The position numbers were made by a program, and so were the translations under genes. Below, in pieces: positions 1 through 57,480 of a DNA stretch of 57,480 nt (within the stretch, counting starts at the first letter, position 1; each line of letters starts with the position of its first letter). Origin of the DNA: a virus. Taxonomy: Duplodnaviria; Caudoviricetes. The stretch is taken from the IMG/VR virus record IMGVR_UViG_3300046534_000186, positions 1-57,480 of that record; one strand, 5' to 3'. Under the pieces are notes generated by a model. That model searched no databases and had not been told where the DNA came from. It was given only the letters and a program-made list of their open reading frames with translations.

Positions 1-177
1 TTGCTATGGATTATAAGGAGAAAGTAGATATACATGGTGAGAAGATACAACAAGCTAAGCTAGCACCCGATGTCACTGTGGATATAGCAGGAGTTGGTAC
101 TCTGAAGTTTGAAAGGTTGAGTTTTAAGACAACTACTCCTAGTCTAGATAACCATGCTAGAACAGGGTTTGTCAACT
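1..177. repeat. Terminal direct overlap, left copy (circular assembly)
   Basis: 1-177 equals 57304-57480 except position 50 (A) versus 57353 (G), a synonymous CAA/CAG; 51-177 (127 nt) is identical to the last 127 nt. Confidence 0.97.
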
Positions 178-551
178 TGATACAAGCAACAGATGCACTC
201 ATAGCTAGGCATATCCTAGTATCACTCGCAAGGCAGGGAGCACAACACGCAATATCAGTTCATGACTGTTTCAGAGTTAATATCAACGACTTCATAGATG
301 GTAAGCTGCATAAAGCAGTAAAGGATGCATACAAGGCTGTGTTTGTGAATATGGATGGTAGAGGTGATATACTCAAGAACTACTTCCAAGGTGTCAAGGA
401 TGCTGGAGGCACGTTCCCTAAGTCATCAATAGCCTATATGTTAGCTGATGGAGCCTTAAAGATGGATGATTGGGTTGAAGTAGAGGATATCATTGACTCT
501 TTAGAGAATAAGATAGATGGTGTGGAAGGTGCTTACTACTTCTCCAAGTAA
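6..551 (+). CDS. C-terminal part of single-subunit RNA polymerase 1 (continues from 55767 across the join)
   Basis: GFVNLIQATDA (cf. T7 PNFVHSQDG) and SVHDCF (T7 motif C IHDSF); ATG at 6 corresponds to the in-frame ATG at 57309. Confidence 0.93.
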   Translation: MDYKEKVDIHGEKIQQAKLAPDVTVDIAGVGTLKFERLSFKTTTPSLDNHARTGFVNLIQATDALIARHILVSLARQGAQHAISVHDCFRVNINDFIDGKLHKAVKDAYKAVFVNMDGRGDILKNYFQGVKDAGGTFPKSSIAYMLADGALKMDDWVEVEDIIDSLENKIDGVEGAYYFSK

Positions 552-556
552 GTAAA

Positions 557-710
557 GCAGGCAAGGATGCTACTAACTAACTAGGTTGTGCGCTTGACAG
601 GATAAGAACAACTGTTTAGTACGAGTCTGGCTCGTCCCGTTAAATGCCTGCACAGTCTTCAGCACCAACCTAGAGTCATAACAACGCTACAGGTTATCTA
701 GGTAGCATTT
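557..710 (+). ncRNA. Candidate structured (possibly pseudoknotted) RNA after RNAP1
   Basis: Stems by eye: 565-573/702-710, 581-591/662-673, hairpin ACGAG-TCTGG-CTCGT at 621-635, crossing pair GCAGGCA 557-563/TGCCTGC 645-651. Confidence 0.35.
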
Positions 711-717
711 TAAAGCA

Positions 718-759
718 CAAGGTCAAGGTCAAGGTCAAAATCAAGATCAAGGTCAAGAC
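718..759 (+). repeat. Seven tandem CAARRY hexamers
   Basis: CAAGGT x3, CAAAAT, CAAGAT, CAAGGT, CAAGAC. Confidence 0.9.
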
Positions 760-867
760 CTACCTAGAAATATAGGCAGAGTCTGATTAAGGTCAAGACC
801 AAGTAGAACTATAGGTAGAGTCTGATTAAGAGCAAGACCAAACAGAATTATAGGTAGAGTATCATCC
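749..867 (+). repeat. Three tandem 39-40 bp imperfect direct repeats
   Basis: Units start at 749, 789 and 828: AAG(GT/AG)CAAGACC-N4-5-AGAAHTATAGGYAGAGT-(CTGATT in the first two). Confidence 0.92.
766..860 (+). promoter_or_regulatory. Three copies of a 17-bp motif AGMAHTATAGGYAGART, putative phage-RNAP promoters (or iterons)
   Basis: Copies at 766-782, 805-821 and 844-860; the TATAGG core resembles the T7-type initiation region; directly downstream of RNAP1. Confidence 0.5.
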
Positions 868-1364
868 CTAGCCACAAGGAATGGCAAATCACTCATTAAA
901 CCATAGGTCATGTCACATAATGGCTGTGTAGACCTACGTAGACATCCTTAAACCCTTACTACGCCTATCCATTAGAGTGGCAAGTGCTGCGGTAGGTCTA
1001 TGGATGGCTGGGGAAATGCAGTTGAAGGAATGGGGAGCGCTGGGGCGGCAGCCACCAAGCCACTAATAAACCCTAACCACACAATAGCCAGCAAGCTAGA
1101 CCAGTGCTACCAAGGCTAGATAGACTATTTAGAGGCTTGGTAGCTAGTATATAACCTAGGCGCTCATCTGGGAGTGTACGGATAGAGCTTACTAAACCTC
1201 GTAGTGTCCTATGTATGTCCTAGTATGTATACAGAGTTTCATAGTTAGAGGCCAGAATTAGGCAAATAACATCTTAGAATAACCCTACCTATCACAGGTA
1301 GGTAGAACAAGTCAGCCCTGATTAGGGTTGTTACTTAAACTTAACTTAACTCAGGAGTATTACA

Positions 1365-1469
1365 ATGAACACTTATCTAAAGGTTATACTAGTTATAGGA
1401 TTATTCCTATTTATGGTAAAAGTAGTAATAGTACCAGCAGTCGTTGGTATAATGATGGTGATGGTGTAA
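1365..1469 (+). CDS. Small hydrophobic membrane peptide (34 aa), not in ORF track
   Basis: AGGAG RBS; MNTYLKVILVIGLFLFMVKVVIVPAVVGIMMVMV*; its TAA overlaps the next ATG (TAATG). Confidence 0.7.
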   Translation: MNTYLKVILVIGLFLFMVKVVIVPAVVGIMMVMV

Positions 1470-1762
1470 TGAGCAAGTCTATGCTAGAAATGTATAAGTT
1501 GTTTAAGAACGATCCCAATTGGAAGCAGCTTAGTTTAAAAGTACACAACCCAAAAGGATTTTACAGTGTTGCAATAGGAGAAACAGTAACAACACTAACG
1601 CAAGTAGACTTAAACTCAGACCAAGTAAGGGAAGTTAGATTAGTTAGTAGTAGTCGTGGAATGAGGCAATCTATTTGCGTGTCCTACAAGCTTGAACAAC
1701 CAGTACAGGATATAGCTCTAAAGTTTGTAGATAGTTCAACTGACCGAACAAATATCTTTTAG
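1469..1762 (+). CDS. Hypothetical early protein (97 aa; start revised from 1328)
   Basis: ATG translationally coupled to the upstream peptide stop; same frame as track ORF 1328..1762. Confidence 0.7.
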   Translation: MSKSMLEMYKLFKNDPNWKQLSLKVHNPKGFYSVAIGETVTTLTQVDLNSDQVREVRLVSSSRGMRQSICVSYKLEQPVQDIALKFVDSSTDRTNIF

Positions 1763-1777
1763 AAATATAGGTAGAGT
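1761..1777 (+). promoter_or_regulatory. Fourth copy of the 17-bp motif
   Basis: AGAAATATAGGTAGAGT, at the start of a 500-nt non-coding leader. Confidence 0.5.
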
Positions 1778-1789
1778 ATTACCTAAGCA

Positions 1790-2250
1790 AGCAAACGGTT
1801 CCCTAGGAAGGAGCCACTGGCACTCATAGCTTTACACGCTTGTGAGTTGGGTGCTATTACAAATTAGACTCACGAGATGACTGACTACGCAAGAAGTGTA
1901 GCAGGTAAGGTTCCGCCTATCTACACAAGGGAGCCAACAAATTTAGGGTTACAGGTTAACCTTACATCGGCACGACAGCCGTAACATTAGACAAGTTCCT
2001 ATTAACTTTGTGTAATGTGTCCATAGTAACGACAGCACCTTCATAGCTGTAAGTGAAGTAGCGCGTATAAAATCTCGAAAGGTAGCGCGAACATAAATGA
2101 GCCTTAGAGTTGAAAAGAAGATATAAGAAATCTTCACACAAGCAATAGAGGAGTAAGGGACCTAAAGAAGAGCCTTTGACAGCTAGGAATTAGACTAGCA
2201 GGTTCGGCTCTCACCTATATAAGTAGAGCCAATAACGCACAATGTGCATC
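1790..2250 (+). ncRNA. Long structured non-coding region / leader RNA
   Basis: No credible ORF; many hairpins with G-U pairs (GGTTCC/GGAGCC twice, ACTCATAGC/GCTTGTGAGT, CTACGC/GTGTAG, GAAGAT/ATCTTC, GCTAG/CTAGC, GGCTCT/AGAGCC). Confidence 0.5.
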
Positions 2251-2278
2251 TATCTTAACTTAATAAAGAGAAACTATT

Positions 2279-2740
2279 ATGACTAACTCAATACTATCAA
2301 AGCTTTCAAAACTGACCGCTGTAACTTCTTCTACGCAAGTAGCCAAGCAAGAAATGACAGCACAGCAAGTAGCTGATTGTAAAGCTGCAATCAAAGCCAA
2401 GAACCGTGGCTACAACGTACAGCCGAACAAGTATGATCTTGCTCAACCTTACAGAGTAGCAATCAACTTTAATAACACTTGGCAGAATTACGGTGATTTC
2501 GCCAGTGCAGATGTTGCAGCAGCAGTAGGTACTATTGTATCAGCAGCCTTCTTCGGAGATAATGCTAGAATTGGCAGCTTCGATGAGAAAGTTGCAGAAG
2601 CAGATCCGAACTTTAGCACATGGATTGCAGATCCACGCAATGCTGATGTACTAGCTCGTGCTGAAGACTCTGAACTATGCTACTTCAAGACTGGAGAAGA
2701 GCCAACTAAGAGTCCAGCTCAAGAAAAATCACCATTCTAA
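2279..2740 (+). CDS. Early protein with degenerate AP2-like DNA-binding domain
   Basis: YRVAINFNNTWQNYGDFASADVAAA...AAFFGDNA follows the AP2 pattern YxAxI...LGxFxTxExAAxA...xFGxxA; no HNH motif seen. Confidence 0.5.
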   Translation: MTNSILSKLSKLTAVTSSTQVAKQEMTAQQVADCKAAIKAKNRGYNVQPNKYDLAQPYRVAINFNNTWQNYGDFASADVAAAVGTIVSAAFFGDNARIGSFDEKVAEADPNFSTWIADPRNADVLARAEDSELCYFKTGEEPTKSPAQEKSPF

Positions 2741-2751
2741 GAAGTTGTTAA

Positions 2752-2866
2752 CACACTCGATAGCTCAAATGCAGAGCCATAGACTGCCAAAGGTTCGACT
2801 CCCTTCTATATGGTATGGCTATATTAAATGTCGTGGGTATGCAGGTTCAAGTCCTGCCGAGTGTGA
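2752..2866 (+). ncRNA. tRNA-like RNA with an inserted second T-loop arm
   Basis: Acceptor CACACTCG/CGAGTGTG, D-arm TA-GCTC-AAATGCA-GAGC, T-arm GCAGG-TTCAAGT-CCTGC; extra GGTTCGACTCC arm at 2792-2802; no encoded CCA. Confidence 0.7.
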
Positions 2867-2896
2867 CTTTTATTCAGTTCTAAAGCAGTAGATATA

Positions 2897-2924
2897 TAGA
2901 TAGCCTTCAAATGAGGGCTATCTA
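2897..2924 (+). terminator. Strong hairpin (terminator or processing site)
   Basis: TAGATAGCCTTC-AAAT-GAGGGCTATCTA; no U-tract. Confidence 0.45.
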
Positions 2925-3002
2925 GTATAATTATTGATTAACATCAGCAAAGCTAGTGGTAAGCCCTGTAAAGTAATTAGTTACAACATATAGTGGAGTC
3001 AG

Positions 3003-3197
3003 ATGAAAGATATTAATTTACAAGAGGACGATTTTGAAATCATAGAAATCAAACGTACACTAAGTTTGGCCATGATTAAGATAGGTGGAAGGAAAAGGTT
3101 TGTACAAAGAAACCTAATACCTATCAAACGTAGGCGTGAATACTACGAGATGCGGAAAGCTGAAGATAAAGCCCAAGGATCTCAAGGACAATATTAA
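3003..3197 (+). CDS. Hypothetical protein
   Basis: GGAG RBS, 64 aa ORF. Confidence 0.7.
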   Translation: MKDINLQEDDFEIIEIKRTLSLAMIKIGGRKRFVQRNLIPIKRRREYYEMRKAEDKAQGSQGQY

Positions 3198-3230
3198 CTT
3201 AACTTAACTTAACTTTAGCAGGAGAAGAAA

Positions 3231-3287
3231 ATGAATACTCGTAGATACTATGTTGCAGAAGATGGAACAATCGTCTGGATCAACTAA
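3231..3287 (+). CDS. Candidate 18-aa peptide MNTRRYYVAEDGTIVWIN
   Basis: AGGAG RBS preceded by TTAAC repeats; not in ORF track. Confidence 0.45.
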   Translation: MNTRRYYVAEDGTIVWIN

Positions 3288-3367
3288 ACACTAGCTCAAC
3301 CTTGACAATATCTTGGTTGGGCTTTAAAAGTTACACTCAACTAACTCATAACTATTTGGAGCTAACT

Positions 3368-3727
3368 ATGACCGAATTAACAAACCAAGAATATTTCGAT
3401 AAGACTGTCAAGCATATTATAGCTCAAGGTAGTGCTTGTAAGCTTTATAATGAGTCTGGTAGTCACTGCTTATTCAAATGTGGATCAAAAAGATGCGCAA
3501 TTGGCTACTGGATTCCTGAAGAACACCCAATACTACATTACACATATGGTGGTATGGATACATTAGCTAAACACTTTCCAGAGCTAGAAGGAGTTGCATG
3601 GCCTAATACAGAGCATGGGTATGATTTAGCATGTTCTTTACAGTTCTTACATGATCTTGATATAGTAGGACGTAAGATTTTTGAAGAAAGAGTAAATGGT
3701 ATAAAGGAAATGTACAACTTAAACTAA
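3368..3727 (+). CDS. Tandem paralog 1 of 5 (Cys/His-conserved, unknown function); start revised from 3302
   Basis: GGAG RBS then MTELTNQEYFDKT, like the other copies; CAIGYWIPE, AWP, LQxLHD. Confidence 0.9.
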   Translation: MTELTNQEYFDKTVKHIIAQGSACKLYNESGSHCLFKCGSKRCAIGYWIPEEHPILHYTYGGMDTLAKHFPELEGVAWPNTEHGYDLACSLQFLHDLDIVGRKIFEERVNGIKEMYNLN

Positions 3728-3740
3728 CTGGGAGATAGCT

Positions 3741-4091
3741 ATGACCGAATTAACAAACCAAGAATATTTCGATAAGACTGTAAAGCATATAATAGCTCAA
3801 GGTGATGCTTGTATGAATAACAGCGGATGCGATTGTGTATACCGTAATGGAACAAAAAGTTGTGCGGTAGGTTACTGGATTCCTGAAGGATACGTAGCAG
3901 AAAATGAAACAGGTTGTATAGGAGCATTACTTTATAACTTCCCAGAACTAAAAGGAATTGCATGGCCTGATACAGAGGATGGGTATGATATAGCGTGTTC
4001 TTTGCAGAATTTGCATGATGAAGATATAGTAGGAACTGAGTATTTCGAAAAGGAAGTAAATAAAATAAAGTTTAGATTCACCTTAAACTAA
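3741..4091 (+). CDS. Tandem paralog 2 of 5
   Basis: Same YFDKT, QGDAC, CxYR, CAVGYWIPE, LQxLHD motifs. Confidence 0.9.
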   Translation: MTELTNQEYFDKTVKHIIAQGDACMNNSGCDCVYRNGTKSCAVGYWIPEGYVAENETGCIGALLYNFPELKGIAWPDTEDGYDIACSLQNLHDEDIVGTEYFEKEVNKIKFRFTLN

Positions 4092-4104
4092 CTAGGAGCT
4101 AACT

Positions 4105-4449
4105 ATGACCGAATTAACAAACCAAGACTATTTCGATAAGACTATCAATCACATAGTGCAGCAAGGTGATGCTTGCATGATCGGTCCGCATTGTGCATAC
4201 CGTAATGGTACAAAAAGTTGCGCAGTAGGCTACTGGATTCCTGAAGGACACATGGCAAATATGTCAACAGGTGGTGTAGGCTCACTAGTTGGTAAATACC
4301 AAGACCTAAAAGGAGTTGCATGGCCTGATACAAAAAATGGAATACATTTAGCACGTGCTTTGCAGTGGTTGCATGATGAAAACATAGTAGGAACTGATCT
4401 TTTCGAGAAAGAAGTAAATAAGATAAAATTTAGATTCACCTTAAACTAA
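4105..4449 (+). CDS. Tandem paralog 3 of 5
   Basis: Same motifs; C-terminal FEKEVNKIKFRFTLN identical to copy 2. Confidence 0.9.
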   Translation: MTELTNQDYFDKTINHIVQQGDACMIGPHCAYRNGTKSCAVGYWIPEGHMANMSTGGVGSLVGKYQDLKGVAWPDTKNGIHLARALQWLHDENIVGTDLFEKEVNKIKFRFTLN

Positions 4450-4462
4450 CTAGGAGATAACT

Positions 4463-4822
4463 ATGACCGAGTTAACAGACCAAGACTATTTCGATAAGAC
4501 TGTCAAGCATATTATAGCTCAAGGTGATGCTTGTAAAAATAAGAGTGGGTCCTGCGTATACCGTAATGGCTCAAAGAGTTGTGCAGTAGGTTACTGGATT
4601 CCTGAAGGACATCCAGCAGAAAGTGAAACAGGTAGTGTAGACTCATTAGTTGATACCTACCCAGACCTAAAAGGAGTTGCATGGCCTGATACAGAACATG
4701 GAGTTTATTTAGCTCTGGAGTTGCAGAGGTTGCATGATGATAACATAGTAGGAACTGAGGCTTTTGAAAAAGGAGTAGCTTGCATAAAGTCTGAATTTAA
4801 ACAGGTTGGGATTTTACTATGA
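4463..4822 (+). CDS. Tandem paralog 4 of 5
   Basis: Same motifs. Confidence 0.9.
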   Translation: MTELTDQDYFDKTVKHIIAQGDACKNKSGSCVYRNGSKSCAVGYWIPEGHPAESETGSVDSLVDTYPDLKGVAWPDTEHGVYLALELQRLHDDNIVGTEAFEKGVACIKSEFKQVGILL

Positions 4823-5166
4823 CTAAATTAACAGAACAAGACTATTTCGATAAGACTGTCAATCACATGGTACAACAAGGTGACGCCTGTATGTTAAATG
4901 GGTTCTGCGTATACCGTGCTTACTCAAAAAGTTGTGCAGTAGGTTACTGGATTCCTGAAGGACACCCAGCAGAGGGCGAAGTAGGTGGTGTAGACTCACT
5001 AGTTAATGGCTACTCAGATCTAGAAGGAGTTGCATGGCCTGCTACAGAAAATGGAATTGCTTTAGCTGGAAGGTTGCAGAATTTGCATGATAAAGATGTA
5101 GTAGGAACTGAGGATTTTGTAGAAGAAGTCGATAATATAAGATCTAGATTTAAACTAACTAACTAG
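4819..5166 (+). CDS. Tandem paralog 5 of 5
   Basis: Same motifs; ATGA overlap with copy 4. Confidence 0.9.
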   Translation: MTKLTEQDYFDKTVNHMVQQGDACMLNGFCVYRAYSKSCAVGYWIPEGHPAEGEVGGVDSLVNGYSDLEGVAWPATENGIALAGRLQNLHDKDVVGTEDFVEEVDNIRSRFKLTN

Positions 5167-5214
5167 GTAGACCCTGTACTAACAATCAATCAATCAACTA
5201 ACTAGGAGACAGAC

Positions 5215-6543
5215 ATGAATCTGTATGATGACCAATTAAGAGCTGCCGCTCGCTTTGAGAAGTGGCTATCTACTTCTTCACAGACGTTTGCAGGTCTATG
5301 GGCTTCAGCAGGCTATGGAAAGTCTTTTACAGCAAAGTACTTGATAGAAGAAGTAATACTTAAGCATACCAACTACACGCCAATACTTACCAGTACTACT
5401 CACTCAGCAGTTGAAGTGATGGAGCAGTTTACTGGTAGACCTGCCACTACCCTACACTCATTAATGGGTTGGGTTCCACAGGTAGTAAAAGATACTGGCG
5501 AGGAATACCTAAGCACTCCAGAGATGCGAGGCAAAAAATCTAATCTTGTAAAGGACATGATAGTACTAGTAGATGAGGCTGGTACACTAGGCCATGAAGA
5601 AATGCGTTTACTTACTTTAGCATGTCAAGAAGCAGACGCTCGTGTATTGTTCATTGGAGATCACAAGCAATGCTTTCCAGTTATTAAGGAAGGCGAAGAA
5701 TTGTGCGTACCAGCTCATAGGGCCACAGAATGTATGCTTGAGTTAACAGAACCTAAGCGTACAGACAGGGCTAACAATATATTTAAACTAAGCGAGAAGT
5801 ACAGAGCCACTGTTGATGGTGGGCCACAACCTATCCTATCCACTAAATTAAATGTGGATGGTAAAACTGGTGTAAGGTATGTCGATGATATAGAGGAAAT
5901 GGCTTACAAAGCATTTGCCGCTGGCATACGAGATGGCAACACAGACAATATTAAGGTTCTAGCCTTTACAAATCTACGCTGCTTATCATTAAACCGTAAA
6001 ATCCGCAAGAATGTCTTAGGACATAAAAGCCAGATACCTACGGTGGGTGAAGTCATGATTGCTAACACATCTATAACTGATGTAGAAGGTAATGTGATGA
6101 TTAAGAATAACGAGCGAGTAGTAGTTACGTCAGTTGAGGAGACTGATAATCACGGTCTAAAGGGAGCTTTCATTACCTACGATAACTTAGACGGAGAAGG
6201 TATACCAGAATCGGTATTTGTTCCTGAGAGTCCAGGTAGGTTAGCGGATAGGCTCAAGAAATTGTCCAATGAAGCTAAAGGCTACGGAGCTAATGGCTTT
6301 AAAGACGAGTCAAGCGCACTATGGAGAACATTCTACAGCCTCAAGGAAGGTTGTGCAGATATTCGATTCACCTATGCAATGACTGTAAACAAAGCTCAGG
6401 GTATAACACTCAAACATGCTTTAATAGACATGTCTGATATAAACAAGGCAAGCTCCTTCAGTCGTGAAATGGCTGCTAGGCTTGCTTATACTGCTGTATC
6501 TCGTGGAACTACTTTTGTAACTATTGAAGGAGACCTAACATGA
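5215..6543 (+). CDS. Dda/RecD-like SF1B DNA helicase
   Basis: Walker A AGYGKS, TLHSL, VDEA, IGDHKQ, YAMTVNKAQG, YTAVSR. Confidence 0.9.
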   Translation: MNLYDDQLRAAARFEKWLSTSSQTFAGLWASAGYGKSFTAKYLIEEVILKHTNYTPILTSTTHSAVEVMEQFTGRPATTLHSLMGWVPQVVKDTGEEYLSTPEMRGKKSNLVKDMIVLVDEAGTLGHEEMRLLTLACQEADARVLFIGDHKQCFPVIKEGEELCVPAHRATECMLELTEPKRTDRANNIFKLSEKYRATVDGGPQPILSTKLNVDGKTGVRYVDDIEEMAYKAFAAGIRDGNTDNIKVLAFTNLRCLSLNRKIRKNVLGHKSQIPTVGEVMIANTSITDVEGNVMIKNNERVVVTSVEETDNHGLKGAFITYDNLDGEGIPESVFVPESPGRLADRLKKLSNEAKGYGANGFKDESSALWRTFYSLKEGCADIRFTYAMTVNKAQGITLKHALIDMSDINKASSFSREMAARLAYTAVSRGTTFVTIEGDLT

Positions 6544-6977
6544 CTATAAGGGAAGATGCTAATAAACTGTGCAAACTACTATATCACGAATTATCTTTGA
6601 TAGGATTTTATCCTGCCTTAACTGGAGGTGTACTGTACAAAAAAGGTGTCAGGAAAGATATAGACATTATTGTATATAGGAATAGGCAGCTAGTAGAGGA
6701 CTTTGAACTTAAAGATATAGAGAGTACACTTGAAAAAGTTGGTATGATTGAATTCAAGCACTATGGATTTGTTACCAAGTGCCTATGGATGGGCTACTCA
6801 GTAGACCTACTTAACCCAGAAACAAGTGATAGTAAAGGTTACGATAACCCAATAAAGTTTAAAATAACAGGGCGGTTTAATGATGAAACTGTACTAGAGA
6901 TCAAGAAGGGTAGCAGAGGTGCTATGACAGACTTATTAAGAGTAATCGTAGAAAATGAACTACACAACGGTGGCTAA
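6540..6977 (+). CDS. Putative minimal nucleotidyltransferase (Pol-beta superfamily)
   Basis: LTGG-x9-DIDI plus a downstream VDL acidic residue. Confidence 0.5.
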   Translation: MTIREDANKLCKLLYHELSLIGFYPALTGGVLYKKGVRKDIDIIVYRNRQLVEDFELKDIESTLEKVGMIEFKHYGFVTKCLWMGYSVDLLNPETSDSKGYDNPIKFKITGRFNDETVLEIKKGSRGAMTDLLRVIVENELHNGG

Positions 6978-6978
6978 C

Positions 6979-7284
6979 ATGAATATAGAAAAAGTAGTAG
7001 TAGACGGAGTTTTAAAAGATGTAACTCCAGAATTAGCGGCTGAGATGTTTGCAATAATGAACGCACACAAACAAGCCATATTTTTCAATAAATTAGCTGA
7101 GTTAATCTCTAAATGGGATAATGGAATGGGTAGTTTTGCAATGCAGTTACAGTACATAACTGATGAAGAAGAACTAACCACAGAAGGAAGAAGGGTTATG
7201 GAGCTGATTGGTGAGTACGCCAAAGAGCAAGAACCTTTATTTAACTTTAATTATTACAAAGAGCAAGACCCTTTCTTTGACTAG
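6979..7284 (+). CDS. Hypothetical protein (track start 6955; 6979 preferred)
   Basis: ORF abutting the upstream stop. Confidence 0.7.
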   Translation: MNIEKVVVDGVLKDVTPELAAEMFAIMNAHKQAIFFNKLAELISKWDNGMGSFAMQLQYITDEEELTTEGRRVMELIGEYAKEQEPLFNFNYYKEQDPFFD

Positions 7285-7302
7285 ATAACTTAGGAGAAAC
7301 AA

Positions 7303-7437
7303 ATGAGAACTTGGAAAGTAGTATCGTGGGAAGGAGCAACAAGTTTCTTCTCTTCTTACACAGAATCAGAAGCTAGACAAGATGCAGAAGATTTCTGTAG
7401 AGACTCTGGCGGGGTAAAGGATTGGGATGAGCAGTAG
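7303..7437 (+). CDS. Small hypothetical protein (44 aa), not in track
   Basis: AGGAG RBS; MRTWKVVSWEGATSFFSSYTESEARQDAEDFCRDSGGVKDWDEQ*. Confidence 0.7.
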   Translation: MRTWKVVSWEGATSFFSSYTESEARQDAEDFCRDSGGVKDWDEQ

Positions 7438-7518
7438 CTATTACCGTTCTTACAAAGCTCCAGACCCTAAATGGGACTGGGAAATCTTATTAATAATGGT
7501 TACTTTAATGGTACTTTT

Positions 7519-7535
7519 AGCATTATAGGCAGAAT
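7519..7535 (+). promoter_or_regulatory. Fifth, divergent copy of the 17-bp motif
   Basis: AGCATTATAGGCAGAAT, intergenic, just upstream of the AGGAG RBS of 7550. Confidence 0.4.
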
Positions 7536-7549
7536 ATAAGGAGAAATAA

Positions 7550-8275
7550 ATGAAACTAGGAGAACCTTTATTACCGCCTCCTCCTACACCAAAGGATGAT
7601 GGAGTGTTCGTATCACATGAAGAGTTAGTAAAATATAGTAAGCTTATATCAGGTGAAATGACCTCACCTGCCTATATAGGGGAGTTTATGGACTATAGAG
7701 AGAACTCTGCATCACTAGAAAGTTTAATAGAAGATATTATGTTAAATATGGGGAAGGTACTCCTATATGACAGATGTAGTACTAAGCAAAAAGGAGTGCT
7801 TATAGCTTTTATATTGCACAGAGCCAACAGCATAGTTGGTGGCCGAGTTGCAGACATACACCCTAGTCTAAGTGAGACAAATACCCTAATAATGAAGTTA
7901 GATTTCATGGATGACCTTGAGACCCCTAAAGCACTTGATGGAGATAAACTTGCTTGTGCTAGAGATAAACTTTATAATAATACTCATGGATTTTTCCACG
8001 GTCATCATATACTTTTCGACACCCCTATTAACCCTAAAGAGAATTTTATGAAAATTACAAGACCAATTATGGTAGGATCAGTAAATATCCTAGAAGCGTC
8101 TGACGATACATTAGTTAGCCTTATTAGGAAAGCTAAAAGTCAAATTGAAGCAGACAAGGATATGGCAAGTATATCCTCAAAGTTTAAAGATAAGAAGAAG
8201 GAACTCGACAAGGTAGTACGGCTATGCCTTAAACAGTTAGATGGGGAAGAAGAAAGTCCTTTTCCTGACGTTTAA
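7550..8275 (+). CDS. Hypothetical protein
   Basis: AGGAG RBS, 241 aa; N-terminal polyproline, C-terminal coiled coil. Confidence 0.75.
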   Translation: MKLGEPLLPPPPTPKDDGVFVSHEELVKYSKLISGEMTSPAYIGEFMDYRENSASLESLIEDIMLNMGKVLLYDRCSTKQKGVLIAFILHRANSIVGGRVADIHPSLSETNTLIMKLDFMDDLETPKALDGDKLACARDKLYNNTHGFFHGHHILFDTPINPKENFMKITRPIMVGSVNILEASDDTLVSLIRKAKSQIEADKDMASISSKFKDKKKELDKVVRLCLKQLDGEEESPFPDV

Positions 8276-8282
8276 TAACATT

Positions 8283-8450
8283 GACCTAATAGGTGAAGAC
8301 CTTTATACTATTCGTAGGCAGGATTATATCCGTCAGTCCTACGTGCTAGTCATAGTTGAAGAACTTTAACCTAGTCGTGGCTACACCTGAGATAGACTAT
8401 CCACTAGATTAGATGTGGATAGCCAGACTAAATGTAGATAGCCACGCACC
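8283..8450 (+). ncRNA. Candidate structured intergenic RNA
   Basis: CGTAGG 8313-18/CCTACG 8338-43; CGTGGCTA 8376-83/TAGCCACG 8439-46 enclosing CTATCCAC/GTGGATAG. Confidence 0.4.
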
Positions 8451-8478
8451 CAATTATTAACAATGGAGGAGAGATCCT

Positions 8479-8610
8479 ATGAAGTCAAAGAAAGAAAAAC
8501 AAGAAGAAGCGCAAATTCGTGCTGCAAAGTATGACTTTGCCAGATCCAAAGCTAAACGTACTGGATCAGCAACTGAGTCCGAGTGGAATAAAGCTAGGAG
8601 TACTAAATAA
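8479..8610 (+). CDS. Small basic protein (43 aa), not in track
   Basis: GGAGG RBS; MKSKKEKQEE...ARSTK*; TAATG coupling to the next gene. Confidence 0.7.
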   Translation: MKSKKEKQEEAQIRAAKYDFARSKAKRTGSATESEWNKARSTK

Positions 8611-8903
8611 TGAATGGTAAAAAAGCAAAATTACTTAGAAGACTGGCTGGTGTAACTAGCAAAACACAAAAGTCCCGTAGTTACTCAGGAGTTGAAAGAA
8701 CAGCAAGGGTAAGAACCCACAAAGAGGTGAACCTTACTACAGGTAAGGAAGAGGTAGTATCAAAGATAACCACTCACACTTACCAGCTAAATCCCTCTAC
8801 TCGTAAGTTGTACAAAGCTATGAAGAAATCAGCCACTAAGAGGTTTGGTGGAATGGTCGCAGGAGCTTTTTATAAGAACAACGCAGTACAATACGACCTA
8901 TAG
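8610..8903 (+). CDS. Basic hypothetical protein
   Basis: 97 aa, K/R-rich, MNGKKAKLLR N-terminus. Confidence 0.75.
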   Translation: MNGKKAKLLRRLAGVTSKTQKSRSYSGVERTARVRTHKEVNLTTGKEEVVSKITTHTYQLNPSTRKLYKAMKKSATKRFGGMVAGAFYKNNAVQYDL

Positions 8904-9120
8904 GTGCTAGAAGCATCTGGCGTAAAGCCCGTCACTGTTAAGACGTAAACAAGCGTATAGTAGTGAGTCTACTAGACTGATGGAATAAGACATCTCGCAG
9001 GCAGAAATCAGCAACCTGCCGTGAATAAAGCTGTATATGGCGGTAAACCACCTTGCTTTGGAGTTAGTTGCCAAGCTTAAGCACTGAAAACTTGACTGCT
9101 AGGAATAGACTAGCAACCCC
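8904..9120 (+). ncRNA. Candidate structured leader RNA with two copies of a recurring hairpin motif
   Basis: String of hairpins; GACT-GATG-GAATAAGA-CATC at 8975-8994 and GACT-GCTAG-GAATAGA-CTAGC at 9094-9114. Confidence 0.5.
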
Positions 9121-9146
9121 TTAACCATTACTTAAAGAGAAACTAT

Positions 9147-9464
9147 ATGACAATTGAAATCACAACCCTACCATCAGGCACATCTATTATTGAAGTTGAT
9201 GGTGAAGTAAAAACATTTGCAAATGAAGCACTCGCCAAAGCTGCAATCGCTGTTATCGAAAATGGTGCAGAGTACTTGCGTCTTGGTGAAGCTTATGCAG
9301 CTAGCAAAGGTCTCACTGGCAAGAACGCCAAAGGTAAAGTAAACGTAGTTTCTGACTACCTTGCTTGGGTAGACGCTGGTATGCCAGAAGCTGCTCCTGA
9401 AGATGAAGGTACTGAAGATACTGAAGATGATGCAGGTACGCCAGACTCTGCTACACAATTCTAG
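9147..9464 (+). CDS. Hypothetical protein with acidic C-terminal tail
   Basis: 105 aa; tail EDEGTEDTEDDAGTPDSATQF. Confidence 0.8.
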   Translation: MTIEITTLPSGTSIIEVDGEVKTFANEALAKAAIAVIENGAEYLRLGEAYAASKGLTGKNAKGKVNVVSDYLAWVDAGMPEAAPEDEGTEDTEDDAGTPDSATQF

Positions 9465-9513
9465 AAAACGTTCGCCGGTGCAATATAGTCAGTTAATGCT
9501 GTCTATATGACTT

Positions 9514-9542
9514 ACAGGGCTGGTTAACATCAGCCCTGTTTT
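9514..9542 (+). terminator. Rho-independent terminator
   Basis: ACAGGGCTG...CAGCCCTGT followed by TTT. Confidence 0.65.
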
Positions 9543-9544
9543 AG

Positions 9545-9680
9545 TTTACTTAGCCCAACTTTAAAGGAAGGCCAGGTTTGTGAGGTACTAAGACCTATTT
9601 ATAGGGTATGATGTACCTATACTTAAAGTATGTGCTTGCCTTAGCATTGTCTAACCTGCTTTAGGGTTGGACTAAGTAAA
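9545..9680 (+). ncRNA. Candidate multibranch RNA closed by a ~22-bp stem
   Basis: 9545-9566 pairs with 9659-9680 (one mismatch, two G-U); inner CAGGTT/AACCTG plus three small hairpins. Confidence 0.5.
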
Positions 9681-9685
9681 TTGAT

Positions 9686-9724
9686 GAAAGCCCTAACCAA
9701 TTCTGGTTAGGGCTTTCTTGTTTA
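9686..9724 (+). terminator. Rho-independent terminator
   Basis: 14-bp stem GAAAGCCCTAACCA/TGGTTAGGGCTTTC followed by TTGTTT. Confidence 0.75.
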
Positions 9725-9758
9725 TCTTTATTAAAAATTGTTAGCTCTGGAGGATAAT

Positions 9759-10868
9759 ATGTTATTGCAGAGAAAAGATTTAAAAGGAAGTCTTCTATTA
9801 AGACCAATAGAGCTGCCTGAGTACCTAGAGCATATACTAAAAAAGCTACCAAGTGTCCCTGAAGGTATTATTGGAGTTGATTTAGAGTCTGGGTTAGTGC
9901 AAGTAAAACTAGACGAAGACAAAGTTACTTCAATGAAGTTTGGAAGATTCTTGCTAAAAACAAATAATACTGATGCAGACGTTAGAGAATGCTCTTCACT
10001 GCTTACGTCTGCCTTAGAGCAAATTAAAGGAACTGTGTTGAAGTTGACAGAGAGTGAAGGGCAATCTGAAAAGGTATACGAGGATGGGCCTACCTCTTGT
10101 ATGGCTGGTATGGAATGTACCAGAGTATATCACTCAGAAGATGTAGCAGTTGCCTATGCGGAAATTAATAACCGTATAGTTGCAAGGTCAGTAGTATGCA
10201 AAAATAGTTCTTTGGGTCTTAGGTATGTAAGAATATATGGTAATAAGGACTTACTACTCCCCCTACTCATAAAGAATGGGTATGAGTTAGGAGACTTAGA
10301 ATCATGCAAGTTACCTAGAATAGAAGATAGCGATGGCAGAATAATGATGCCATTTTTAGATTGTGGGTCACGTGTAAATGACTTAGGCACATACTTAGAG
10401 ATCTCCCAGTATGGAGAGTTTTCAACAGACTCAACTTCTGGATTTTTAGGTTCTTGGTGTGCAGGGTGCGGTGAACAAGTTTCCCACACAGAGGAATTGT
10501 ATTTTTCCGATCATGAAGAGCTTAACTTGTGTAGTACCTGCTTTGAGGATAACCACATTTATGTTGATGGTGAGTACTATCACAGAGATAGTGGTAATAT
10601 AGTAGCTACTTATGATGGGGATTGGATATTGTCTGAGGAAGCATCATACTCTACTCATGATGGGGAGACTTACCACTCAGATGATGTAGTATTTTGCGAA
10701 ATTTTAGATAGTTTCATACTAGAGTCTAAGTCAGTAATAGCAGTAACAGACATAGGGTTTACTGATGGTGAGGTATGCCTTAGGGAAGATTGTGAAGTTG
10801 TAAATAACATATGGGTTCACAGCGAGCTAGCAATTGAACTAAATAAACAAATGGAGATGGAAGTATGA
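9759..10868 (+). CDS. Hypothetical protein with Cys-rich, acidic, probably Zn-binding C-terminal half
   Basis: GGAGG RBS before ATG 9759; GPTSCM motif; CxxC pairs (CAGC, CSTC). Confidence 0.75.
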   Translation: MLLQRKDLKGSLLLRPIELPEYLEHILKKLPSVPEGIIGVDLESGLVQVKLDEDKVTSMKFGRFLLKTNNTDADVRECSSLLTSALEQIKGTVLKLTESEGQSEKVYEDGPTSCMAGMECTRVYHSEDVAVAYAEINNRIVARSVVCKNSSLGLRYVRIYGNKDLLLPLLIKNGYELGDLESCKLPRIEDSDGRIMMPFLDCGSRVNDLGTYLEISQYGEFSTDSTSGFLGSWCAGCGEQVSHTEELYFSDHEELNLCSTCFEDNHIYVDGEYYHRDSGNIVATYDGDWILSEEASYSTHDGETYHSDDVVFCEILDSFILESKSVIAVTDIGFTDGEVCLREDCEVVNNIWVHSELAIELNKQMEMEV

Positions 10869-11260
10869 TTGATTTTGATTTTGGGTTCTTTAAAGCCCTA
10901 ATAAGCCCTATAACAGATTTTGTAAAAGGCAGGCAAGCTATTAAAAAAGCTGAAGTAGTGGCTAAAATTGAACAAATAGAAAGAGGTGAAGCATCAAACA
11001 TAACAATGGATCAAGGTGCAAGGCAGGCTGCTGGTTGGATGGACGATATATCCTTTTATGCGTTCTTATCACCTGCTTTTATGTGCTTTTATCCTCCAGC
11101 CTTGCCTCATATAAAAGCAGGCTTTGTGGCTTTGGCTACGATGCCTCTATGGTGGCAGTATGCTCTGGGGATGATGCTAATAAGCGTTTGGGGGTACAGG
11201 AAGATAATAGAACCAGTAATAGTATCCATAGCGAAAGTTTGGATAAACAAGTTAACTTAA
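10865..11260 (+). CDS. Putative holin (membrane protein next to endolysin)
   Basis: Hydrophobic segments, SxWGxR near the C-terminus, directly upstream of the lysozyme. Confidence 0.6.
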   Translation: MIDFDFGFFKALISPITDFVKGRQAIKKAEVVAKIEQIERGEASNITMDQGARQAAGWMDDISFYAFLSPAFMCFYPPALPHIKAGFVALATMPLWWQYALGMMLISVWGYRKIIEPVIVSIAKVWINKLT

Positions 11261-11283
11261 CAAAACATTTGGAAGTATTAACT

Positions 11284-11772
11284 ATGGACGTATATAAAAT
11301 TTTAGAATTTGAAGAAGGCTTGTCATTAGAGCCTTATCTGTGCTCACTAGGGTTTGTCACAATAGGGCTAGGAACTAAGCTACATAAATCAAAAGGATTA
11401 GACCCTAATGATTTTCCTATTAGAGTCTCTAGAGATATGGCTGTAGAGTGGTTGCACTCTGAGGTAGCTATTAAAGATAGAAGGCTAACCCAGAAATTCG
11501 GTAGTCTATACACAGGGCTTAGTAAGGATAGGAAAGCTATTATTATATCTATGGCCTATCAACTTGGGACTAACGGTGTTGGCTTATTTAAGAATATGTG
11601 GAGAAACCTAGCAGATGGTCACTACAACCTTGCTGCCCTGGAAATGCTAGACAGTGTATGGGCTAAACAAACCCCAGAAAGAGCTGACAGGCACCAAAGA
11701 GTTATGACTGGATCATCATTAGAATCTGTGTATAATGATTGGCTAGATAATATTTGGCTAAAAGATGACTGA
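11284..11772 (+). CDS. Endolysin, T4-lysozyme-like (GH24); start revised from 11035
   Basis: EEG-x5-Y-x-C-x5-TIGxG catalytic region; MAYQLG; MLDSxWAKQTPERA. Confidence 0.9.
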   Translation: MDVYKILEFEEGLSLEPYLCSLGFVTIGLGTKLHKSKGLDPNDFPIRVSRDMAVEWLHSEVAIKDRRLTQKFGSLYTGLSKDRKAIIISMAYQLGTNGVGLFKNMWRNLADGHYNLAALEMLDSVWAKQTPERADRHQRVMTGSSLESVYNDWLDNIWLKDD

Positions 11773-12403
11773 GCTTATAGATGTATGTGTAAGCTACATC
11801 GAAAATAAAAACGCTAATTACTTGGCTAAGGAGGGCCAAGTAGTCTACTACACATCTTTAACAGGGAGGAAGTCTGACCAAGTATGGATAAAGCATAGTA
11901 TGTCAGAGACAATAAGGATTATAAAGTCCACTAAGCTGGCAGCGTTTAAAGATCTAAAAGAATTTCATGTTCTATCTGCATTTCAAGAGCTAGATAGGGT
12001 GTATGAGTTTGCTGCCAAGTCAAGACATGAAGTTTCTGTAGGAGTATTCAATTACTACGAGCATTCAAATAGGGATATGACTACTCAAATAGCAATAGCA
12101 TTAACAGATGCATTTATTATGAGAGGCTTCCCAGCGTTATTAGGTAATGATGTACTAAGACTCTACCATGAAGTATTGAAGAAGCTTGACAGCTATAATA
12201 ACACTTTGGCAGAAAGAGATACACTAATTCATACTTTAGATGTAGCAGGTTATGACTTTCGTTCAAAATCAAAAAGAGTACTAGTTGGAGGCACTAAAGT
12301 TAGCGCCTTTATGACGCTATACTCTACACCATCCCAGATTATGCACATAACAAGTGATATTTCTAAACAGATAGTTCAACAGATATACGGAGAATTAAAA
12401 TGA
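11765..12403 (+). CDS. Hypothetical protein
   Basis: 212 aa ORF coupled to its neighbours. Confidence 0.75.
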   Translation: MTELIDVCVSYIENKNANYLAKEGQVVYYTSLTGRKSDQVWIKHSMSETIRIIKSTKLAAFKDLKEFHVLSAFQELDRVYEFAAKSRHEVSVGVFNYYEHSNRDMTTQIAIALTDAFIMRGFPALLGNDVLRLYHEVLKKLDSYNNTLAERDTLIHTLDVAGYDFRSKSKRVLVGGTKVSAFMTLYSTPSQIMHITSDISKQIVQQIYGELK

Positions 12404-13065
12404 GTACTAGGAAATCTCTACCAAAATTACACATGGCATTGGCAAACCACTATGGACATAAACTAGCAGAAAGTATGATACTATCAACAGGGCTGGATTA
12501 TATTAAAGACGATGTTGATGTAGCTTCTGCTTTCAGATTTAGAGCTACAGACCAGGGAAGTGATTTCTGGTATAAGATAAGATATGAGTTAATGAATGTA
12601 CCAGTTGCAGAATATTGGGAAAGAGTCTGCCCAAAGCTATTTAATTCTATGTCTAATCACTTTGGAAAAGATAGAACTGTAGAGTTATTAGGAGGGTTAG
12701 TACCTTTTAATGATGAAGGTGATAGAGTATCAAATGATAAAAAGTACCCTATAAGTTGTTTTAACTTTGTGAGATCAGTACAAGGAAGTGAATTTTGGAT
12801 GGATATAAACAAGGAGATGTTTGATGCTTCTAGCGACCTTATTAGATCAAAATTTCCTATGCTACTTAATACTTTAAGAATAGTGTACGGTGAAAGGCTT
12901 GCCTTGACTATGATCGATGATATAGGAGATGAAGTTTTTATGGAAGACTACCCAACACCAAGTGGAAGTTTTGTTTGGGAGTCCTCATCGCAAGGTGTTA
13001 GTTATTGGGATCAGGTACAAGAAGAAATTGAATCTAGATATCCAGAAGTCTTAATAGAAAGCTAA
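12400..13065 (+). CDS. Hypothetical protein made of three ~70-aa repeats
   Basis: Three times PxL...(H/V)(Y/F)G...F-x-(F/W)-x4-QG-x2-(F/Y)W. Confidence 0.8.
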   Translation: MSTRKSLPKLHMALANHYGHKLAESMILSTGLDYIKDDVDVASAFRFRATDQGSDFWYKIRYELMNVPVAEYWERVCPKLFNSMSNHFGKDRTVELLGGLVPFNDEGDRVSNDKKYPISCFNFVRSVQGSEFWMDINKEMFDASSDLIRSKFPMLLNTLRIVYGERLALTMIDDIGDEVFMEDYPTPSGSFVWESSSQGVSYWDQVQEEIESRYPEVLIES

Positions 13066-13889
13066 TGGCTACTTGCATCGAGAAGCTACCCTGCCTCGAC
13101 TGTAATAGTATACAATCAATACAAACTTACCTAAACATTGATGATGCCCTTGGCATAGAATGGTATACATCATTTTGCCACGGAGCATGTTGGGAGAACA
13201 AGGGAGACCCTTACTCAGGATCTCCCCCGAAAGTAACAGTAAAGACTGAAGCAGATATTAAGGCTGAAGTTGAAATTGTTAGGTCATGCAGACTGTTTAA
13301 AACTAGTAAACCATACCGAGGCATCCCTACTGAACTTTATCAGCGATGGGGTGTAAGGTTGCTTCTTAGTGAGTTTGATGGCAAGACTCCTTACTCTATA
13401 GGTTTTCCTATGGAAGATTATGGTGAGTTGGTAGGCTGGAAATGTAGACCACTGCTTAAGAAAGACTTTTATGGAGTAGGTAGGTCTGCAAATGTTGACC
13501 CTTATGGATTAGCCAGAGCGCTAAATATAAGTAAGGAAGTAATATGGGTCACTGAAGGCGAGTTTGATGCTATTGCGTTAGAGTATGCTATGATGATGGC
13601 TGGGAAAAGTAAAAGATATCCTGTAATCTCCTTAACACATGGAGGAGGTAGCATAGATAAGAATTTTAAGTATATCGAGGACAGGCTAGCACATCACAAA
13701 TGGATTGTGCTAGTACTCGATGATGATATTGTAGGTAAGAAAGCAGAAAAGACAGCCATAAGTATGTGGCCTGATAGAGTTGTGGTAGTGTCAAAGCCCA
13801 AAGGCTCAAAAGATGCTAACGATGCTGTTAAGTCTGGCTTAGCTACAGAAATGGGCAAACTTGCCCTCAACTTTAAGAGTAGTATATGA
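13065..13889 (+). CDS. DNA primase (T7 gp4-type Zn finger + TOPRIM, no helicase domain)
   Basis: CLDC...CHGAC Zn finger, RGI, TEGEFDA, LDDDxxG, KDAND. Confidence 0.88.
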   Translation: MATCIEKLPCLDCNSIQSIQTYLNIDDALGIEWYTSFCHGACWENKGDPYSGSPPKVTVKTEADIKAEVEIVRSCRLFKTSKPYRGIPTELYQRWGVRLLLSEFDGKTPYSIGFPMEDYGELVGWKCRPLLKKDFYGVGRSANVDPYGLARALNISKEVIWVTEGEFDAIALEYAMMMAGKSKRYPVISLTHGGGSIDKNFKYIEDRLAHHKWIVLVLDDDIVGKKAEKTAISMWPDRVVVVSKPKGSKDANDAVKSGLATEMGKLALNFKSSI

Positions 13890-14068
13890 ATGATAAAGTA
13901 AAACGACCACAAGAAATTCCAGATGAAGTAGAAGTGCTAGATGAAGACTTCGATGATGATACATCTAGAATACTACACCTAGAACCCAAAGTAGTCCACA
14001 CAGGAAGCTGTGAAGAACTAAACATGTTGGGCCTATATTCTCCAAACAACGAGGATTTCAAACAATAA
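13886..14068 (+). CDS. Hypothetical acidic protein
   Basis: ATGA overlap with primase. Confidence 0.55.
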   Translation: MNDKVKRPQEIPDEVEVLDEDFDDDTSRILHLEPKVVHTGSCEELNMLGLYSPNNEDFKQ

Positions 14069-14080
14069 TAAGGAGGTTAC

Positions 14081-14278
14081 ATGAAAGTATATGAACTAGT
14101 ATTAAGAGGCTTTAATGGTAGTACCGACCTGACAGACCACCTAATTAAGTGGGTAGCCTCCCCAAATAAAAAATCTGTTATAAACTATGCTCAGTCTCAG
14201 TCTTGGGATTACACTAGCATAGTGCTAACAGAACTAAGCCACCTAGATGTTGGCGTAGACTATATAGTGGAATATTAA
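14081..14278 (+). CDS. Hypothetical protein (likely paralog of the next gene)
   Basis: AGGAGG RBS; KVYELVLRGF...IKWVAS. Confidence 0.75.
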   Translation: MKVYELVLRGFNGSTDLTDHLIKWVASPNKKSVINYAQSQSWDYTSIVLTELSHLDVGVDYIVEY

Positions 14279-14297
14279 ATGTCCAACAGGAGGCTAC

Positions 14298-14576
14298 ATG
14301 CTTAAAAGCAAAATGGTTAAAGTTTACAAAGTAATTTTGCAAGGCTACACAAAAGATTTACCTGAGGATGAAGAGTTTGTTAAGTATGTAGCCGCAAGTT
14401 GCAGTAGTACAGCACTTAAGAAAGGGTTAAGATATGGGTGGGTAGTACTACATGTAAGATACTCCCACGAAGTAAGTCTTAAATACGCAATAGGCATGTT
14501 AAAACTCACCAGTACAAAAAGACTTCTTAAAAGAGATGAAGATTTAAAACTAAAGAGGAGTACTCTAGATGAGTAA
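14298..14576 (+). CDS. Hypothetical protein (likely paralog of the previous gene)
   Basis: AGGAGG RBS; KVYKVILQGY...VKYVAA. Confidence 0.7.
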   Translation: MLKSKMVKVYKVILQGYTKDLPEDEEFVKYVAASCSSTALKKGLRYGWVVLHVRYSHEVSLKYAIGMLKLTSTKRLLKRDEDLKLKRSTLDE

Positions 14577-16512
14577 AAGATTATTTTGTGCAGACATTGA
14601 AGCAGATGGACTGCTAGGTGACATAACAAAGTTATGGTGCGCCACAGTAGATCAATTTAGTAATAGGATGGAACCAACTGGAAATCACAGTTATGTAGAA
14701 ATGGCTGACATAGATGAACTATTTACCAACCCCAATAATATTTTAATTATGCACAATGGATTGTCCTATGATGGGCCAGCCATGACAAAAGTAAGAGGTA
14801 TAAAAGTTGAAGCAGAGATTATAGATACTCTATTTCTGTCATGGTACTTGTACCCATTAAGGCAGTTGCATGGATTGAAAGCTTGGGGAGAAGATCTTGG
14901 TATTATAAAGCCTACTGTAGATGATTGGACGACACAGCCGCTAGAAGTCTATGTAGAACGCTGTGAAGAGGACGTAAAAATACAGACAGCTCTTTGGAAA
15001 CAGATGTGGAAACATCTAATGTTAATGTACAAAACTCCTGCGGCATGTTGGCACATTATTAGGCACATAACATTTAAAGCCAAGTGTGCTGCTTTACAAG
15101 AAAAAGATCGCTGGAAGTTAGATGTGGATGGTACTATAGCCGCTGAAGCTATGTTCGTAGAAAAGTATGAACTAGCAAAAGCAGCCTTAACTGAGCGCTT
15201 ACCTGACGTACCAGAGTACTCTGTAAGGAAGAGGCCAAAGAAGTGCTTTAACGCTAATGGTTCTATATCAAAACTTGGAGAAAGGTGGAGAGCACTTGTC
15301 GAGGAGGAAGTTGACCCTGAGGAGTACTACCACGGAGACCCTTTAGATCACCAAGAGAATGTAAGAGTTATCATAGGGTACAAAGAGCCTAACGCAGGGT
15401 CTAGCCAGCAGATTAAGAATTGGCTTACTAACTTAGGGTGGGTTCCAGAATCCTTTAAATACATTAGGGATAAAGAAACAAACAAAGTTAGATCTATTCC
15501 TCAAATCAAAAATCAAGAGACTGAGGAATTATGCGAAAGCATAGCAAGGCTTATAGGTCAAGAGCCAGCTATTGAGCATTTGAGAGAGATGTCTATAGTC
15601 AAGCATCGTATAACAGTAGTCCAAGGATTCTTAAAGAACGTGGATGACGATGGATATGTCTATGCAGCCGTACAAGGACTTACTAACACTCTAAGGTTTA
15701 AGCACAAGATTTGTTGTAATATACCATCTAATCGAAAGTTATACGGAGAATTAATCCGTGGCTTACTACAGGCAAGATCCCCTGAGATGGAATTATGTGG
15801 ATCTGACCTAGATAGCTTAGAAGATAGAACAAAGCAGCATTATATGTGGAAGCATGACCCTGAATATGTAATGGAAATGATGAAGCCTGACTTTGATCCT
15901 CATTGTGATATGGCTATAGCTGCAAATCTAATGACCCCTATGGATGCAGTTAAGTATAAGTCGTTTGATAAAACGTCAGCCTCACCTGAAGAATTTACTA
16001 CTCACTCGGCTTTAGCACTGGTACGCCACGCAGGTAAAAGCACTAACTATGCGGCAACCTATGGTGCAACAGGGCCAACTATAGCCCGCAGTGCTGGTGT
16101 TGAAGAGGAAGTTGGAGATGTATTGCACGAAGCTTACTGGAAACGTAACTGGTCATTAATAGCTATAGCTGATGAATGTATAACTATGAAGTCAAGAAAC
16201 ATGGAGTGGCTGTGGAACCCTGTTGCAAATATATGGATATACCTTAAGGCAAAGAAAGATCGCTTCAGTACGTTGAACCAGAGTACAGCTACCTACGCGT
16301 TTGATCGTTGGGTGTTTCATATATTGGAGATGCGTACACAGATGACAGGGCAGTTTCATGATGAAGTTGTGCTAGAGCTTAAGAAGGGTCACAGAGATGA
16401 TATGACAGATTTACTAAACAAAGCAATGGACAAGGTAAATGATGAACTACAACTTAACAGGAAACTTAGTTGTGGTACTGAATTTGGAAATAGCTATGCA
16501 GAAGTCCACTAG
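14569..16512 (+). CDS. Family A DNA polymerase with 3'-5' exonuclease (T7 gp5-like)
   Basis: ExoI DIEADGL, ExoII HNGLSYD, motif A DLDSLE, motif B RHAGKSTNYAATYG, motif C HDE. Confidence 0.95.
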   Translation: MSKRLFCADIEADGLLGDITKLWCATVDQFSNRMEPTGNHSYVEMADIDELFTNPNNILIMHNGLSYDGPAMTKVRGIKVEAEIIDTLFLSWYLYPLRQLHGLKAWGEDLGIIKPTVDDWTTQPLEVYVERCEEDVKIQTALWKQMWKHLMLMYKTPAACWHIIRHITFKAKCAALQEKDRWKLDVDGTIAAEAMFVEKYELAKAALTERLPDVPEYSVRKRPKKCFNANGSISKLGERWRALVEEEVDPEEYYHGDPLDHQENVRVIIGYKEPNAGSSQQIKNWLTNLGWVPESFKYIRDKETNKVRSIPQIKNQETEELCESIARLIGQEPAIEHLREMSIVKHRITVVQGFLKNVDDDGYVYAAVQGLTNTLRFKHKICCNIPSNRKLYGELIRGLLQARSPEMELCGSDLDSLEDRTKQHYMWKHDPEYVMEMMKPDFDPHCDMAIAANLMTPMDAVKYKSFDKTSASPEEFTTHSALALVRHAGKSTNYAATYGATGPTIARSAGVEEEVGDVLHEAYWKRNWSLIAIADECITMKSRNMEWLWNPVANIWIYLKAKKDRFSTLNQSTATYAFDRWVFHILEMRTQMTGQFHDEVVLELKKGHRDDMTDLLNKAMDKVNDELQLNRKLSCGTEFGNSYAEVH

Positions 16513-16672
16513 CGTTATTCATAGGTGTGTAAAGTGCAATACAGTTAACAAACTACATGATCTTAGGAAATGTAATAAGATTAAAAATTGCACTCTAGAT
16601 TTTAGTCGTAAGTTTAAAAGATGTTCTAACTGTGATAGTAGAGTATTTTACAACACAATTGGAGATAGTTAA
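16496..16672 (+). CDS. Small Zn-ribbon protein
   Basis: CVKC...CSNC; start uncertain (track 16439). Confidence 0.55.
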   Translation: MQKSTSVIHRCVKCNTVNKLHDLRKCNKIKNCTLDFSRKFKRCSNCDSRVFYNTIGDS

Positions 16673-16930
16673 ATGTTGATGGGACTACTAGTATGTATAG
16701 CTTCCTTTGCTACAGTATTCTTACTAGGGCTAAATAGTAAACTACTCAGGGATGATAAGATAATGGCAGGTGCTTTGATAAGTTGGTTATTAACTTGTGC
16801 TCAGTATGCCATGACTTGGGCAGTTATTCACGCTGGGCTAGGCACAATAGAATACATATTGTGGGCTGGCGTGGGTGGCTGTGTAGGTATAACTTTAAGT
16901 CAGTATTGTTACAAATGGTGGCAACTTTAG
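16673..16930 (+). CDS. Small membrane protein
   Basis: About three hydrophobic helices. Confidence 0.7.
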   Translation: MLMGLLVCIASFATVFLLGLNSKLLRDDKIMAGALISWLLTCAQYAMTWAVIHAGLGTIEYILWAGVGGCVGITLSQYCYKWWQL

Positions 16931-16939
16931 GAGAGATTA

Positions 16940-17641
16940 ATGTTTGATTTCGGCAATAACAAGGCGGGTATAATGAATAATATGAAACTGATATACTGGT
17001 GCGGTGATGCCATTAGAGACCAAGTTACATTAGGTAAGACGTACTCTATATCTAATAAAGGAAACTTCTGTGCAGATGACGGAGGATTAAGGGATTTCGA
17101 GCAAGGACAATGGGAATATATAAATGATGAATTCATTGTTACCAATGAGGTACTAGGTTACTTTGGGAAAAAGTGTGAGGTTAGTATTGGTAATGAAGAA
17201 AATGTAGATAACCCAGATGGATTAGCAGATCAGGAGTATGAAGATAATTCTAATATCAAGTACGATGATATTCCTAACCAAACTACTGCTCAAGCAATTA
17301 AGTGGCGTTTAGCCCACCCAGAGGAAGACCAAGCATTACGCTACAATACTGGGAAGAGTCAGCTTAGTTACATGCTAGAAGCTGACGTAGCTATGAAGGG
17401 TATGTGTTCAGTGTTTGAGTTTGGTGCTAAAAAGTATGCTCGTAGCAACTGGAAGAAAGGTTTATCAGTTAATGAGATTATGGATAGTTTGCTTAGGCAC
17501 ATGACAGCCCTCGCTAACGGTGAAGTAATAGATCCAGAGTCAAGGCTGCCCCATGTAGATCACATTACTTGTAATGCTGTGTTCTTAGCAACCTTTGGTG
17601 AGCGTGTTAATAAAGGCCCAGATACAAGAGACATGCTATGA
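16940..17641 (+). CDS. dATP/dGTP diphosphohydrolase-domain (DUF5664-type) protein with an extra N-terminal domain
   Basis: RYNTGK...FGAKKY..NWKKG...DSLLRH...DPESRLPHVDH..CN. Confidence 0.75.
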   Translation: MFDFGNNKAGIMNNMKLIYWCGDAIRDQVTLGKTYSISNKGNFCADDGGLRDFEQGQWEYINDEFIVTNEVLGYFGKKCEVSIGNEENVDNPDGLADQEYEDNSNIKYDDIPNQTTAQAIKWRLAHPEEDQALRYNTGKSQLSYMLEADVAMKGMCSVFEFGAKKYARSNWKKGLSVNEIMDSLLRHMTALANGEVIDPESRLPHVDHITCNAVFLATFGERVNKGPDTRDML

Positions 17642-18726
17642 GTAGTTGGAGAGATAAGAGTTATGAGGAGTCTCCAGCAGGACAGCTAGAAATGGAAAAG
17701 AAGCAGGCAAATGAACTAGTACAGTGCCAGACACCAAAGAGCACTCCTACTTATGACTACCCCGCACCTGTTCAAGCAGCAGAGGCTCAAGCAAACATAT
17801 TCTGGTTGCCCACTGAGCCGAAGGTAGAGAAAGACTTGCATTGCATCAAGACAGAGCTTGCTCCTTCTGAGTTGCATGGGGTTATGACAACTCTAAAGCT
17901 ATTTACTTTATACGAGCAAGTAGCTGGAAATGAGTATTGGGGAGGGCGCTTTAAGCGTATGTTCCCTAGGCCAGACTTTAGAAGAATGGCAATGGCTTTT
18001 GCTAATGTAGAGATAAATGTACACGCACCCTTCTACCAGCGAGTGGATGAACTATTAGGTTTGAATACTGACGAGTTCTATACTTCGTTTACTGATGATC
18101 CGGTGCTATCATCTCGTATGCAATTCCTTAGCGATATCATTTCACGAGATGATGACCTACTATCAGTAGCATCATTCTCTATGGTAGAGGGAGCTATCTT
18201 GTATAGCAGCTTTGCATTCCTTATGAGTTTTCAAGCTAATGGCAAGAATAAGATACAAAACATACACGCAGGTTTAGCATTTTCAGTTAAGGATGAAAAC
18301 CTACACAGTGAAGGTGGTGCTTGGGCATACCGTACATTATTGCAAGAAAGAGAAGCCCAAGGCTACTCAGACCATCTTAACCTTTATGACAGGATTAATA
18401 AAGCTGCTAAAATGATCTATGAACACGAAGAAAAGATCATTGATATGATATTTTCAGAAGGCTCTATAAGTGGTGTTAGTGCATCCGACTTAAGGTTATT
18501 TGTTAAGCACAGGATAAACTTGTGCCTAAAGCAGCTTGGTATGCTTCCAATATTTGTCGAGGCTAGATCACCTATTCAAGACTGGTTCTATGATATGATT
18601 GGAGGAGATACTCAACATGATTTCTTTGCCAAGATAGGTTCTAGTTACAACAGAAACTGGTCACGCGCCTCATTTAGGTGGATTGTAGGTGGCCTAAACG
18701 CGAGGAACTACAATGAGCTTGTTTGA
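17638..18726 (+). CDS. nrdB: Ribonucleotide reductase class I beta subunit
   Basis: FWLPTE, EINVH..FY, EGAILYSSF, DENLH di-metal ligands, HDFF. Confidence 0.93.
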   Translation: MSSWRDKSYEESPAGQLEMEKKQANELVQCQTPKSTPTYDYPAPVQAAEAQANIFWLPTEPKVEKDLHCIKTELAPSELHGVMTTLKLFTLYEQVAGNEYWGGRFKRMFPRPDFRRMAMAFANVEINVHAPFYQRVDELLGLNTDEFYTSFTDDPVLSSRMQFLSDIISRDDDLLSVASFSMVEGAILYSSFAFLMSFQANGKNKIQNIHAGLAFSVKDENLHSEGGAWAYRTLLQEREAQGYSDHLNLYDRINKAAKMIYEHEEKIIDMIFSEGSISGVSASDLRLFVKHRINLCLKQLGMLPIFVEARSPIQDWFYDMIGGDTQHDFFAKIGSSYNRNWSRASFRWIVGGLNARNYNELV

Positions 18727-20404
18727 AGAATTGTCTGCTGAAAGAAAACAGCTACAGCAGGAGGACGACTTACCTAATTGGTTTACTACACTAGGATGGC
18801 AAGCTTTCAAAGGTAAGTACCTGTATGAAGCAGATACTTATGAAGAGCAAATAGATAGAATTGTAGATGCAGTATCTAAGTTTTGCCCAACACATAGTAA
18901 TTACTTTTCCATACGCTGGAAGCAGATGTTAATGGATAACCATGCTTACCTAGCCACTCCTGTACTTGCCAACACAGGCACTAGCCGAGGCTTATCAGTA
19001 TCTTGCTCTGGTAGTAAGGTAGGTGATAGTGTGTATGATTTTGGTATGGCACGACTAGAGGGATCAATACTCTCTCAAGAAGGTTTTGGCACTAGCTCAT
19101 ACTTAGGAGACATTAGGCCAAGAGGGTCAGTCATATCTCGTGGCGGGACTGCTGATGGCATACTACCCGTATTTAAAGATATGGTAACTATGGCAGACAA
19201 TGTTAGTCAAGGGTCTACACGAAGAGGAGCATGGGCGGGTTACTTACCTATGAGTAGCGGGGACTTCTGGGAAATAGCTAACGAAGTCAAGAATAACCCA
19301 GATGGAAGCAACCTTGGTTGGAATATCTATGATGACAATTTAAAAAGACTGAACACTGGAGACCTAGAAGATATAAAAAGGTTTCAAGAAACACAGTATT
19401 TAAAGTGCGTAACAGGAAAAGGATATTACTACTTCCCTGATAAAGTGGAGAGAGCACAACCTCAGATGTATAAAGACCTAGGACTTAAAAGCCTAGCTAG
19501 CAATTTGTGTACGGAAATAACACTACATGCTGATGAAGACCACAGCTACACTTGTGTTTTGTCTGGTATGGTTGCTACAACTTGGGATGAATGGAAAGAT
19601 ACAGATGCAGTGTATTGCATGACAGTATTTCTAGATTGCCTACTAGAGGAATTCTTATCACTAGCTAGAGAAATTCCAGGACTTGAAAAGATAGTTGCAG
19701 GTACTGAAAAGGGCCGAGCTATTGGTCTAGGGATTACGGGCTACCATTCAGCCTTACAGCAAAAGGAATATACATGGGGAGGATTTGATGCTCACATGTT
19801 TAATATGGAACTGTTTAGGCACTTAGAGTCAGAGAGCTTGAAAGCTAGCCACTGGATGGCTATGAGATGGGGAGAGCCTGAATGGTGTGAGGGCTATGGT
19901 GTAAGAAATACACATAGGACAGCATTAGCACCTAATGTAAGCTCATCCCTTATATTTGGGAGTGAGTCGCAAGGCTGCACACCTTGGTATGGTAATGTCT
20001 ATTACGAAGGATCAGCTTCTGGCGAGATGTATAGAGTAAACCCAGTGTTTATAAAGATACTTAAGAAGCATGGAGAATATAAAGATAGCGTACTAAAAGA
20101 TGTCTTGAGTGACAACGGTAGTGTGCAGAAATTAAACTTCTTAACAGATCATGAGAAAGAAATTTTACTAACAGCGTTTGAGATAAATCAGATCTCAATC
20201 ATCGATACTGTCTCTCGTAGGCAGAAATTTATTTGTCAAGGCCAAAGTTGTAACCTTTTCTTCGCAGCAGATGAAGAAGAAGAATACATATCTTATGTGC
20301 ATCAGTATGCTTTCGAGGACGAAAATATAAAATCTTTGTATTACCTTCGTAGCAAGTCAGGTGTCACGGCCAGTAGAGGAGGGTGTGAATCCTGTGAAAG
20401 CTAG
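18713..20404 (+). CDS. nrdA: Ribonucleotide reductase class I alpha subunit
   Basis: ATPVLAN, VSC, RRGA, SNLCTEI, APNVSSS, YYLRS, C-terminal CESC. Confidence 0.95.
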   Translation: MSLFEELSAERKQLQQEDDLPNWFTTLGWQAFKGKYLYEADTYEEQIDRIVDAVSKFCPTHSNYFSIRWKQMLMDNHAYLATPVLANTGTSRGLSVSCSGSKVGDSVYDFGMARLEGSILSQEGFGTSSYLGDIRPRGSVISRGGTADGILPVFKDMVTMADNVSQGSTRRGAWAGYLPMSSGDFWEIANEVKNNPDGSNLGWNIYDDNLKRLNTGDLEDIKRFQETQYLKCVTGKGYYYFPDKVERAQPQMYKDLGLKSLASNLCTEITLHADEDHSYTCVLSGMVATTWDEWKDTDAVYCMTVFLDCLLEEFLSLAREIPGLEKIVAGTEKGRAIGLGITGYHSALQQKEYTWGGFDAHMFNMELFRHLESESLKASHWMAMRWGEPEWCEGYGVRNTHRTALAPNVSSSLIFGSESQGCTPWYGNVYYEGSASGEMYRVNPVFIKILKKHGEYKDSVLKDVLSDNGSVQKLNFLTDHEKEILLTAFEINQISIIDTVSRRQKFICQGQSCNLFFAADEEEEYISYVHQYAFEDENIKSLYYLRSKSGVTASRGGCESCES

Positions 20405-20771
20405 AAGAAGACACAACACGCAAGAAACCAATGATAATGTAATGAACTTAATTACAGACATAACCAATTGGCACTATGATCGCAACCTTATTGATGGGTC
20501 TACTAACAAAGACCAGTTCTTGAAACTCATTCAAGAGTGTGGTGAGCTGTCAGATAATATCTGTAGAGGATTTAATATTTCTGATGATATCGGGGATATT
20601 ATTGTAGTGCTAATCAATATTGCTGAACGCAGTAATCTGTCTATACACGGATGCTTAGAAATGGCCTACGATGATATCAAAGACCGTAAAGGTCAGATGG
20701 TAGATGGGGTGTTTGTTAAGGAAGCTGATGATATATATTTAGGTACACCGGAGCCAGTTGATCTCATATAA
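20361..20771 (+). CDS. MazG-like nucleotide pyrophosphohydrolase (start uncertain)
   Basis: QFLKLIQECGEL...DDIGD...AYDDIKDRKG..VDGVFVKE. Confidence 0.8.
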   Translation: MSRPVEEGVNPVKARRRHNTQETNDNVMNLITDITNWHYDRNLIDGSTNKDQFLKLIQECGELSDNICRGFNISDDIGDIIVVLINIAERSNLSIHGCLEMAYDDIKDRKGQMVDGVFVKEADDIYLGTPEPVDLI

Positions 20772-20888
20772 GTTTCTATGAAATAGAGTCCGTAAGTCCG
20801 TTAGAAGTAGGTAGGACAGCCTAGTACAAAACAGCCCGCTGGCAACGTACTGCCAACCTATATATATAACCTAACCAAGAGAATAATT

Positions 20889-21656
20889 ATGGCAACAGCA
20901 GAGAAGAAAGAAACAAACATTAAAACTATGCGTGATGTTATCTTCATGTACTCCTCAGTAAATCGTGCTGTCGAGCAGTTAAACACAGATAAGAAGCCTC
21001 CAATCAGTGCTCCTACATCTCCTACCTTTAACCTTGAGTTTCATTCATTTGAAATCAAGATACTTATTTCTGAAGCTAGATTTAAGAAAGAGCTTAAGAA
21101 GGAGTTCAAGGCCGCCAAGAACTTGCCACATGTCAAGGAAATGGAGAAAGATGATCTACTAGAAAAGTATGATTGCTTAAAAGCTGAAGACCTAGAAGAT
21201 GAAATGATCCTAGTTAAGTTTAGCCAGACTGCGTTAGTAGGTAAAGCTAATGCTGAAGGAGTTCGTAAGCAATCGTTTCCTATCAAGCAGATTGGTATTA
21301 AAGGTAAAGTTCAAGACCTAAACGGCTTACCTATTGACCAAGACACATCCCTTGGTAATGGCACAAAGGGTCACTTTCAATTTCGCCCTGTAGATGGCCC
21401 AAACGGTCAATACCTATACCCGCAGACAGTATGTGTTACTGAGCTGATTGAGTATGTTGGTGGTGGGGCAGAAGAAGATCTCGACTCGTTAGGTCTAGAA
21501 GACCTTGACGAAGCTGACATGGAAGCTGAAGCTTTTGACCAAGAAGCTGAAGCACAAGGAATTAAGGCACAAGAAGCTGAAGATGAACGATTAGCTGACC
21601 GAATAGCAAAAGAAGAAGCTGCACCAATGGACGATGATACAGGATCAATGTTCTAG
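20889..21656 (+). CDS. Probable single-stranded DNA-binding protein (T7 gp2.5-like)
   Basis: LGNGTKG, V-x-ELIEY, long acidic tail ending in Phe. Confidence 0.7.
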   Translation: MATAEKKETNIKTMRDVIFMYSSVNRAVEQLNTDKKPPISAPTSPTFNLEFHSFEIKILISEARFKKELKKEFKAAKNLPHVKEMEKDDLLEKYDCLKAEDLEDEMILVKFSQTALVGKANAEGVRKQSFPIKQIGIKGKVQDLNGLPIDQDTSLGNGTKGHFQFRPVDGPNGQYLYPQTVCVTELIEYVGGGAEEDLDSLGLEDLDEADMEAEAFDQEAEAQGIKAQEAEDERLADRIAKEEAAPMDDDTGSMF

Positions 21657-21671
21657 GAACGTAGTAGCTTG

Positions 21672-21703
21672 GCCCTAACCTACAGTTAGGGCTTTCTTGT
21701 TTT
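21672..21703 (+). terminator. Rho-independent terminator
   Basis: GCCCTAAC-CTACA-GTTAGGGC-TTTCTTGTTTT; near copy of the 9686 terminator. Confidence 0.8.
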
Positions 21704-21718
21704 AATTTGGAGAAGTTT

Positions 21719-22624
21719 ATGTCTTTAGAAGACTTGGGGTTAATTGACTACGAGATAGTTGATAAGACCCTACACATAGATGGCGATATAGTCATCTACC
21801 AACCTTGTTGCGTATTTAACGAAGACGATGACCAGTCTCGTAGAATGATTGCTAAGTATGTAAACAAGAAAATCGACGACTTGATGACTGCTGCTGGGTG
21901 CAACTCCTACATTATGTTTGTTACTACTAACTTTAACTTCCGTAACCATTTAGTTGACGACTACAAAGCAAACAGAAGTGATAAAGATAAGCCTGTTAAT
22001 CTGGCATGGGCAAAGCAGTGGGGTGTTAAGAACTTAAACACTCACTATGTAAAGTGGCTAGAGGCTGATGATTTGCTTGGTATTTACCAAACAGAAGAGA
22101 CAGTTCTATGGAGTCTTGACAAAGACCTCAGACAAGTCAAGGGCTACCATTTAGATGATGCTACACAGAAAATTGTTAGTATCTCTGATAATGGGTCTCT
22201 TAAAAAGGAAGTTATATACAAGCCAGATGGAAGAATTAAGAAAACTAAGTATCATTTCACAGGCACAATTGGCCTATACTTCCAAATGCTATCTGGAGAC
22301 TCAACCGACTGGATTGTAGGTTGTGGTAAGAGAAACCCAAGGCCAGAAGGTAAGACTGTAAGAGCAGGAATAGGACAAGGCAAAGCCTACGACATCTTAA
22401 TGAAAGCTGGCAGCATAGAAGCAGGTCTGTTGGCAGTAGCTGACGAATATTGTAAATTACATAAGGGCAACTGGCAGAAAGAGTTAGAAACTCAAGCCAA
22501 CCTACTATTTATGGTTCGAGAAATCGATGGCAATATTATTAAAAGATGGACATTCGACAAGCGTGACGAGTATATGAACATTGTCACAGGAGAAATTACT
22601 GATGGCAATAGTAAGACTACTTAA
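21719..22624 (+). CDS. 5'-3' exonuclease (T7 gp6/FEN-like)
   Basis: IDGD, NFR..YKANR, EADD, DKDLRQ, GDSTD. Confidence 0.9.
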   Translation: MSLEDLGLIDYEIVDKTLHIDGDIVIYQPCCVFNEDDDQSRRMIAKYVNKKIDDLMTAAGCNSYIMFVTTNFNFRNHLVDDYKANRSDKDKPVNLAWAKQWGVKNLNTHYVKWLEADDLLGIYQTEETVLWSLDKDLRQVKGYHLDDATQKIVSISDNGSLKKEVIYKPDGRIKKTKYHFTGTIGLYFQMLSGDSTDWIVGCGKRNPRPEGKTVRAGIGQGKAYDILMKAGSIEAGLLAVADEYCKLHKGNWQKELETQANLLFMVREIDGNIIKRWTFDKRDEYMNIVTGEITDGNSKTT

Positions 22625-22979
22625 AACTGCGGATGACATAAGTACCTATAGGAAAAGCAAGTCAGCACAGCAAAAGTTTAAGTGTCCAATTTGCAATGGC
22701 CCACTACAAACAGGTATAGCGTCAGCTCTAGACCACTCTCACAAGAATGGGAATTGCAGGTCAGTACTTTGTAGGTCTTGTAACGTAGGTGAAGGAAAAG
22801 TTTTAGCAGGGATGTTGTTTAGAACTACCAAGGCTAACTTAGCCTATAGAGATCCCGTAAAATGGCTAAGGAACTTAGCAAACTATATTGAGTATCATGA
22901 GTTAAACCCTAGCGGAGTAATTCACCCGACATTTGATATAAAAACTGGTAAGCAAAAGCCAGTCAAGCGGAGGAAGTAA
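22602..22979 (+). CDS. Endonuclease VII-like resolvase
   Basis: CPIC...LDHSH..G.CR.VLC..CN..EG. Confidence 0.85.
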   Translation: MAIVRLLKTADDISTYRKSKSAQQKFKCPICNGPLQTGIASALDHSHKNGNCRSVLCRSCNVGEGKVLAGMLFRTTKANLAYRDPVKWLRNLANYIEYHELNPSGVIHPTFDIKTGKQKPVKRRK

Positions 22980-23750
22980 ATGAATAGTGACATCATAATA
23001 ATAGCTGATACCCAGGTAGATAGCACATCTCCTACAGATCACTTAAAAGCCTTGTCACACTATATCTGGAAGCACAAACCCAAGCATATTATACACATAG
23101 GAGATCATTGGGATTTCCCTAGCCTTAGTCACTTTGCCTCTAAGTTAGAAAGAGAAAACAGTCGGCTATCTGATGATATGTCTGGAGGTAAGGAAGCTTT
23201 CAAACTAATCATGGAGGAAACAGTTAGACACAACAAGGCTGATAAGAAAAAGGTAATATATGTACCAACCTTAAACTTTACAATGGGGAACCATGAGTAC
23301 AGGTTAAATAGGTACATTGATGAAAATCCTATACTTGAGGGATGCTTTGATATAGAAGGGTTTATAAAATCTGAGGGGTGGGATGTACATCCTTATCTTG
23401 TGCCTTTTTGGATAGAAGGAATATGCTTTATGCACTTCATGCCTAATGCGGCATCTGGTAAGGCAGTAGGAGGAGGTATCGAGAATAAACTTAATAAGTT
23501 TCCTCATAGCTTTGTCCACGGTCATCAACAACAATACCAGTTTGGACGCAGGCAGAACTTAGAAGGAAGGCCACACTTTGGAATATGTGCAGGCTCTTTT
23601 TATATGCATGACGAGGAATACAGAGGGGCTTGCAACACTGAGATACGTGGGTTTGTACACTTAAAGTCTTTTGAAAATAGATATGGGTTTGCTGACCACG
23701 ATGCTGAGTTTGTATCGCTTGAGCGTTTACTAATAGATTACGGGAAGTAA
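22980..23750 (+). CDS. Calcineurin-like metallophosphoesterase
   Basis: DTQ, GDHWD, GNHE, H, GHQQ motifs. Confidence 0.85.
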   Translation: MNSDIIIIADTQVDSTSPTDHLKALSHYIWKHKPKHIIHIGDHWDFPSLSHFASKLERENSRLSDDMSGGKEAFKLIMEETVRHNKADKKKVIYVPTLNFTMGNHEYRLNRYIDENPILEGCFDIEGFIKSEGWDVHPYLVPFWIEGICFMHFMPNAASGKAVGGGIENKLNKFPHSFVHGHQQQYQFGRRQNLEGRPHFGICAGSFYMHDEEYRGACNTEIRGFVHLKSFENRYGFADHDAEFVSLERLLIDYGK

Positions 23751-23752
23751 GA

Positions 23753-23953
23753 ATGATCTTAACAGAACAACAAGTTCTGTCCGATGCGGCAGAGTTGATA
23801 ACCGATTTGGTTACTTCTCTGGACGCGGAGGGTCTGAGCTACGAAGAAAAATCAGAAGCATTGGAAGACGCTAGACGTATATTTGAAAGGACAGAGCGAG
23901 TTCTAAGAATAATGCTTGAACCAGCATCAATAGAAGGTAAACCAATTCATTAG
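23753..23953 (+). CDS. Hypothetical protein
   Basis: 66 aa, tightly packed. Confidence 0.65.
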   Translation: MILTEQQVLSDAAELITDLVTSLDAEGLSYEEKSEALEDARRIFERTERVLRIMLEPASIEGKPIH

Positions 23954-23962
23954 GAGAAACTA

Positions 23963-24154
23963 ATGTACGCGCTATATAAGGTGAGATCAGATTGGCACAA
24001 GTTCTACGAAGTGTTGTTTGTATCAGAATACACTCATAGGCTTATTGTCAGATCAAGGTTATACAAAGAGAATTTGTTAACTGAAGATGAACTTGAAGAT
24101 TTGGATAACGACTGTGAAGATTTTCTAGTTATATTAAAGGTAGAGTTATTATGA
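23963..24154 (+). CDS. Hypothetical protein
   Basis: AGGAG RBS. Confidence 0.65.
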   Translation: MYALYKVRSDWHKFYEVLFVSEYTHRLIVRSRLYKENLLTEDELEDLDNDCEDFLVILKVELL

Positions 24155-25113
24155 ACATATTTCAATTTTTAGGATTACCCAAGGATTATCGTAAGGAAAA
24201 TAAAGTCACACAGCTAGTCAAGCACTGGGACGAGGTAATAGATAAACACAAAGAAGGAAAAAAGTTTGTTACACAAATTAAACGTGATGGAGTATGCTCA
24301 TTAACAGTAGTTAAAGGCTCTAAGATTGCTATATTCTCTAGGACAGGTAAGCAATTTACTAACACAAGTGACTTGATAGAGAAAGTAGATGAACTACGAC
24401 TTCCAGATGGTGTGTATATGGGTGAAATATGGCTACCTAAGGAAGTGTGTTCACTTGAAAAGCTATCTGGTATGGTTAATCCTAACAGGGTAAACTTTCT
24501 TGATATAGATGGAGTGCTACTAACTTCACGACTAAAGTTAAGCTTCTTTGATCTACTTAGCATTGAGTCTTTTATAAGAGGCTCTAACTACTATAAGTTT
24601 AAGGCTCGGCACAGTTCTTTGTCCTATTCAGTAAGACTTAACCCTTCAATAGATGTTCTAGGTGCTACGATAGCAGAAAATGAAGAAGTAATAAATTCTT
24701 ACTTTAAATCTGCTACTGATGTCGGGGAAGAAGGTATAGTAATTAGAGATCCTGACGCAAGTTGGGAAGCTGGTCACAAGGGCTGGAGAGTCATGAAGAT
24801 GGTTCGTGGAATTGATTACGATCTCAAGTGCATTGGTTGGGAAGAAGGTACTGGAAAGTATGCTGGTAAGGTGGCTAACCTGATCTTTGAATGGAAAGAT
24901 GGTAAGACTGTAAAGGCTATGCTTGGTAAAGGATGGACTCATAATATGGCTGAGCAAATGTTCCGTGATATCATAGTTGGATCTACTGAGGATGAGAGCT
25001 ATCCTCTGGGTAATATCTTCCAAGTGTATGCGCTAGAAGAGAGCAGCAAAGGTAAGCTTCGCCTCCCTAAAGTAGGTGAGCGAAGGTTTGATAAAGGAGA
25101 GCCAGATGTTTAA
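24151..25113 (+). CDS. ATP-dependent DNA ligase
   Basis: Motif I KRDG, SRTGK, GE, FD, EGIVIR, C-terminal LRLP...RFDK. Confidence 0.9.
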   Translation: MNIFQFLGLPKDYRKENKVTQLVKHWDEVIDKHKEGKKFVTQIKRDGVCSLTVVKGSKIAIFSRTGKQFTNTSDLIEKVDELRLPDGVYMGEIWLPKEVCSLEKLSGMVNPNRVNFLDIDGVLLTSRLKLSFFDLLSIESFIRGSNYYKFKARHSSLSYSVRLNPSIDVLGATIAENEEVINSYFKSATDVGEEGIVIRDPDASWEAGHKGWRVMKMVRGIDYDLKCIGWEEGTGKYAGKVANLIFEWKDGKTVKAMLGKGWTHNMAEQMFRDIIVGSTEDESYPLGNIFQVYALEESSKGKLRLPKVGERRFDKGEPDV

Positions 25114-25369
25114 AGTAGAAGAAGCATTAGCAAAGTTGACTAATCGCTTTTACGATGTTGACATGTCAATAACCTTTGACATAGAGTCTAGCAGCATAGT
25201 TACTCTTTTTAGGGGAAAAGACAAAGCAACTGGGTTAAGTATGATATCTAGAAGACTTACACACACTACTGACGCTTATAAGCTAAGCATGGATATGGAG
25301 AAAGCAGCAAGAGATATGCTGGATATAGAGTCCCCAATAAAAGTAGACAAGGGCTTAGTGTATGTTTAA
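25106..25369 (+). CDS. Hypothetical protein (start revised from 25076)
   Basis: AGGAG RBS before ATG 25106. Confidence 0.65.
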   Translation: MFKVEEALAKLTNRFYDVDMSITFDIESSSIVTLFRGKDKATGLSMISRRLTHTTDAYKLSMDMEKAARDMLDIESPIKVDKGLVYV

Positions 25370-25556
25370 TAACATGATAAGGGCATTTGCAATCAATGCT
25401 AGGATAAAGGGTATGGAGACATGCAACCAAGAAAGGGTGTTAAATGGAAGCTCTATTGCTTACGAAAGTGAACATTTCTTTCAAGCGGAAGACGAACTTG
25501 TAGGATTGGCAGAGGCGGAAGAGAACAAAGATAATAGACTTAGACCTTATTACTAA
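25362..25556 (+). CDS. Hypothetical protein
   Basis: 64 aa, overlapping the upstream stop. Confidence 0.65.
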   Translation: MFNNMIRAFAINARIKGMETCNQERVLNGSSIAYESEHFFQAEDELVGLAEAEENKDNRLRPYY

Positions 25557-25575
25557 ACTAAACTAAGGAGGCAGT

Positions 25576-27417
25576 ATGATTCAACTTGATGGCGGCGTTA
25601 TATTGCCTGATGGAAAAGGTAAAGGGTTTGCCAAACCTGATGGGATTAGTCCTAACAAGTGGCAAACCATGAAACCTGAGATGTGGGAGAGGGCGTACTT
25701 ACATTGCCTGTATTCTCTACCAATACATTTCGACCTACCACTACACTCAGTAGTACCTCGGCTAGCCAAGAAAATGCTAGAAGCATCAGACCCTTTCAAT
25801 GTAGCCTTAAGGTTTATGGGAGAGATGGAGATAGCTGGCTATGTAGAGTTTGAGAGAGGTATGGATGAGAGAATAGTCCAACCAACTAAAAAGTTTCTAA
25901 GTCTGGATCTAGATTGTGAAAGAGCGCCTACCTCGGCCATAACCTTTCCTAAGATGATCGGGGAAGGAATACCTAGGTCGCCAATTAGAGGTGGGGTAAG
26001 GAGTGCTAAGAATGATGAGGTTGCTGACATAACTTCAGAGATTGCTAGCCAAGAGTTTGAAGTAAACCAGCACATGCTCGACCTAACAACTGAGTTCCCT
26101 CCTCAGTTTGATAAAACTTCTTCAGCTTATATGTATAAGAGAGCTATGAAGTCTTCTAAAACCTTAGGAAGCAGGAGGTTTAGATTTCCTTATTTCCTAG
26201 ATAGTAGATCAAGGACTTACACTGATACTACTTGCGGAATAACTCCTCAGGGAGCTGACCATGAGAAGGCTTTGGTAATACCTACCTACGCTGAGAAGCT
26301 TACACCTTCAGGATTGATAGCACTAATAGAAGCTGCTAATGGCTACTCCGAACTAGACTTTACTCAAGAAGACATGTGTAGGCATATCAATGATCCCAAA
26401 GGCTACCACCATGAATGGTCTAAGTCTGATAAGCCATACTCGTACCTTGCATGTGCAGCCCTCGTATACAGACACTCAAAAGATCCTAATGAGCCATTGC
26501 CAGCATTCAAACCTTTAGATGGTCGATGCTCAGGGCTACAACATTGGTCTGCTGTAGTTCGCTCAAACGCGATTACACGCCATCTGGGGATGCATATAGA
26601 TGAGGCTGACTTGGACATCTATGAGAAGGTTGCGGCTGACTGGAGAGAAACGCTTGAACCTGAGTGGCAGTATTTGGCTACTAGAAAAGCGGCCAAGATT
26701 CCTGTTATGACATGGGGATATAATGCTACTATGATGACTTCGATGGAGCATATAGGAAAACTATATGGGGCAAAGTCTAAATGGGATGATAATATCCAAG
26801 CGTATGTCACTGATGGTAAGGGACTAGAGAGGGGTGTCACGAGCAAGTTCGGGGCTCAGATATACAGACAGTTGCAAGATACTTTAGGCCCACTGCAAGG
26901 CGCTGTGAGCTGGGTGAGTGATTGTGCAGTACTAATATCTAAGATAGGTAATGTAGAAATACGATGGCCTACTCCTGATGGTTTTACCTGTATGCAACGT
27001 AAGGTCAAAGGAGAGACTAAAGATCTTGCTTGCACTCTATCAGATGACAGCAGGTTTCAATTAGACATACTAGACTTCTCCAAAGATACTCCCAACACTG
27101 GTAAGCACAGGTCAGCAATAGCACCTAACATAATCCATTCGCTAGACGCTACACATCTAAGGATGGTGGCTAGAAGGTTGAAGGAGTTAGGTTTGCCTAT
27201 GATATTTATACATGACTCATTCGCTACACATTGTAATCATGAACAAGCATTGTATGATATTATTGTTGATACCTTTATAGAACTGTACAGCATGGATTAC
27301 TTGCAAGACCTTAAGAAGTATTGGGAAGAACTATATGGGGTCGAGTTGGATGATCCTCCAGAGCTGGGCGAATGGAAGCCCGAATCTATAAGAGGTCTTA
27401 AGCGATTCTTTCTATGA
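25576..27417 (+). CDS. Single-subunit RNA polymerase 2 (T7 superfamily, 613 aa)
   Basis: FPYFLDSRSRTY..PQG, motif A DGRCSGLQH, motif B RKAAKIPVMTWGY, APNIIHSLDA, motif C IHDSF; AGGAGG RBS. Confidence 0.95.
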   Translation: MIQLDGGVILPDGKGKGFAKPDGISPNKWQTMKPEMWERAYLHCLYSLPIHFDLPLHSVVPRLAKKMLEASDPFNVALRFMGEMEIAGYVEFERGMDERIVQPTKKFLSLDLDCERAPTSAITFPKMIGEGIPRSPIRGGVRSAKNDEVADITSEIASQEFEVNQHMLDLTTEFPPQFDKTSSAYMYKRAMKSSKTLGSRRFRFPYFLDSRSRTYTDTTCGITPQGADHEKALVIPTYAEKLTPSGLIALIEAANGYSELDFTQEDMCRHINDPKGYHHEWSKSDKPYSYLACAALVYRHSKDPNEPLPAFKPLDGRCSGLQHWSAVVRSNAITRHLGMHIDEADLDIYEKVAADWRETLEPEWQYLATRKAAKIPVMTWGYNATMMTSMEHIGKLYGAKSKWDDNIQAYVTDGKGLERGVTSKFGAQIYRQLQDTLGPLQGAVSWVSDCAVLISKIGNVEIRWPTPDGFTCMQRKVKGETKDLACTLSDDSRFQLDILDFSKDTPNTGKHRSAIAPNIIHSLDATHLRMVARRLKELGLPMIFIHDSFATHCNHEQALYDIIVDTFIELYSMDYLQDLKKYWEELYGVELDDPPELGEWKPESIRGLKRFFL

Positions 27418-27440
27418 TATAAAAATACCCGCTAATGGTA

Positions 27441-27499
27441 AGGCTCTTTCTACTCCCGTTACTACCCCGCCTGATTAGGGAGAGGGAGTGGTAGAGCCT
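27441..27499 (+). promoter_or_regulatory. Long imperfect hairpin at the middle/late boundary
   Basis: AGGCTCT/AGAGCCT outer stem and TACTCCC/GGGAGTG inner stem. Confidence 0.4.
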
Positions 27500-27520
27500 A
27501 TTTATAACTAGGAGAACCTA

Positions 27521-27982
27521 ATGAATGATGTATTAGAAATATCAAATGAATTCGAGCTTATAGCTCATGCTATGGTTCAAACTCGTGGTGATCTTTCTAA
27601 GGCATCTAGGTTTGACAGTGTAGATTATAATGCTATGAGCTTAAGGGCTGTAGTAAAGAACAACCCTGAGATACGTGGACGTTATCATGAGTTACTTGCC
27701 GAAGAGATGCAAGAGAAAGGTCTACATATAGCAGAAAGAATACTAAATATGGCTACTCTACAAGAGCAAGCTATGGGTGGTAAGATTATGGTTACTAATG
27801 AAGCTGGTGAACAGGAAGAGATGGACATACCAGCAGATATTAAAACAGTAATAGAGTTATCAAAAGAGATATCTAGGCTCATAGCAGAGGGTAGAGGACA
27901 GCCGATGTCTGCCAAATCCACTATAGTATTAGCAAGCAAGGAAGACGCAAAAGATTTACTGGAGTCTTTCTTAAACTCATGA
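27521..27982 (+). CDS. Putative terminase small subunit
   Basis: Helical 153 aa protein overlapping the terL start. Confidence 0.55.
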   Translation: MNDVLEISNEFELIAHAMVQTRGDLSKASRFDSVDYNAMSLRAVVKNNPEIRGRYHELLAEEMQEKGLHIAERILNMATLQEQAMGGKIMVTNEAGEQEEMDIPADIKTVIELSKEISRLIAEGRGQPMSAKSTIVLASKEDAKDLLESFLNS

Positions 27983-29571
27983 GTAACATCAGTAAGATGA
28001 GTGACTATGAAGTTAATGCACTTAGAGATTACCTAAGTGGAGACTTTGAAGCTTTTAGTAAGTTCTGTTTTAAAATAATGACAGGACAGAAACTAATACA
28101 CGTAGATTACTACGTTGTACTTTTTGAAGCTATCCAGCAATTGATAGATCAAGAAACTACAAGAATGATTATTAACATACCACCCAGAGCTGGCAAGACA
28201 CTTTTAATAAGTATCTTCTTGCCGCTCTTTGCTTGGGTGAGAAACCCCTCAGGACAAACCATCCTGACTGGTTTTAACTCAGACGTACTAGCGGAATGCT
28301 CAGGTTACATAAGAACAATAATGAGTGATGATGATTTCCGCAAAGTCTTTCCAGATGTTGTAATTGATAACAATAAGAAATCTGTTGAGAGACTTGGTAC
28401 AATGAGTGCAGGAGTGCTTCACGCTATACCTACTACTGGTAAAATGACTGGTAAAGGGTGTGGAGCACTTGTGGAAGGGTTTGCGGGTATTATGGCTATT
28501 GATGATGTTATTAAGCCTGATGATGCTAACTCTCCAACTGAAAGGGATAAGATCAATAACCGTTTTAGTAACACACTGTTATCTAGGTTAGCTACAGAAA
28601 CTACGCCACTGGCTATTATAATGCAAAGATTGCATAACAATGACCTATGCGGATTTCTTATGAGGGGTGGAAGCTCTGATACTTATAAATGGCTTAACAT
28701 ACCTGGCATAGTCACTAAGGAGACAGGTAGTAAAGAATGGTATGACAAACAGGTAAAGGACTATGGGTACACTAATGTAGAACCTATGTTGTACTCACTA
28801 CCTGAGTCAGAGACTAGGGAGTATGTAGAGCGAGAGTTTGAAGGTAAGATGCAGAGTGTATCAAGCTTTTGGAGCATTCGTAAAACAGTAGACACTTTAC
28901 TAGGATTGTGTGAGAAAGATTCATACACCTTCTATTCTCAATACATGGGAAGACCTGTTGGCAAAGGCAAATCTCCAATGAGTTCTGAGTATATAAGAAC
29001 CTATGAAGATATAGATGAATTCCGTATTCGCTACACTTTCATGACTGCTGACACAGCATCAACAAAACAATCATACTCTGACCCGACTGTAGCTTGTCTA
29101 TGGGGCATGACTAGGTGTAGTAAGTTAGTACTAATGGATGTAGTTATAGATAAGTGGGAGACTCCTGAGTTAGTAATAGCAATGCGTAAGTTCTGGGTTG
29201 ACCATAATGTGTTTAATCCAAACAGACCAACATGGAAGCCAAGAGGCTTCTACATGGAAGATAAGTCAAGTGGCTTATTTTTAAACCAACAGTTCTTAAA
29301 AGATGGTACTGTCAGAGTTAAGCCTGTGCCTAGAGATGGTACTCCTAATAATGACAAGTTCTCTCGGTTCTTAAACTCAGTTCCTTACTTTAAAGCAGGA
29401 AGAATTGTGCTACCTAAGAATCATGAACATACACCTTACATGACTAGAGAACTTCTAGGCCAATCAGAATTAGGGTCATCCACTGGACATGACGATGTAG
29501 CTGACAATGTAGCTGATGCGGTAGTAGTAGCATTTTCTCACGGCTCTATGCCCTATGAAGACTGGTCTTAA
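27979..29571 (+). CDS. terL: Terminase large subunit
   Basis: IINIPPRAGKT Walker A, IDD, IIMQRLHxxD, nuclease DTA...D, EDKSSG, HDDVAD. Confidence 0.95.
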   Translation: MSNISKMSDYEVNALRDYLSGDFEAFSKFCFKIMTGQKLIHVDYYVVLFEAIQQLIDQETTRMIINIPPRAGKTLLISIFLPLFAWVRNPSGQTILTGFNSDVLAECSGYIRTIMSDDDFRKVFPDVVIDNNKKSVERLGTMSAGVLHAIPTTGKMTGKGCGALVEGFAGIMAIDDVIKPDDANSPTERDKINNRFSNTLLSRLATETTPLAIIMQRLHNNDLCGFLMRGGSSDTYKWLNIPGIVTKETGSKEWYDKQVKDYGYTNVEPMLYSLPESETREYVEREFEGKMQSVSSFWSIRKTVDTLLGLCEKDSYTFYSQYMGRPVGKGKSPMSSEYIRTYEDIDEFRIRYTFMTADTASTKQSYSDPTVACLWGMTRCSKLVLMDVVIDKWETPELVIAMRKFWVDHNVFNPNRPTWKPRGFYMEDKSSGLFLNQQFLKDGTVRVKPVPRDGTPNNDKFSRFLNSVPYFKAGRIVLPKNHEHTPYMTRELLGQSELGSSTGHDDVADNVADAVVVAFSHGSMPYEDWS

Positions 29572-29586
29572 TTCGGGAGATATATA

Positions 29587-29766
29587 ATGAGTTTGAAAAC
29601 TCGGTTAGATGGTCGGTCAGAAGGTAATGATCGATTTGAAATAATAGATGAAGAGGGTAATGTTCTAGCTGAAATTAAGTTACTTAACCCTTTTGGTGTA
29701 ACACTAGACATATCTACTGGGGATGGATTATGCATCAAAAAGCCTAGTGGATGGAGTTCTAAGTAG
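29587..29766 (+). CDS. Small hypothetical protein (59 aa), not in track
   Basis: GGGAG RBS; MSLKTRLDGRSEGNDRFEII...GWSSK*; stop overlaps the next GTG. Confidence 0.7.
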   Translation: MSLKTRLDGRSEGNDRFEIIDEEGNVLAEIKLLNPFGVTLDISTGDGLCIKKPSGWSSK

Positions 29767-30311
29767 TGGCACAAGAAGTTTTTAACTTAGGTACTTTAGA
29801 TGCTGTAACAAATACTATTATTCCAGGGTCAGGAGATAACGCTCCTACACTTGGAGCAAAGCTTAATGCAAACTTTGATGAGTTGTATGGAATATCTTTT
29901 TCAGTAGCCTTATCAATAGGCTCTTTAGATTTAGAGTCAGGTACTAATTCAAGTAGTATAGCTAACTTAAATAGTTCAGTATCTTCTTTGGAAGTGGCTG
30001 TAAGTACTAACGCTACTAACTTAGGTAGCTTAACCACTTTAGTAGAACTACTAGAGGTAAGCTCTAGCACTAACGCTACTAACTTAGGTAGTTTAACTAC
30101 TTTAGTAGGATCATTAGGAATAGACTCTAGCACTAACACTACTAACTTAAGTAATTTAACTACTTCAGTAGGTGCTATAGGCGAAGAAGTTAGTGAAAAC
30201 TCTACTAGTATATTAAGTCTTGCCTCCTCAGTAAGTATTATAAATACAGCCGCACGACTAATTCAAACCCAAGCAACTATGGGTAAGATAATAAAAAGAG
30301 GATATACATAA
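29766..30311 (+). CDS. Putative virion fibre/whisker protein
   Basis: N-terminal GT..GD...KLNANFDELY attachment-type motif followed by 21-aa coiled-coil repeats (STNATNLGSLTTLV). Confidence 0.6.
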   Translation: MAQEVFNLGTLDAVTNTIIPGSGDNAPTLGAKLNANFDELYGISFSVALSIGSLDLESGTNSSSIANLNSSVSSLEVAVSTNATNLGSLTTLVELLEVSSSTNATNLGSLTTLVGSLGIDSSTNTTNLSNLTTSVGAIGEEVSENSTSILSLASSVSIINTAARLIQTQATMGKIIKRGYT

Positions 30312-30533
30312 ATGACAGCAGTTTTAGAGGGTGCAGTTAATGATCTAACTACGCAAACCACAAACTTAATTGAGGTGTGTTCTACTATAAAAAATGACGT
30401 TGCAGCAGACATAGCTAGTGCTGTTGTTGCGTCTGAAAATGCAGCGCTAATACCTCTGGCAAATTCAGTCACCAATTCAATTACAATTGGGACTATACTT
30501 ATTAACGTACTAAGCACTATGGTAGATAACTAA
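30312..30533 (+). CDS. Hypothetical (virion accessory) protein
   Basis: Helical 73 aa, in operon. Confidence 0.65.
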   Translation: MTAVLEGAVNDLTTQTTNLIEVCSTIKNDVAADIASAVVASENAALIPLANSVTNSITIGTILINVLSTMVDN

Positions 30534-30534
30534 T

Positions 30535-31167
30535 ATGTCCCTAGAAACAGATGCCTTAGATTCGGCAGCAACAGCAGCGACTAACCAAACAGTTGCTGCA
30601 AATAATTTAAAAAATGCGATAGACTTATTAGTTACTGCCTACGCAAGTACAAAAAGCATAGTAGATAATAACCTAAACAATGTAAATAACACTACAGATG
30701 CTAACAAAGAGCTAAGTCTTGCATCAATAGCAGCACTACTACAAAAGCAAGCAATATTGGTCTCTGGTGATAACATAAGTACAGTAAATGGGTTGTCGTT
30801 ATTAAGTGGAGATGCTTTAGTTATAGCTAGAGGTCAGGTAGAGATACCGATGTTAAGTTACGATAACAGGGCAGACTTAAGGACTCCAGTGCTCCCTGAA
30901 CCTCTCACAGGAGATGTTGTAAATATTCCAGGCTTAGGGCTTTTCCAATACTCAGAGACTTTTGATTACAGGGAAGATGACGAAACAGTATTTGAAGCAG
31001 TAAGTCAGTCAGATGGTATTACACCAATAGGACAGTGGGTTATGTCGGTGCCATCCTACGAGTTTAGTAAAATTCAGGATATGTTTGAAATGGCTGTTTT
31101 GGATGAGTTCATAGAAGATCAACTGGAAGAGCATAAAGAGCATGGCCACGACCACTACAACTTGTAA
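30535..31167 (+). CDS. Putative fibre-associated virion protein
   Basis: LxNVxNTxDANK and KQ..LVSGxNIxTVNGxSLL motifs typical of phage fibre proteins. Confidence 0.6.
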   Translation: MSLETDALDSAATAATNQTVAANNLKNAIDLLVTAYASTKSIVDNNLNNVNNTTDANKELSLASIAALLQKQAILVSGDNISTVNGLSLLSGDALVIARGQVEIPMLSYDNRADLRTPVLPEPLTGDVVNIPGLGLFQYSETFDYREDDETVFEAVSQSDGITPIGQWVMSVPSYEFSKIQDMFEMAVLDEFIEDQLEEHKEHGHDHYNL

Positions 31168-31210
31168 TCTTAGCCTTGAGCCAAACTACAAGTAAATTAA
31201 AGGAAATATT

Positions 31211-32662
31211 ATGGGATTATTTAGGGCAGTAAATTTATTACAATCAGTTGAAGGTGGGTATACTACAGGAAGCCAATTAGAGTCTATACTAAGCTCATCA
31301 CCAGCAAGAGAGGCTGAGTTTGGTACTCTGTTAAGTACTAGGCATAACTCAAGAAGAATGGCAGGTAATAGCCTTACTATGAATGCTGTTAGTGAAAGTG
31401 CTATAGCTATTAAAGTAGTCTTTGAAAAGACAACTTCATTTAATTACAGACCAATTGAAGCAATTGCAAAACACCAAGTAGCAATGATAAGCACTAGTAC
31501 ACACTTAGAATCACTAGAGAAAGTAATAGATAATGACGTAGCTTGGTCTTTGTACAATAGCTCTAGCTACTACGAGACCAACCAGATAAATGTTCTGTGT
31601 ACGTTGATAGGGCTAGACCCTATTAACTATGCAACTATAGCTTCCTTGATTCAGGATTCATCAGCTATGGGAGACATATCTACTAATGTAAGAGCAATGA
31701 AGGCATTAGTAGTGAGTAGTACAGCTATGAGTGTTGTAGTGATAACGTCAGCGGCTATGAATGATATTGCTTCCGACATAAATGCTATGAATATTGTTGC
31801 AAACAATGATGATGCTGTAAAGCTAATTGCAAACTCTCAAACAGCTTTAAATGCTATTACACCAGAAGCAAGGACAATAGTGTTAGGAATCCCGTCTGCT
31901 TTAGCTATACTGGCTAATAATAGTGGTGCTTGGGAATTTATACTAAGCACCTCTACCACACTAGATACTACTATCTACCCACTACTAATATCTCTTGCTT
32001 CACTTGACTCAGATACTTACCCAACTGTGCATGATATATTTGCTGATACTACTGCTAGTTTTGCAGTTGCAAACAGTAAGCCTGCTATGATGGCGATAGT
32101 TTCAGAAGCTGATTCAGTAAAATATACTGGTCAGTCAGTAATGGATAAAATAATCTTAAGTGATAACCTATCCACTGTGTTAGGATCATTGGTAGCTATA
32201 ACAGAACTAATACCTGACGAGGGTATTATGGGATCTTTGATAACCAATACTCAAGCCTTTCCAATACTACTAACTAGCTCAGACGCGAAAGCAGCTATAT
32301 TTACGTCACCGACATTATTTGGTGTTATGATGGGTGATAGTGCTAGTCTTGCGTCTATACAGTCTACTTCACAGTCTGCAACAGTAGTTAATGATGCGCT
32401 TCAGGGTGTGTACAAGACAGTAGGAGTGCCAGGAAATATTATCATCTTGACAGCAGTTATGGGATCAATTGTTGCAACCACTTTGGTTAACAGATTTCAA
32501 GGTGACACACAAGCTATTTCTGAGTTTGATATTCCGGGTACAAGCTTATCGTCAGGCCCAATAGATGTAAACCTACCGTTTACAAATGCTACATGGGATA
32601 TCCTTTCTATAGCAGCTACAGCAGCAGGAAATGTAACCATCACTTACGTAGACTTTAATTAG
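31211..32662 (+). CDS. Ala/Ser-rich helical-repeat protein, probably virion-associated
   Basis: Repeated S..AM...A motifs and an internal duplication. Confidence 0.6.
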   Translation: MGLFRAVNLLQSVEGGYTTGSQLESILSSSPAREAEFGTLLSTRHNSRRMAGNSLTMNAVSESAIAIKVVFEKTTSFNYRPIEAIAKHQVAMISTSTHLESLEKVIDNDVAWSLYNSSSYYETNQINVLCTLIGLDPINYATIASLIQDSSAMGDISTNVRAMKALVVSSTAMSVVVITSAAMNDIASDINAMNIVANNDDAVKLIANSQTALNAITPEARTIVLGIPSALAILANNSGAWEFILSTSTTLDTTIYPLLISLASLDSDTYPTVHDIFADTTASFAVANSKPAMMAIVSEADSVKYTGQSVMDKIILSDNLSTVLGSLVAITELIPDEGIMGSLITNTQAFPILLTSSDAKAAIFTSPTLFGVMMGDSASLASIQSTSQSATVVNDALQGVYKTVGVPGNIIILTAVMGSIVATTLVNRFQGDTQAISEFDIPGTSLSSGPIDVNLPFTNATWDILSIAATAAGNVTITYVDFN

Positions 32663-32701
32663 TACTAAATAGGTGTAGGGACATAGCTAGAGGTAACTTA
32701 C

Positions 32702-33049
32702 ATGCATACATGTACACCTATTACGCTAGACAACGTCGATATTACGCTAGACAACCCAATATTTACATTAGATTTAATAGGATGTTGGGAAGACTATATA
32801 GAAGTAGAAGAAAGGTTAGTAACTGATGTAGTCTGCAACTTACATGTTGCAGACTCAACTTACGGAATAACTATAGTTATGGATAAGAATGTAAACTATT
32901 GCTTACTTATGGATGATAGCTTTAACTTGGCATTACCTATGGAGGTTATACCAAAGTACTCACTAGAGTTTAGTGACATACTTTATGGTATTACTATGAT
33001 CGTAGAGGACACGTTTAACTATCCTGTAATACTACTTGAGTGTGGTTAG
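32702..33049 (+). CDS. Hypothetical acidic protein
   Basis: GAGG RBS; internal repeats ITLDN x2 and YGIT(I/M)(V/I) x2. Confidence 0.65.
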   Translation: MHTCTPITLDNVDITLDNPIFTLDLIGCWEDYIEVEERLVTDVVCNLHVADSTYGITIVMDKNVNYCLLMDDSFNLALPMEVIPKYSLEFSDILYGITMIVEDTFNYPVILLECG

Positions 33050-33073
33050 GCAACTAAAATTATAGGAAAAATA

Positions 33074-33457
33074 ATGAACTGGATTTTTGATAATAGCTAT
33101 GATAGTTTTTCCTTAGACATAGGAAGCTACATAGTAAACAGGGGCATCTTGCTAGATGACATAACTGAAGCAGTTTTTATGGTAAAAGTAAACGAAGCAG
33201 ATGCAGACGCAGATGCTAGAGCGACCTTGACACTAGGCTTAGGACTTACCAAGGTAGCAGGTGCAACAGGCTTCGAAGAAGCTGGAGCTAAGATAGTTGC
33301 TGGATTTTATGCAACACATTTTGACCATGACCATATGGAAGTAGGCGTTAAATACTATATGGGTCTAGGAATTAAGACTGCTTCAATGACAAAGTTTTTA
33401 GAGATAAAGCCTGTAAACAATAGGCTTATGATCCTAAATGATTTCATACACGATTAA
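33074..33457 (+). CDS. Hypothetical (virion) protein
   Basis: AGGA RBS, 127 aa. Confidence 0.7.
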   Translation: MNWIFDNSYDSFSLDIGSYIVNRGILLDDITEAVFMVKVNEADADADARATLTLGLGLTKVAGATGFEEAGAKIVAGFYATHFDHDHMEVGVKYYMGLGIKTASMTKFLEIKPVNNRLMILNDFIHD

Positions 33458-33473
33458 CTAAAGAGAGGCAAAG

Positions 33474-34808
33474 ATGGCAGATGATAATAGCCAATCCGTG
33501 ACTAGAATTAAAAAGTCTCGGAACAACCCTCATAGTCTTTACGATGGTCTATCCAACCTAGCTACAGGACTAGGAGGTGCTAAAGATAAATCAACATTTA
33601 ATAGGTGGGATCATTCAGGTGCCAACTATGACCATGTTGCTTTGTCTGTACGGTATAGGGAAGATTGGTTGAGCCAAAAGGTCTGCCAGATTGTACCTCA
33701 AGATATGACAAGAGAGTGGAGAAACTTTGAATCAGATGAGGCTAAAGAAGCTGATGAGGATTTTGAAGTTGCAAAACTGTTTCGTGAAGCCTACAAATGG
33801 GCAAGGTTGTATGGTACATCATTTATTATATTAGATATTGATGATGGACGTACAACAGACAAGCCAGTAAATTGGAAAAACCTAAAGCTAGGATGTATAC
33901 GATCAATGCATGTAGTTGATAGGACTCGTATAGTAGCTACAGGTGACATTGACCAAAAACCAATGAGTGTTACTTTTGGGATGCCTGACCACTATCAATT
34001 TGTACAAAGCCCAACTCCTATTCATAAAGATAGGCTTATACGTTTTGAAGGTACAGAGCTACCTGTGTATGAAAGACAAAGAAATTTGTGGTATAGTGAT
34101 AGTATACTTATACCTTTACTAAAACAGATCGACAACTTTCATACTACTAGTTTTGCTGCGGCCCAGATGGTGCAGGAAGCTAATATTGACATTATTAAAG
34201 TAGATGGTTTAGCTAACATACTTGAGTCTGACCAAGGCACTTCGGCCATGATCCAAAGGTTTTCTGATTGGAAGTCTATCAAGTCAGTGTTCGGTGTATC
34301 TATACTTGATAGTACTGAAGAGTACGACCAAAAGACTGTTCAGCTCTCTGGAGTTAAAGACCTTATTTGGGAGTACTTAAAGATGGTGTCTGCTTCTGTC
34401 TCAATACCTGCTACTCGTTTTCTTAGTGCATCACCTGACGGTATGAACGCTACTGGAGAATCTGACCTAGTAAACTACATTGAGACATTACAGGGACTAC
34501 ATAAGGATATATTTGTACCAAGGCTTAAGATTATAGATACCTTACTAGCTGCACATTATGGGTTAGAAGAAGAGAAACTTAAGTATAGTTGGGGATGTAT
34601 CTTTCCAGAGTCTGCTGGACAAAAAGCTGTTCGTGAGAAAGATCATGGAGAGTTTATATGTAGGCTAGTTGAATCAGGTGTCTTAGACACTGAATCTGCC
34701 CTAGCTGAAATGCAAACTAAGGGAGGCATAAGTAAAGATGCTAAAACTGGGATTAACCCAAATGAAGTCAAATTAAAATCAGGAGACAAGAATGTTAAAA
34801 GCACATAA
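33474..34808 (+). CDS. Portal protein (DUF1073-like)
   Basis: DGLxN..TGLG..KDK, WARLYG, IHxDR, IPATR..ASPDGMNATGESD..NY; position before protease and capsid. Confidence 0.88.
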   Translation: MADDNSQSVTRIKKSRNNPHSLYDGLSNLATGLGGAKDKSTFNRWDHSGANYDHVALSVRYREDWLSQKVCQIVPQDMTREWRNFESDEAKEADEDFEVAKLFREAYKWARLYGTSFIILDIDDGRTTDKPVNWKNLKLGCIRSMHVVDRTRIVATGDIDQKPMSVTFGMPDHYQFVQSPTPIHKDRLIRFEGTELPVYERQRNLWYSDSILIPLLKQIDNFHTTSFAAAQMVQEANIDIIKVDGLANILESDQGTSAMIQRFSDWKSIKSVFGVSILDSTEEYDQKTVQLSGVKDLIWEYLKMVSASVSIPATRFLSASPDGMNATGESDLVNYIETLQGLHKDIFVPRLKIIDTLLAAHYGLEEEKLKYSWGCIFPESAGQKAVREKDHGEFICRLVESGVLDTESALAEMQTKGGISKDAKTGINPNEVKLKSGDKNVKST

Positions 34809-35859
34809 ATGTCTACTAGTTGATGAAGCCTTAATAGGTGTACAACTAGAAGATAGAATAAGTGTACCTACAAAGCGAACCATGACTGATGCAGGACAAA
34901 TGCTCGTACCATGTAAGTTTGCCCGTACAGGAGCACAGCTATACACTGCTAAACAGTTAGGTCTAGTAGATGTAGACCCAAGTAAAATTATAACAGTAAT
35001 GCGCGAAGCTTCTGATGTGTTTGATACAGCATCTATTGAGAGCTTTCGTAGTTCGCCTGTAACTGTAGGACATCCATTAAATGACGATGGAACTCCCAAA
35101 GCTGTCTCTGCTGAAAATGCAAAAGATTTACAAATGGGTATGCTTGAAGGAATGCCTGTTGTTGATGAAGACACCCTTGGTGGTGTTCTAGTTATCACAG
35201 CTCAACAAGCTATTGATGCAATCGAAGAAGGCACACAAGAGTTGTCAGCAGGTTACACTTGCGACATAGAAATGATTGGTGATAAATACTTCCAACGAAA
35301 CATTCGTGCCAACCATATTGCAATTGTGTCTAAAGGACGAGCTGGTGCTTCGTGCAGAATCTCTGATGAAGCGGGTTTGCTTATTGAAGATCAATTCCAA
35401 ACTAACCAAGCAGAACTAGCTAGCACCTTACTATTGGTGGCAGACGCTGAAGCTAGAGTATCAGCCTCTGAAAAAGTTGTAGCTGAGATGCTAGTGGATA
35501 TAGGTAAGCTTGAAAATAGTTTGGCAGATGCACAGCTAGCCGCTACTCAAGGTGTAGTAGAACGGTGCAGTGCTATAGAAAACGCTAGGTTAATTGCAGA
35601 TATGCGTGACCTAGGGGACAAATCTGTTGCAGAGATTGAGCGTATGGTTGTTGAAGACCAAATGCAAGATAAGGATCTTAGCAGCAAAAGTGAAGCTTAT
35701 ATTTCAGCTATGTTTGAAATCTTAGTGGATGCCTCTAAGGGGGAAACACCCATGAGCAAATTACTTAAAACAGTGGCAGTAGCTGATACAGTTGTCATAC
35801 CTAAAGCTGTAGATAAAGTAGAACAAGCTCGACAAGCTTCTATTAAACGTAACAAATAG
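34792..35859 (+). CDS. Prohead protease/scaffold (DUF2213-like)
   Basis: ARTG.Q.Y, PVT.GHP, ELSAGY, NHIAIV..GRAG; C-terminal coiled-coil scaffold. Confidence 0.88.
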   Translation: MLKAHKCLLVDEALIGVQLEDRISVPTKRTMTDAGQMLVPCKFARTGAQLYTAKQLGLVDVDPSKIITVMREASDVFDTASIESFRSSPVTVGHPLNDDGTPKAVSAENAKDLQMGMLEGMPVVDEDTLGGVLVITAQQAIDAIEEGTQELSAGYTCDIEMIGDKYFQRNIRANHIAIVSKGRAGASCRISDEAGLLIEDQFQTNQAELASTLLLVADAEARVSASEKVVAEMLVDIGKLENSLADAQLAATQGVVERCSAIENARLIADMRDLGDKSVAEIERMVVEDQMQDKDLSSKSEAYISAMFEILVDASKGETPMSKLLKTVAVADTVVIPKAVDKVEQARQASIKRNK

Positions 35860-35888
35860 AATAACACAACTTTAATTAGGAATATTAA

Positions 35889-36362
35889 ATGACCACTCAA
35901 GCTTTTAACTTATACACTGCAAACGGGTATGCTGGCGACCTTGTAGACTCAGGCCCACGCGTTATCCAAACTGGTATCTTAACCTCTGCTGAAGCTGGCT
36001 TTGGAGTCGCAATGAAACGCGATACATCTGTTGCTCGTGGAGTAGCACTTGGAGGCACAGCTAACGTCTATGCTATTGCTCAACGTGAATACAACCATGA
36101 AGCAGGCACTCGCCCTTCTCCTGGAAACGACACTGTATACAAGCAGACTGAATCAGTATCTTTGATTCGACAAGGCTACTTGTACGCTCTGCTATCTGGA
36201 GCTGTTGCTGTCACTGAAGGTGAGCTACTACACGTAGACCAAGTTACTGGTCTGTTTAGCAAAGATGCTGTTGCTGGTGATGTAGTCGCTACAACTAATG
36301 TATACGCTGATGAGTCTGCCCTAGCTGGTGAAGTCTTCAAGATTCGTATCGACATTAAGTAA
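35889..36362 (+). CDS. Head decoration/cement protein
   Basis: 157 aa between protease and major capsid. Confidence 0.7.
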   Translation: MTTQAFNLYTANGYAGDLVDSGPRVIQTGILTSAEAGFGVAMKRDTSVARGVALGGTANVYAIAQREYNHEAGTRPSPGNDTVYKQTESVSLIRQGYLYALLSGAVAVTEGELLHVDQVTGLFSKDAVAGDVVATTNVYADESALAGEVFKIRIDIK

Positions 36363-36414
36363 GTTTTACTTTATAGGCTATTAAACAGCCTTAAACCAAT
36401 TCTAAGGAAATTAA

Positions 36415-37503
36415 ATGAAGACAGTAAAAGCATATGCTATTAACGATTCCAACCAGCCCTTGGTAGACCAAGAGTTAGTTGATTTCGTGATTAACGACGC
36501 AGTACACCACCTGATCACTGTAGGTCAGTTGAACGATGACGAAGGTGTGTTCTTTCAGCGCCAACTTGAATACATCCAAGCACAAAGCTATGATGTCCTA
36601 TACCCTGAGTTGAAGGGTCGAACCTTGTTCGTAAACAACACAGAAGGCGGCGAAGGTATTGAAACTATTACTTACCGTAGCTATGACAAGCGTGGCGAGA
36701 CTGCCATTATTGCAGGCAAGGCAACTGACCTTCCTCGTGGTGACATCTCAGGTAAAGAGTATAGCATCTCTGTTCGTACTCTAGGTAATGCATTCGGTTA
36801 CTCTCGTCAAGAGATGGCTGCTGCAAGGGTTACTGGTATGCCTTTGGATGCACGTAAAGCTGAAGCTACTCGTAAGTCTTATGAAGAGAAAGTTAATCAG
36901 CTTATCTTCTTTGGATCTCCTGATAACAACCTCCAAGGTTTCTTCCACGGGCCAGTAGGTTCTCCTGCATTGACAGCTTCTCGTACTGCTGTTGCTGGTT
37001 CTGCTGCTTCTGGAGCAACAGCTTGGCGTACAGATAAGACTCCTGATGAAATCATCGCTGACCTTACCACTGCTTTGACAGCAATGTATGCAGATACCTT
37101 GCAGATCTTTAGCCCTGATATGATAATCATGTCTGTAGCTGATAAGAAGCTATTGCAGAATACTCCAAGATCTATTCACTCAGATGTAAGCATCTTAAAT
37201 TGGTTCGTAGCTAACAACGACTTTATTACTTCTGCTGACCAGATTAAAGATGTAAACGAAGTTGCTGGTATCTACCCAACTGTAGCTAACATTGCAAATG
37301 AGATTAAGCCTGGAAATGGTAGTGCTGGTTTTACAGTAGTAGCATCTGGACAAGATAACATGCGTATTCGTGAGCCTTTCCCTTACATCCATTTACCTGT
37401 ACAGCTTAAAGGTTTGGAATTTGAGATTAACTGCTACGGCCGATTCGCTGGCGTAGAGATGATCCGACCTGCTGCTGTTGCTCATTGGCTTGGCATTGGC
37501 TAA
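36415..37503 (+). CDS. Major capsid protein (DUF2184-like)
   Basis: F..QLEYI, DLP, GYSxxE, F.G....GF, GVE..RP; position; followed by a terminator. Confidence 0.9.
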   Translation: MKTVKAYAINDSNQPLVDQELVDFVINDAVHHLITVGQLNDDEGVFFQRQLEYIQAQSYDVLYPELKGRTLFVNNTEGGEGIETITYRSYDKRGETAIIAGKATDLPRGDISGKEYSISVRTLGNAFGYSRQEMAAARVTGMPLDARKAEATRKSYEEKVNQLIFFGSPDNNLQGFFHGPVGSPALTASRTAVAGSAASGATAWRTDKTPDEIIADLTTALTAMYADTLQIFSPDMIIMSVADKKLLQNTPRSIHSDVSILNWFVANNDFITSADQIKDVNEVAGIYPTVANIANEIKPGNGSAGFTVVASGQDNMRIREPFPYIHLPVQLKGLEFEINCYGRFAGVEMIRPAAVAHWLGIG

Positions 37504-37520
37504 TTAGAAGTTAGTTAATT

Positions 37521-37550
37521 AGAGTCCAGTACTAATGTGCTGGACTCTTA
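37521..37550 (+). terminator. Hairpin terminator after the capsid gene
   Basis: AGAGTCCAGTAC-TAAT-GTGCTGGACTCT, short T tail. Confidence 0.6.
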
Positions 37551-37562
37551 TACGGAGAGATT

Positions 37563-37877
37563 ATGATGGAAACCAGATCACCACGCAAGCTATTTAGTAT
37601 GGATGCCATAGTAATGGGGACATTTTTGTCACTCATTGGATGGGGTAGCCTTGAGATTATATCTAACAATGAAGTGTTAGCATCTCTAGTAGAAAAGCAT
37701 GTAGTCATAGATAGAAGTCTCCTAACCATAGCTGAAACTAGTTCAACACTATTAAGGATGGAAGTAAGTCAAGAGTACTTTAGTTCTTCCATAAAGAAAG
37801 ATATTGTTGAAATAAAGAGATCCCTTTCCCTCTTAAATGAAAGGGTACATTTAACATATGATAGAGAACAAAAATGA
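37563..37877 (+). CDS. Membrane-anchored coiled-coil protein
   Basis: N-terminal TM helix followed by a heptad-like region. Confidence 0.6.
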   Translation: MMETRSPRKLFSMDAIVMGTFLSLIGWGSLEIISNNEVLASLVEKHVVIDRSLLTIAETSSTLLRMEVSQEYFSSSIKKDIVEIKRSLSLLNERVHLTYDREQK

Positions 37878-38236
37878 AAATTAAATCAAACCTAGTATTT
37901 AACACATCACTTCTAGCACGACACATTAAGCAAGGTAACAACGGTGACAAAGTAGTTATCGGTGGATCTCAGCCTGAATACATGATTATTCCTGCTGGAT
38001 CTACCATTGAGCTGTCTGACGAAGCATGGAAGAAGTTTGCCAAAGCAGGTGAGCCATTACTAAAGTCAGGTGGTTTAACTATCACTAAAGCTCCTAAGTT
38101 GTCTGATGATGAACAAGCTGATGCTGATGCTAAAGAATTGGCTGAAGCTAAAGTTAATCTTGCTAAACTATCTGAAGCTGCTAAGGCTGCTGAAGTTGCT
38201 AAGGCTGTTGAAGCTGATTCTAAGAAAAGTAAGTAA
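37874..38236 (+). CDS. Hypothetical head-associated protein
   Basis: 120 aa, A/K/E-rich tail, synteny. Confidence 0.65.
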   Translation: MKIKSNLVFNTSLLARHIKQGNNGDKVVIGGSQPEYMIIPAGSTIELSDEAWKKFAKAGEPLLKSGGLTITKAPKLSDDEQADADAKELAEAKVNLAKLSEAAKAAEVAKAVEADSKKSK

Positions 38237-38259
38237 CAACTAACAAACAGGAGTAATTA

Positions 38260-38619
38260 ATGGCTAGTGTAGCAGATTTTAAAGACAGGTTCCCAGAGTT
38301 TGATGATGAAGATGAATTAAGAGTAAAGCTGTTCTTAGATGATGCTGCACTAATTATGTCATCTCCTGCCAAGTGGTTGGACTTTTATGACGTAGCCCAA
38401 ATGTATAGCGCAGCCCACATACTTGTGGTAAGCATACATAGTGAAAGTGGGGACAGTGGGACTTTATCACCTATAAAGCAACAGGAGGTTGATGACGTAG
38501 TTATTAAAAGTGCTATAAGTGATGTGTCACCAACCTTTGATGATATGTACTCTACCTCTTATGGTAAAAGGTATATATCATATAGGCGTAGGTGTTTCTT
38601 AGGGGTAATAGGAGTATAG
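38260..38619 (+). CDS. Head-tail adaptor (DUF4054-like)
   Basis: F..RFPEF, AH, TxYGxRY. Confidence 0.8.
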   Translation: MASVADFKDRFPEFDDEDELRVKLFLDDAALIMSSPAKWLDFYDVAQMYSAAHILVVSIHSESGDSGTLSPIKQQEVDDVVIKSAISDVSPTFDDMYSTSYGKRYISYRRRCFLGVIGV

Positions 38620-38620
38620 T

Positions 38621-38995
38621 ATGGCAATGCAAATGCAAAGAGCCTTTAATGCTAGGATGCTTACTAGGATTACAAAGTACACTCAAGCTGCTGGTAGTTA
38701 TGATGAAAATAACAAGTGGATTGATGGAGCAATAGAGACATTAAAAATATGGGGAGTAGTAAAGTCAGGCAATAGGTTTTCTAAATTCGAGGAAGGCATA
38801 GCTCTTCATAACGAAGATGGAGGAGCACGTTACTCTGACTATAAGACTTTGCATATTACCAATAAATATAGCATAGAGCTTAATGATAAGGTACTCTATA
38901 AAGGAAGTTATTACAGCGTACTACAGCAATCCGATGAATCAATATACGGGTTTACTTCATACATAATAGAGGTATCGGAGAACTGGAAACCATGA
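38621..38995 (+). CDS. Head closure / neck protein
   Basis: Synteny, size, D.V.Y.G..Y.V. Confidence 0.6.
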   Translation: MAMQMQRAFNARMLTRITKYTQAAGSYDENNKWIDGAIETLKIWGVVKSGNRFSKFEEGIALHNEDGGARYSDYKTLHITNKYSIELNDKVLYKGSYYSVLQQSDESIYGFTSYIIEVSENWKP

Positions 38996-39543
38996 GTACT
39001 AACAACGTAATACTTCATGAGTCTGATGTACAAATAATACAGACTTTCATAGATACTATGGTAGGTATACCTAAATACTCCTACCCTGCGCGGCAGAACA
39101 GTGCGCCTAAACCTAAAGGGGACTTTGCGCATATTAGACTGTTAGAAGAGTACCAAGTAGGAATACCTCACACAAAAGTTTTTGCTTCAGATGAAAATAC
39201 TACCACTTACAGGATCTACAGCCCAACAAGGTTGAGGTTCCGTATAGGTCTTGTTGATACTAATGGTCTAGCTTCTGCAAAAATAATGCATAGCTGGACT
39301 ACTGAAGTCATGAGAACTCTAATGATTTCCTCTAAGGTTGGATTTATTAAGTGTGATCCTCTATCAAATGAAAGTGCAAAACTAGAAAAAGAATGGGAGA
39401 CTCGTCAAGGGTTCTCCTTAGAAGTATATAAGACACGCGTATTCGAGGAAGTAGTGAACAACATTACATCTTTATCAATATCAGGAAGTTTTATTTCTGG
39501 TGATAGTACTTACCTTCTCGACTTCGACATTAACAATATCTAA
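38992..39543 (+). CDS. Tail terminator / neck protein
   Basis: Directly before the sheath; QNxxPxP motif. Confidence 0.6.
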   Translation: MSTNNVILHESDVQIIQTFIDTMVGIPKYSYPARQNSAPKPKGDFAHIRLLEEYQVGIPHTKVFASDENTTTYRIYSPTRLRFRIGLVDTNGLASAKIMHSWTTEVMRTLMISSKVGFIKCDPLSNESAKLEKEWETRQGFSLEVYKTRVFEEVVNNITSLSISGSFISGDSTYLLDFDINNI

Positions 39544-39556
39544 CAAAGGAACAATT

Positions 39557-41041
39557 ATGGCGATTGAAATTACTGAATTCACCAATGTCTCTATATCAGT
39601 CTCGCCTGTTGGTGTAGCTGGTGGAAACTTTGGCATCTTAGGATTCCTTACTGTAAACACAGACCTAGCGGTTGCTGGTAAAAGTATTACTCCTGCTGAA
39701 CGAGCTAGGTCTTACACAAGTCTAGCTACTGTAGGTGGCGACTGGCAAGCTGGCTCTGAAGTGTATAAAGCTGCAAATGCTTTCTACGCGCAAACCCCTA
39801 CACCAACAGACTTTACTGTACTTATGTCTTTCGAGACTGCACAGAAAGCTAGCCTGATTGGTGGTGGTACTCTTACTGCTATTGAAATGATAGCTGCCGA
39901 AGGTGCTTGGAGCGATCAAGATTTTACTATGACTATTGATGGAGTAGATGTAATTATCAATGATCTAGCAATATCTGGTGGAGATGCTACTTTTGATGGC
40001 ATTGCTACTGAGCTACAGAGTGCTATCGTAGCAGCAGGCGCGACAGCAACAGTCACGCACAATGGTTATCAGTTTATAGTTACTGGAAACACCTCAGGTT
40101 CTTCTGGGGCAATTACCTTTGCATCAAGTACTGACGCAGCACTAGCCCTTGGCTTAACTGCTTCTTCAGCTAAACTAAGCCAAGGCTTAGACGTTGAGAC
40201 TGCTGTTGAAGGTTTGGCTGCTAATTTAACAGCAGGCAAGGAATGGATTGGATTGGTAACACACCGTAAATTCCGTGACTACACAGGCGGGGCATTTGGC
40301 TCTGGCCAATCTGCGGAAGACATTGGTGTGTGGGCTGAAGGTGCTAAGAAGATATTTTGCAACACCACCAACGACTTAACTACCCTTACCTCTGGTGCGA
40401 CAAACACAGCCAGCGCTATGAAAGGTAGAACTTTGAGATTTTCTCTTACTACCTTTAGCCGTGACGTATTATCTTATCCAAGTGCATCTATCTTTGGTAG
40501 AGCAGCTTCTGTAAACTTTTCAGCTATTGGTAGCACCATTACCCTTAACTTGAAGCAGATGCCTACCGTTGCTTCTGAAGATTTGACTCCTTCTGAATAT
40601 GCTAACATGAAGTCTTACTTCTGTTCAGCCGTAGTACAGATAGGTAAGTCTGTCAATGCCTTTACTGACTCTCGCATGGCCTCCGGTTCATGGCTTGATA
40701 CTACTCATGGTTTGATGTGGTTAGAGAATCGTGCTGAAGTTGATATGTTTAACTTGCTTTATGTGAACAACACTAAGGTTCCTTATACTCAGGTTGGACT
40801 GAATACTGCTATTGGCACTCTTAGACGTAGCTTAGAGGCTGCCGTTCGTAATGGACTGGCAGGCCCAGGCTACCTACCCGATGGTACGTACCTTGCCGAT
40901 GGCTTCTCTATTTCGGCTGTATCTTTAGCGGACACTCCGTCTAGTGATAAAGGTAATCGACTGTACGCTGGCCTTTCTTTTAAGATGGTTGGTGCTGGTG
41001 CATTGCATGAAATTACCGTTTCTGGTAGCTTCTCCGAGTAA
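39557..41041 (+). CDS. Tail sheath protein (DUF3383-like); start revised from 39500
   Basis: AAGGA RBS; Y.AA..F..Q.P.P, TL.LKQ, KVPYT..G, AVRNG, AGALH. Confidence 0.88.
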   Translation: MAIEITEFTNVSISVSPVGVAGGNFGILGFLTVNTDLAVAGKSITPAERARSYTSLATVGGDWQAGSEVYKAANAFYAQTPTPTDFTVLMSFETAQKASLIGGGTLTAIEMIAAEGAWSDQDFTMTIDGVDVIINDLAISGGDATFDGIATELQSAIVAAGATATVTHNGYQFIVTGNTSGSSGAITFASSTDAALALGLTASSAKLSQGLDVETAVEGLAANLTAGKEWIGLVTHRKFRDYTGGAFGSGQSAEDIGVWAEGAKKIFCNTTNDLTTLTSGATNTASAMKGRTLRFSLTTFSRDVLSYPSASIFGRAASVNFSAIGSTITLNLKQMPTVASEDLTPSEYANMKSYFCSAVVQIGKSVNAFTDSRMASGSWLDTTHGLMWLENRAEVDMFNLLYVNNTKVPYTQVGLNTAIGTLRRSLEAAVRNGLAGPGYLPDGTYLADGFSISAVSLADTPSSDKGNRLYAGLSFKMVGAGALHEITVSGSFSE

Positions 41042-41050
41042 TATAACAAA

Positions 41051-41066
41051 AGCCCCTTCGGGGGCT
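41051..41066 (+). terminator. UUCG-tetraloop hairpin between sheath and tube
   Basis: AGCCCC-TTCG-GGGGCT; no U tract. Confidence 0.45.
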
Positions 41067-41080
41067 AACAAGGATAAATT

Positions 41081-41572
41081 ATGTATCAATATAGTTTTGC
41101 TAACGTAGACCTGATTTTAGAAGCAGACTACCCAGGCCGAGATCCTGCTTACCCTGACACGTTCAAGGTTACTGGATTCACAACAGGTGAGAACCTAATT
41201 ACTGCTGTACGTAGAGCGCCTATTGCTACCACCACTTTTGGTGCGTATGGTGATATGGTAGTTAACATGCAACGCATCAGAGCTGGTGACTTATCGTTTC
41301 CAGTCCTAATGAACTCTCCTGAAAATGCCTACCTACAGGATTGGGCTAACTACTTTCAACAGCAAGCTGACGCTGATGGGCAGCTCATTACTCCTATTCA
41401 AGCTTCGCTAGTTGATAACATGGGTAATGATACTGTTAGTATGAAGAATGGTGTAATCCTAGCTATGCCTGCTATGACTCGTGGTCAAACTATGAGCACC
41501 AATACATGGGTAGTTACATTTGAAACCATGAAGATTGATAGAAAACCTGGTGGTGACATCGAAGAACTATAA
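41081..41572 (+). CDS. Tail tube protein
   Basis: Follows the sheath; YSF, G..G, L..SP.N..L, W. Confidence 0.8.
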   Translation: MYQYSFANVDLILEADYPGRDPAYPDTFKVTGFTTGENLITAVRRAPIATTTFGAYGDMVVNMQRIRAGDLSFPVLMNSPENAYLQDWANYFQQQADADGQLITPIQASLVDNMGNDTVSMKNGVILAMPAMTRGQTMSTNTWVVTFETMKIDRKPGGDIEEL

Positions 41573-41600
41573 GTACTAAAGTACTAGTAGTTGACAATGT

Positions 41601-41630
41601 AGTCCCAACCTTATTGGTTGGGGCTTCTTT
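41601..41630 (+). terminator. Rho-independent terminator
   Basis: AGTCCCAACC-TTATT-GGTTGGGGCT-TCTTT. Confidence 0.65.
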
Positions 41631-41648
41631 AATATATGGAGAACTAAG

Positions 41649-42023
41649 TTGAAAGAAAGCTACAAAGGAAACCTGTCCGATGGACGACCAATTTATATTC
41701 CAAGCTGGCCTGCTACAGTTCAGTTTGAAAACTTAACCCAAGTATGTAAATACCTTGGACAAGATAACGTAGTTGAAATATCAGCCCTAAATGTACCAGC
41801 CGCTATGGTTGCCGTCATGGGTTCTGATGATTATAAGGCTAGCACAGACCTAATGATGCACTTCATTAAGCAAGCTAGGTTAGACGGTGAGAAGCTCACT
41901 GAAAAGAATATAGAAGATATGGAAATGGATATCTTAATAGAACTATTTACTCATGTTATGTACTCGCAGTTCAACTCTTTTTTCGTATTAGGTTTAGCAA
42001 AGGTTCCTTACCAGCCCAAGTAG
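41649..42023 (+). CDS. Tail assembly chaperone (G-like)
   Basis: Between tube and tape measure; TTG start with GGAG RBS; slippery site near the 3' end. Confidence 0.8.
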   Translation: MKESYKGNLSDGRPIYIPSWPATVQFENLTQVCKYLGQDNVVEISALNVPAAMVAVMGSDDYKASTDLMMHFIKQARLDGEKLTEKNIEDMEMDILIELFTHVMYSQFNSFFVLGLAKVPYQPK

Positions 42024-42241
42024 GCTCAGGTGACTCAAGTATACCTTTAGACTACAGTGCTATATACCCAGAGCTAAATGGTTACTTGATAAAACCCTTG
42101 CTTGTAAGTCCTCCCATGTGCGTTTTGAGAGAAATACAAGATGGTACATACAGCCTATATGACATAGAGATGATGCACCAGATAATTGAAATTAGACACC
42201 ACCAAGAGAGGCCACCACCTCAACCACCCACCCCACACTAA
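41978..42241 (+). CDS. -1 frameshift extension of the tail chaperone (GT-like)
   Basis: In-frame T-TTT-TTC at 41978-41984; the -1 frame is open for 85 codons (RIRFSKG...LREIQDGTYSLYDIEMMH...) to TAA at 42239-41. Confidence 0.8.
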   Translation, partial: FFRIRFSKGSLPAQVGSGDSSIPLDYSAIYPELNGYLIKPLLVSPPMCVLREIQDGTYSLYDIEMMHQIIEIRHHQERPPPQPPTPH

Positions 42242-42255
42242 GCCTAGGAGTTCCT

Positions 42256-45200
42256 ATGGATGACGATGTAGCAGATCAGACAGAGAGAGAATACTCTGGT
42301 GAAAACGTAGAACAAGACTACACTGGAGGAACTCAAGCTTCATGGAATGAAAGAGGTCTAAGTAATGAAGACTTTGATAACTCTATATCTGGTCAAATGG
42401 ATCTTAGGGAAGAAGGAGATGATCTTGCCGATGCCATTCTTGGTTTAAGTAATGTAGAAGCTAAAGATTCCTTTATAGGAAATGCTGACCTAATAACCTC
42501 AGAGACTAATGAGTTAGAAAGATTCTCTCACATGAGCGAGAGTGTGAAGAAGGCAGCAGTTGAAGTTTTAGAAGCACAAACACAACACTTGTCAGGAAAG
42601 GCTTTGGTAGTTGCTAAAGCATCCTATGAGGCTGCCTTGGGCAAGAGTTCTGACCAATTTATTAAGGGACTAAATGTACAAGCAACCTCCCCTGTAACAA
42701 CATTAGACCCTACATCTTTCTCTATGAAGGCTGTGATGAAAGATGGCAAGATAGTATACAGGGCCGAGCAAAATAGGATTAAGCCATACAGAGACTCCTT
42801 CATAGCACAATCATTAAGTATTGGTTATGATACTGAAGGAAAATTTGACCCAATAGAGTTGGATAGTGGTTATAGTATTACAGGTAATGTAGAGCAAGAT
42901 ATAGGGGAAAACGAAAAGGAAGAACTTATAGAGGTCTTTAACCAAACAAAGTTAATAAACCAACCAAACATAATAGGATCTTTTGAGCCAAAAGCAAGTA
43001 AGCAAGATGTAATGGTTGCTAGGTCTATGCTAGAATCAGTAGAGTCCTACGAGGCTAGGGGGCCAGGATCTCAAGTATCAGGTAACTATGACTCAAATAT
43101 AAAAGTTGGAGTCGGTGGCAGCATAGAAGGGTTTTATGATGATGCTTTCGATAAGAATAGTGAGGAAGACAAGAAACTTAATAGAGGCTCTAAAGATAAA
43201 AGAGTAAAAGCTGATCTAGATTTTGCTTTAGCTATGGCTAACATTAGTGACCTTGCCGAACTGTATATAGACCCTAGAGCAAAAGGTGGGGAGATGTATG
43301 GTAAGCAGAAGGCAGCAGTAGAACTTGCGCTAATAAAAAGGTTTATTGATGGTCAAATGTCTGACGAAGCTAAGTCTATTCTACCACTTCCAAATGAGAC
43401 TGGAGTAACTGGACTAAGAGTCACTAGAGGATCTATAGGAGGACAACAAGGAACACCATTTACTCGGCTGGAGTTTGGCTTAGAAGCAAATAAAAGAGGT
43501 TGGACTCCTGAAGGTAAGTACCTAAAAGAAGGTGAAGAGAATCCTTATTGGAGATACTTAGGTACTGTTGGACAAAGCCTATTTCCTAAGAAGTTTGTTA
43601 AAGATGAATTTGGTGAAGAAGATGTTGAGGCTAATGCACTTAACACCAGAACCAGAAAGTATGAAGAGCAAGTGGCTTTAGACAAAGCTAGGGCTACTCG
43701 TAAGATACTTCTTGAGCAAATGCCAACCTTAAGAGATGAAACTGCTGGACAGTCCAGAACTCCAGGGTTTGATAAACCTTATGGAGATCAAGAAAATATT
43801 CAGCACATACTAGATAAAGTATTTGGTTCAGGTGAAGACTTAAAAGAGTTTACAGGTGACAATGGTTCAGAAATAAAAGAAGCCATTGAAGCAGGTAATG
43901 AAGCAATAGAGAGAGAACTTAACCTACCTATGAAAGATTTTGTAGGTCCAAGCAATTTGGAAGGTATAGAACAACGTACACCTGCATGGTACAAGGCTAG
44001 GGAAAACTTAATCACAGCATCAAAACTTACTAGTACTAGTGGTCAGTTACTAGACGCCGAAGGTATGGCTGCTCAGTTAGCTTTAGAAAAGTATGCTAAG
44101 ACCGACCCAGAATTAGCCAAAGAAATAGAGTTCATTGGTAACTCCCATGTAATAGATGGACAAAAGGGTGAGAAGCTAGCCCTTAAAGAATTCTTAATGA
44201 TGCAGAAGACTGAGGGAGATGAGCTTACTCATACTGAAGTAGGTTTGTTGCAGGCTGAAGAGATGCCAGGATTTGGTGCTTCTCCAGATGGTAGGCTTAG
44301 AGATCTTGAAGGTAATAACAGGGGCTTACTAGAACTAAAGTACTTAACTTCTGGCTCTATGAAAGGTGCCTTAAAGAAGTATACTCCACAGATGCAATTG
44401 CAGATGGCTGTTACTGGAGAAAAAGAAACAAACTTCTTTGCTCTTGATAAGTATACAGGAGAGTCTATACATGAAGTAGTGAAAGCTGACCCAGATATGC
44501 AAGCTGAAATACTTGAAGTAGGAAAACAAGCTTTAGAGATGTCAAAAACCTTAACTAAAGAGGAGGCTATAGAAATGAAGAAACAAACAAAAGCACAAAG
44601 AAGAAAGTCTAACCTTGAAGAAAGGAATGAGACAGGTAAAGGTCAAGAAAGTTCCTACGAAGCTAAAGATTATACAGACAATGAAGCCACTTCTTTTAAT
44701 GCAAATGAAGTAAACGAATCAAAAGAAAAGACTTTTAAGCGAGATAAGGCTAAGGCTTTAAATAGAGATTTTGAATCTATAGCTGCTATGAAAGAATTTG
44801 ATCAGTCTATTACCGAAGCTTCGGAAGCTGCTAAGAAGGAAGCTGCTAATAATAAAGCAGCAGCTAGAGCAACCAAGGACAGAGAAAATGCAGACAGGGA
44901 CGCAGCCAAAGCTACCCAGAAACTAAGGGATGCAGCAATAGGCGCAGCTAAGAGCCTGTTAGGTATAGTACTAAGTGCTAAAGATTCTGCTATGGACACT
45001 ATAAACTTAGCTCGTAGAAATGGATTTGATGAGGATGCAGTAAGAGGTCAAGAGTTTGCTATGGTTGCTGAAGGTGGAATACCTTTAAACGTAGCTAAAA
45101 GCGCAATAGATAATGCTGGGTCAACTCTAAGAAAGCTAAGGACTGGATCTACAGCAGGAGCTGAGCTGAGAAGGATGAACACTCAGTATGGGTCTACTCC

Positions 45201-46137
45201 AGAGATTTTAGATACTCTTGGCCCAATGAAATCTAGAAATGAGATTATTGCTATGGGGCAAGATTTCCTTCCCTTTGTGCAGGGAGAAATTAATAAGTTT
45301 CCTGTGGGAGATACGAACAGGGCTATTGTAGCAGAAGTCTATGGACAAAATTCTCAGTTAGCTGCTAGCACAGCCACTATGGAAGAAATGCTTATACCTA
45401 GAGCTATGAATGTTAAAGGAAATGAAGAGTCTAACCAAGGATACCAAAGTGTTAAGATGTATCTACAGGGTAAGGAAGAGAATCTAGTGGGGGAAGGTGG
45501 TAAAGCAGGAGGTGCAACCACTTACACTGCGGAGTACGCTAGGGATAGAGCCGACTTACTAGTGTGGATAAAGGAGAATCCTGTGATAGCCGCTTCCGCT
45601 GTTGTAGGGGGTGGACTAACTTTAGCTGCATACAACTTAGCTATGGGTAACAGCCCCGCAAAACCGCTACCTGAAGGTGGGGCGGGTGAGATGTTATCAA
45701 ACCGTGCCAAACTTAACTCAGTAGATGGACCTGTCTATGCTCCTGATCATGACATAAGCCAAGTAGGTGCAGTCACAGGATCGATGGCTAACTTCAATAT
45801 AGGTAAGTCTGGAGTCAAGTTACCCGAAAATAAAAACTCAGGAACTGGAGGTGAAGTGTCAGGAGTAAATAGCTTCTGGAATTCTGAAAATAATAACAGT
45901 AAGTTGCCTAGTGGTTTAAACTCTCCTCAGGATGGTAGTATTCCACTGTCTGACCTCGTGACACCTACAGCATTGCCTAACACTAACATTATTAAAGATA
46001 AGCAACCAATATCTATATCTACTGTAAATGAAAATAATGTTGATATACAGATCTTTAATGACAAAGATAGTACTGAAGTTAGAGCTACAGTTGGTGAAGA
46101 TGAATATGTAAATAGGGAGAACGGTAATTCAACTTAA
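42256..46137 (+). CDS. Tape-measure-position protein with an internal YqaJ/lambda-exonuclease domain
   Basis: Follows the G/GT chaperone; A/K-rich helical C-terminal part; EQRTxxW..AR...ITAS, GASPDG, ELK, Y..QMQ.QM at about 43966-44520. Confidence 0.8.
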   Translation: MDDDVADQTEREYSGENVEQDYTGGTQASWNERGLSNEDFDNSISGQMDLREEGDDLADAILGLSNVEAKDSFIGNADLITSETNELERFSHMSESVKKAAVEVLEAQTQHLSGKALVVAKASYEAALGKSSDQFIKGLNVQATSPVTTLDPTSFSMKAVMKDGKIVYRAEQNRIKPYRDSFIAQSLSIGYDTEGKFDPIELDSGYSITGNVEQDIGENEKEELIEVFNQTKLINQPNIIGSFEPKASKQDVMVARSMLESVESYEARGPGSQVSGNYDSNIKVGVGGSIEGFYDDAFDKNSEEDKKLNRGSKDKRVKADLDFALAMANISDLAELYIDPRAKGGEMYGKQKAAVELALIKRFIDGQMSDEAKSILPLPNETGVTGLRVTRGSIGGQQGTPFTRLEFGLEANKRGWTPEGKYLKEGEENPYWRYLGTVGQSLFPKKFVKDEFGEEDVEANALNTRTRKYEEQVALDKARATRKILLEQMPTLRDETAGQSRTPGFDKPYGDQENIQHILDKVFGSGEDLKEFTGDNGSEIKEAIEAGNEAIERELNLPMKDFVGPSNLEGIEQRTPAWYKARENLITASKLTSTSGQLLDAEGMAAQLALEKYAKTDPELAKEIEFIGNSHVIDGQKGEKLALKEFLMMQKTEGDELTHTEVGLLQAEEMPGFGASPDGRLRDLEGNNRGLLELKYLTSGSMKGALKKYTPQMQLQMAVTGEKETNFFALDKYTGESIHEVVKADPDMQAEILEVGKQALEMSKTLTKEEAIEMKKQTKAQRRKSNLEERNETGKGQESSYEAKDYTDNEATSFNANEVNESKEKTFKRDKAKALNRDFESIAAMKEFDQSITEASEAAKKEAANNKAAARATKDRENADRDAAKATQKLRDAAIGAAKSLLGIVLSAKDSAMDTINLARRNGFDEDAVRGQEFAMVAEGGIPLNVAKSAIDNAGSTLRKLRTGSTAGAELRRMNTQYGSTPEILDTLGPMKSRNEIIAMGQDFLPFVQGEINKFPVGDTNRAIVAEVYGQNSQLAASTATMEEMLIPRAMNVKGNEESNQGYQSVKMYLQGKEENLVGEGGKAGGATTYTAEYARDRADLLVWIKENPVIAASAVVGGGLTLAAYNLAMGNSPAKPLPEGGAGEMLSNRAKLNSVDGPVYAPDHDISQVGAVTGSMANFNIGKSGVKLPENKNSGTGGEVSGVNSFWNSENNNSKLPSGLNSPQDGSIPLSDLVTPTALPNTNIIKDKQPISISTVNENNVDIQIFNDKDSTEVRATVGEDEYVNRENGNST

Positions 46138-47086
46138 ACAAAAAGTATTTCTGGAAGTTTGGGATGCTCAAGAAGGAGGCAATCTAATACTAGATGCCTC
46201 TGGATTGCGTGTTGACTTTGATGTGAGGCATATACCTGATTTTAGCAGGGCTGCCTTTACTATCTATAACCTTAACAATGAAACTATAACAAGCCTTATG
46301 AGTGAAGGACTATACGTTACTCTAAAGGTTCAATTGCATGATGGAAATATTCAGCTATTAGCTAATAAGTTTTATATAAACAATGCAGTAGATGAGCTTG
46401 TTCTACCTAACCGTATTACAACTCTTTACTGTTTTGACAGGCTACGCTCTACATTTCTTGAAAGACAAGTGTCTATACCAGTAGGGAACTACCCTAACCT
46501 TAAAGACATGATTGACTCTCTGCTAGTCAGGGCTGGGTATAACTCTTCTAGGGATGATGAATTTATAAGCTTTCCTGCTGGTAGGGTATACCAACCCTCT
46601 AAGAGGTCAACTAGATTGCTAAATGGTAGTGTGCAGCAGTGCCTTAGGAGGCTTGAGAAAGAATATAAATTCTACACATACACTAATAATGGTAGGCTTT
46701 TATTTAAGCACTTTCCTGATTTAGATACTGTTAGTAAAACTTCTCTACCTGACTCTCCTATAATAAAGCTTAGTACTCGCTCAATGAGGTCTACTCCTAA
46801 GATAGGTATAGCCTCTTGCACAATACATAGCAATCTAAATGGAGATATAACCACATCGTCAGTATTAGACTTATCTCAACTATTAACTATAGGTGTAGAT
46901 GAAAGTAAAGAAACTCTACTAGTAGTCGAGAACTACTTAAAGAACTTTTCTAATAATACTATATACCAAGCTTTTGCTATTACTCACACAGGGAGTAACT
47001 ATACAGCAGACTGGTCAACCCGTATAACAGGTCTATCACCAACACGAGGTAAGAGAATGCCTACGGGTGTTAGGTGGATGAACTAA
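46127..47086 (+). CDS. Baseplate hub protein (track start 46205; frame open upstream, possible ATT start at 46127)
   Basis: LRVDFDV...A.FTIYNL N-terminal pattern; synteny. Confidence 0.7.
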   Translation: MQLKQKVFLEVWDAQEGGNLILDASGLRVDFDVRHIPDFSRAAFTIYNLNNETITSLMSEGLYVTLKVQLHDGNIQLLANKFYINNAVDELVLPNRITTLYCFDRLRSTFLERQVSIPVGNYPNLKDMIDSLLVRAGYNSSRDDEFISFPAGRVYQPSKRSTRLLNGSVQQCLRRLEKEYKFYTYTNNGRLLFKHFPDLDTVSKTSLPDSPIIKLSTRSMRSTPKIGIASCTIHSNLNGDITTSSVLDLSQLLTIGVDESKETLLVVENYLKNFSNNTIYQAFAITHTGSNYTADWSTRITGLSPTRGKRMPTGVRWMN

Positions 47087-47098
47087 CTAGGAGGTACA

Positions 47099-48292
47099 AT
47101 GCCAACTGTAACACCAGCCTATATAATATATACACCTTTTGAAGGTGCAGAACAAGAAATACATTTTGACGCTGTTATCTCAGAAGACCATAAAACTCTA
47201 GCTGAAGTAACTAAGTTCCCTGTACAGACAGGCTTTCATGTAAGTAACCATTCAATAAGGAAGAATAGGCCAGTATCTTTAACAGGAATTATATCTAATG
47301 TAAAAATGGATCTTGGTGACTTTGAGCCTAAGACAAGGTATGGATCAGATCCTGCTTCGTACATTAAAGCTACTTTAGATTCAATAATACTATCTGGGCT
47401 AGTATGTAAAGTAGTAACTAACCTAGGAGACTACGACCCAGTAGTGTTTACCTCCTTTAGCACTAAGCAGAAATCTGGAATGGTTGACTCTATGGAGTTT
47501 ACTATATCTGGTGAAGAGATTGTGATAGACACTACAATAGGCTTCACAGCTCCTACACCCATCACTTTTACTAAGTTACAAGGTGATGAGAGGACTGCTT
47601 GGGTAGAGAGGTTAGAAGAGTCAGAAGTGTACATAGGTGTATGTGATGGGATATCAAAAGGTACATACAATAAAGGTCAAGACTTTGTAATATATGATGA
47701 GAATTCAGCAGGAGTTCCTGTTGAGACTAAGTATATATTTATAGGTATAGATCCTAGCTCTGGAGCAGAGATGTACGAAGTCCACATCAGTGAAAACTCT
47801 TGTGCTGTAGTGGGTGCTAGCTCATCTAGTGAAGTAAGTGTAGACTCTTGTTCCGAAGAAGGATTTAAGGGATCATTAATTGGTGGTATAAAGCAGATTG
47901 GTGGTTGCCTACTTGGGGAAGCCACTTCTATAGTACTAGATTCTGTAGAGAATACTATAGACACAGCTATGGGTAAGTTAGTTAAGAGTACACGAGGACT
48001 ATTCTATGATACTATAGAGTTTGCTGGTGGGCCTGACTCTATAGGTGGCATGATTACTAGCGCAGGTATTAGTTGTATAGTAAGAGGAGCCACTGGAAAT
48101 ACAGACCCAGGAACTTACAACCCAGGAGAATCCTTACCAACCACTGAACAAATCATGACAGGAGCAAGTGAAGGGCTAGGCTTTACTGAGCCACCACAGG
48201 AAGTAGTAACATTGATTCAAATAAGATGCGACTGCGGGGGTGAATCACAAACTGAAGAAATACCTACCTTGTTCCCTAATATTATAGGATAG
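47099..48292 (+). CDS. Baseplate / tail-tube initiator protein
   Basis: DA..SE.H...EVT.FPV.TG..VSNH N-terminal motif. Confidence 0.7.
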   Translation: MPTVTPAYIIYTPFEGAEQEIHFDAVISEDHKTLAEVTKFPVQTGFHVSNHSIRKNRPVSLTGIISNVKMDLGDFEPKTRYGSDPASYIKATLDSIILSGLVCKVVTNLGDYDPVVFTSFSTKQKSGMVDSMEFTISGEEIVIDTTIGFTAPTPITFTKLQGDERTAWVERLEESEVYIGVCDGISKGTYNKGQDFVIYDENSAGVPVETKYIFIGIDPSSGAEMYEVHISENSCAVVGASSSSEVSVDSCSEEGFKGSLIGGIKQIGGCLLGEATSIVLDSVENTIDTAMGKLVKSTRGLFYDTIEFAGGPDSIGGMITSAGISCIVRGATGNTDPGTYNPGESLPTTEQIMTGASEGLGFTEPPQEVVTLIQIRCDCGGESQTEEIPTLFPNIIG

Positions 48293-48295
48293 CAT

Positions 48296-49072
48296 ATGAA
48301 TTTAGACGACTATGAATTTCAAAAACCCGGACGTATAATTGAGTATTTTCCAACTACACAAACAGCTACAGTAAAGATTAGTAACTCTAGGACTTACGAT
48401 ACTTCTGGGATAGATGATGAGCAGGTAGAGCCAGTACTACTATACGAAGTACCAGTGTTTACTGCTGGAGGAGGAGGCTGGCATATGACCTTCCCTATTA
48501 AGGGTGGTGATCCATGCTTACTAAGCTTTAGTGAGTTTGGGTATGACCATTGGTTAGTAGATAATGAAGACTCAGCAGGCATTCTTAGTGATGGAGATCC
48601 CCAACATTGGACTGAACGTAGGTTTAGTTTAGATGATGGGTTTGCGCAAGTAGGGTGGAACAATCTACCTACAGCTATACAGGACTACCACGCTACACAC
48701 TCCCAATGGAGGAACAATGTAGCTGACCAAGTTATTAGCTTAAATGATGATACATCTATAACTGTAACCAGCCCTATCAAGTTGACTGTTAATGCACCTG
48801 AAGTTATTGTAAATGGATCTACTGTAGACTTAAATACCAGTACCAAGGTTACTATGACTTGTCCAGAAGTAGAAATAACGGGCAATTTATTAGTGGGTGG
48901 AAATATTACGGGTCTAGGGTCGGCATATATCTCTGCGGCTATCACAGCAGCATCGTCAGCCGTTGCGGGAGCGATGGTGTCACTTAGTGCGGCTATTGGT
49001 GGAATATCAATGACAGGGCACACACACAACGAGAATGGGACTACTGGTGGAGTTACTAGCCCACCTAACTAG
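48296..49072 (+). CDS. Baseplate central spike (Gp138/gpV-like)
   Basis: PG.I..Y, VPV...GGG...TFPI..GD.C, beta-helix region, C-terminal HTH metal site. Confidence 0.85.
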   Translation: MNLDDYEFQKPGRIIEYFPTTQTATVKISNSRTYDTSGIDDEQVEPVLLYEVPVFTAGGGGWHMTFPIKGGDPCLLSFSEFGYDHWLVDNEDSAGILSDGDPQHWTERRFSLDDGFAQVGWNNLPTAIQDYHATHSQWRNNVADQVISLNDDTSITVTSPIKLTVNAPEVIVNGSTVDLNTSTKVTMTCPEVEITGNLLVGGNITGLGSAYISAAITAASSAVAGAMVSLSAAIGGISMTGHTHNENGTTGGVTSPPN

Positions 49073-49081
49073 GACAAACAA

Positions 49082-49435
49082 ATGTACTTAGCACTAGATA
49101 AAGATTCCTTCGATCTAATACTGAAAGAAGGCGGCGGTGTTGAGCGTGTTACTGATGGAAGGTTCGTAGTACAGCAAGTCCAGTCCAAGCTTAGAGCTTG
49201 GCTGGGTGAGTGGCTATTAGATCCTAGCATTGGTTGGCTCAACGAAGAAGACTTCAAAAAGAACTTCAACCAAGCAAACATCGAGAGGAGAGCCAGAGTT
49301 ATAATTCTTGGCACTCAAGGTGTCTTATCAATAATATCTATGGACTCTTCATACAGTAAGCGAAAGCTAACACTAGAGTTTAGAGCCAACACTATATATG
49401 GTAACATAGATATAACTATTCCGTGGGGGATATAA
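49082..49435 (+). CDS. Baseplate wedge / sheath initiator (gp25-like)
   Basis: Q....L..W.GEW.LD...G; TIYG. Confidence 0.75.
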   Translation: MYLALDKDSFDLILKEGGGVERVTDGRFVVQQVQSKLRAWLGEWLLDPSIGWLNEEDFKKNFNQANIERRARVIILGTQGVLSIISMDSSYSKRKLTLEFRANTIYGNIDITIPWGI

Positions 49436-49437
49436 AA

Positions 49438-50586
49438 ATGGCAGGCTTAACTAGCGGAGGTTTCATACCAGAGACTTATGATGCAATTAAAGCTAGGATA
49501 GAGGGAAAACTAGAAATCCTTAATCCTGGCTTCGACTTCAGCCCAGAGTCTCCTGATGGACAAATTATAGGAGTAATGTCTTATGAGTTGTTTCAGGCTT
49601 GGTCTGAGCTTAATAAAGTATACAACAGTTACAACCCATCAGTAGCTACAGGAGCGGCGCTTAAAAACCTAGGTTTGATTACAGGGTTACTCTATGGTGC
49701 AGCAACCAAGTCTTCTGCTACGTTGGAAACACAAGGTACGGCAGGGACTATTATACCTGCACAATCCCTAGTAACAGACAATGATGGTAACGACTTCTAC
49801 ACTAGCTTCAATACAGCTATACCTAGTAACTTGCAGGTAGTGGCAGTGGTCGCTGGGATTATCCCAGTAGGTATAGGTTCTATATTAACTATTAAGACTC
49901 CCGTTTCTGGTTGGACAGGTGTTACACAAACTCAATCAGGTATTGAGGGAGTTTTGGCGCAAACTGAGCAACAGTATAGGAACACCAGACAAAGGACAGT
50001 TATGCGTAACCATTCCTCTATAGCTAGTAATATGCAAGCTAGACTCATAGAGCTTGGAGTGGATCAAGCTAATGTATTAAACAACACTAGCTCTGTTAAC
50101 CCGTTAGCAGATGGTACACCACCAAACACTGTTCACGTGACTGTGGGAGAGCTTGGAGCAGTTAGTCCTACTGATGTAGCCAATACCATACTAGCTTCAA
50201 ACTCAATGGGCTGCCCTACTTATGGCAATACCTCAGAGATTATTTTAGATAATGAAGGAGTTAGCCATGAAATATTCTTCTCTGTAGCAAGTGCTGTTCA
50301 AGTTCGTATTGAGGTTGATGTAACATACCTTAGCGAGAACACTCCTGGGGCAAGTCAGAGTATAGAAGATTCACTCTTTGACCACATTAATAGCCTTATT
50401 AGTGGAGATGATGTAATATGGTCTCGCTTGTTTGGCTACATTACACCTTTTGCTAAAGCACAAGTTAACAACTTAACAGTAGGTATTGTAGGAGGAGCGC
50501 AAGGAACTTCCAATGTAGTAATAAGCCCTAACGAGTTTGCTAACATAGATTCAGCTGAAATTGTGCTAACTGTGGATGGTGTCTAA
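49438..50586 (+). CDS. Baseplate J-like wedge protein
   Basis: SPDGQ, A.G..L, G..GT.IP, ExE..YR pattern; synteny. Confidence 0.85.
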   Translation: MAGLTSGGFIPETYDAIKARIEGKLEILNPGFDFSPESPDGQIIGVMSYELFQAWSELNKVYNSYNPSVATGAALKNLGLITGLLYGAATKSSATLETQGTAGTIIPAQSLVTDNDGNDFYTSFNTAIPSNLQVVAVVAGIIPVGIGSILTIKTPVSGWTGVTQTQSGIEGVLAQTEQQYRNTRQRTVMRNHSSIASNMQARLIELGVDQANVLNNTSSVNPLADGTPPNTVHVTVGELGAVSPTDVANTILASNSMGCPTYGNTSEIILDNEGVSHEIFFSVASAVQVRIEVDVTYLSENTPGASQSIEDSLFDHINSLISGDDVIWSRLFGYITPFAKAQVNNLTVGIVGGAQGTSNVVISPNEFANIDSAEIVLTVDGV

Positions 50587-51209
50587 TGGTGAACATAGTA
50601 AAAGGTACTGAGATAGCTGAAAGGCTTTTACTACGAGAGTACCAGAACAGTCCAATATTTAAACAGTATATGGCAGCTTTTGTGGAAGAGATGGACTTAC
50701 TGTTTGAGCATACTGAAAGGGTATACCTAGGTAGGTTTATAGAAACTGCTGTAAGTAGACAGTTAGACATTATTGGCATAATACTTAATGAGAACCGTAA
50801 CGTAGTTCTACCTCAGCAATTCTTTGGATTTAGTGACAATGGCACACCTCCTATTAATGTAGCTCCACTGGCTGACGAAGCAGACCCCGAAGATGGTGGA
50901 CTGTTTAGGGATGAGTCACAAGGGGACACGCTTAATCTTGTACTAAGTGATGTTAACTACAGGAGACTTTTACTAGCCAAAGCTTACCTAAGTACTCAGG
51001 AAGTATGCTCTTTTAATATTGCGTACCACGCCCTGTCACTACTACTAGGCAAGGTGCCAAGGAAGTTTGAGCTAGACACTGTGGCAAATAGGCAGGTAGA
51101 ACTTACACTAGATACAGTAGATACAACCTTAGACGATGTATCTTTAATAACTTACTTTTCCAAGTACTTAATACCCATTGGTACTAGTTTCACAATAACG
51201 AGGATCTAA
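50586..51209 (+). CDS. Baseplate wedge protein (DUF2612-like)
   Basis: TA...QLDIIG...R, FFGF, L.D..YR..L.AK. Confidence 0.8.
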   Translation: MVNIVKGTEIAERLLLREYQNSPIFKQYMAAFVEEMDLLFEHTERVYLGRFIETAVSRQLDIIGIILNENRNVVLPQQFFGFSDNGTPPINVAPLADEADPEDGGLFRDESQGDTLNLVLSDVNYRRLLLAKAYLSTQEVCSFNIAYHALSLLLGKVPRKFELDTVANRQVELTLDTVDTTLDDVSLITYFSKYLIPIGTSFTITRI

Positions 51210-51210
51210 T

Positions 51211-52092
51211 ATGACTGATCAGATTAACTTACACTTACTATGGGCTAGTGATGGTGGAACGACACCTGTGACTAGCACTAAGTACGAGGGAGGTTGGATA
51301 TCAGAGATACCAACATTCCAAAACTTCAACTACATGATTCAGGGACTAGACCAAAACATCCTGCACTTTGCAGAGTCCAGCTCATTTGAATGGCAAACAG
51401 AAATATCTTATAAAGTAGGTGCTAAGGTAGTAAGCTTACTAGGTATTGAATTTACTGCTAGAGTAGCAAGTACAGGCACTGATCCAGATACTGATGTATC
51501 AAACTCAACTTGGGTTCATGGTTGGATAATCGGGGACAGTGCAAGTACGATCTTTGAGTCTGATGGATTCAAGGTATCTTTACCTGTTAGGGACAGCTCA
51601 CTATACACTGGAGTTGACCAAACTATACTAAACAAAAACCCTATGTTAGAGCTAAGAACTACTGGAGCTACTAATAACTGGGCAGTGGGGAACACAGATG
51701 GAGAGGTTGTTGTACATAACCTAGGCCAAGATGGTGTAGACAGCCGTACCTTAGTAAAGGGAGGTGGTAATACACATAGATTGTTTCATGAGGGACACTT
51801 ACCAACAGCAGCAGAAGTAGTTGGGTCACTTGTAGATGCTCCTTCAGATGGTTCATCCTATGGGCGAGAATCAGGTAATTGGGTCAAGGTAGCAACAGCA
51901 GTAGTTAGCGATTCCCCGCCTCCAGTAAGCACTGGTGAAGGGTTATGGTTCAACCTAGCAGATGGGCAACTTTACATAGATATTAACGATGGAGATAGTA
52001 CTCAATGGGTTATAGCTAACCCTCCTCTTGTGCTAGAGCCACCTGAGGCTGCTGCCATAACACAAGCATCCATTTTAGCTTACATAGATTAG
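51211..52092 (+). CDS. Tail fibre protein (proximal)
   Basis: WA..G...K...GW..E.P..Q.FN N-terminus, DAPSDG..YGR, LWFN..DG.LY. Confidence 0.8.
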   Translation: MTDQINLHLLWASDGGTTPVTSTKYEGGWISEIPTFQNFNYMIQGLDQNILHFAESSSFEWQTEISYKVGAKVVSLLGIEFTARVASTGTDPDTDVSNSTWVHGWIIGDSASTIFESDGFKVSLPVRDSSLYTGVDQTILNKNPMLELRTTGATNNWAVGNTDGEVVVHNLGQDGVDSRTLVKGGGNTHRLFHEGHLPTAAEVVGSLVDAPSDGSSYGRESGNWVKVATAVVSDSPPPVSTGEGLWFNLADGQLYIDINDGDSTQWVIANPPLVLEPPEAAAITQASILAYID

Positions 52093-52101
52093 GAATTAAT
52101 T

Positions 52102-53373
52102 ATGACAATAGAAAGATTAAAAGTGTTCAACAACGTAGTTGACGCGTCAAGCACAGATGTAGTAACAAACGTAGCTATTGTAACAACAGCAGCTACCGAA
52201 CAAGCAGTAATTAATACTCTTAGTTTTACTGCGGCTGACCCAGTGTATGCAGTGACTGTGAATGTCAAACAAGATGATAGGACTCTAATTACAAGTTCAT
52301 CTGGTTTAGGAGGCTCCATAAGTGATGAATTTGCTGGGAAACAAATAGTAGACGTAAACTCTACCTTTAAACTAGAGCTAGACACAGGCGCTGATAAGTT
52401 TCCTCCTGAGAAATCTGTTAGTATGCTTTTTAATGGGTCTAACAATACTTACGTGATAAGAGATACTTTTACCGAGCAACGTGACTCAAGTGAAATGACC
52501 TATGAAGGTGTTGTTGATGACCTAGCAATTGATGAAATATCTATCCAACTTAGTGCTACCAGTGCTTTTGGTTGGTTAGATGGGACAAACGAAAGGTTCT
52601 CTCGATGTAATAACAACACTGTCTATACTTATGATGCAGAAGGAACTCTACTACAAACTGCATCTGCGTTTGGCTCAAGTACTTACGGAGCCTGTAAGGA
52701 TGAAACTTACTTTTATGGTAAGGGAACAAGCGATAACTTAATTTTAGAGAGGAGGTTTGTAAGTGATGGAACTGCGGCATCTGATTTAGCACTAGATACT
52801 CTTACTCAAGGTCAAGCCCAAAATTCAGGCTCGTTTATGTTATACTACGGTGGCTTTATTTATATAAGAAATGTTAGTTCAGTAACAGTTATTAGTAAGA
52901 TTAATGTTACAACCGGCGCGGTTACTGAGATCAGTGTGAACTCTTCAGGCTCATACTCTGCGGGAGCACTAATCACAGTGGCTAGAAATGGCGTAGCGTA
53001 TCTAATGGAGTGTGGAAACGGCGCTAACACAGGTTTTATAATGAACTTGTCAACAGACGGTATCAGCTACCCAACGCATGTTGACCTAACTTTATCAACC
53101 GAATATGGAAACCTAGCTTTAGAGGTTGCACCTGGAGTTGCATTATTCTTTGATGGCAATGACTATATATGGCTTGATGCTAATACAATGACAGGTGCTA
53201 GCTCCGTATATGCTATCTCCGTAATAGATGCTTCCTTCCCTGTAATTTCTGATGGCTCACCGTCCTCTTCAATAGGTAGCATACCCATACACCTTAGACC
53301 TGCCAGTGCAATAGATCGAGCAGTCACTTACTCACTTTACGTCGATGGCGTAGATATCACAGGAGTTGTGTAA
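52102..53373 (+). CDS. Tail fibre / receptor-binding protein
   Basis: Beta-rich, S/T-rich protein in the fibre module. Confidence 0.6.
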   Translation: MTIERLKVFNNVVDASSTDVVTNVAIVTTAATEQAVINTLSFTAADPVYAVTVNVKQDDRTLITSSSGLGGSISDEFAGKQIVDVNSTFKLELDTGADKFPPEKSVSMLFNGSNNTYVIRDTFTEQRDSSEMTYEGVVDDLAIDEISIQLSATSAFGWLDGTNERFSRCNNNTVYTYDAEGTLLQTASAFGSSTYGACKDETYFYGKGTSDNLILERRFVSDGTAASDLALDTLTQGQAQNSGSFMLYYGGFIYIRNVSSVTVISKINVTTGAVTEISVNSSGSYSAGALITVARNGVAYLMECGNGANTGFIMNLSTDGISYPTHVDLTLSTEYGNLALEVAPGVALFFDGNDYIWLDANTMTGASSVYAISVIDASFPVISDGSPSSSIGSIPIHLRPASAIDRAVTYSLYVDGVDITGVV

Positions 53374-53374
53374 C

Positions 53375-53878
53375 ATGACCCTAAAAACAACAAAATCCGA
53401 AGTAATAGCCTCAAGTGTAGTGTACGACTCTAATTTTAGATTAGTAAGCGGTACTGGAGCTAACACAACTATTGAATCATTTACCTATGACGTAGATGTA
53501 AACTTCCATGTCTACTTAATAGGCCAGGAAAATACTGAAGCTGGCGATTGGCAGTTTGGTCTACCTTGGTCTAATGGGGGAGTACCTGAGTTTGAGTACA
53601 CAATGCTTTGGCGTTCTTTAGAAGATCCAGACGCTACCGCATACAGTAGCACTCAATTACTAGATCACGGCCTTATGTATAAATTAAATACACAGTCCGG
53701 TGCTAACTCTAGTGGAGATACCCAACGTATGGCCTCAAGAACAAACTTCATCTTAATGGCGGGAGATACTGCTGAGTTTAGGTCAATTACTTCAGCTAGT
53801 GCAGCCCAAAGTGCGGTATACAGAGTTATTGCGGAAAAAGCTGATTCGGCCCTAATGCTAACTAGATTTTATATCTAA
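53375..53878 (+). CDS. Tail fibre-associated protein
   Basis: AGGAG RBS; beta-rich; synteny. Confidence 0.6.
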   Translation: MTLKTTKSEVIASSVVYDSNFRLVSGTGANTTIESFTYDVDVNFHVYLIGQENTEAGDWQFGLPWSNGGVPEFEYTMLWRSLEDPDATAYSSTQLLDHGLMYKLNTQSGANSSGDTQRMASRTNFILMAGDTAEFRSITSASAAQSAVYRVIAEKADSALMLTRFYI

Positions 53879-54339
53879 TGGCTATTGGTATTCGCATAGT
53901 TGATGGCGAGATAGCATCAGCATCCCGTGTGTCGGCACTTGATTTTGAAGTGCCTGACAACTTTTTCAACACTCACCCAGCTTATTGCTTTGAGTACAAC
54001 GGCACAGAGTTAGTGTTCAAAGCTGATGCAGATAGCTTACGAGATGTAGCCGCGCAAGCTAGAGCCAATGTGCATACAGCAAAAGCCTTAGCAAGTGCAG
54101 TTAGTGCCAAAGTGAAGGCAATCGATAAGCAGACTGGAATCGACATAGTTATTCTGGTAGGTGACTCTACAAAGCAGAGGAACATCTTAGCAACCTATTT
54201 GAAAGCAGCTAAAGCTGGGGAAGATGTTTCTGGATATATAACACTTTGGGACCAAGTAGAGGGGCTTAGGCTTGAAGGTAATACTCGTGAAGCTGGGTGC
54301 AAAAGTGCATTGACATTAACTGAGCTAGAAACTATATAG
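53878..54339 (+). CDS. Putative tail fibre assembly chaperone
   Basis: Helical C-terminus ending A.T..EL..I. Confidence 0.55.
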   Translation: MAIGIRIVDGEIASASRVSALDFEVPDNFFNTHPAYCFEYNGTELVFKADADSLRDVAAQARANVHTAKALASAVSAKVKAIDKQTGIDIVILVGDSTKQRNILATYLKAAKAGEDVSGYITLWDQVEGLRLEGNTREAGCKSALTLTELETI

Positions 54340-54419
54340 CTTACGGACTGTTAGCCTAAGTTACTAATTGGTAATTCAGGCTACAAGTAGACCATAACAA
54401 ACTACTTAAGGAGGCTTAA

Positions 54420-54767
54420 ATGCCTATAGATTTTACAAACAGCCCAGCGAGTGGGAGTACTTACACATACCTAGGTGTAACGTATACATTTATAAAGGAT
54501 GGAGCTAACCCAGGTTATTGGGCAGTATCTACCCCAGGAAGTATAGGCCCAGCATCAGTAGCAGAGATAAATGCTGGCACTGAAGCAACAAAGTACATTA
54601 CTTCTTCCATGTTGTATGCCAGTAATTACCTTAATACTGGAAATATTGGTACATCTGTTTTAGCACCTACAGGTGATGGCTCAAGCTTAACAGGAGTTTC
54701 TGCCAGCACTAAGCAAGCAATTGCATCCGCATTACAATTTGAAAAATCCTTATTCGGAGGAAATTAA
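54420..54767 (+). CDS. Short fibre-like virion protein
   Basis: F..SP..G.TYTY..W, AS.AE..AGT...., GDGS.LTGV fibre motifs. Confidence 0.65.
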   Translation: MPIDFTNSPASGSTYTYLGVTYTFIKDGANPGYWAVSTPGSIGPASVAEINAGTEATKYITSSMLYASNYLNTGNIGTSVLAPTGDGSSLTGVSASTKQAIASALQFEKSLFGGN

Positions 54768-55148
54768 ATGTCATTAGTAGTAAGTACAATTCAAGTAACA
54801 GGTATAGCAACGGCATACACTGTTCCACCAAGTAAAATTGCAAAGGTTAGGCTAATTAATATAGATAGCTTTGATAGTGGTAGCTACATGTATATAGGAA
54901 ACTACACAGCATACAATGGGACTTTAGCCAATAATCTTAAGTCTAGCAACCAAGGAACAGGTAGCGCAGGAGGTGTAGGACTATCACCACCTATAATTGG
55001 TTTTATTAGACTAGGTGCTCATGCTAATGAAATGGGTGTGGACTATATGTACATTAAGGAAGACCATATCCTTGTGGCTGGAGAAACAGTAAATTGTTCA
55101 GACGCAGGTACAACTGTCTCTTACCTTATATTTGAAGAAGACGCATAA
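54768..55148 (+). CDS. Fibre-associated beta-rich protein
   Basis: YTVP..K.A.V, L.AGETV; GGAGG RBS. Confidence 0.65.
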   Translation: MSLVVSTIQVTGIATAYTVPPSKIAKVRLINIDSFDSGSYMYIGNYTAYNGTLANNLKSSNQGTGSAGGVGLSPPIIGFIRLGAHANEMGVDYMYIKEDHILVAGETVNCSDAGTTVSYLIFEEDA

Positions 55149-55167
55149 AATAAAGGAGTAACAACAC

Positions 55168-55203
55168 TAGCTAGGGCTGACTATTTATGGTTAACCCTAG
55201 CTA
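55168..55203 (+). terminator. Hairpin ending the late region
   Basis: TAGCTAGGG...CCCTAGCTA stem. Confidence 0.5.
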
Positions 55204-55501
55204 CCTTAAAGTGTTATTTGCCATAACTAAGAAGCTTTAGTCTTGTTTCAGTAACCCAAGACCTACCTACACCATTAGAAGCTAACATCAGCTCTATCCC
55301 CTCGTTTAAAGACCAGCTTAAAGCTTCGGTCGGACCTAACCCTAGGCTTAGTCCGGACTTGTATGTTAGAGATAGATGCTAGGTAAGTACAGAAATTATA
55401 AAATATATATAGAAGCTTGCTATGTTAGGCAAAATTAAATAATATATTGAGATTGCTCGTGATGCTTGGGTGTGTGTGTTATAAGGAGTCTCTTTGCCTT
55501 T

Positions 55502-55531
55502 TTGACTATTCTATTTGGCTCTTTGTATCAC
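55502..55531 (+). promoter_or_regulatory. Candidate host sigma70 promoter for RNAP1
   Basis: TTGACT-N18-TATCAC downstream of an AT-rich tract; a TGnTATAAG also occurs at 55477-55485. Confidence 0.3.
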
Positions 55532-55562
55532 ATGTATTACTAACTTAACTAAGGTATCAACT

Positions 55563-55682
55563 ATGAACAAGCAATTGATCACAAGCACAGCATTACGAAC
55601 TATTAAGCTAAAGCAGAAGAAGGATTTGATGGCTTTGTATTATGGAGCAAGAAGCACAACAAACGTATCAACAACTAACTAA
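55563..55682 (+). CDS. Candidate first early peptide (39 aa), not in track
   Basis: AAGG RBS after AACT repeats; MNKQLITSTALRTIKLKQKKDLMALYYGARSTTNVSTTN*. Confidence 0.5.
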   Translation: MNKQLITSTALRTIKLKQKKDLMALYYGARSTTNVSTTN

Positions 55683-55766
55683 GAGAACTAACTAATGACT
55701 AACTCAACTAACTCAACTAACCTAACTAACTCATCTACTAACACTAACACTAACGAGGAAGCAATC

Positions 55767-57480
55767 ATGACCGAAGCAAACAGAGAAGCATTCACAATCG
55801 AATCCAATCGCAGATCAGAATTCGTGAGCAAACTAACAAGCACACTTTACAAGAACGGACAAAGCACTATGGATAGCCTTGTCATAGCCACAGCGATGCT
55901 AGGGAGTATCGACAAGCTTGGCTTAGTAAGCATTGACAAGTGGGTTAAGAACGTGAATAAGTTCATACACAGGACAGGAGAGCAAGGGACTAGTATCATA
56001 GCATCCTCAGTGGATGGTACAACAACCCATAGAGACTTCGTGATACCCACATGGTTCGATACTGTGGTACATGCTGAGTTGATCACTAGGGATGGTGAGG
56101 TAGGTGAGAAGCTAATGAAGATGATTCAGAAGCCTGATAAGGCATATCCAGCACTAGCTGTGGATGGTGTGACTAGAAAGCATCCAATGATACCTAGCAA
56201 CTCAACGTACAAGTTAGGTAGTAGAGCATCAAACTTAGCAAAAGCTGGATTAGAGGTGCAGGAAGATACACCTTACACATCGAACAACTTCATGGTATCT
56301 TTAGCAGAAGGTGTTGGTAAGCATATAGAGTTAGATGATAGATATGTCATTGATGGCTCTAGGTTAATGATTAGCGAAGGCAACTTACCTAGAGTTAGTG
56401 AGCACAAGGCAGATCACAGGATCAGGACATATCAAAGTGATTGTCATGGTCCACAGTTTGCAGCTTCAGACATGAGTAGGTCATTCATGGACTTGTATGG
56501 GGTAAGCACAGACTATAGTGCAAAGAAAGTGGTAGCTGTCCTACGAGATGAGATGCTAGACATGATAACTGGCAAGACCATGAAAGATCTTGACCATGCT
56601 ATACAGATGCTTAGGAACTCAGGTGGCTTAGTTATGTTTATAGTTGAGCAACTAACCTTGAAGGGTCACGACAATGCAGACACATTGCCTGAAGAGTGTG
56701 TTGATGACTACATAGTAAGTAAAGTATGGAGCTTTGTCAAGGCTAACAGGTATCTGATGGCTATAGAGGCTGGTAAGAAGCCTTACATAGGTATGGCCTT
56801 TGGTGTAGATGCCAAGTGCTCAGGCCCACAGTTAGGCTCTATCATGACTGGAGACATTAAGTTAGCTGAAGCGTGTGGATTTGGTAGCAAGAGAGCTGAA
56901 CGTGATGCTTATGAGCTAGCAATTGAGATATGTGAGAAACGTGGAATATCTGGACTATCTAGGAAGGTTATTAAAACAGCATACATGGGTATATTCTACG
57001 GTCAAGCTTACATGACCTTCTGTGATATTAGCAGTTACGGAGCAAAGCCTGGACAACATAACCCTAGGCTCTTGAAGGTGCTAAAAGGTATCAAGGTAGA
57101 TGGAGTGAGTGATGCGCAAAAGCTTGAGGAACAAGCTAAGATCTTCCACGCAGCTATCGAATCCTCATTCGGTAACATGTCTGCTCTAAGGAAAGAGATT
57201 AAGCTGGCTCATTACCACTACGAGCAATCTGACAGTGGTATGCCGATCAAGGTATTTGATACTACAAAGCCTACTATGTACAGTATGCCTGATGGATCAT
57301 TCGTTGCTATGGATTATAAGGAGAAAGTAGATATACATGGTGAGAAGATACAGCAAGCTAAGCTAGCACCCGATGTCACTGTGGATATAGCAGGAGTTGG
57401 TACTCTGAAGTTTGAAAGGTTGAGTTTTAAGACAACTACTCCTAGTCTAGATAACCATGCTAGAACAGGGTTTGTCAACT
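55767..57480 (+). CDS. Single-subunit RNA polymerase 1, N-terminal and central part (695 aa when joined to 6..551)
   Basis: GAGG RBS; frame read by hand with no stop; DHRIRTY, motif A DAKCSGPQ (56808), motif B RKVIKTAYMGIFYG (56961); alternative in-frame ATG at 55695. Confidence 0.93.
   Translation, partial: MTEANREAFTIESNRRSEFVSKLTSTLYKNGQSTMDSLVIATAMLGSIDKLGLVSIDKWVKNVNKFIHRTGEQGTSIIASSVDGTTTHRDFVIPTWFDTVVHAELITRDGEVGEKLMKMIQKPDKAYPALAVDGVTRKHPMIPSNSTYKLGSRASNLAKAGLEVQEDTPYTSNNFMVSLAEGVGKHIELDDRYVIDGSRLMISEGNLPRVSEHKADHRIRTYQSDCHGPQFAASDMSRSFMDLYGVSTDYSAKKVVAVLRDEMLDMITGKTMKDLDHAIQMLRNSGGLVMFIVEQLTLKGHDNADTLPEECVDDYIVSKVWSFVKANRYLMAIEAGKKPYIGMAFGVDAKCSGPQLGSIMTGDIKLAEACGFGSKRAERDAYELAIEICEKRGISGLSRKVIKTAYMGIFYGQAYMTFCDISSYGAKPGQHNPRLLKVLKGIKVDGVSDAQKLEEQAKIFHAAIESSFGNMSALRKEIKLAHYHYEQSDSGMPIKVFDTTKPTMYSMPDGSFVAMDYKEKVDIHGEKIQQAKLAPDVTVDIAGVGTLKFERLSFKTTTPSLDNHARTGFVN
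57304..57480. repeat. Terminal direct overlap, right copy
   Basis: Matches 1-177 with one mismatch. Confidence 0.97.

What the first reader, a model, noticed from the sequence alone, without database searches (positions are those of the whole stretch)
25576..27417. Two independent, compact T7-superfamily RNA polymerases in one myovirus: a likely two-step cascade
Seen: RNAP1 (55767 through the join to 551, 695 aa) and RNAP2 (613 aa) each carry motifs A, B and C with both catalytic Asp, so they are not halves of a split enzyme. They differ strongly in sequence (DAKCSGPQ/HDCF versus DGRCSGLQH/HDSF), and both have a variant DxxGR motif (DHRIR, DSRSR). RNAP1 is at the start of the early region (T7-like position). 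RNAP2 sits between the replication and packaging genes (phiKMV-like position). Known: T7 RNAP is 883 aa; Autographiviridae and Chaseviridae are described with one such RNAP; N4 uses a giant virion RNAP plus a heterodimer. Inference: host RNAP, then RNAP1 (early/middle), then RNAP2 (late), with orthogonal promoters. The short N-termini suggest a different mode of promoter recognition or accessory factors. This is the best candidate for an undescribed system here.
Basis: partly seen in the sequence, partly recalled or inferred. Interest (0 to 1): 0.88.

Follow-up and report, generated by a model that had tools for sequence, protein, structure and literature searches.

The report
Myovirus with two different phage RNA polymerases
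An uncultivated contractile-tailed phage related to the Chaseviridae carries two complete but very different T7-type RNA polymerases, a layout shared by its relatives, which probably transcribe different sets of phage genes in turn, though this has not been tested.

Summary
RNAP2 (25576-27417, 613 aa) matches PF00940 (E 2e-46). RNAP1 (55767 across the assembly join to 551, 695 aa) is a diverged enzyme with no Pfam hit. Both fold with high confidence (pLDDT 91.8 and 93.7) onto T7 and mitochondrial RNA polymerases (Z 39 and 25). All catalytic residues are invariant in 72 and 68 homologues.

They are not duplicates. RNAP1 is the orthologue of the single Chaseviridae polymerase, with N4 RNAPII next nearest. 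RNAP2 belongs to a compact subfamily on the T7/phiKMV side.

The window is a complete 57.3-kb genome colinear with Chaseviridae (TerL about 46% identical). Eight further records at least 96% complete, in two deep branches, have both enzymes in the same positions. The four cultured Chaseviridae in which PF00940 matched have one polymerase gene each.

The relay (RNAP1 early/middle, RNAP2 late) is plausible but inferred. Support is position, an early-region TATAGG motif, and a conserved structured element between RNAP2 and the late genes.

Alteromonas phage H4/4 is annotated with two such polymerases, and a 2025 paper reports marine Autographiviridae with two. My four literature searches listed no paper on a two-polymerase Chaseviridae-like myovirus. 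Other first readers of this scan flagged the same layout on other DNA (e1-6282759, e1-6337712). Verdict: new variant of a known kind; interest 0.62.

The parts
25576..27417 (+). RNAP2: compact (613 aa) T7/phiKMV-side single-subunit RNA polymerase. It is the last gene of the replication (middle) block.
   Evidence: ORF. PF00940 E 2.1e-46, 159 bits against a cut-off of 22. phrog_414 E 1.3e-71. AF2 pLDDT 91.8. T7 elongation complex 8dh5_M Z 39.4, rmsd 3.3, 467 aligned; 1cez_A Z 31.7 with model 4-613 on T7 73-883. Catalytic residues invariant in 72 of 72 homologues.
55767..57480 (+). RNAP1, N-terminal and central part (motifs DxRxR, A, B). An alternative upstream ATG at 55695 gives 719 aa. The gene runs across the assembly join.
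   Evidence: ORF open to the window end. Frame continuous across the join. Full-length P0001 on record elsewhere. phrog_2051 E 3e-10 and phrog_414 E 2e-8. No Pfam hit at E 0.1. Family profile A1.
1..551 (+). RNAP1, C-terminal part (specificity-loop region, motif C HDCF, C-terminal YYFSK). Bases 1-177 repeat 57304-57480.
   Evidence: phrog_414 E 2.2e-7. A1 profile E 4e-74 on this ORF. AF2 of the whole 695 aa gives pLDDT 93.7. Yeast mtRNAP 8ap1_A Z 25.3 and T7 8dh5_M Z 25.1, model 125-693 on T7 267-882.
765..858 (+). Three tandem copies (765, 804, 843) of the motif TAGAAnTATAGGyAGAGT, directly downstream of RNAP1 and preceded by AAGGTC hexamer repeats. Candidate phage-RNAP promoters.
   Evidence: With 2 mismatches allowed the pattern has 6 matches against 0.85 expected, and 0 of 100 shuffles reach 6. 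The layout resembles T7 promoters phi1.1A/B just after gene 1.
1760..1775 (+). Fourth copy of the TATAGG motif, at the end of ORF 1328-1762 and the start of a 516-b ORF-free stretch.
7518..7533 (+). Fifth copy of the TATAGG motif (1 mismatch), a few bases upstream of the AAGGAG ribosome-binding site of gene 7550.
27425..27505 (+). Conserved structured element between the RNAP2 stop and the first late gene. It has three conserved boxes (GCTAATGGTAAG, CGTTACTACCCCG, AGGGAGAG) set in a covarying two-helix hairpin. Candidate late promoter, terminator or RNA-processing site.
   Evidence: Present in 12 of the 15 relatives' stretches examined (10 distinct sequences); with the window 11 distinct, and one more added gives the 12 rows of A3. 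RNAalifold: 8 of 11 pairs show two-sided changes. The same architecture is the MFE fold in 11 of 11 sequences folded singly. No Rfam family. Single copy in the window.
9514..9717 (+). Two strong terminator-like hairpins (9514-9539 and 9686-9717) at the end of the early region.
21671..21693 (+). Terminator-like hairpin within the replication block. It shares the arm GCCCTAACC and the tail TTTCTTGTTT with the hairpin at 9686-9717.
24151..25113 (+). ATP-dependent DNA ligase, the last recognisable replication gene upstream of RNAP2.
   Evidence: PF01068 E 4.8e-16 and PF14743. phrog_114 E 3.5e-64.
27979..29571 (+). Large terminase subunit, which marks the start of the packaging and virion (late) block.
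   Evidence: 44% identity to 4HA13 TerL. Best cultured matches are Chaseviridae at 45-47%.

Best explanation
The window is the complete genome of an uncultivated phage that is a deep relative of the Chaseviridae. It has a contractile tail and all genes on one strand. It encodes two active, non-redundant single-subunit RNA polymerases of different lineages.

RNAP1 is the fast-evolving orthologue of the Chaseviridae polymerase, with N4 RNAPII next nearest. It sits at the left end. It most likely transcribes the early region from the short TATAGG-type promoters clustered just behind its own gene, and probably also the replication block. Who makes the first RNAP1 mRNA is open; host RNAP is the likeliest.

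RNAP2 is a compact enzyme on the T7/phiKMV side. It is encoded as the last gene of the replication block. It most likely transcribes the 27.6-kb late block (27521-55148), starting at or near the conserved element that directly follows its gene.

What is shown: both genes are intact, the folds are T7-like, the catalytic residues are conserved, the two lineages differ, and the pair keeps fixed positions in relatives. What is inferred: enzymatic activity, the temporal order, the promoter assignments and orthogonality.
For: 1. Both are real polymerases. RNAP2 matches PF00940 at 159 bits. The AF2 models have pLDDT 93.7 and 91.8. The top Foldseek and VIA matches are T7 and mitochondrial RNAPs, at E 3e-16 and Z 25 for RNAP1 and E 2e-24 and Z 39 for RNAP2. 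Motif A, B and C residues are invariant in 68 of 68 and 72 of 72 homologues.

2. The lineages differ.
- The RNAP1-family profile matches Chaseviridae RNAPs end to end (E 6.5e-68 to 1.2e-45). It then matches N4 gp16 (5.6e-12), and RNAP2 only at 2e-8.
- The RNAP2-family profile matches H4/4 gp29 (4.5e-59), T7 gp1 (1.2e-44) and phiKMV gp26 (8e-38), and RNAP1 only at 7e-6.
- The only PDB sequence hit of the RNAP1 profile is N4 RNAPII, 6dt7_B, E 8e-8.
- A quick tree splits {RNAP2 family, T7, phiKMV, H4/4 gp3 and gp29} from {RNAP1 family, Chaseviridae, N4 gp16}, with SH-aLRT 97 on each side.

3. The pair is conserved.
- Of 19 IMG/VR records with an RNAP1 homologue, 7 have RNAP2, including 5 of 5 records at least 96% complete.
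- The other 12 are fragments, and 0 of those 12 has TerL either, so none is a counterexample.
- The gene order is the same in all 6 complete genomes.
- A second, more distant branch has both enzymes in the same positions: G024-G026, with RNAP2 37-39% identical and TerL 59-61% identical to 4HA13.

4. The layout fits a relay. RNAP2 follows the ligase with no gap of more than 20 b and has a strong ribosome-binding site, so it reads as a middle gene. phiKMV places its RNAP in the same position.

5. Cis elements.
- The TATAGG motif has 5 strong copies. All are on the + strand, all lie outside or at the ends of ORFs, and all are within 765-7533.
- The core [CA]TAGG[TC]AG recurs on the + strand in ORF-free sequence near RNAP1 in 5 of 6 genomes of the clade.
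- T7 has its own promoters directly after gene 1.
- The element after RNAP2 pairs a conserved 13-mer with AGGGAGAG, which resembles the TAGGGAGA start region of T7 promoters (recalled from memory). It occurs once per genome, before the late block.

6. Sigma-70-like sites are not enriched anywhere scanned: 4 against 8.2 expected, 23 against 31.5, and 48 against 48.3.
Against: - There are no transcript data: no RNA run holds this sequence.
- No motif class was found for the replication block (9738-25556), so RNAP1's proposed middle role has no cis evidence.
- On the opposite strand, the first TATAGG copy reads as TTGACC-16-TATATT, a 10-of-12 sigma-70-like site. The motif could therefore be a leftward host promoter or part of an origin.
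- Three of its five copies belong to one tandem array and are not independent.
- The motif core is conserved across genomes whose RNAP1s are only 34-39% identical. That fits a host factor or the better-conserved RNAP2 as well as it fits RNAP1.
- The element after RNAP2 has variable spacing between its boxes (6-9 nt) and compensatory base changes. This is typical of an RNA or single-strand structure, not of a rigid duplex T7-type promoter. It is absent from 3 of the 15 relatives' stretches examined (G006, G022, L038).
- In G006 a motif from the early region also stands after RNAP2. That argues against strictly separate promoter classes there.
- Cultured Chaseviridae manage with one RNAP, so RNAP2 is not needed for this genome design.
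Confidence: 0.5

Rival explanations
1. Division of labour without a simple relay. RNAP2 is the general phage transcriptase for middle and late genes. RNAP1 serves only the small early region and, like T7 RNAP at the primary origin, fires the tandem promoters behind its own gene to prime or activate DNA replication.
For: The three tandem motif copies sit in a repeat-rich, ORF-free 776-b stretch with AAGGTC hexamer iterons directly after RNAP1. Similar AAGGTCAAG or GATCAAGACC repeats follow RNAP1 in L131, G006 and G022. In T7, promoters phi1.1A/B stand directly after gene 1; that they mark the primary origin is recalled from memory. The motif is confined to 765-7533.
Against: The genome has its own Toprim primase (13065-13889). 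RNAP2 is encoded at the end of the middle block, so it cannot start that block's transcription. Cultured Chaseviridae have only the RNAP1 type and still express all their genes.
Confidence: 0.15
2. N4-style start. RNAP1 is made late (its gene follows the tail-fibre genes on the circular map and may lie in a terminal repeat), is packaged, and is injected to transcribe the early genes. The programme would then be independent of host RNAP.
For: RNAP1 follows the last virion genes (54768-55148) after a 366-b gap and one small ORF. In 4HA13 the RNAP gene lies inside the 3120-b terminal repeat, so a copy also ends the genome. No convincing + strand sigma-70-like site lies in 55149-55700. The nearest non-Chaseviridae relative of RNAP1 is an N4 polymerase. 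Other notes of this scan propose compact virion RNAPs in marine phages (unchecked).
Against: The N4 relative is RNAPII, the non-virion enzyme, not the virion RNAP. In the 4HA13 record, whose paper reports 15 proteins by LC-MS/MS, the RNAP is not annotated as a virion structural protein; I saw only that passage, not the protein list. The host's promoter consensus is unknown, so the lack of sigma-70 sites weighs little.
Confidence: 0.1
3. Back-up or counter-defence. The two enzymes overlap in function. The second is kept because hosts or competing elements inhibit one of them, or because it widens the range of hosts or conditions.
For: RNAP1 evolves about twice as fast as the other core proteins (34-39% identity against 52-62% for RNAP2 and 64-79% for TerL). 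Its similarity pattern does not track TerL, as expected for a gene under conflict or exchanged between phages. In G006 one motif occurs both early and after RNAP2.
Against: The two enzymes are barely alignable outside the catalytic core, and their specificity-loop regions differ in length and sequence. Both are retained in all 9 complete genomes at fixed, different positions.
Confidence: 0.1
4. One of the two is an inactive relic or has a non-polymerase role.
For: RNAP1 has no Pfam hit. Both lack the Gly of DxxGR. RNAP2 has Y-N where T7 has Y639-G640 (T7 numbering recalled from memory).
Against: Every catalytic residue is invariant across 68 and 72 homologues down to about 35-40% identity. The Gly is variable throughout both families, and the Y-N/S variant is family-wide. 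Both are full-length, confidently folded models with Z 25-39 to active polymerases.
Confidence: 0.03

Closest known systems
Chaseviridae (phiEcoM-GJ1, ST32, 4HA13, PM1, Faunus, pAh6-C): myoviruses with one T7-like RNAP
   Same: The genome is colinear, with all genes on one strand. Identities to 4HA13 are TerL 44%, portal 51%, major capsid protein 44% and DNA polymerase 37%. The RNAP1 family profile matches their RNAPs end to end (E about 1e-67), and their RNAP has the same left-end position. Their promoters are also unknown (ICTV profile PMC12842549, abstract and Replication passage seen).
   Different: PF00940 matched one gene each in 4 of the 5 cultured members searched; PM1's two places are terminal-repeat copies, and VPs20 gave no match. 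The ICTV profile describes one RNAP. Here a second, unrelated RNAP sits between the ligase and the terminase. In that slot VPs20 has a 631-aa 'recombinase' with no RNAP similarity. The window genome is 57.3 kb, against 52-56 kb for the family.
Alteromonas phage vB_AspP-H4/4 (Autographiviridae, Foturvirus), and marine Autographiviridae groups AG-10.1 and AG-14 with two RNAP genes (Commun Biol 2025, PMC12361551)
   Same: There are two T7-type RNAP genes in one genome. H4/4 has gp3 (708 aa) at the left end and gp29 (796 aa) between ligase/endonuclease VII and the virion genes. AG-14's extra RNAP of about 650 aa lies between the DNA-metabolism and structure modules, and the authors suggest different RNAPs for different genes (passages seen). 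Among the references tested, H4/4 gp29 is the best match of the RNAP2 profile (E 4.5e-59).
   Different: Those are podoviruses, and both of H4/4's enzymes fall on the T7 side of the tree. Here the virion is a myovirus type and the left-end enzyme is the Chaseviridae/N4 RNAPII type. RNAP2's first 190 or so residues align only with the compact 570-660-aa subfamily, not with the roughly 800-aa enzymes. I could not test whether AG-14's extra RNAP belongs to the RNAP2 subfamily, because supplements are closed.
Coliphage N4 relay (virion RNAP gp50, then heterodimeric RNAPII gp15+gp16, then host RNAP)
   Same: There is more than one T7-superfamily polymerase in one phage, used in succession (abstract of PMC4496689 seen in a search listing). 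N4 gp16 is the closest solved relative of RNAP1 by sequence profile. The sizes are similar: gp15+gp16 is 269+404 aa against 695 aa.
   Different: RNAP1 is a single chain. No giant virion RNAP is present (no third RNAP-like ORF). The second enzyme here is T7/phiKMV-like, not host RNAP. That N4 RNAPII depends on gp2 and single-stranded templates is recalled from memory and was not tested here.
phiKMV-like and T7-like Autographiviridae (single RNAP)
   Same: RNAP2's position at the end of the DNA-metabolism block is that of phiKMV gp26. Promoters directly behind the RNAP gene are as in T7. RNAP2 superposes on T7 RNAP at Z 39.
   Different: RNAP2 has 613 aa against 816-883 aa. It is paired with a second enzyme and sits in a myovirus.

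Membership tests
T7-like single-subunit RNA polymerase (Pfam RNA_pol, PF00940) | Score above the Pfam gathering cut-off | tested here: met
   This verdict is for RNAP2: 159.1 bits against a cut-off of 22, E 2.1e-46. RNAP1 has no hit at E 0.1 in either piece. Its orthologues in cultured Chaseviridae do pass the cut-off (35.7-55.9 bits), and its family profile matches them at about 1e-67.
T7-like single-subunit RNA polymerase (Pfam RNA_pol, PF00940) | Right-hand Pol I-type fold shared with T7 and mitochondrial RNAP over the whole polymerase domain | tested here: met
   RNAP2: 8dh5_M Z 39.4, rmsd 3.3, 467 aligned; 1cez_A Z 31.7, 582 aligned, model 4-613 on T7 73-883. RNAP1: 8ap1_A Z 25.3, rmsd 3.2, 446 aligned; 8dh5_M Z 25.1, 471 aligned, model 125-693 on T7 267-882. 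These are predicted models, with pLDDT 91.8 and 93.7.
T7-like single-subunit RNA polymerase (Pfam RNA_pol, PF00940) | Catalytic Asp of motif A and motif C, and motif B Arg-x3-Lys-x7-Tyr | tested here: met
   RNAP1: D348, D601 and R399/K403/Y411 are invariant in 68 of 68. RNAP2: D315, D547 and R370/K374/Y382 are invariant in 72 of 72. Equivalence to T7 D537/D812/R627/K631/Y639 is by recalled numbering.
T7-like single-subunit RNA polymerase (Pfam RNA_pol, PF00940) | T/DxxGR motif | tested here: inconclusive
   Asp and both Arg are kept (DHRIR, DSRSR), but the Gly is replaced. The Gly is present in only 38 of 68 and 33 of 72 family members, and the Asp is Cys in 11 of 72 RNAP2 relatives. The strict motif is not a family-wide feature here.
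T7-like single-subunit RNA polymerase (Pfam RNA_pol, PF00940) | Promoter-recognition elements (intercalating beta-hairpin, specificity loop) and promoter-specific initiation | tested here: inconclusive
   Both models have an N-terminal beta-hairpin (RNAP1 E76-81/E84-89; RNAP2 E90-94/E99-103). Both also have a long beta-hairpin between motifs B and C (RNAP1 E536-559; RNAP2 E480-500). No residue-level superposition on the T7 elements was obtained. Activity cannot be tested with these tools.
Chaseviridae (ICTV family) | Myovirus-type virion genes, all genes on one strand, gene order shared with phiEcoM-GJ1/4HA13 | tested here: met
   22 ORFs have tblastn matches to 4HA13 in the same order, including the ORFs that 4HA13 annotates as tail sheath, baseplate proteins, portal, major head protein and TerL.
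Chaseviridae (ICTV family) | One large single-subunit RNAP; genome of 52-56 kb | tested here: not met
   The window has two RNAPs and a unit length of 57,303 b. The ICTV profile gives one RNAP and 52-56 kb.
Chaseviridae (ICTV family) | Clusters with the family in core-gene phylogeny, at sequence similarity typical of the family | tested here: inconclusive
   The best cultured TerL matches are all Chaseviridae, but at 45-47% identity. The RNAP1 family is sister to Chaseviridae RNAPs in a quick tree (SH-aLRT 98). No concatenated core-gene tree was made.
N4-like (Schitoviridae) polymerase relay | Giant virion-packaged RNAP, plus a heterodimeric RNAPII | tested here: not met
   No third RNAP-like ORF was found among 199 ORFs. 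RNAP1 is one chain of 695 aa. Only sequence kinship to gp16 is shared.

The most novel reading that the evidence does not exclude
The clade runs an almost host-independent two-polymerase programme. The second switch would be unlike T7: RNAP2 would start late transcription at a single promoter embedded in a conserved, covarying two-helix hairpin (27425-27505). That would make it a structured, single-strand or extruded-hairpin promoter in the manner of N4, but read by a compact T7/phiKMV-type enzyme. RNAP1, a single-chain relative of N4 RNAPII, would read the short TATAGG promoters. This would give two small, mutually orthogonal polymerase-promoter pairs, and the first promoter assignment for the Chaseviridae-type enzyme.
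Probability: 0.12. Interest if true: 0.85.

Novelty: new variant of a known kind. Interest (0 to 1): 0.62.

Why it matters
- Chaseviridae are defined by one T7-like polymerase whose promoters are still unknown. Two deep uncultivated branches of their relatives keep a second, unrelated polymerase in a fixed slot. This suggests the two-enzyme design is old in this group and was lost in the cultured lineages, or gained more than once.
- The finding gives concrete, testable cis-element candidates for each enzyme.
- A similar architecture (left-end RNAP plus an RNAP before the virion genes) appears in Foturvirus podoviruses with a non-orthologous left-end enzyme. That points to a recurrent solution for timing phage transcription.
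- On the practical side, enzymes of 613 and 695 aa with probably different promoters are candidates for compact orthogonal expression systems.

Tried and rejected
- Megablast of RNAP2 DNA against 50,697 phage records found no match.
- The search for related loci with RNAP1 as a single protein found nothing in viral contigs. The alignment A1 was needed.
- The exact 14-mer of the element after RNAP2 gave 63 loci in viral contigs. Only 7 were contigs of this clade that I already held; the rest look like chance hits and were not used.
- The search for related loci with P0263 alone found nothing. The alignment A4 worked.
- No RNA holder is listed for the window stretch 24000-30000. Only two DNA runs hold half or more of the sampled words, and one of them may be the source.
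- Sigma-70 and terminator consensus scans gave no enrichment of promoter-like sites. I draw no conclusion on host promoters, because the host is unknown.
- De novo motif clustering found no shared motif for the replication block or within the late block. In relatives it found genome-specific repeats rather than one shared promoter.
- The 8-mer core is absent from 4HA13, so the motif could not be tied to the RNAP1 type through a one-polymerase phage.
- Rfam has no family for the element at 27425-27505.
- VPs20's 631-aa 'recombinase' and pAh6-C's genes in the RNAP2 slot have no similarity to either polymerase family.
- The careful tree search did not finish in 288 s. The quick tree (SH-aLRT only, midpoint root) is what I cite. 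N4 gp16, H4/4 gp3, H4/4 gp29, phiKMV gp26 and the pAh6-C RNAP have long branches, so their exact places are unsure.
- Matching 'longest contig' lengths between the RNAP1 and RNAP2 hit lists (55515, 54973, 57749, 55710, 57849, 41562) suggest further co-occurrence. I treat this as a hint only.
- Supplements are closed. The supplementary data of PMC12361551 may list genomes or sequences of the extra RNAPs that bear on whether RNAP2's subfamily is the same. I could not see them.
- Papers. I saw passages only of PMC12842549, PMC12361551, PMC9699118, PMC4331800 and 10.1101/2025.10.29.685362. In PMC8228385 I found no mention of polymerase. Of PMC4496689 I saw only the abstract in a search listing.
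- The claim that a two-polymerase Chaseviridae-like myovirus is not in print rests on searches only.

Full report
**What the window is.** The 57,480-base window is a whole IMG/VR virus record, with CheckV completeness 100. Its last 177 bases repeat its first 177 with one mismatch, giving a unit length of 57,303 b. All sizeable ORFs are on the + strand. GC content is an even 38-43% with no anomaly at either polymerase gene. ARAGORN finds no tRNA. Twenty-two ORFs match Escherichia phage vB_EcoM_4HA13 (Chaseviridae) in the same order, with TerL 44%, portal 51%, major capsid protein 44% and DNA polymerase 37% identical. The best cultured TerL matches are all Chaseviridae, at 45-47% identity. The phage is therefore a deep, uncultivated relative of that family.

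**The observation.** RNAP2 is the ORF 25576-27417 (613 aa). RNAP1 runs from 55695 or 55767 across the join to 551, giving 719 or 695 aa in one frame. The 695-aa protein is also on record from an independent short contig.

- RNAP2 matches PF00940 at 159 bits and phrog_414 at E 1.3e-71. It aligns with mitochondrial and T7 RNAPs at E 1e-20 to 2e-23.
- RNAP1 has no Pfam hit and only weak PHROG hits. By tblastn it finds 12 phage records, all Chaseviridae, 10 of them annotated RNA polymerase at the match, at about 22-28% identity.
- A 68-sequence alignment of RNAP1's relatives shows the Asp and both Arg of DxRxR, the motif A Asp, motif B R-x3-K-x7-YG and motif C HD invariant.
- A 72-sequence alignment shows the same for RNAP2, apart from the Asp of its DxRxR (Cys in 11 of 72), with Y-N/S in place of Y-G.
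- The Gly of DxxGR is variable throughout both families.
- AlphaFold2 models are confident (pLDDT 93.7 and 91.8). Their best structural matches are T7 and mitochondrial RNAPs: RNAP2 at Z 39.4 (467 aligned, rmsd 3.3), RNAP1 at Z 25.3 (446 aligned, rmsd 3.2).
- No third polymerase-like ORF exists.

**The two enzymes are of different kinds.**

- The RNAP1-family profile matches the RNAPs of 4HA13, Faunus and PM1 end to end (E about 1e-67) and pAh6-C (1e-45). It then matches N4 gp16 (6e-12), and RNAP2 only at 2e-8.
- The RNAP2-family profile matches H4/4 gp29 (4.5e-59), T7 gp1 (1e-44), phiKMV gp26 (8e-38) and H4/4 gp3 (7e-31), Chaseviridae RNAPs at 1e-14 to 1e-18, and RNAP1 at 7e-6.
- The only solved structure that the RNAP1 profile finds by sequence is N4 RNAPII (6dt7_B, E 8e-8).
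- A quick maximum-likelihood tree separates {RNAP2 family, T7, phiKMV, H4/4 gp3 and gp29} from {RNAP1 family, Chaseviridae, N4 gp16}, and places the RNAP1 family as sister to the Chaseviridae RNAPs (SH-aLRT 97, 97 and 98). The careful search did not finish.
- Against 1.84 billion representatives, RNAP2's full length aligns only with a compact subfamily of about 570-660 aa. About 15 clusters reach E 1e-58 or better. The scores then drop sharply to roughly 800-aa enzymes that align only from residue 185-200 onward.
- Structurally, however, 582 residues spanning RNAP2 residues 4-613 superpose on T7 residues 73-883. Its N-terminal domain is condensed rather than missing.
- RNAP1's good superpositions cover residues 124-694 on T7 265-883. 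Those that include its N-terminus are loose (rmsd 6.7-7.2).

**Conservation of the pair.**

- RNAP2 relatives at 60-75% identity occur on 11 IMG/VR loci.
- Of 19 records with an RNAP1 homologue, 7 also have RNAP2, including 5 of 5 that are at least 96% complete. The remaining 12 are fragments that also lack TerL (0 of 12), so no record that reaches the ligase-terminase junction lacks RNAP2.
- The six complete genomes share the order RNAP1, DNA polymerase, RNAP2, TerL, portal, capsid.
- RNAP2's pairwise identities (49-62%) track those of TerL (58-79%). RNAP1 is the least conserved core protein (34-48%), and its pattern does not track TerL.
- A wider search with distant compact RNAP2 relatives brought in a second branch: G024, G025 and G026, each 99-100% complete, plus a fragment. 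Its TerL is 59-61% identical to 4HA13's and only 45-46% to the window's. It still has an RNAP2 homologue (37-40% identity) between the DNA polymerase and TerL, and an RNAP1/Chaseviridae-type gene (E about 1e-65).
- Six complete 38-49-kb genomes with only 23-26% matches lack the RNAP1 type.
- In contrast, PF00940 finds one gene each in 4HA13, pAh6-C, Faunus and PM1 (PM1's two places are repeat copies) and none in VPs20. The ICTV profile describes one RNAP.
- The pair therefore stands in 9 complete genomes of two deep branches. It is probably ancestral and lost in the cultured lineages, but gain against loss was not tested.

**Cis elements, early region.**

- The motif TAGAAnTATAGGyAGAGT occurs at 765, 804, 843, 1760 and 7518 (0-1 mismatch), always on the + strand and outside or at the ends of ORFs. 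With 2 mismatches allowed there are 6 matches against 0.85 expected, and 0 of 100 shuffles reach 6.
- Three copies form a 39-b tandem array directly behind RNAP1, preceded by AAGGTC hexamers. One copy lies just upstream of the ribosome-binding site of gene 7550.
- The ending TATAGGyAGA resembles the start region of T7 promoters (recalled), and T7 has promoters phi1.1A/B right after gene 1.
- The core [CA]TAGG[TC]AG recurs in ORF-free sequence near RNAP1 in 5 of 6 genomes of the clade. In G022 it has a similar upstream GATCAAGACCAA.
- Cautions: on the other strand the first copy reads as a 10-of-12 sigma-70-like site. The core is conserved although the RNAP1s are only 34-39% identical. It is absent from the one-polymerase phage 4HA13, which has its own early-region motif.

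**Cis elements, after RNAP2.** Directly after the RNAP2 stop lies a conserved element of about 80 nt (27425-27505).

- It has boxes GCTAATGGTAAG, CGTTACTACCCCG and AGGGAGAG within a long outer helix, whose sequence differs between genomes but stays complementary, and a 3-4-bp inner helix with compensatory changes (CCCC/GGG, CCTC/GAGG, CTTC/GAAG, CCCT/AGGG).
- It is present in 12 of the 15 relatives' stretches examined (10 distinct sequences); G006, G022 and L038 lack it. The alignment A3 holds 12 distinct sequences including the window's.
- RNAalifold finds two-sided changes at 8 of 11 pairs. The same architecture is the minimum-energy fold in 11 of 11 sequences folded singly.
- It is a single copy in the window and matches no Rfam family.
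- Its position, at the junction of the middle and late blocks, and its TAGGGAGA make it a candidate late promoter. The variable box spacing and the covariation point instead to an RNA or single-strand structure: a terminator for middle transcripts, an RNase III-type processing site like T7's R1.1 after gene 1 (recalled), or a structured promoter.

**Other signals.** Terminator-like hairpins close the early region (9514-9539, 9686-9717) and stand at 21671-21693. Sigma-70-like sites are nowhere enriched.

**Mechanism.** I judge a relay the most likely reading (about 0.5). RNAP1, as in its one-polymerase relatives, takes over after entry. It serves the early region, and probably the replication block, which ends with RNAP2. 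RNAP2 then transcribes the late block. What supports this is position, the analogy with T7, phiKMV and N4, the fixed conservation of both genes, and the two classes of cis elements. What is missing is any transcript or enzyme evidence, and a promoter class for the middle block. The rivals are an origin-priming or early-only role for RNAP1, an injected RNAP1, functional back-up under host or competitor pressure, and an inactive copy. They are set out with their evidence in the Rival explanations section.

**What is known.**

- The premise that Autographiviridae have one RNAP is outdated. The RefSeq record of Alteromonas phage H4/4 annotates gp3 (708 aa, left end) and gp29 (796 aa, between ligase/endonuclease VII and the virion genes) as RNA polymerases.
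- A 2025 paper reports 23 AG-10.1 and 17 AG-14 marine Autographiviridae with an additional RNAP of about 650 aa. In AG-14 it lies between the DNA-metabolism and structure modules. The authors suggest different RNAPs for different genes (PMC12361551, passages).
- N4 uses three polymerases in turn (abstract in the listing).
- Four full-text searches listed no paper describing a Chaseviridae-like myovirus with two such enzymes, or this pairing of a Chaseviridae/N4 RNAPII-type with a compact T7-type enzyme.
- Within this scan, first readers flagged the same layout on other DNA. One note (e1-6282759) has coordinates matching my G020, and another (e1-6337712) shares only 5 of 110 short words with RNAP2. 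Neither had been followed up.

**Verdict.** The finding is a new variant of a known kind (multi-polymerase phages), conserved across a sizeable uncultivated clade, with concrete testable elements. Interest is 0.62.

Noticed in passing
window 27425-27505: Conserved structured element of about 80 nt right after the RNAP2 stop. It has three invariant boxes in a covarying two-helix hairpin, matches no Rfam family, and occurs once per genome. It is present in 12 of the 15 relatives' stretches examined.
   Followed up: partly
window 713-860: Run of AAGGTC-type hexamers leading into three 39-b repeats behind RNAP1. Related AAGGTCAAG or GATCAAGACC repeats follow RNAP1 in L131, G006 and G022. This could be an origin or a promoter cluster.
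   Followed up: partly
window 9686-9717 and 21671-21693: Two terminator-like hairpins share the arm GCCCTAACC and the tail TTTCTTGTTT. G016 has four hairpins of one shared type, each ending in GGGCTTT(T)(C). These look like phage-specific repeated terminators.
   Followed up: no
window 2754-2864: Rfam tRNA model hit of 30.8 bits (gathering score 29) spread over 111 nt, while ARAGORN calls no tRNA. This is an odd tRNA-like element in the early region.
   Followed up: no
L001 (4HA13) 123, 2385, 2706, 6091, 10322, 10503, 12636: The one-polymerase Chaseviridae phage 4HA13 has seven copies of CATTAGTTGGAAT-like sequence outside ORFs, all within its first 12.7 kb and flanking its RNAP gene. This is a candidate promoter class for a family whose promoters are said to be unknown. 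A second motif, ATATTGTGACAGT, occurs 5 times in 2999-3581.
   Followed up: no
G006 (rotated coordinates 3021-8169, 28908, 28918, 57129): In relative G006 the motif GTACTATCTAGTAC occurs in the early region, upstream of RNAP1, and twice just after RNAP2. There it takes the place of the structured element found in most relatives.
   Followed up: no
RNAP1 genes of G000, G006, G009, G016, G020, G022: RNAP1 is the fastest-evolving core protein (34-48% identity), and its similarity pattern disagrees with TerL and RNAP2. This suggests exchange of the left-end module or strong diversifying pressure.
   Followed up: partly
L041 (Vibrio phage VPs20) 307-2202: In the slot where RNAP2 lies here (between the dNMP kinase and the terminase), VPs20 has a 631-aa gene annotated as recombinase, with no similarity to either RNAP family. 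PF00940 finds no RNAP at all in this Chaseviridae record.
   Followed up: partly
window 57304-57480 versus 1-177: The terminal overlap has one mismatch at offset 49, which is why the record is classed as linear. It splits the RNAP1 gene, so the gene is called as a 181-aa fragment (P0131) in the source annotation.
   Followed up: yes

Follow-up and report, generated by a model that had tools for sequence, protein, structure and literature searches.

Comparison with described systems

Phage tape measures are known vehicles for cell-wall-degrading domains, which they bring into the host cell. This cargo includes lytic transglycosylase and peptidase domains, for example in T5 pb2, and Rpf-like motifs in the tape measure of mycobacteriophage TM4. 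The 1293-aa protein analysed here (P0001) is encoded in the tail module of a marine virus, and the whole 57,480-nt stretch of DNA that contains it is referred to as the window. P0001 resembles these proteins in its proposed double function as ruler and enzyme vehicle, but the known cargo acts on peptidoglycan, whereas that of P0001 is a predicted DNA exonuclease.

The cargo domain has the same fold as LHK-Exo (3syy), from Laribacter hongkongensis, and lambda exonuclease (1avq, 3slp, 3sm4). The latter closes around the DNA end, and enzymes of this type require a duplex end; the family is marked by a ring-shaped oligomer and by Mg-dependent 5'-3' exonuclease activity. Lambda exonuclease and LHK-Exo are free-standing proteins and have about 200-230 aa, whereas the P0001 domain is internal to a much longer protein. 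Their genes usually adjoin the gene of a single-strand annealing protein, whereas P0001 adjoins tail genes. No Pfam match to RecT, ERF or Rad52 was found in the whole record, and the exonuclease-annealase adjacency of the lambda Red/RecET type is not seen.

Phage T4 gp2 is a virion-borne protein that protects DNA ends against RecBCD. It is proposed here as a functional analogue: present in few copies in the virion, it handles the ends of an injected linear genome. Unlike P0001, it is located outside the tape measure and protects by binding rather than resection, and the two sequences are unrelated. Polyvalent proteins of phages and conjugative elements are multidomain proteins with a proposed delivery along with DNA and early action (PMC5512222). 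In such proteins, anti-defence, replication and peptidase domains are strung together in a single delivered chain, and none of these hallmark domains is among the Pfam matches of P0001 and its family members.

The closest cultured counterparts are found in the Chaseviridae: phiEcoM-GJ1 gp62 (1239 aa), 4HA13 gp67 (1204 aa), ZPAH14 gp34 (1205 aa), SppYZU05 gp09 (1251 aa) and VPs20 gp24 (1276 aa). They share with P0001 the slot after a frameshifting chaperone, a similar length, a central YqaJ domain and the D...E-x-K residues, but BLAST detects no similarity to P0001 beyond the nuclease core. In addition, phiEcoM-GJ1 and 4HA13 have an extra C-terminal SLT transglycosylase domain, which P0001 lacks. 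The genomes of Chaseviridae are linear and non-permuted, with a terminal redundancy in the form of ~3-kb repeats, and the reported tails are 116-166 nm long (PMC12842549).

Genome context

The 57.5-kb window is complete as a genome and comes from a marine phage related to the Chaseviridae. This family is delimited by core-gene phylogeny; its members have a myovirus tail module and a single-subunit RNA polymerase, and their genomes are about 52-56 kb long. The record encodes an RNA polymerase and T7-like replication genes, and its sheath is 33-39% identical to Chaseviridae sheaths. Judged by sheath identity and gene content, the source phage is probably best placed as Chaseviridae-like only. 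There is no visible terminal repeat in the record, and its ends join in frame.

The gene order is sheath, tube, chaperone, P0001 and baseplate hub (Table 1). A gap of 14 nt separates the stop of the chaperone -1 frame from the ATG of P0001, and the longest other ORF in the tail module has at most 423 aa. Tail-fibre-like genes are separate and lie downstream at 51211-52092. P0001 is in the tape-measure slot, as the original prediction had it; it lies directly after the frameshifting chaperone and before the hub.

Two genes outside the tail module are related to DNA-end processing. The Gp2.5-like protein, encoded 20 kb from the nuclease ORF, may be a partner in the annealing of resected ends. 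The FEN/T7 gp6-like enzyme would be a second, non-structural exonuclease of this phage.

Table 1. Coordinates of features in the window
Feature	Position	Strand	Basis
Gp2.5-like ssDNA-binding/annealing protein	20889..21656	+	phrog_112 E 1e-5
FEN/T7 gp6-like 5'-3' exonuclease	21707..22624	+	Pfam 5_3_exonuc_N E 1.9e-6, 28.1 bits; cut-off of 34.3 not reached
Tail sheath gene, 513 aa	39500..41041	+	Pfam DUF3383 E 2.1e-54; PHROG tail sheath E 1.4e-85
Tail tube gene, 163 aa	41081..41572	+	Pfam KPP10_Orf10 25.2 bits; phrog_280 E 8.5e-23
Tail assembly chaperone, 124 aa	41649..42023	+	Pfam Phage_TAC_15 E 3.6e-6; phrog_11820
Slippery heptamer T TTT TTC, in register for -1 frameshift in chaperone	41978..41984	+	Sequence reading
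Chaperone -1 frame extension (G/GT-like long form)	41985..42241	+	-1 frame open from 41903 to 42241
Large ORF P0001, 1293 aa, tape-measure slot	42256..46137	+	Sole ORF between chaperone and hub
Residues 1-300, variable, partly acidic N-terminal region	42256..43155	+	Mean pairwise identity 0.33
Residues 312-499, conserved helical domain	43189..43752	+	Invariant columns; pLDDT about 80-90; mean pairwise identity 0.45
Residues 503-566, low-confidence linker	43762..43953	+	pLDDT < 50 in AlphaFold2 model
Residues 567-779, YqaJ/lambda-exonuclease (PD-(D/E)xK) domain	43954..44592	+	Pfam, PDB sequence match, AlphaFold2, Foldseek, VIA-align
Catalytic core D678 (44287-44289), E693 (44332-44334), K695 (44338-44340)	44287..44340	+	Translation
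Residues 842-1130, helical region: long helix 842-922, then helical bundle	44779..45645	+	AlphaFold2 secondary structure
Residues 1099-1131, Gly/Ala-rich hydrophobic segment	45550..45648	+	Kyte-Doolittle peak 1.58 at residue 1110
Residues 1253-1289, small C-terminal beta-sheet	46012..46122	+	Low-confidence model strands; aligned block NN..V...V..D.T.T.V.VNGD
Baseplate hub gene	46205..47086	+	Downstream of P0001; phrog_196 E 8.5e-19

The nuclease domain

Residues ~567-779 of P0001 are a real lambda-exonuclease-type domain with an intact catalytic core. The original prediction placed this domain at 43966-44520, which corresponds in frame to residues 571-755, and all of its listed motifs are present. 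The location was right, but the extent of the domain is somewhat wider. The HMMER check against PF09588 (YqaJ) results in a match over residues 578-722 (E 1.1e-9, 39.2 bits against a cut-off of 22), which spans model positions 2-149 of 150. Searched in six frames, the record yields a score of 44.9 bits for the domain, which is the only YqaJ domain in the genome. The phmmer match among PDB sequences is LHK-Exo (3syy, E 3e-8). AlphaFold2 modelled residues 300-800 with a pLDDT of about 85-95 in the nuclease part. Foldseek ranks lambda exonuclease and LHK-Exo highest for this part (E 1e-7 to 2e-6, target-normalised TM-score up to 0.70). Alignment with VIA-align results in a Z of 17.5 to LHK-Exo 3syy (rmsd 3.1 A, 173 residues) and 15.5 to lambda exonuclease 3slp (182 residues). 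Together, these scores are well out of the reach of chance.

The motif residues are Q573, T575, W578, R582, T587 and S589 (QRTPAW...R...ITAS), G635, G638 and E639 (G..GE), D678 (GASPDG), E693 and K695 (ELK), and Y709, Q712, Q714 and Q716 (Y..Q.Q.QM). The 3syy alignment has GFGASPDG, L.E.K and QMQ.QM in common with P0001, and D678, E693 and K695 fall on the same motifs. The catalytic roles of these three residues are presumed from lambda exonuclease, in which the arginine aligned with R582 binds the 5' phosphate.

Regions outside the nuclease

The N-terminal ~570 residues were predicted to be acidic, and this is true of two parts only: the net charge is -19 for residues 1-100 and -11 for residues 201-300, but about 0 for residues 101-200 and 301-500. 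Residues ~150-245 have a counterpart in the closest relative, P0002, alone. The N-terminal part also contains a folded domain (residues 312-499), which has the motifs PLPNETGVTG and RDE.AGQ. This helical domain has no match among PDB sequences, and its top Z of 6.2 in structure comparison is at the noise level for helical folds. It appears to be specific to the marine clade.

The C-terminal region was predicted to be helical and tape-measure-like. It is mostly helical from residue 842 to about 1130, but the model of the C-terminal part is poor, with a mean pLDDT of 51.9 and values of 78-90 for about residues 911-1050 only. The Gly/Ala-rich segment is a candidate membrane-inserting glycine zipper. 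A comparable hydrophobic peak is present in 11/11 homologues, between residues 989 and 1162, and Gly-zipper Pfam matches are weak and limited to 2/12 family members. The small C-terminal beta-sheet occurs in all 12 family members with a weakly conserved sequence (mean pairwise identity 0.29, zero invariant columns in the 12-member alignment).

Conservation of the fusion

The nuclease is the best-conserved region of the protein, with a mean pairwise identity of 0.55 vs 0.27-0.45 elsewhere. The predicted PD-(D/E)xK residues D678, E693 and K695 are intact in the translation and, together with Q712, Q714, W578, R582, T587 and S589, are invariant in 12/12 family members. The D, E-x-K and Q-x-Q residues are also kept in all 12 sequences of a second set, which includes the five cultured Chaseviridae. 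The W and R of the nuclease motif are kept in these five as well, in an alignment judged by eye. The nuclease active site is under selection. YqaJ is the sole Pfam family over the gathering cut-off in the 12 family members. A further 11 families are sub-threshold; the strongest is DUF6861 in one member (E 1e-5, 25.5 bits vs 28).

The YqaJ segment lies between chaperone and hub in 12/12 IMG/VR loci that have both flanks, and complete single ORFs with the same arrangement (1137-1723 aa) occur in 13 independent metagenomic loci. All five cultured Chaseviridae have a YqaJ match in the tape-measure-slot protein. Four are above the Pfam cut-off (phiEcoM-GJ1 43.9, 4HA13 39.7, ZPAH14 32.9 and SppYZU05 23.6 bits), and VPs20 is slightly under it (19.6 bits). 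A profile search at E <= 1e-30 results in 110 representatives, 92 of which have 1044-2017 aa; a crude regular expression finds the D...E-x-K pattern in 85 of these 92. The in-register T TTT TTC heptamer with a -1 extension occurs in 14/15 loci (the window, 8/9 IMG/VR loci and 5/5 cultured Chaseviridae), and the search found no heptamer in the remaining locus, L007.

These sequence comparisons show that the fusion is conserved in the Chaseviridae and in the marine phages related to them. The original prediction treated it as a one-off, so its family-wide occurrence is a new point. An assembly chimera, named there as a possible refutation, is excluded because the same single ORF recurs in the 13 independent loci and the five cultured genomes. 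In an unconstrained tree, the embedded domains from Cleopatravirinae, Nefertitivirinae and the marine clade do not group as one clade. A single clade for the embedded nuclease domains is not rejected by the AU test (p 0.28). The literature search found no paper on an exonuclease domain in a Chaseviridae-type tape measure, nor on such a case elsewhere.

Tape-measure identity and presence in the virion

P0001 has no match to the Pfam and PHROG tape-measure families. Since tape measures are notoriously divergent in sequence, this weakens the identification little. TMP_N matches just after the nuclease in 1/12 relatives (E 0.012, 16.5 bits vs a cut-off of 27). The C-terminal part of P0001 has tape-measure-like traits, namely the helices of the low-confidence model and the Gly/Ala hydrophobic peak. 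In the outgroup Pakpunavirus bmx-p3, whose sheath belongs to the same family, the equivalent slot holds an annotated TMP_3 tape measure. A tape measure accounts for ~0.15 nm of tail length per residue. At this value the 1080 non-nuclease residues correspond to about 162 nm, which is within the range of Chaseviridae tails. A homologue of P0001 is reported in purified virions of 4HA13: LC-MS/MS of CsCl-purified particles ranks a 'tail tape measure protein' second in the list of the twelve top proteins (PMC9699118), an entry equated with gp67 by consecutive numbering only.

Proposed role of the nuclease

The preferred reading is that P0001 is the tape measure of a marine Chaseviridae-like myovirus and that its nuclease is delivered with the genome and resects the ends of the incoming DNA. 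This reading is given a probability of about 0.45. The conserved fusion suggests that the virus may inject a DNA-end-processing enzyme along with its genome, and we infer that the nuclease is ejected into the cell and acts at entry. An ancestral fusion would have set a catalytically competent lambda-exonuclease/YqaJ domain in the middle of the tape measure. P0001 would be built into the tail lumen and expelled before the DNA upon sheath contraction, and its C-terminal hydrophobic segment may engage the membrane. The nuclease would then refold beside the first-entering DNA end and resect the 5' strand at the ends of the linear genome. Since Chaseviridae genomes are terminally redundant, resection would expose complementary 3' tails, which could anneal into circles or concatemers with aid from the Gp2.5-like protein or host factors. 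The 3' tails may also be poor substrates for RecBCD-type nucleases. A low copy number per virion would suit this target because it has two ends only.

The terminal repeats of Chaseviridae genomes, the encoded Gp2.5-like annealing protein and the uniqueness of the YqaJ domain in the genome count for end resection. Several observations count against it. Judged by the general dimension of the tail-tube lumen, three folded domains of ~23 kDa side by side would not obviously be accommodated; therefore, the nuclease would be stored in an extended or unfolded form. The replication module already supplies a FEN-type exonuclease and an annealing protein, and T7-like phages with terminal repeats need no resection at entry. 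The lack of a visible terminal repeat in the record and of a tape-measure family match for P0001 also count against it, as does the failure of the embedded domains to group in the unconstrained tree, although the AU test allows one clade. It is a more tentative proposal, and a doubtful one, that the tape measure is a packaged 'recombination starter'. The nuclease would ride on or beside the leading end within the tail, enter the cell together with it and at once turn the ~3-kb repeats into 3' tails, which would allow circularisation or concatemer formation and RecBCD resistance before phage gene expression.

If true, the recombination-starter proposal would make this nuclease the first tape-measure cargo to act on DNA rather than the cell wall, and would be a new survival route for entering linear genomes. 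With a conserved DNA exonuclease as cargo, the range of tail-delivered functions would become wider. Such a cargo would also bear on the question of how phages with linear, terminally redundant genomes protect these and ready them for replication during the first minutes of infection.

Alternatively, the nuclease may be active in the producing cell, in which case the tail would receive a processed form or the C-terminal tape-measure part alone. A late precursor or fragment would then resect ends for recombination-dependent replication or concatemers, or break down host DNA. This is unlikely, although the domain is the only lambda-exonuclease-type enzyme of the genome and the low-confidence linkers 503-566 and 780-841 may be cleavage sites in the model. 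The C-terminal 452 residues, with their helices, hydrophobic segment and C-terminal sheet, also look like a minimal tape measure, and the weak TMP_N match of one relative lies right after the nuclease. However, a covalent fusion in 13/13 single ORFs and 5/5 cultured phages would be odd if the parts act apart, and a search of P0001 detected no protease or autoproteolytic domain. The 452 residues would also give about 68 nm at the per-residue value used above. This is far short of the family's tails; therefore, the N-terminal parts are probably in the tube too.

It is rather improbable that the nuclease is delivered at entry and targets host or defence nucleic acids, as a 'polyvalent'-like effector for counter-defence or take-over. 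Linear plasmids, prophage ends, broken chromosomal DNA and the DNA components of defence systems would be candidate targets. Position in an ejected protein fits this as well as it fits end resection, and multidomain proteins delivered with DNA are an established concept (PMC5512222). The SLT domain is a second cargo domain in the E. coli branch and co-occurs there with the nuclease; therefore, the protein does carry effectors. However, an intact circular chromosome lacks the duplex end that such enzymes need, no fused endonuclease domain was found, and few copies are expected per virion. The domain is also invariant across marine, E. coli, Aeromonas, Shewanella and Vibrio hosts, for which a constant target, for example the ends of the phage genome itself, is a better fit than defences that vary. 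Neither tape measures nor YqaJ are mentioned in the polyvalent-protein paper (PMC5512222).

There is little probability that the domain is kept chiefly for DNA-end binding or structure, with catalysis dispensable. Its function would then be to retain the leading end within the tail or neck, or to bring tape-measure copies together as an oligomer. The invariance of R582, the counterpart of the 5'-phosphate-binding arginine, agrees with this, and in T4 there is a precedent, gp2, for the capping of injected DNA ends by a virion protein. However, D678, E693 and K695 are kept in 12/12 sequences despite divergence of the rest past BLAST detection, which binding alone does not predict.

It is extremely improbable that the finding is an artefact of chimeric assembly or faulty ORF calling, or that the protein is something other than a tape measure: the lack of a family match and GenBank labels such as 'tail fiber', 'tail tube initiator' and 'virion structural protein' speak for it, but it is contradicted by the contiguous ORF in 13 complete independent loci and five finished phage genomes, the frameshifting chaperone immediately upstream in 14/15 loci, the distinct tail-fibre-like genes and the outgroup TMP_3. 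Homologues are also labelled putative endonuclease, exonuclease and tape measure in GenBank, and these inconsistent annotations of the nuclease-bearing tape-measure gene could be unified.

Delivery and resection of the genome ends at entry can be tested directly because the architecture also occurs in cultured phages that infect laboratory E. coli. Phage flopper, for which the listed host is K-12 MG1655, shares the nuclease-in-tape-measure architecture.

Nuclease domain of the large tail protein

An intact and strongly conserved lambda-exonuclease domain lies in the middle of P0001, the protein in the tape measure slot, and this arrangement extends across the whole phage lineage. The original prediction placed the domain at 43966-44520, which corresponds to P0001 residues 571-755, and all of the motifs that it listed are found there. 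The Pfam family YqaJ (PF09588) matches residues 578-722 over its full model and scores 39.2 bits (cut-off 22). It is the sole YqaJ match of the 57,480-bp IMG/VR record, which is rated complete by CheckV. A PDB sequence search with P0001 matches the alkaline exonuclease LHK-Exo (3syy, E 3e-8), and GFGASPDG, L.E.K and QMQ.QM align motif by motif. The AlphaFold2 model of residues 300-800, built from a 12-row alignment, has a mean pLDDT of 74.8, with about 85-95 in the nuclease part. Lambda exonuclease and LHK-Exo take the top ranks in Foldseek (E 1e-7 to 2e-6), and a structure search independent of Foldseek gives Z 17.5 for 3syy (173 residues, 3.1 A) and Z 15.5 for lambda exonuclease (3slp). The exonuclease domain is therefore confirmed by the Pfam, 3syy and fold matches, which include the PF09588 search and the AlphaFold check that the original prediction had named. 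A homotrimer prediction with three copies of residues 560-790 gives scores of 0.00 and 0.04, where the mark is 0.42, and is neutral on a lambda-exonuclease-like ring.

Features of the window discussed in the text
Feature	Position	Strand	Remarks
Gp2.5-like annealing protein gene	20889-21656	+	encoded in the window genome
Single-subunit RNA polymerase ORF	25576-27417		613 aa, a short way upstream of the terminase; strong matches to Pfam RNA_pol (E 2e-46) and phrog_414 (E 1e-71)
Slippery heptamer T TTT TTC	41978-41984	+	in the chaperone gene; register fits a -1 shift
Large ORF (P0001)	42256-46137	+	1293 aa
Helical domain	43189-43752	+	residues 312-499; conserved, confidently modelled
YqaJ/lambda-exonuclease domain	43954-44592	+	residues ~567-779; Pfam, PDB sequence and fold matches

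The helical domain stands N-terminal of the nuclease in 12/12 marine family members and contains the motifs PLPNETGVTG, RDE.AGQ and PYGDQ. It has no family match, and its best structural match (Z 6.2, modelled within residues 300-800) is unconvincing. At E <= 10, neither residues 312-505 nor residues 841-1293 have a sequence match in the PDB, and an ESM Atlas look-up of residues 300-505 gives no usable match. This domain may work together with the nuclease or regulate it.

Assignment of P0001 as the tape measure

The tail genes are ordered sheath (DUF3383), tube, tail assembly chaperone, P0001 ORF, baseplate hub, Dit-like protein, spike and baseplate J. Downstream of the heptamer, the -1 frame of the chaperone runs without a stop as far as 42241, which leaves 14 nt to the ATG of the large ORF. 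A frameshifting chaperone with two products is reportedly the classic arrangement upstream of tape measure genes. The heptamer and the -1 extension are kept in 14 of the 15 loci tested (the window, 8/9 IMG/VR relatives and 5/5 cultured phages), with the relative L007 as the one exception. The other ORFs of the tail module are all 423 aa or shorter. The C-terminal third of P0001 is helical at 842-1130 and ends in a small beta-sheet, in a weak model with a mean pLDDT of 51.9. A Gly/Ala-rich hydrophobic segment at residues 1099-1131 is common to all 11 metagenomic homologues. Curated tape measure families do not match P0001. Since the protein fills the slot behind a frameshift signal and has no rival ORF, it is accepted as the tape measure protein. 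The predicted tape measure position holds, as the ORF lies between the frameshifting chaperone and the baseplate hub.

Conservation in marine relatives and cultured phages

A word-indexed search found 11 metagenomic homologues of P0001 (1128-1466 aa), and all 12 proteins of this marine family contain YqaJ. The nuclease has the highest mean pairwise identity of all regions (0.55, against 0.27-0.45 elsewhere). Residues Q573, T575, W578, R582, T587, S589, G672-R680, L691-K695, Q712, Q714 and Q716 are invariant in the 12-row alignment. Of the 80 loci retained from an IMG/VR scan, 20 have the tail genes of the window. Chaperone and hub enclose the YqaJ segment in every locus with both flanks (12/12). 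The ORF is complete in 13 of the 20 loci, at 1137-1723 aa, and is cut by contig ends in the remaining 7. The 1723-aa versions are in L024 (4099-9270) and L025 (3523-8694). Among 1.84 billion representatives, a profile search found 110 proteins at E <= 1e-30. The lengths of 92 of them fall between 1044 and 2017 aa, and a crude regular expression recovers D...E-x-K in 85 of these 92. Two much longer versions, P0077 and P0085, have 1924 and 2017 aa. Proteins of 443-623 aa that start with M and match the C-terminal half were considered as tape measures without the nuclease. This reading was rejected as unproven because fragments of similar size arise where contig ends cut the ORF. The database protein P0105, used as a single-protein query for genomic context, returned no relative.

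The window also has cultured relatives in the Chaseviridae, a family of myoviruses whose RNA polymerase is T7-like. The genes in common are those for RNA polymerase, PolA, primase, ribonucleotide reductase, ligase and FEN, and the window sheath is 33-39% identical to Chaseviridae sheaths. No near-identical DNA was found in the phage collection. A tblastn search of phages with the whole of P0001 gave 17 records, all free-standing exonucleases with 26-30% identity over the nuclease part; therefore, the link to the Chaseviridae rests on the sheath and not on P0001. All 5 Chaseviridae examined have a slot protein of 1204-1276 aa with a YqaJ match, namely phiEcoM-GJ1 gp62 (43.9 bits), 4HA13 gp67 (39.7), ZPAH14 gp34 (32.9), SppYZU05 gp09 (23.6) and VPs20 gp24 (19.6, below the cut-off of 22). 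In phiEcoM-GJ1 gp62 the equivalent of the nuclease domain is at about residues 440-650. The proteins of phiEcoM-GJ1 and 4HA13 differ in having an additional C-terminal SLT transglycosylase domain. BLASTP of P0001 against VPs20 gp24 and phiEcoM-GJ1 gp62 detects no similarity beyond the nuclease core. The original prediction of a nuclease-bearing tape measure is thus real, and broader than proposed, as it covers the whole lineage including cultured E. coli phages. The host given for one phage of the phiEcoM-GJ1 group is E. coli K-12 MG1655. A record labelled Staphylococcus phage Pel53 (PP952070.1, hits H46 and H49; host Staphylococcus hyicus) has a slot protein 87.7% identical to that of phiEcoM-GJ1. 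It also has a Chaseviridae sheath, and the Staphylococcus host label looks doubtful.

Outside the clade, Pakpunavirus bmx-p3, which has the same sheath family, differs in having an ordinary tape measure of 788 aa (TMP_3) that lacks YqaJ. The absence of the fusion outside the clade is based on this one clear outgroup. Iodobacter phage PhiPLPE gp55, whose role is uncertain, has no Pfam match, and the Salmonella phage SPLA11 locus was left out because it is cut by the record end. A first quick tree of embedded and free-standing YqaJ domains had 46 rows, including P0130 and P0135, which match the N-terminal region and not the nuclease. The three embedded lineages (the marine clade, the Cleopatravirinae and the Nefertitivirinae) are not united in the quick tree, in which branches are long. 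With these two proteins removed (44 rows, also with long branches), a single embedded clade is compatible with the AU test (p 0.28). A single ancestral fusion is possible from these alignments.

Putative role of the nuclease

The nuclease may act on the phage genome at entry. Tape measures leave the tail ahead of the DNA on contraction; P0001 would line the tail lumen and be expelled in this way. The released nuclease would then refold beside the genome end that enters first and resect the 5' strand. Chaseviridae genomes are linear and non-permuted and end in repeats of about 3 kb (ICTV profile, PMC12842549). With such repeats at both ends, resection would produce complementary 3' tails that are able to anneal. 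The window genome encodes a Gp2.5-like annealing protein and no RecT, ERF or Rad52 protein. Long 3' tails are poor substrates for RecBCD, and a handful of nuclease molecules per virion would suit a substrate with two ends. Resection of the genome ends at entry by a nuclease borne on the tape measure is given a probability of about 45%. Weak points of this reading are that the phage already has a FEN-type exonuclease and that the window record shows no terminal repeat; a record without one, with ends that join in frame, is expected if the assembler collapsed the repeat or if the record is a closed circle.

A tape measure is a ruler with 0.15 nm per residue, which gives about 68 nm for the 452 residues after the nuclease and about 162 nm for the 1080 non-nuclease residues. 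The second value is within the 116-166 nm of Chaseviridae tails (ICTV profile, PMC12842549). This arithmetic points to a tube that holds the parts of the protein before and after the nuclease, with the domain itself stored in an extended form. A nuclease at work in the cell that produces the phage, where the tail takes up just a part of the protein, is unlikely. LC-MS/MS of CsCl-purified 4HA13 virions (PMC9699118) ranks the 'tail tape measure protein' second of the twelve most prominent proteins, with at least 50% coverage for 15 proteins; the entry is equated with gp67 only because sheath, tube and tape measure are numbered consecutively. Injection would also serve an effector against host or defence DNA, which is a rather improbable role. 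The catalytic Asp, Glu-x-Lys and Q-x-Q are kept in 12/12 aligned sequences, cultured Chaseviridae included, and a mainly DNA-end-binding or structural role of the domain has a slim chance. An artefact is extremely improbable for an architecture that recurs in independent records. By its sequence, this tape measure belongs to the cargo-carrying kind, in a variant that runs through the whole lineage and has a DNA exonuclease as putative cargo. The architecture occurs, unremarked, in cultured E. coli phages, so the hypothesis of resection at entry is directly testable.

Annotation and literature

The domain is already noticed by database annotators. RefSeq names ZPAH14 gp34 'exonuclease' with the note yqaJ, and the SKA49 homologue is labelled 'putative endonuclease'. 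Other labels for the same gene are tail fiber, tape measure, tail tube initiator and virion structural protein (including L006 10536-14153, a relative's locus). No discussion of a YqaJ domain in a tape measure was found in the literature searched, which did not extend to the original descriptions of phiEcoM-GJ1 and Erwinia phage Y2. PMC6989608 does not mention tape measure, exonuclease, YqaJ, transglycosylase or gp62. In their accessible portions, PMC12629253 contains nothing on a tape measure/YqaJ fusion, the ST32 paper names the homologue tail fiber, and a survey of polyvalent proteins (PMC5512222) mentions neither tape measure nor YqaJ.

Other features of the genome

The record ends (55695-57480 and 1-551) join in frame to give one 778-aa ORF with one terminal stop. 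Both halves of this ORF have weak matches to phage RNA polymerase families. Because the 613-aa ORF is a strong match, the phage seems to have two RNA-polymerase-like genes, with the record cut inside one of them.

The 233-aa ORF at 16940-17641 has a dATP/dGTP diphosphohydrolase N-terminal domain (PF18909, E 1e-22). This type of domain accompanies 2-aminoadenine genomes in other phages. According to the ICTV profile (PMC12842549), the Chaseviridae have no reported base modifications. The 483-aa ORF at 31211-32662 has weak matches to tail-fibre PHROGs and lies between terminase and portal, which is an unusual site for a fibre gene.
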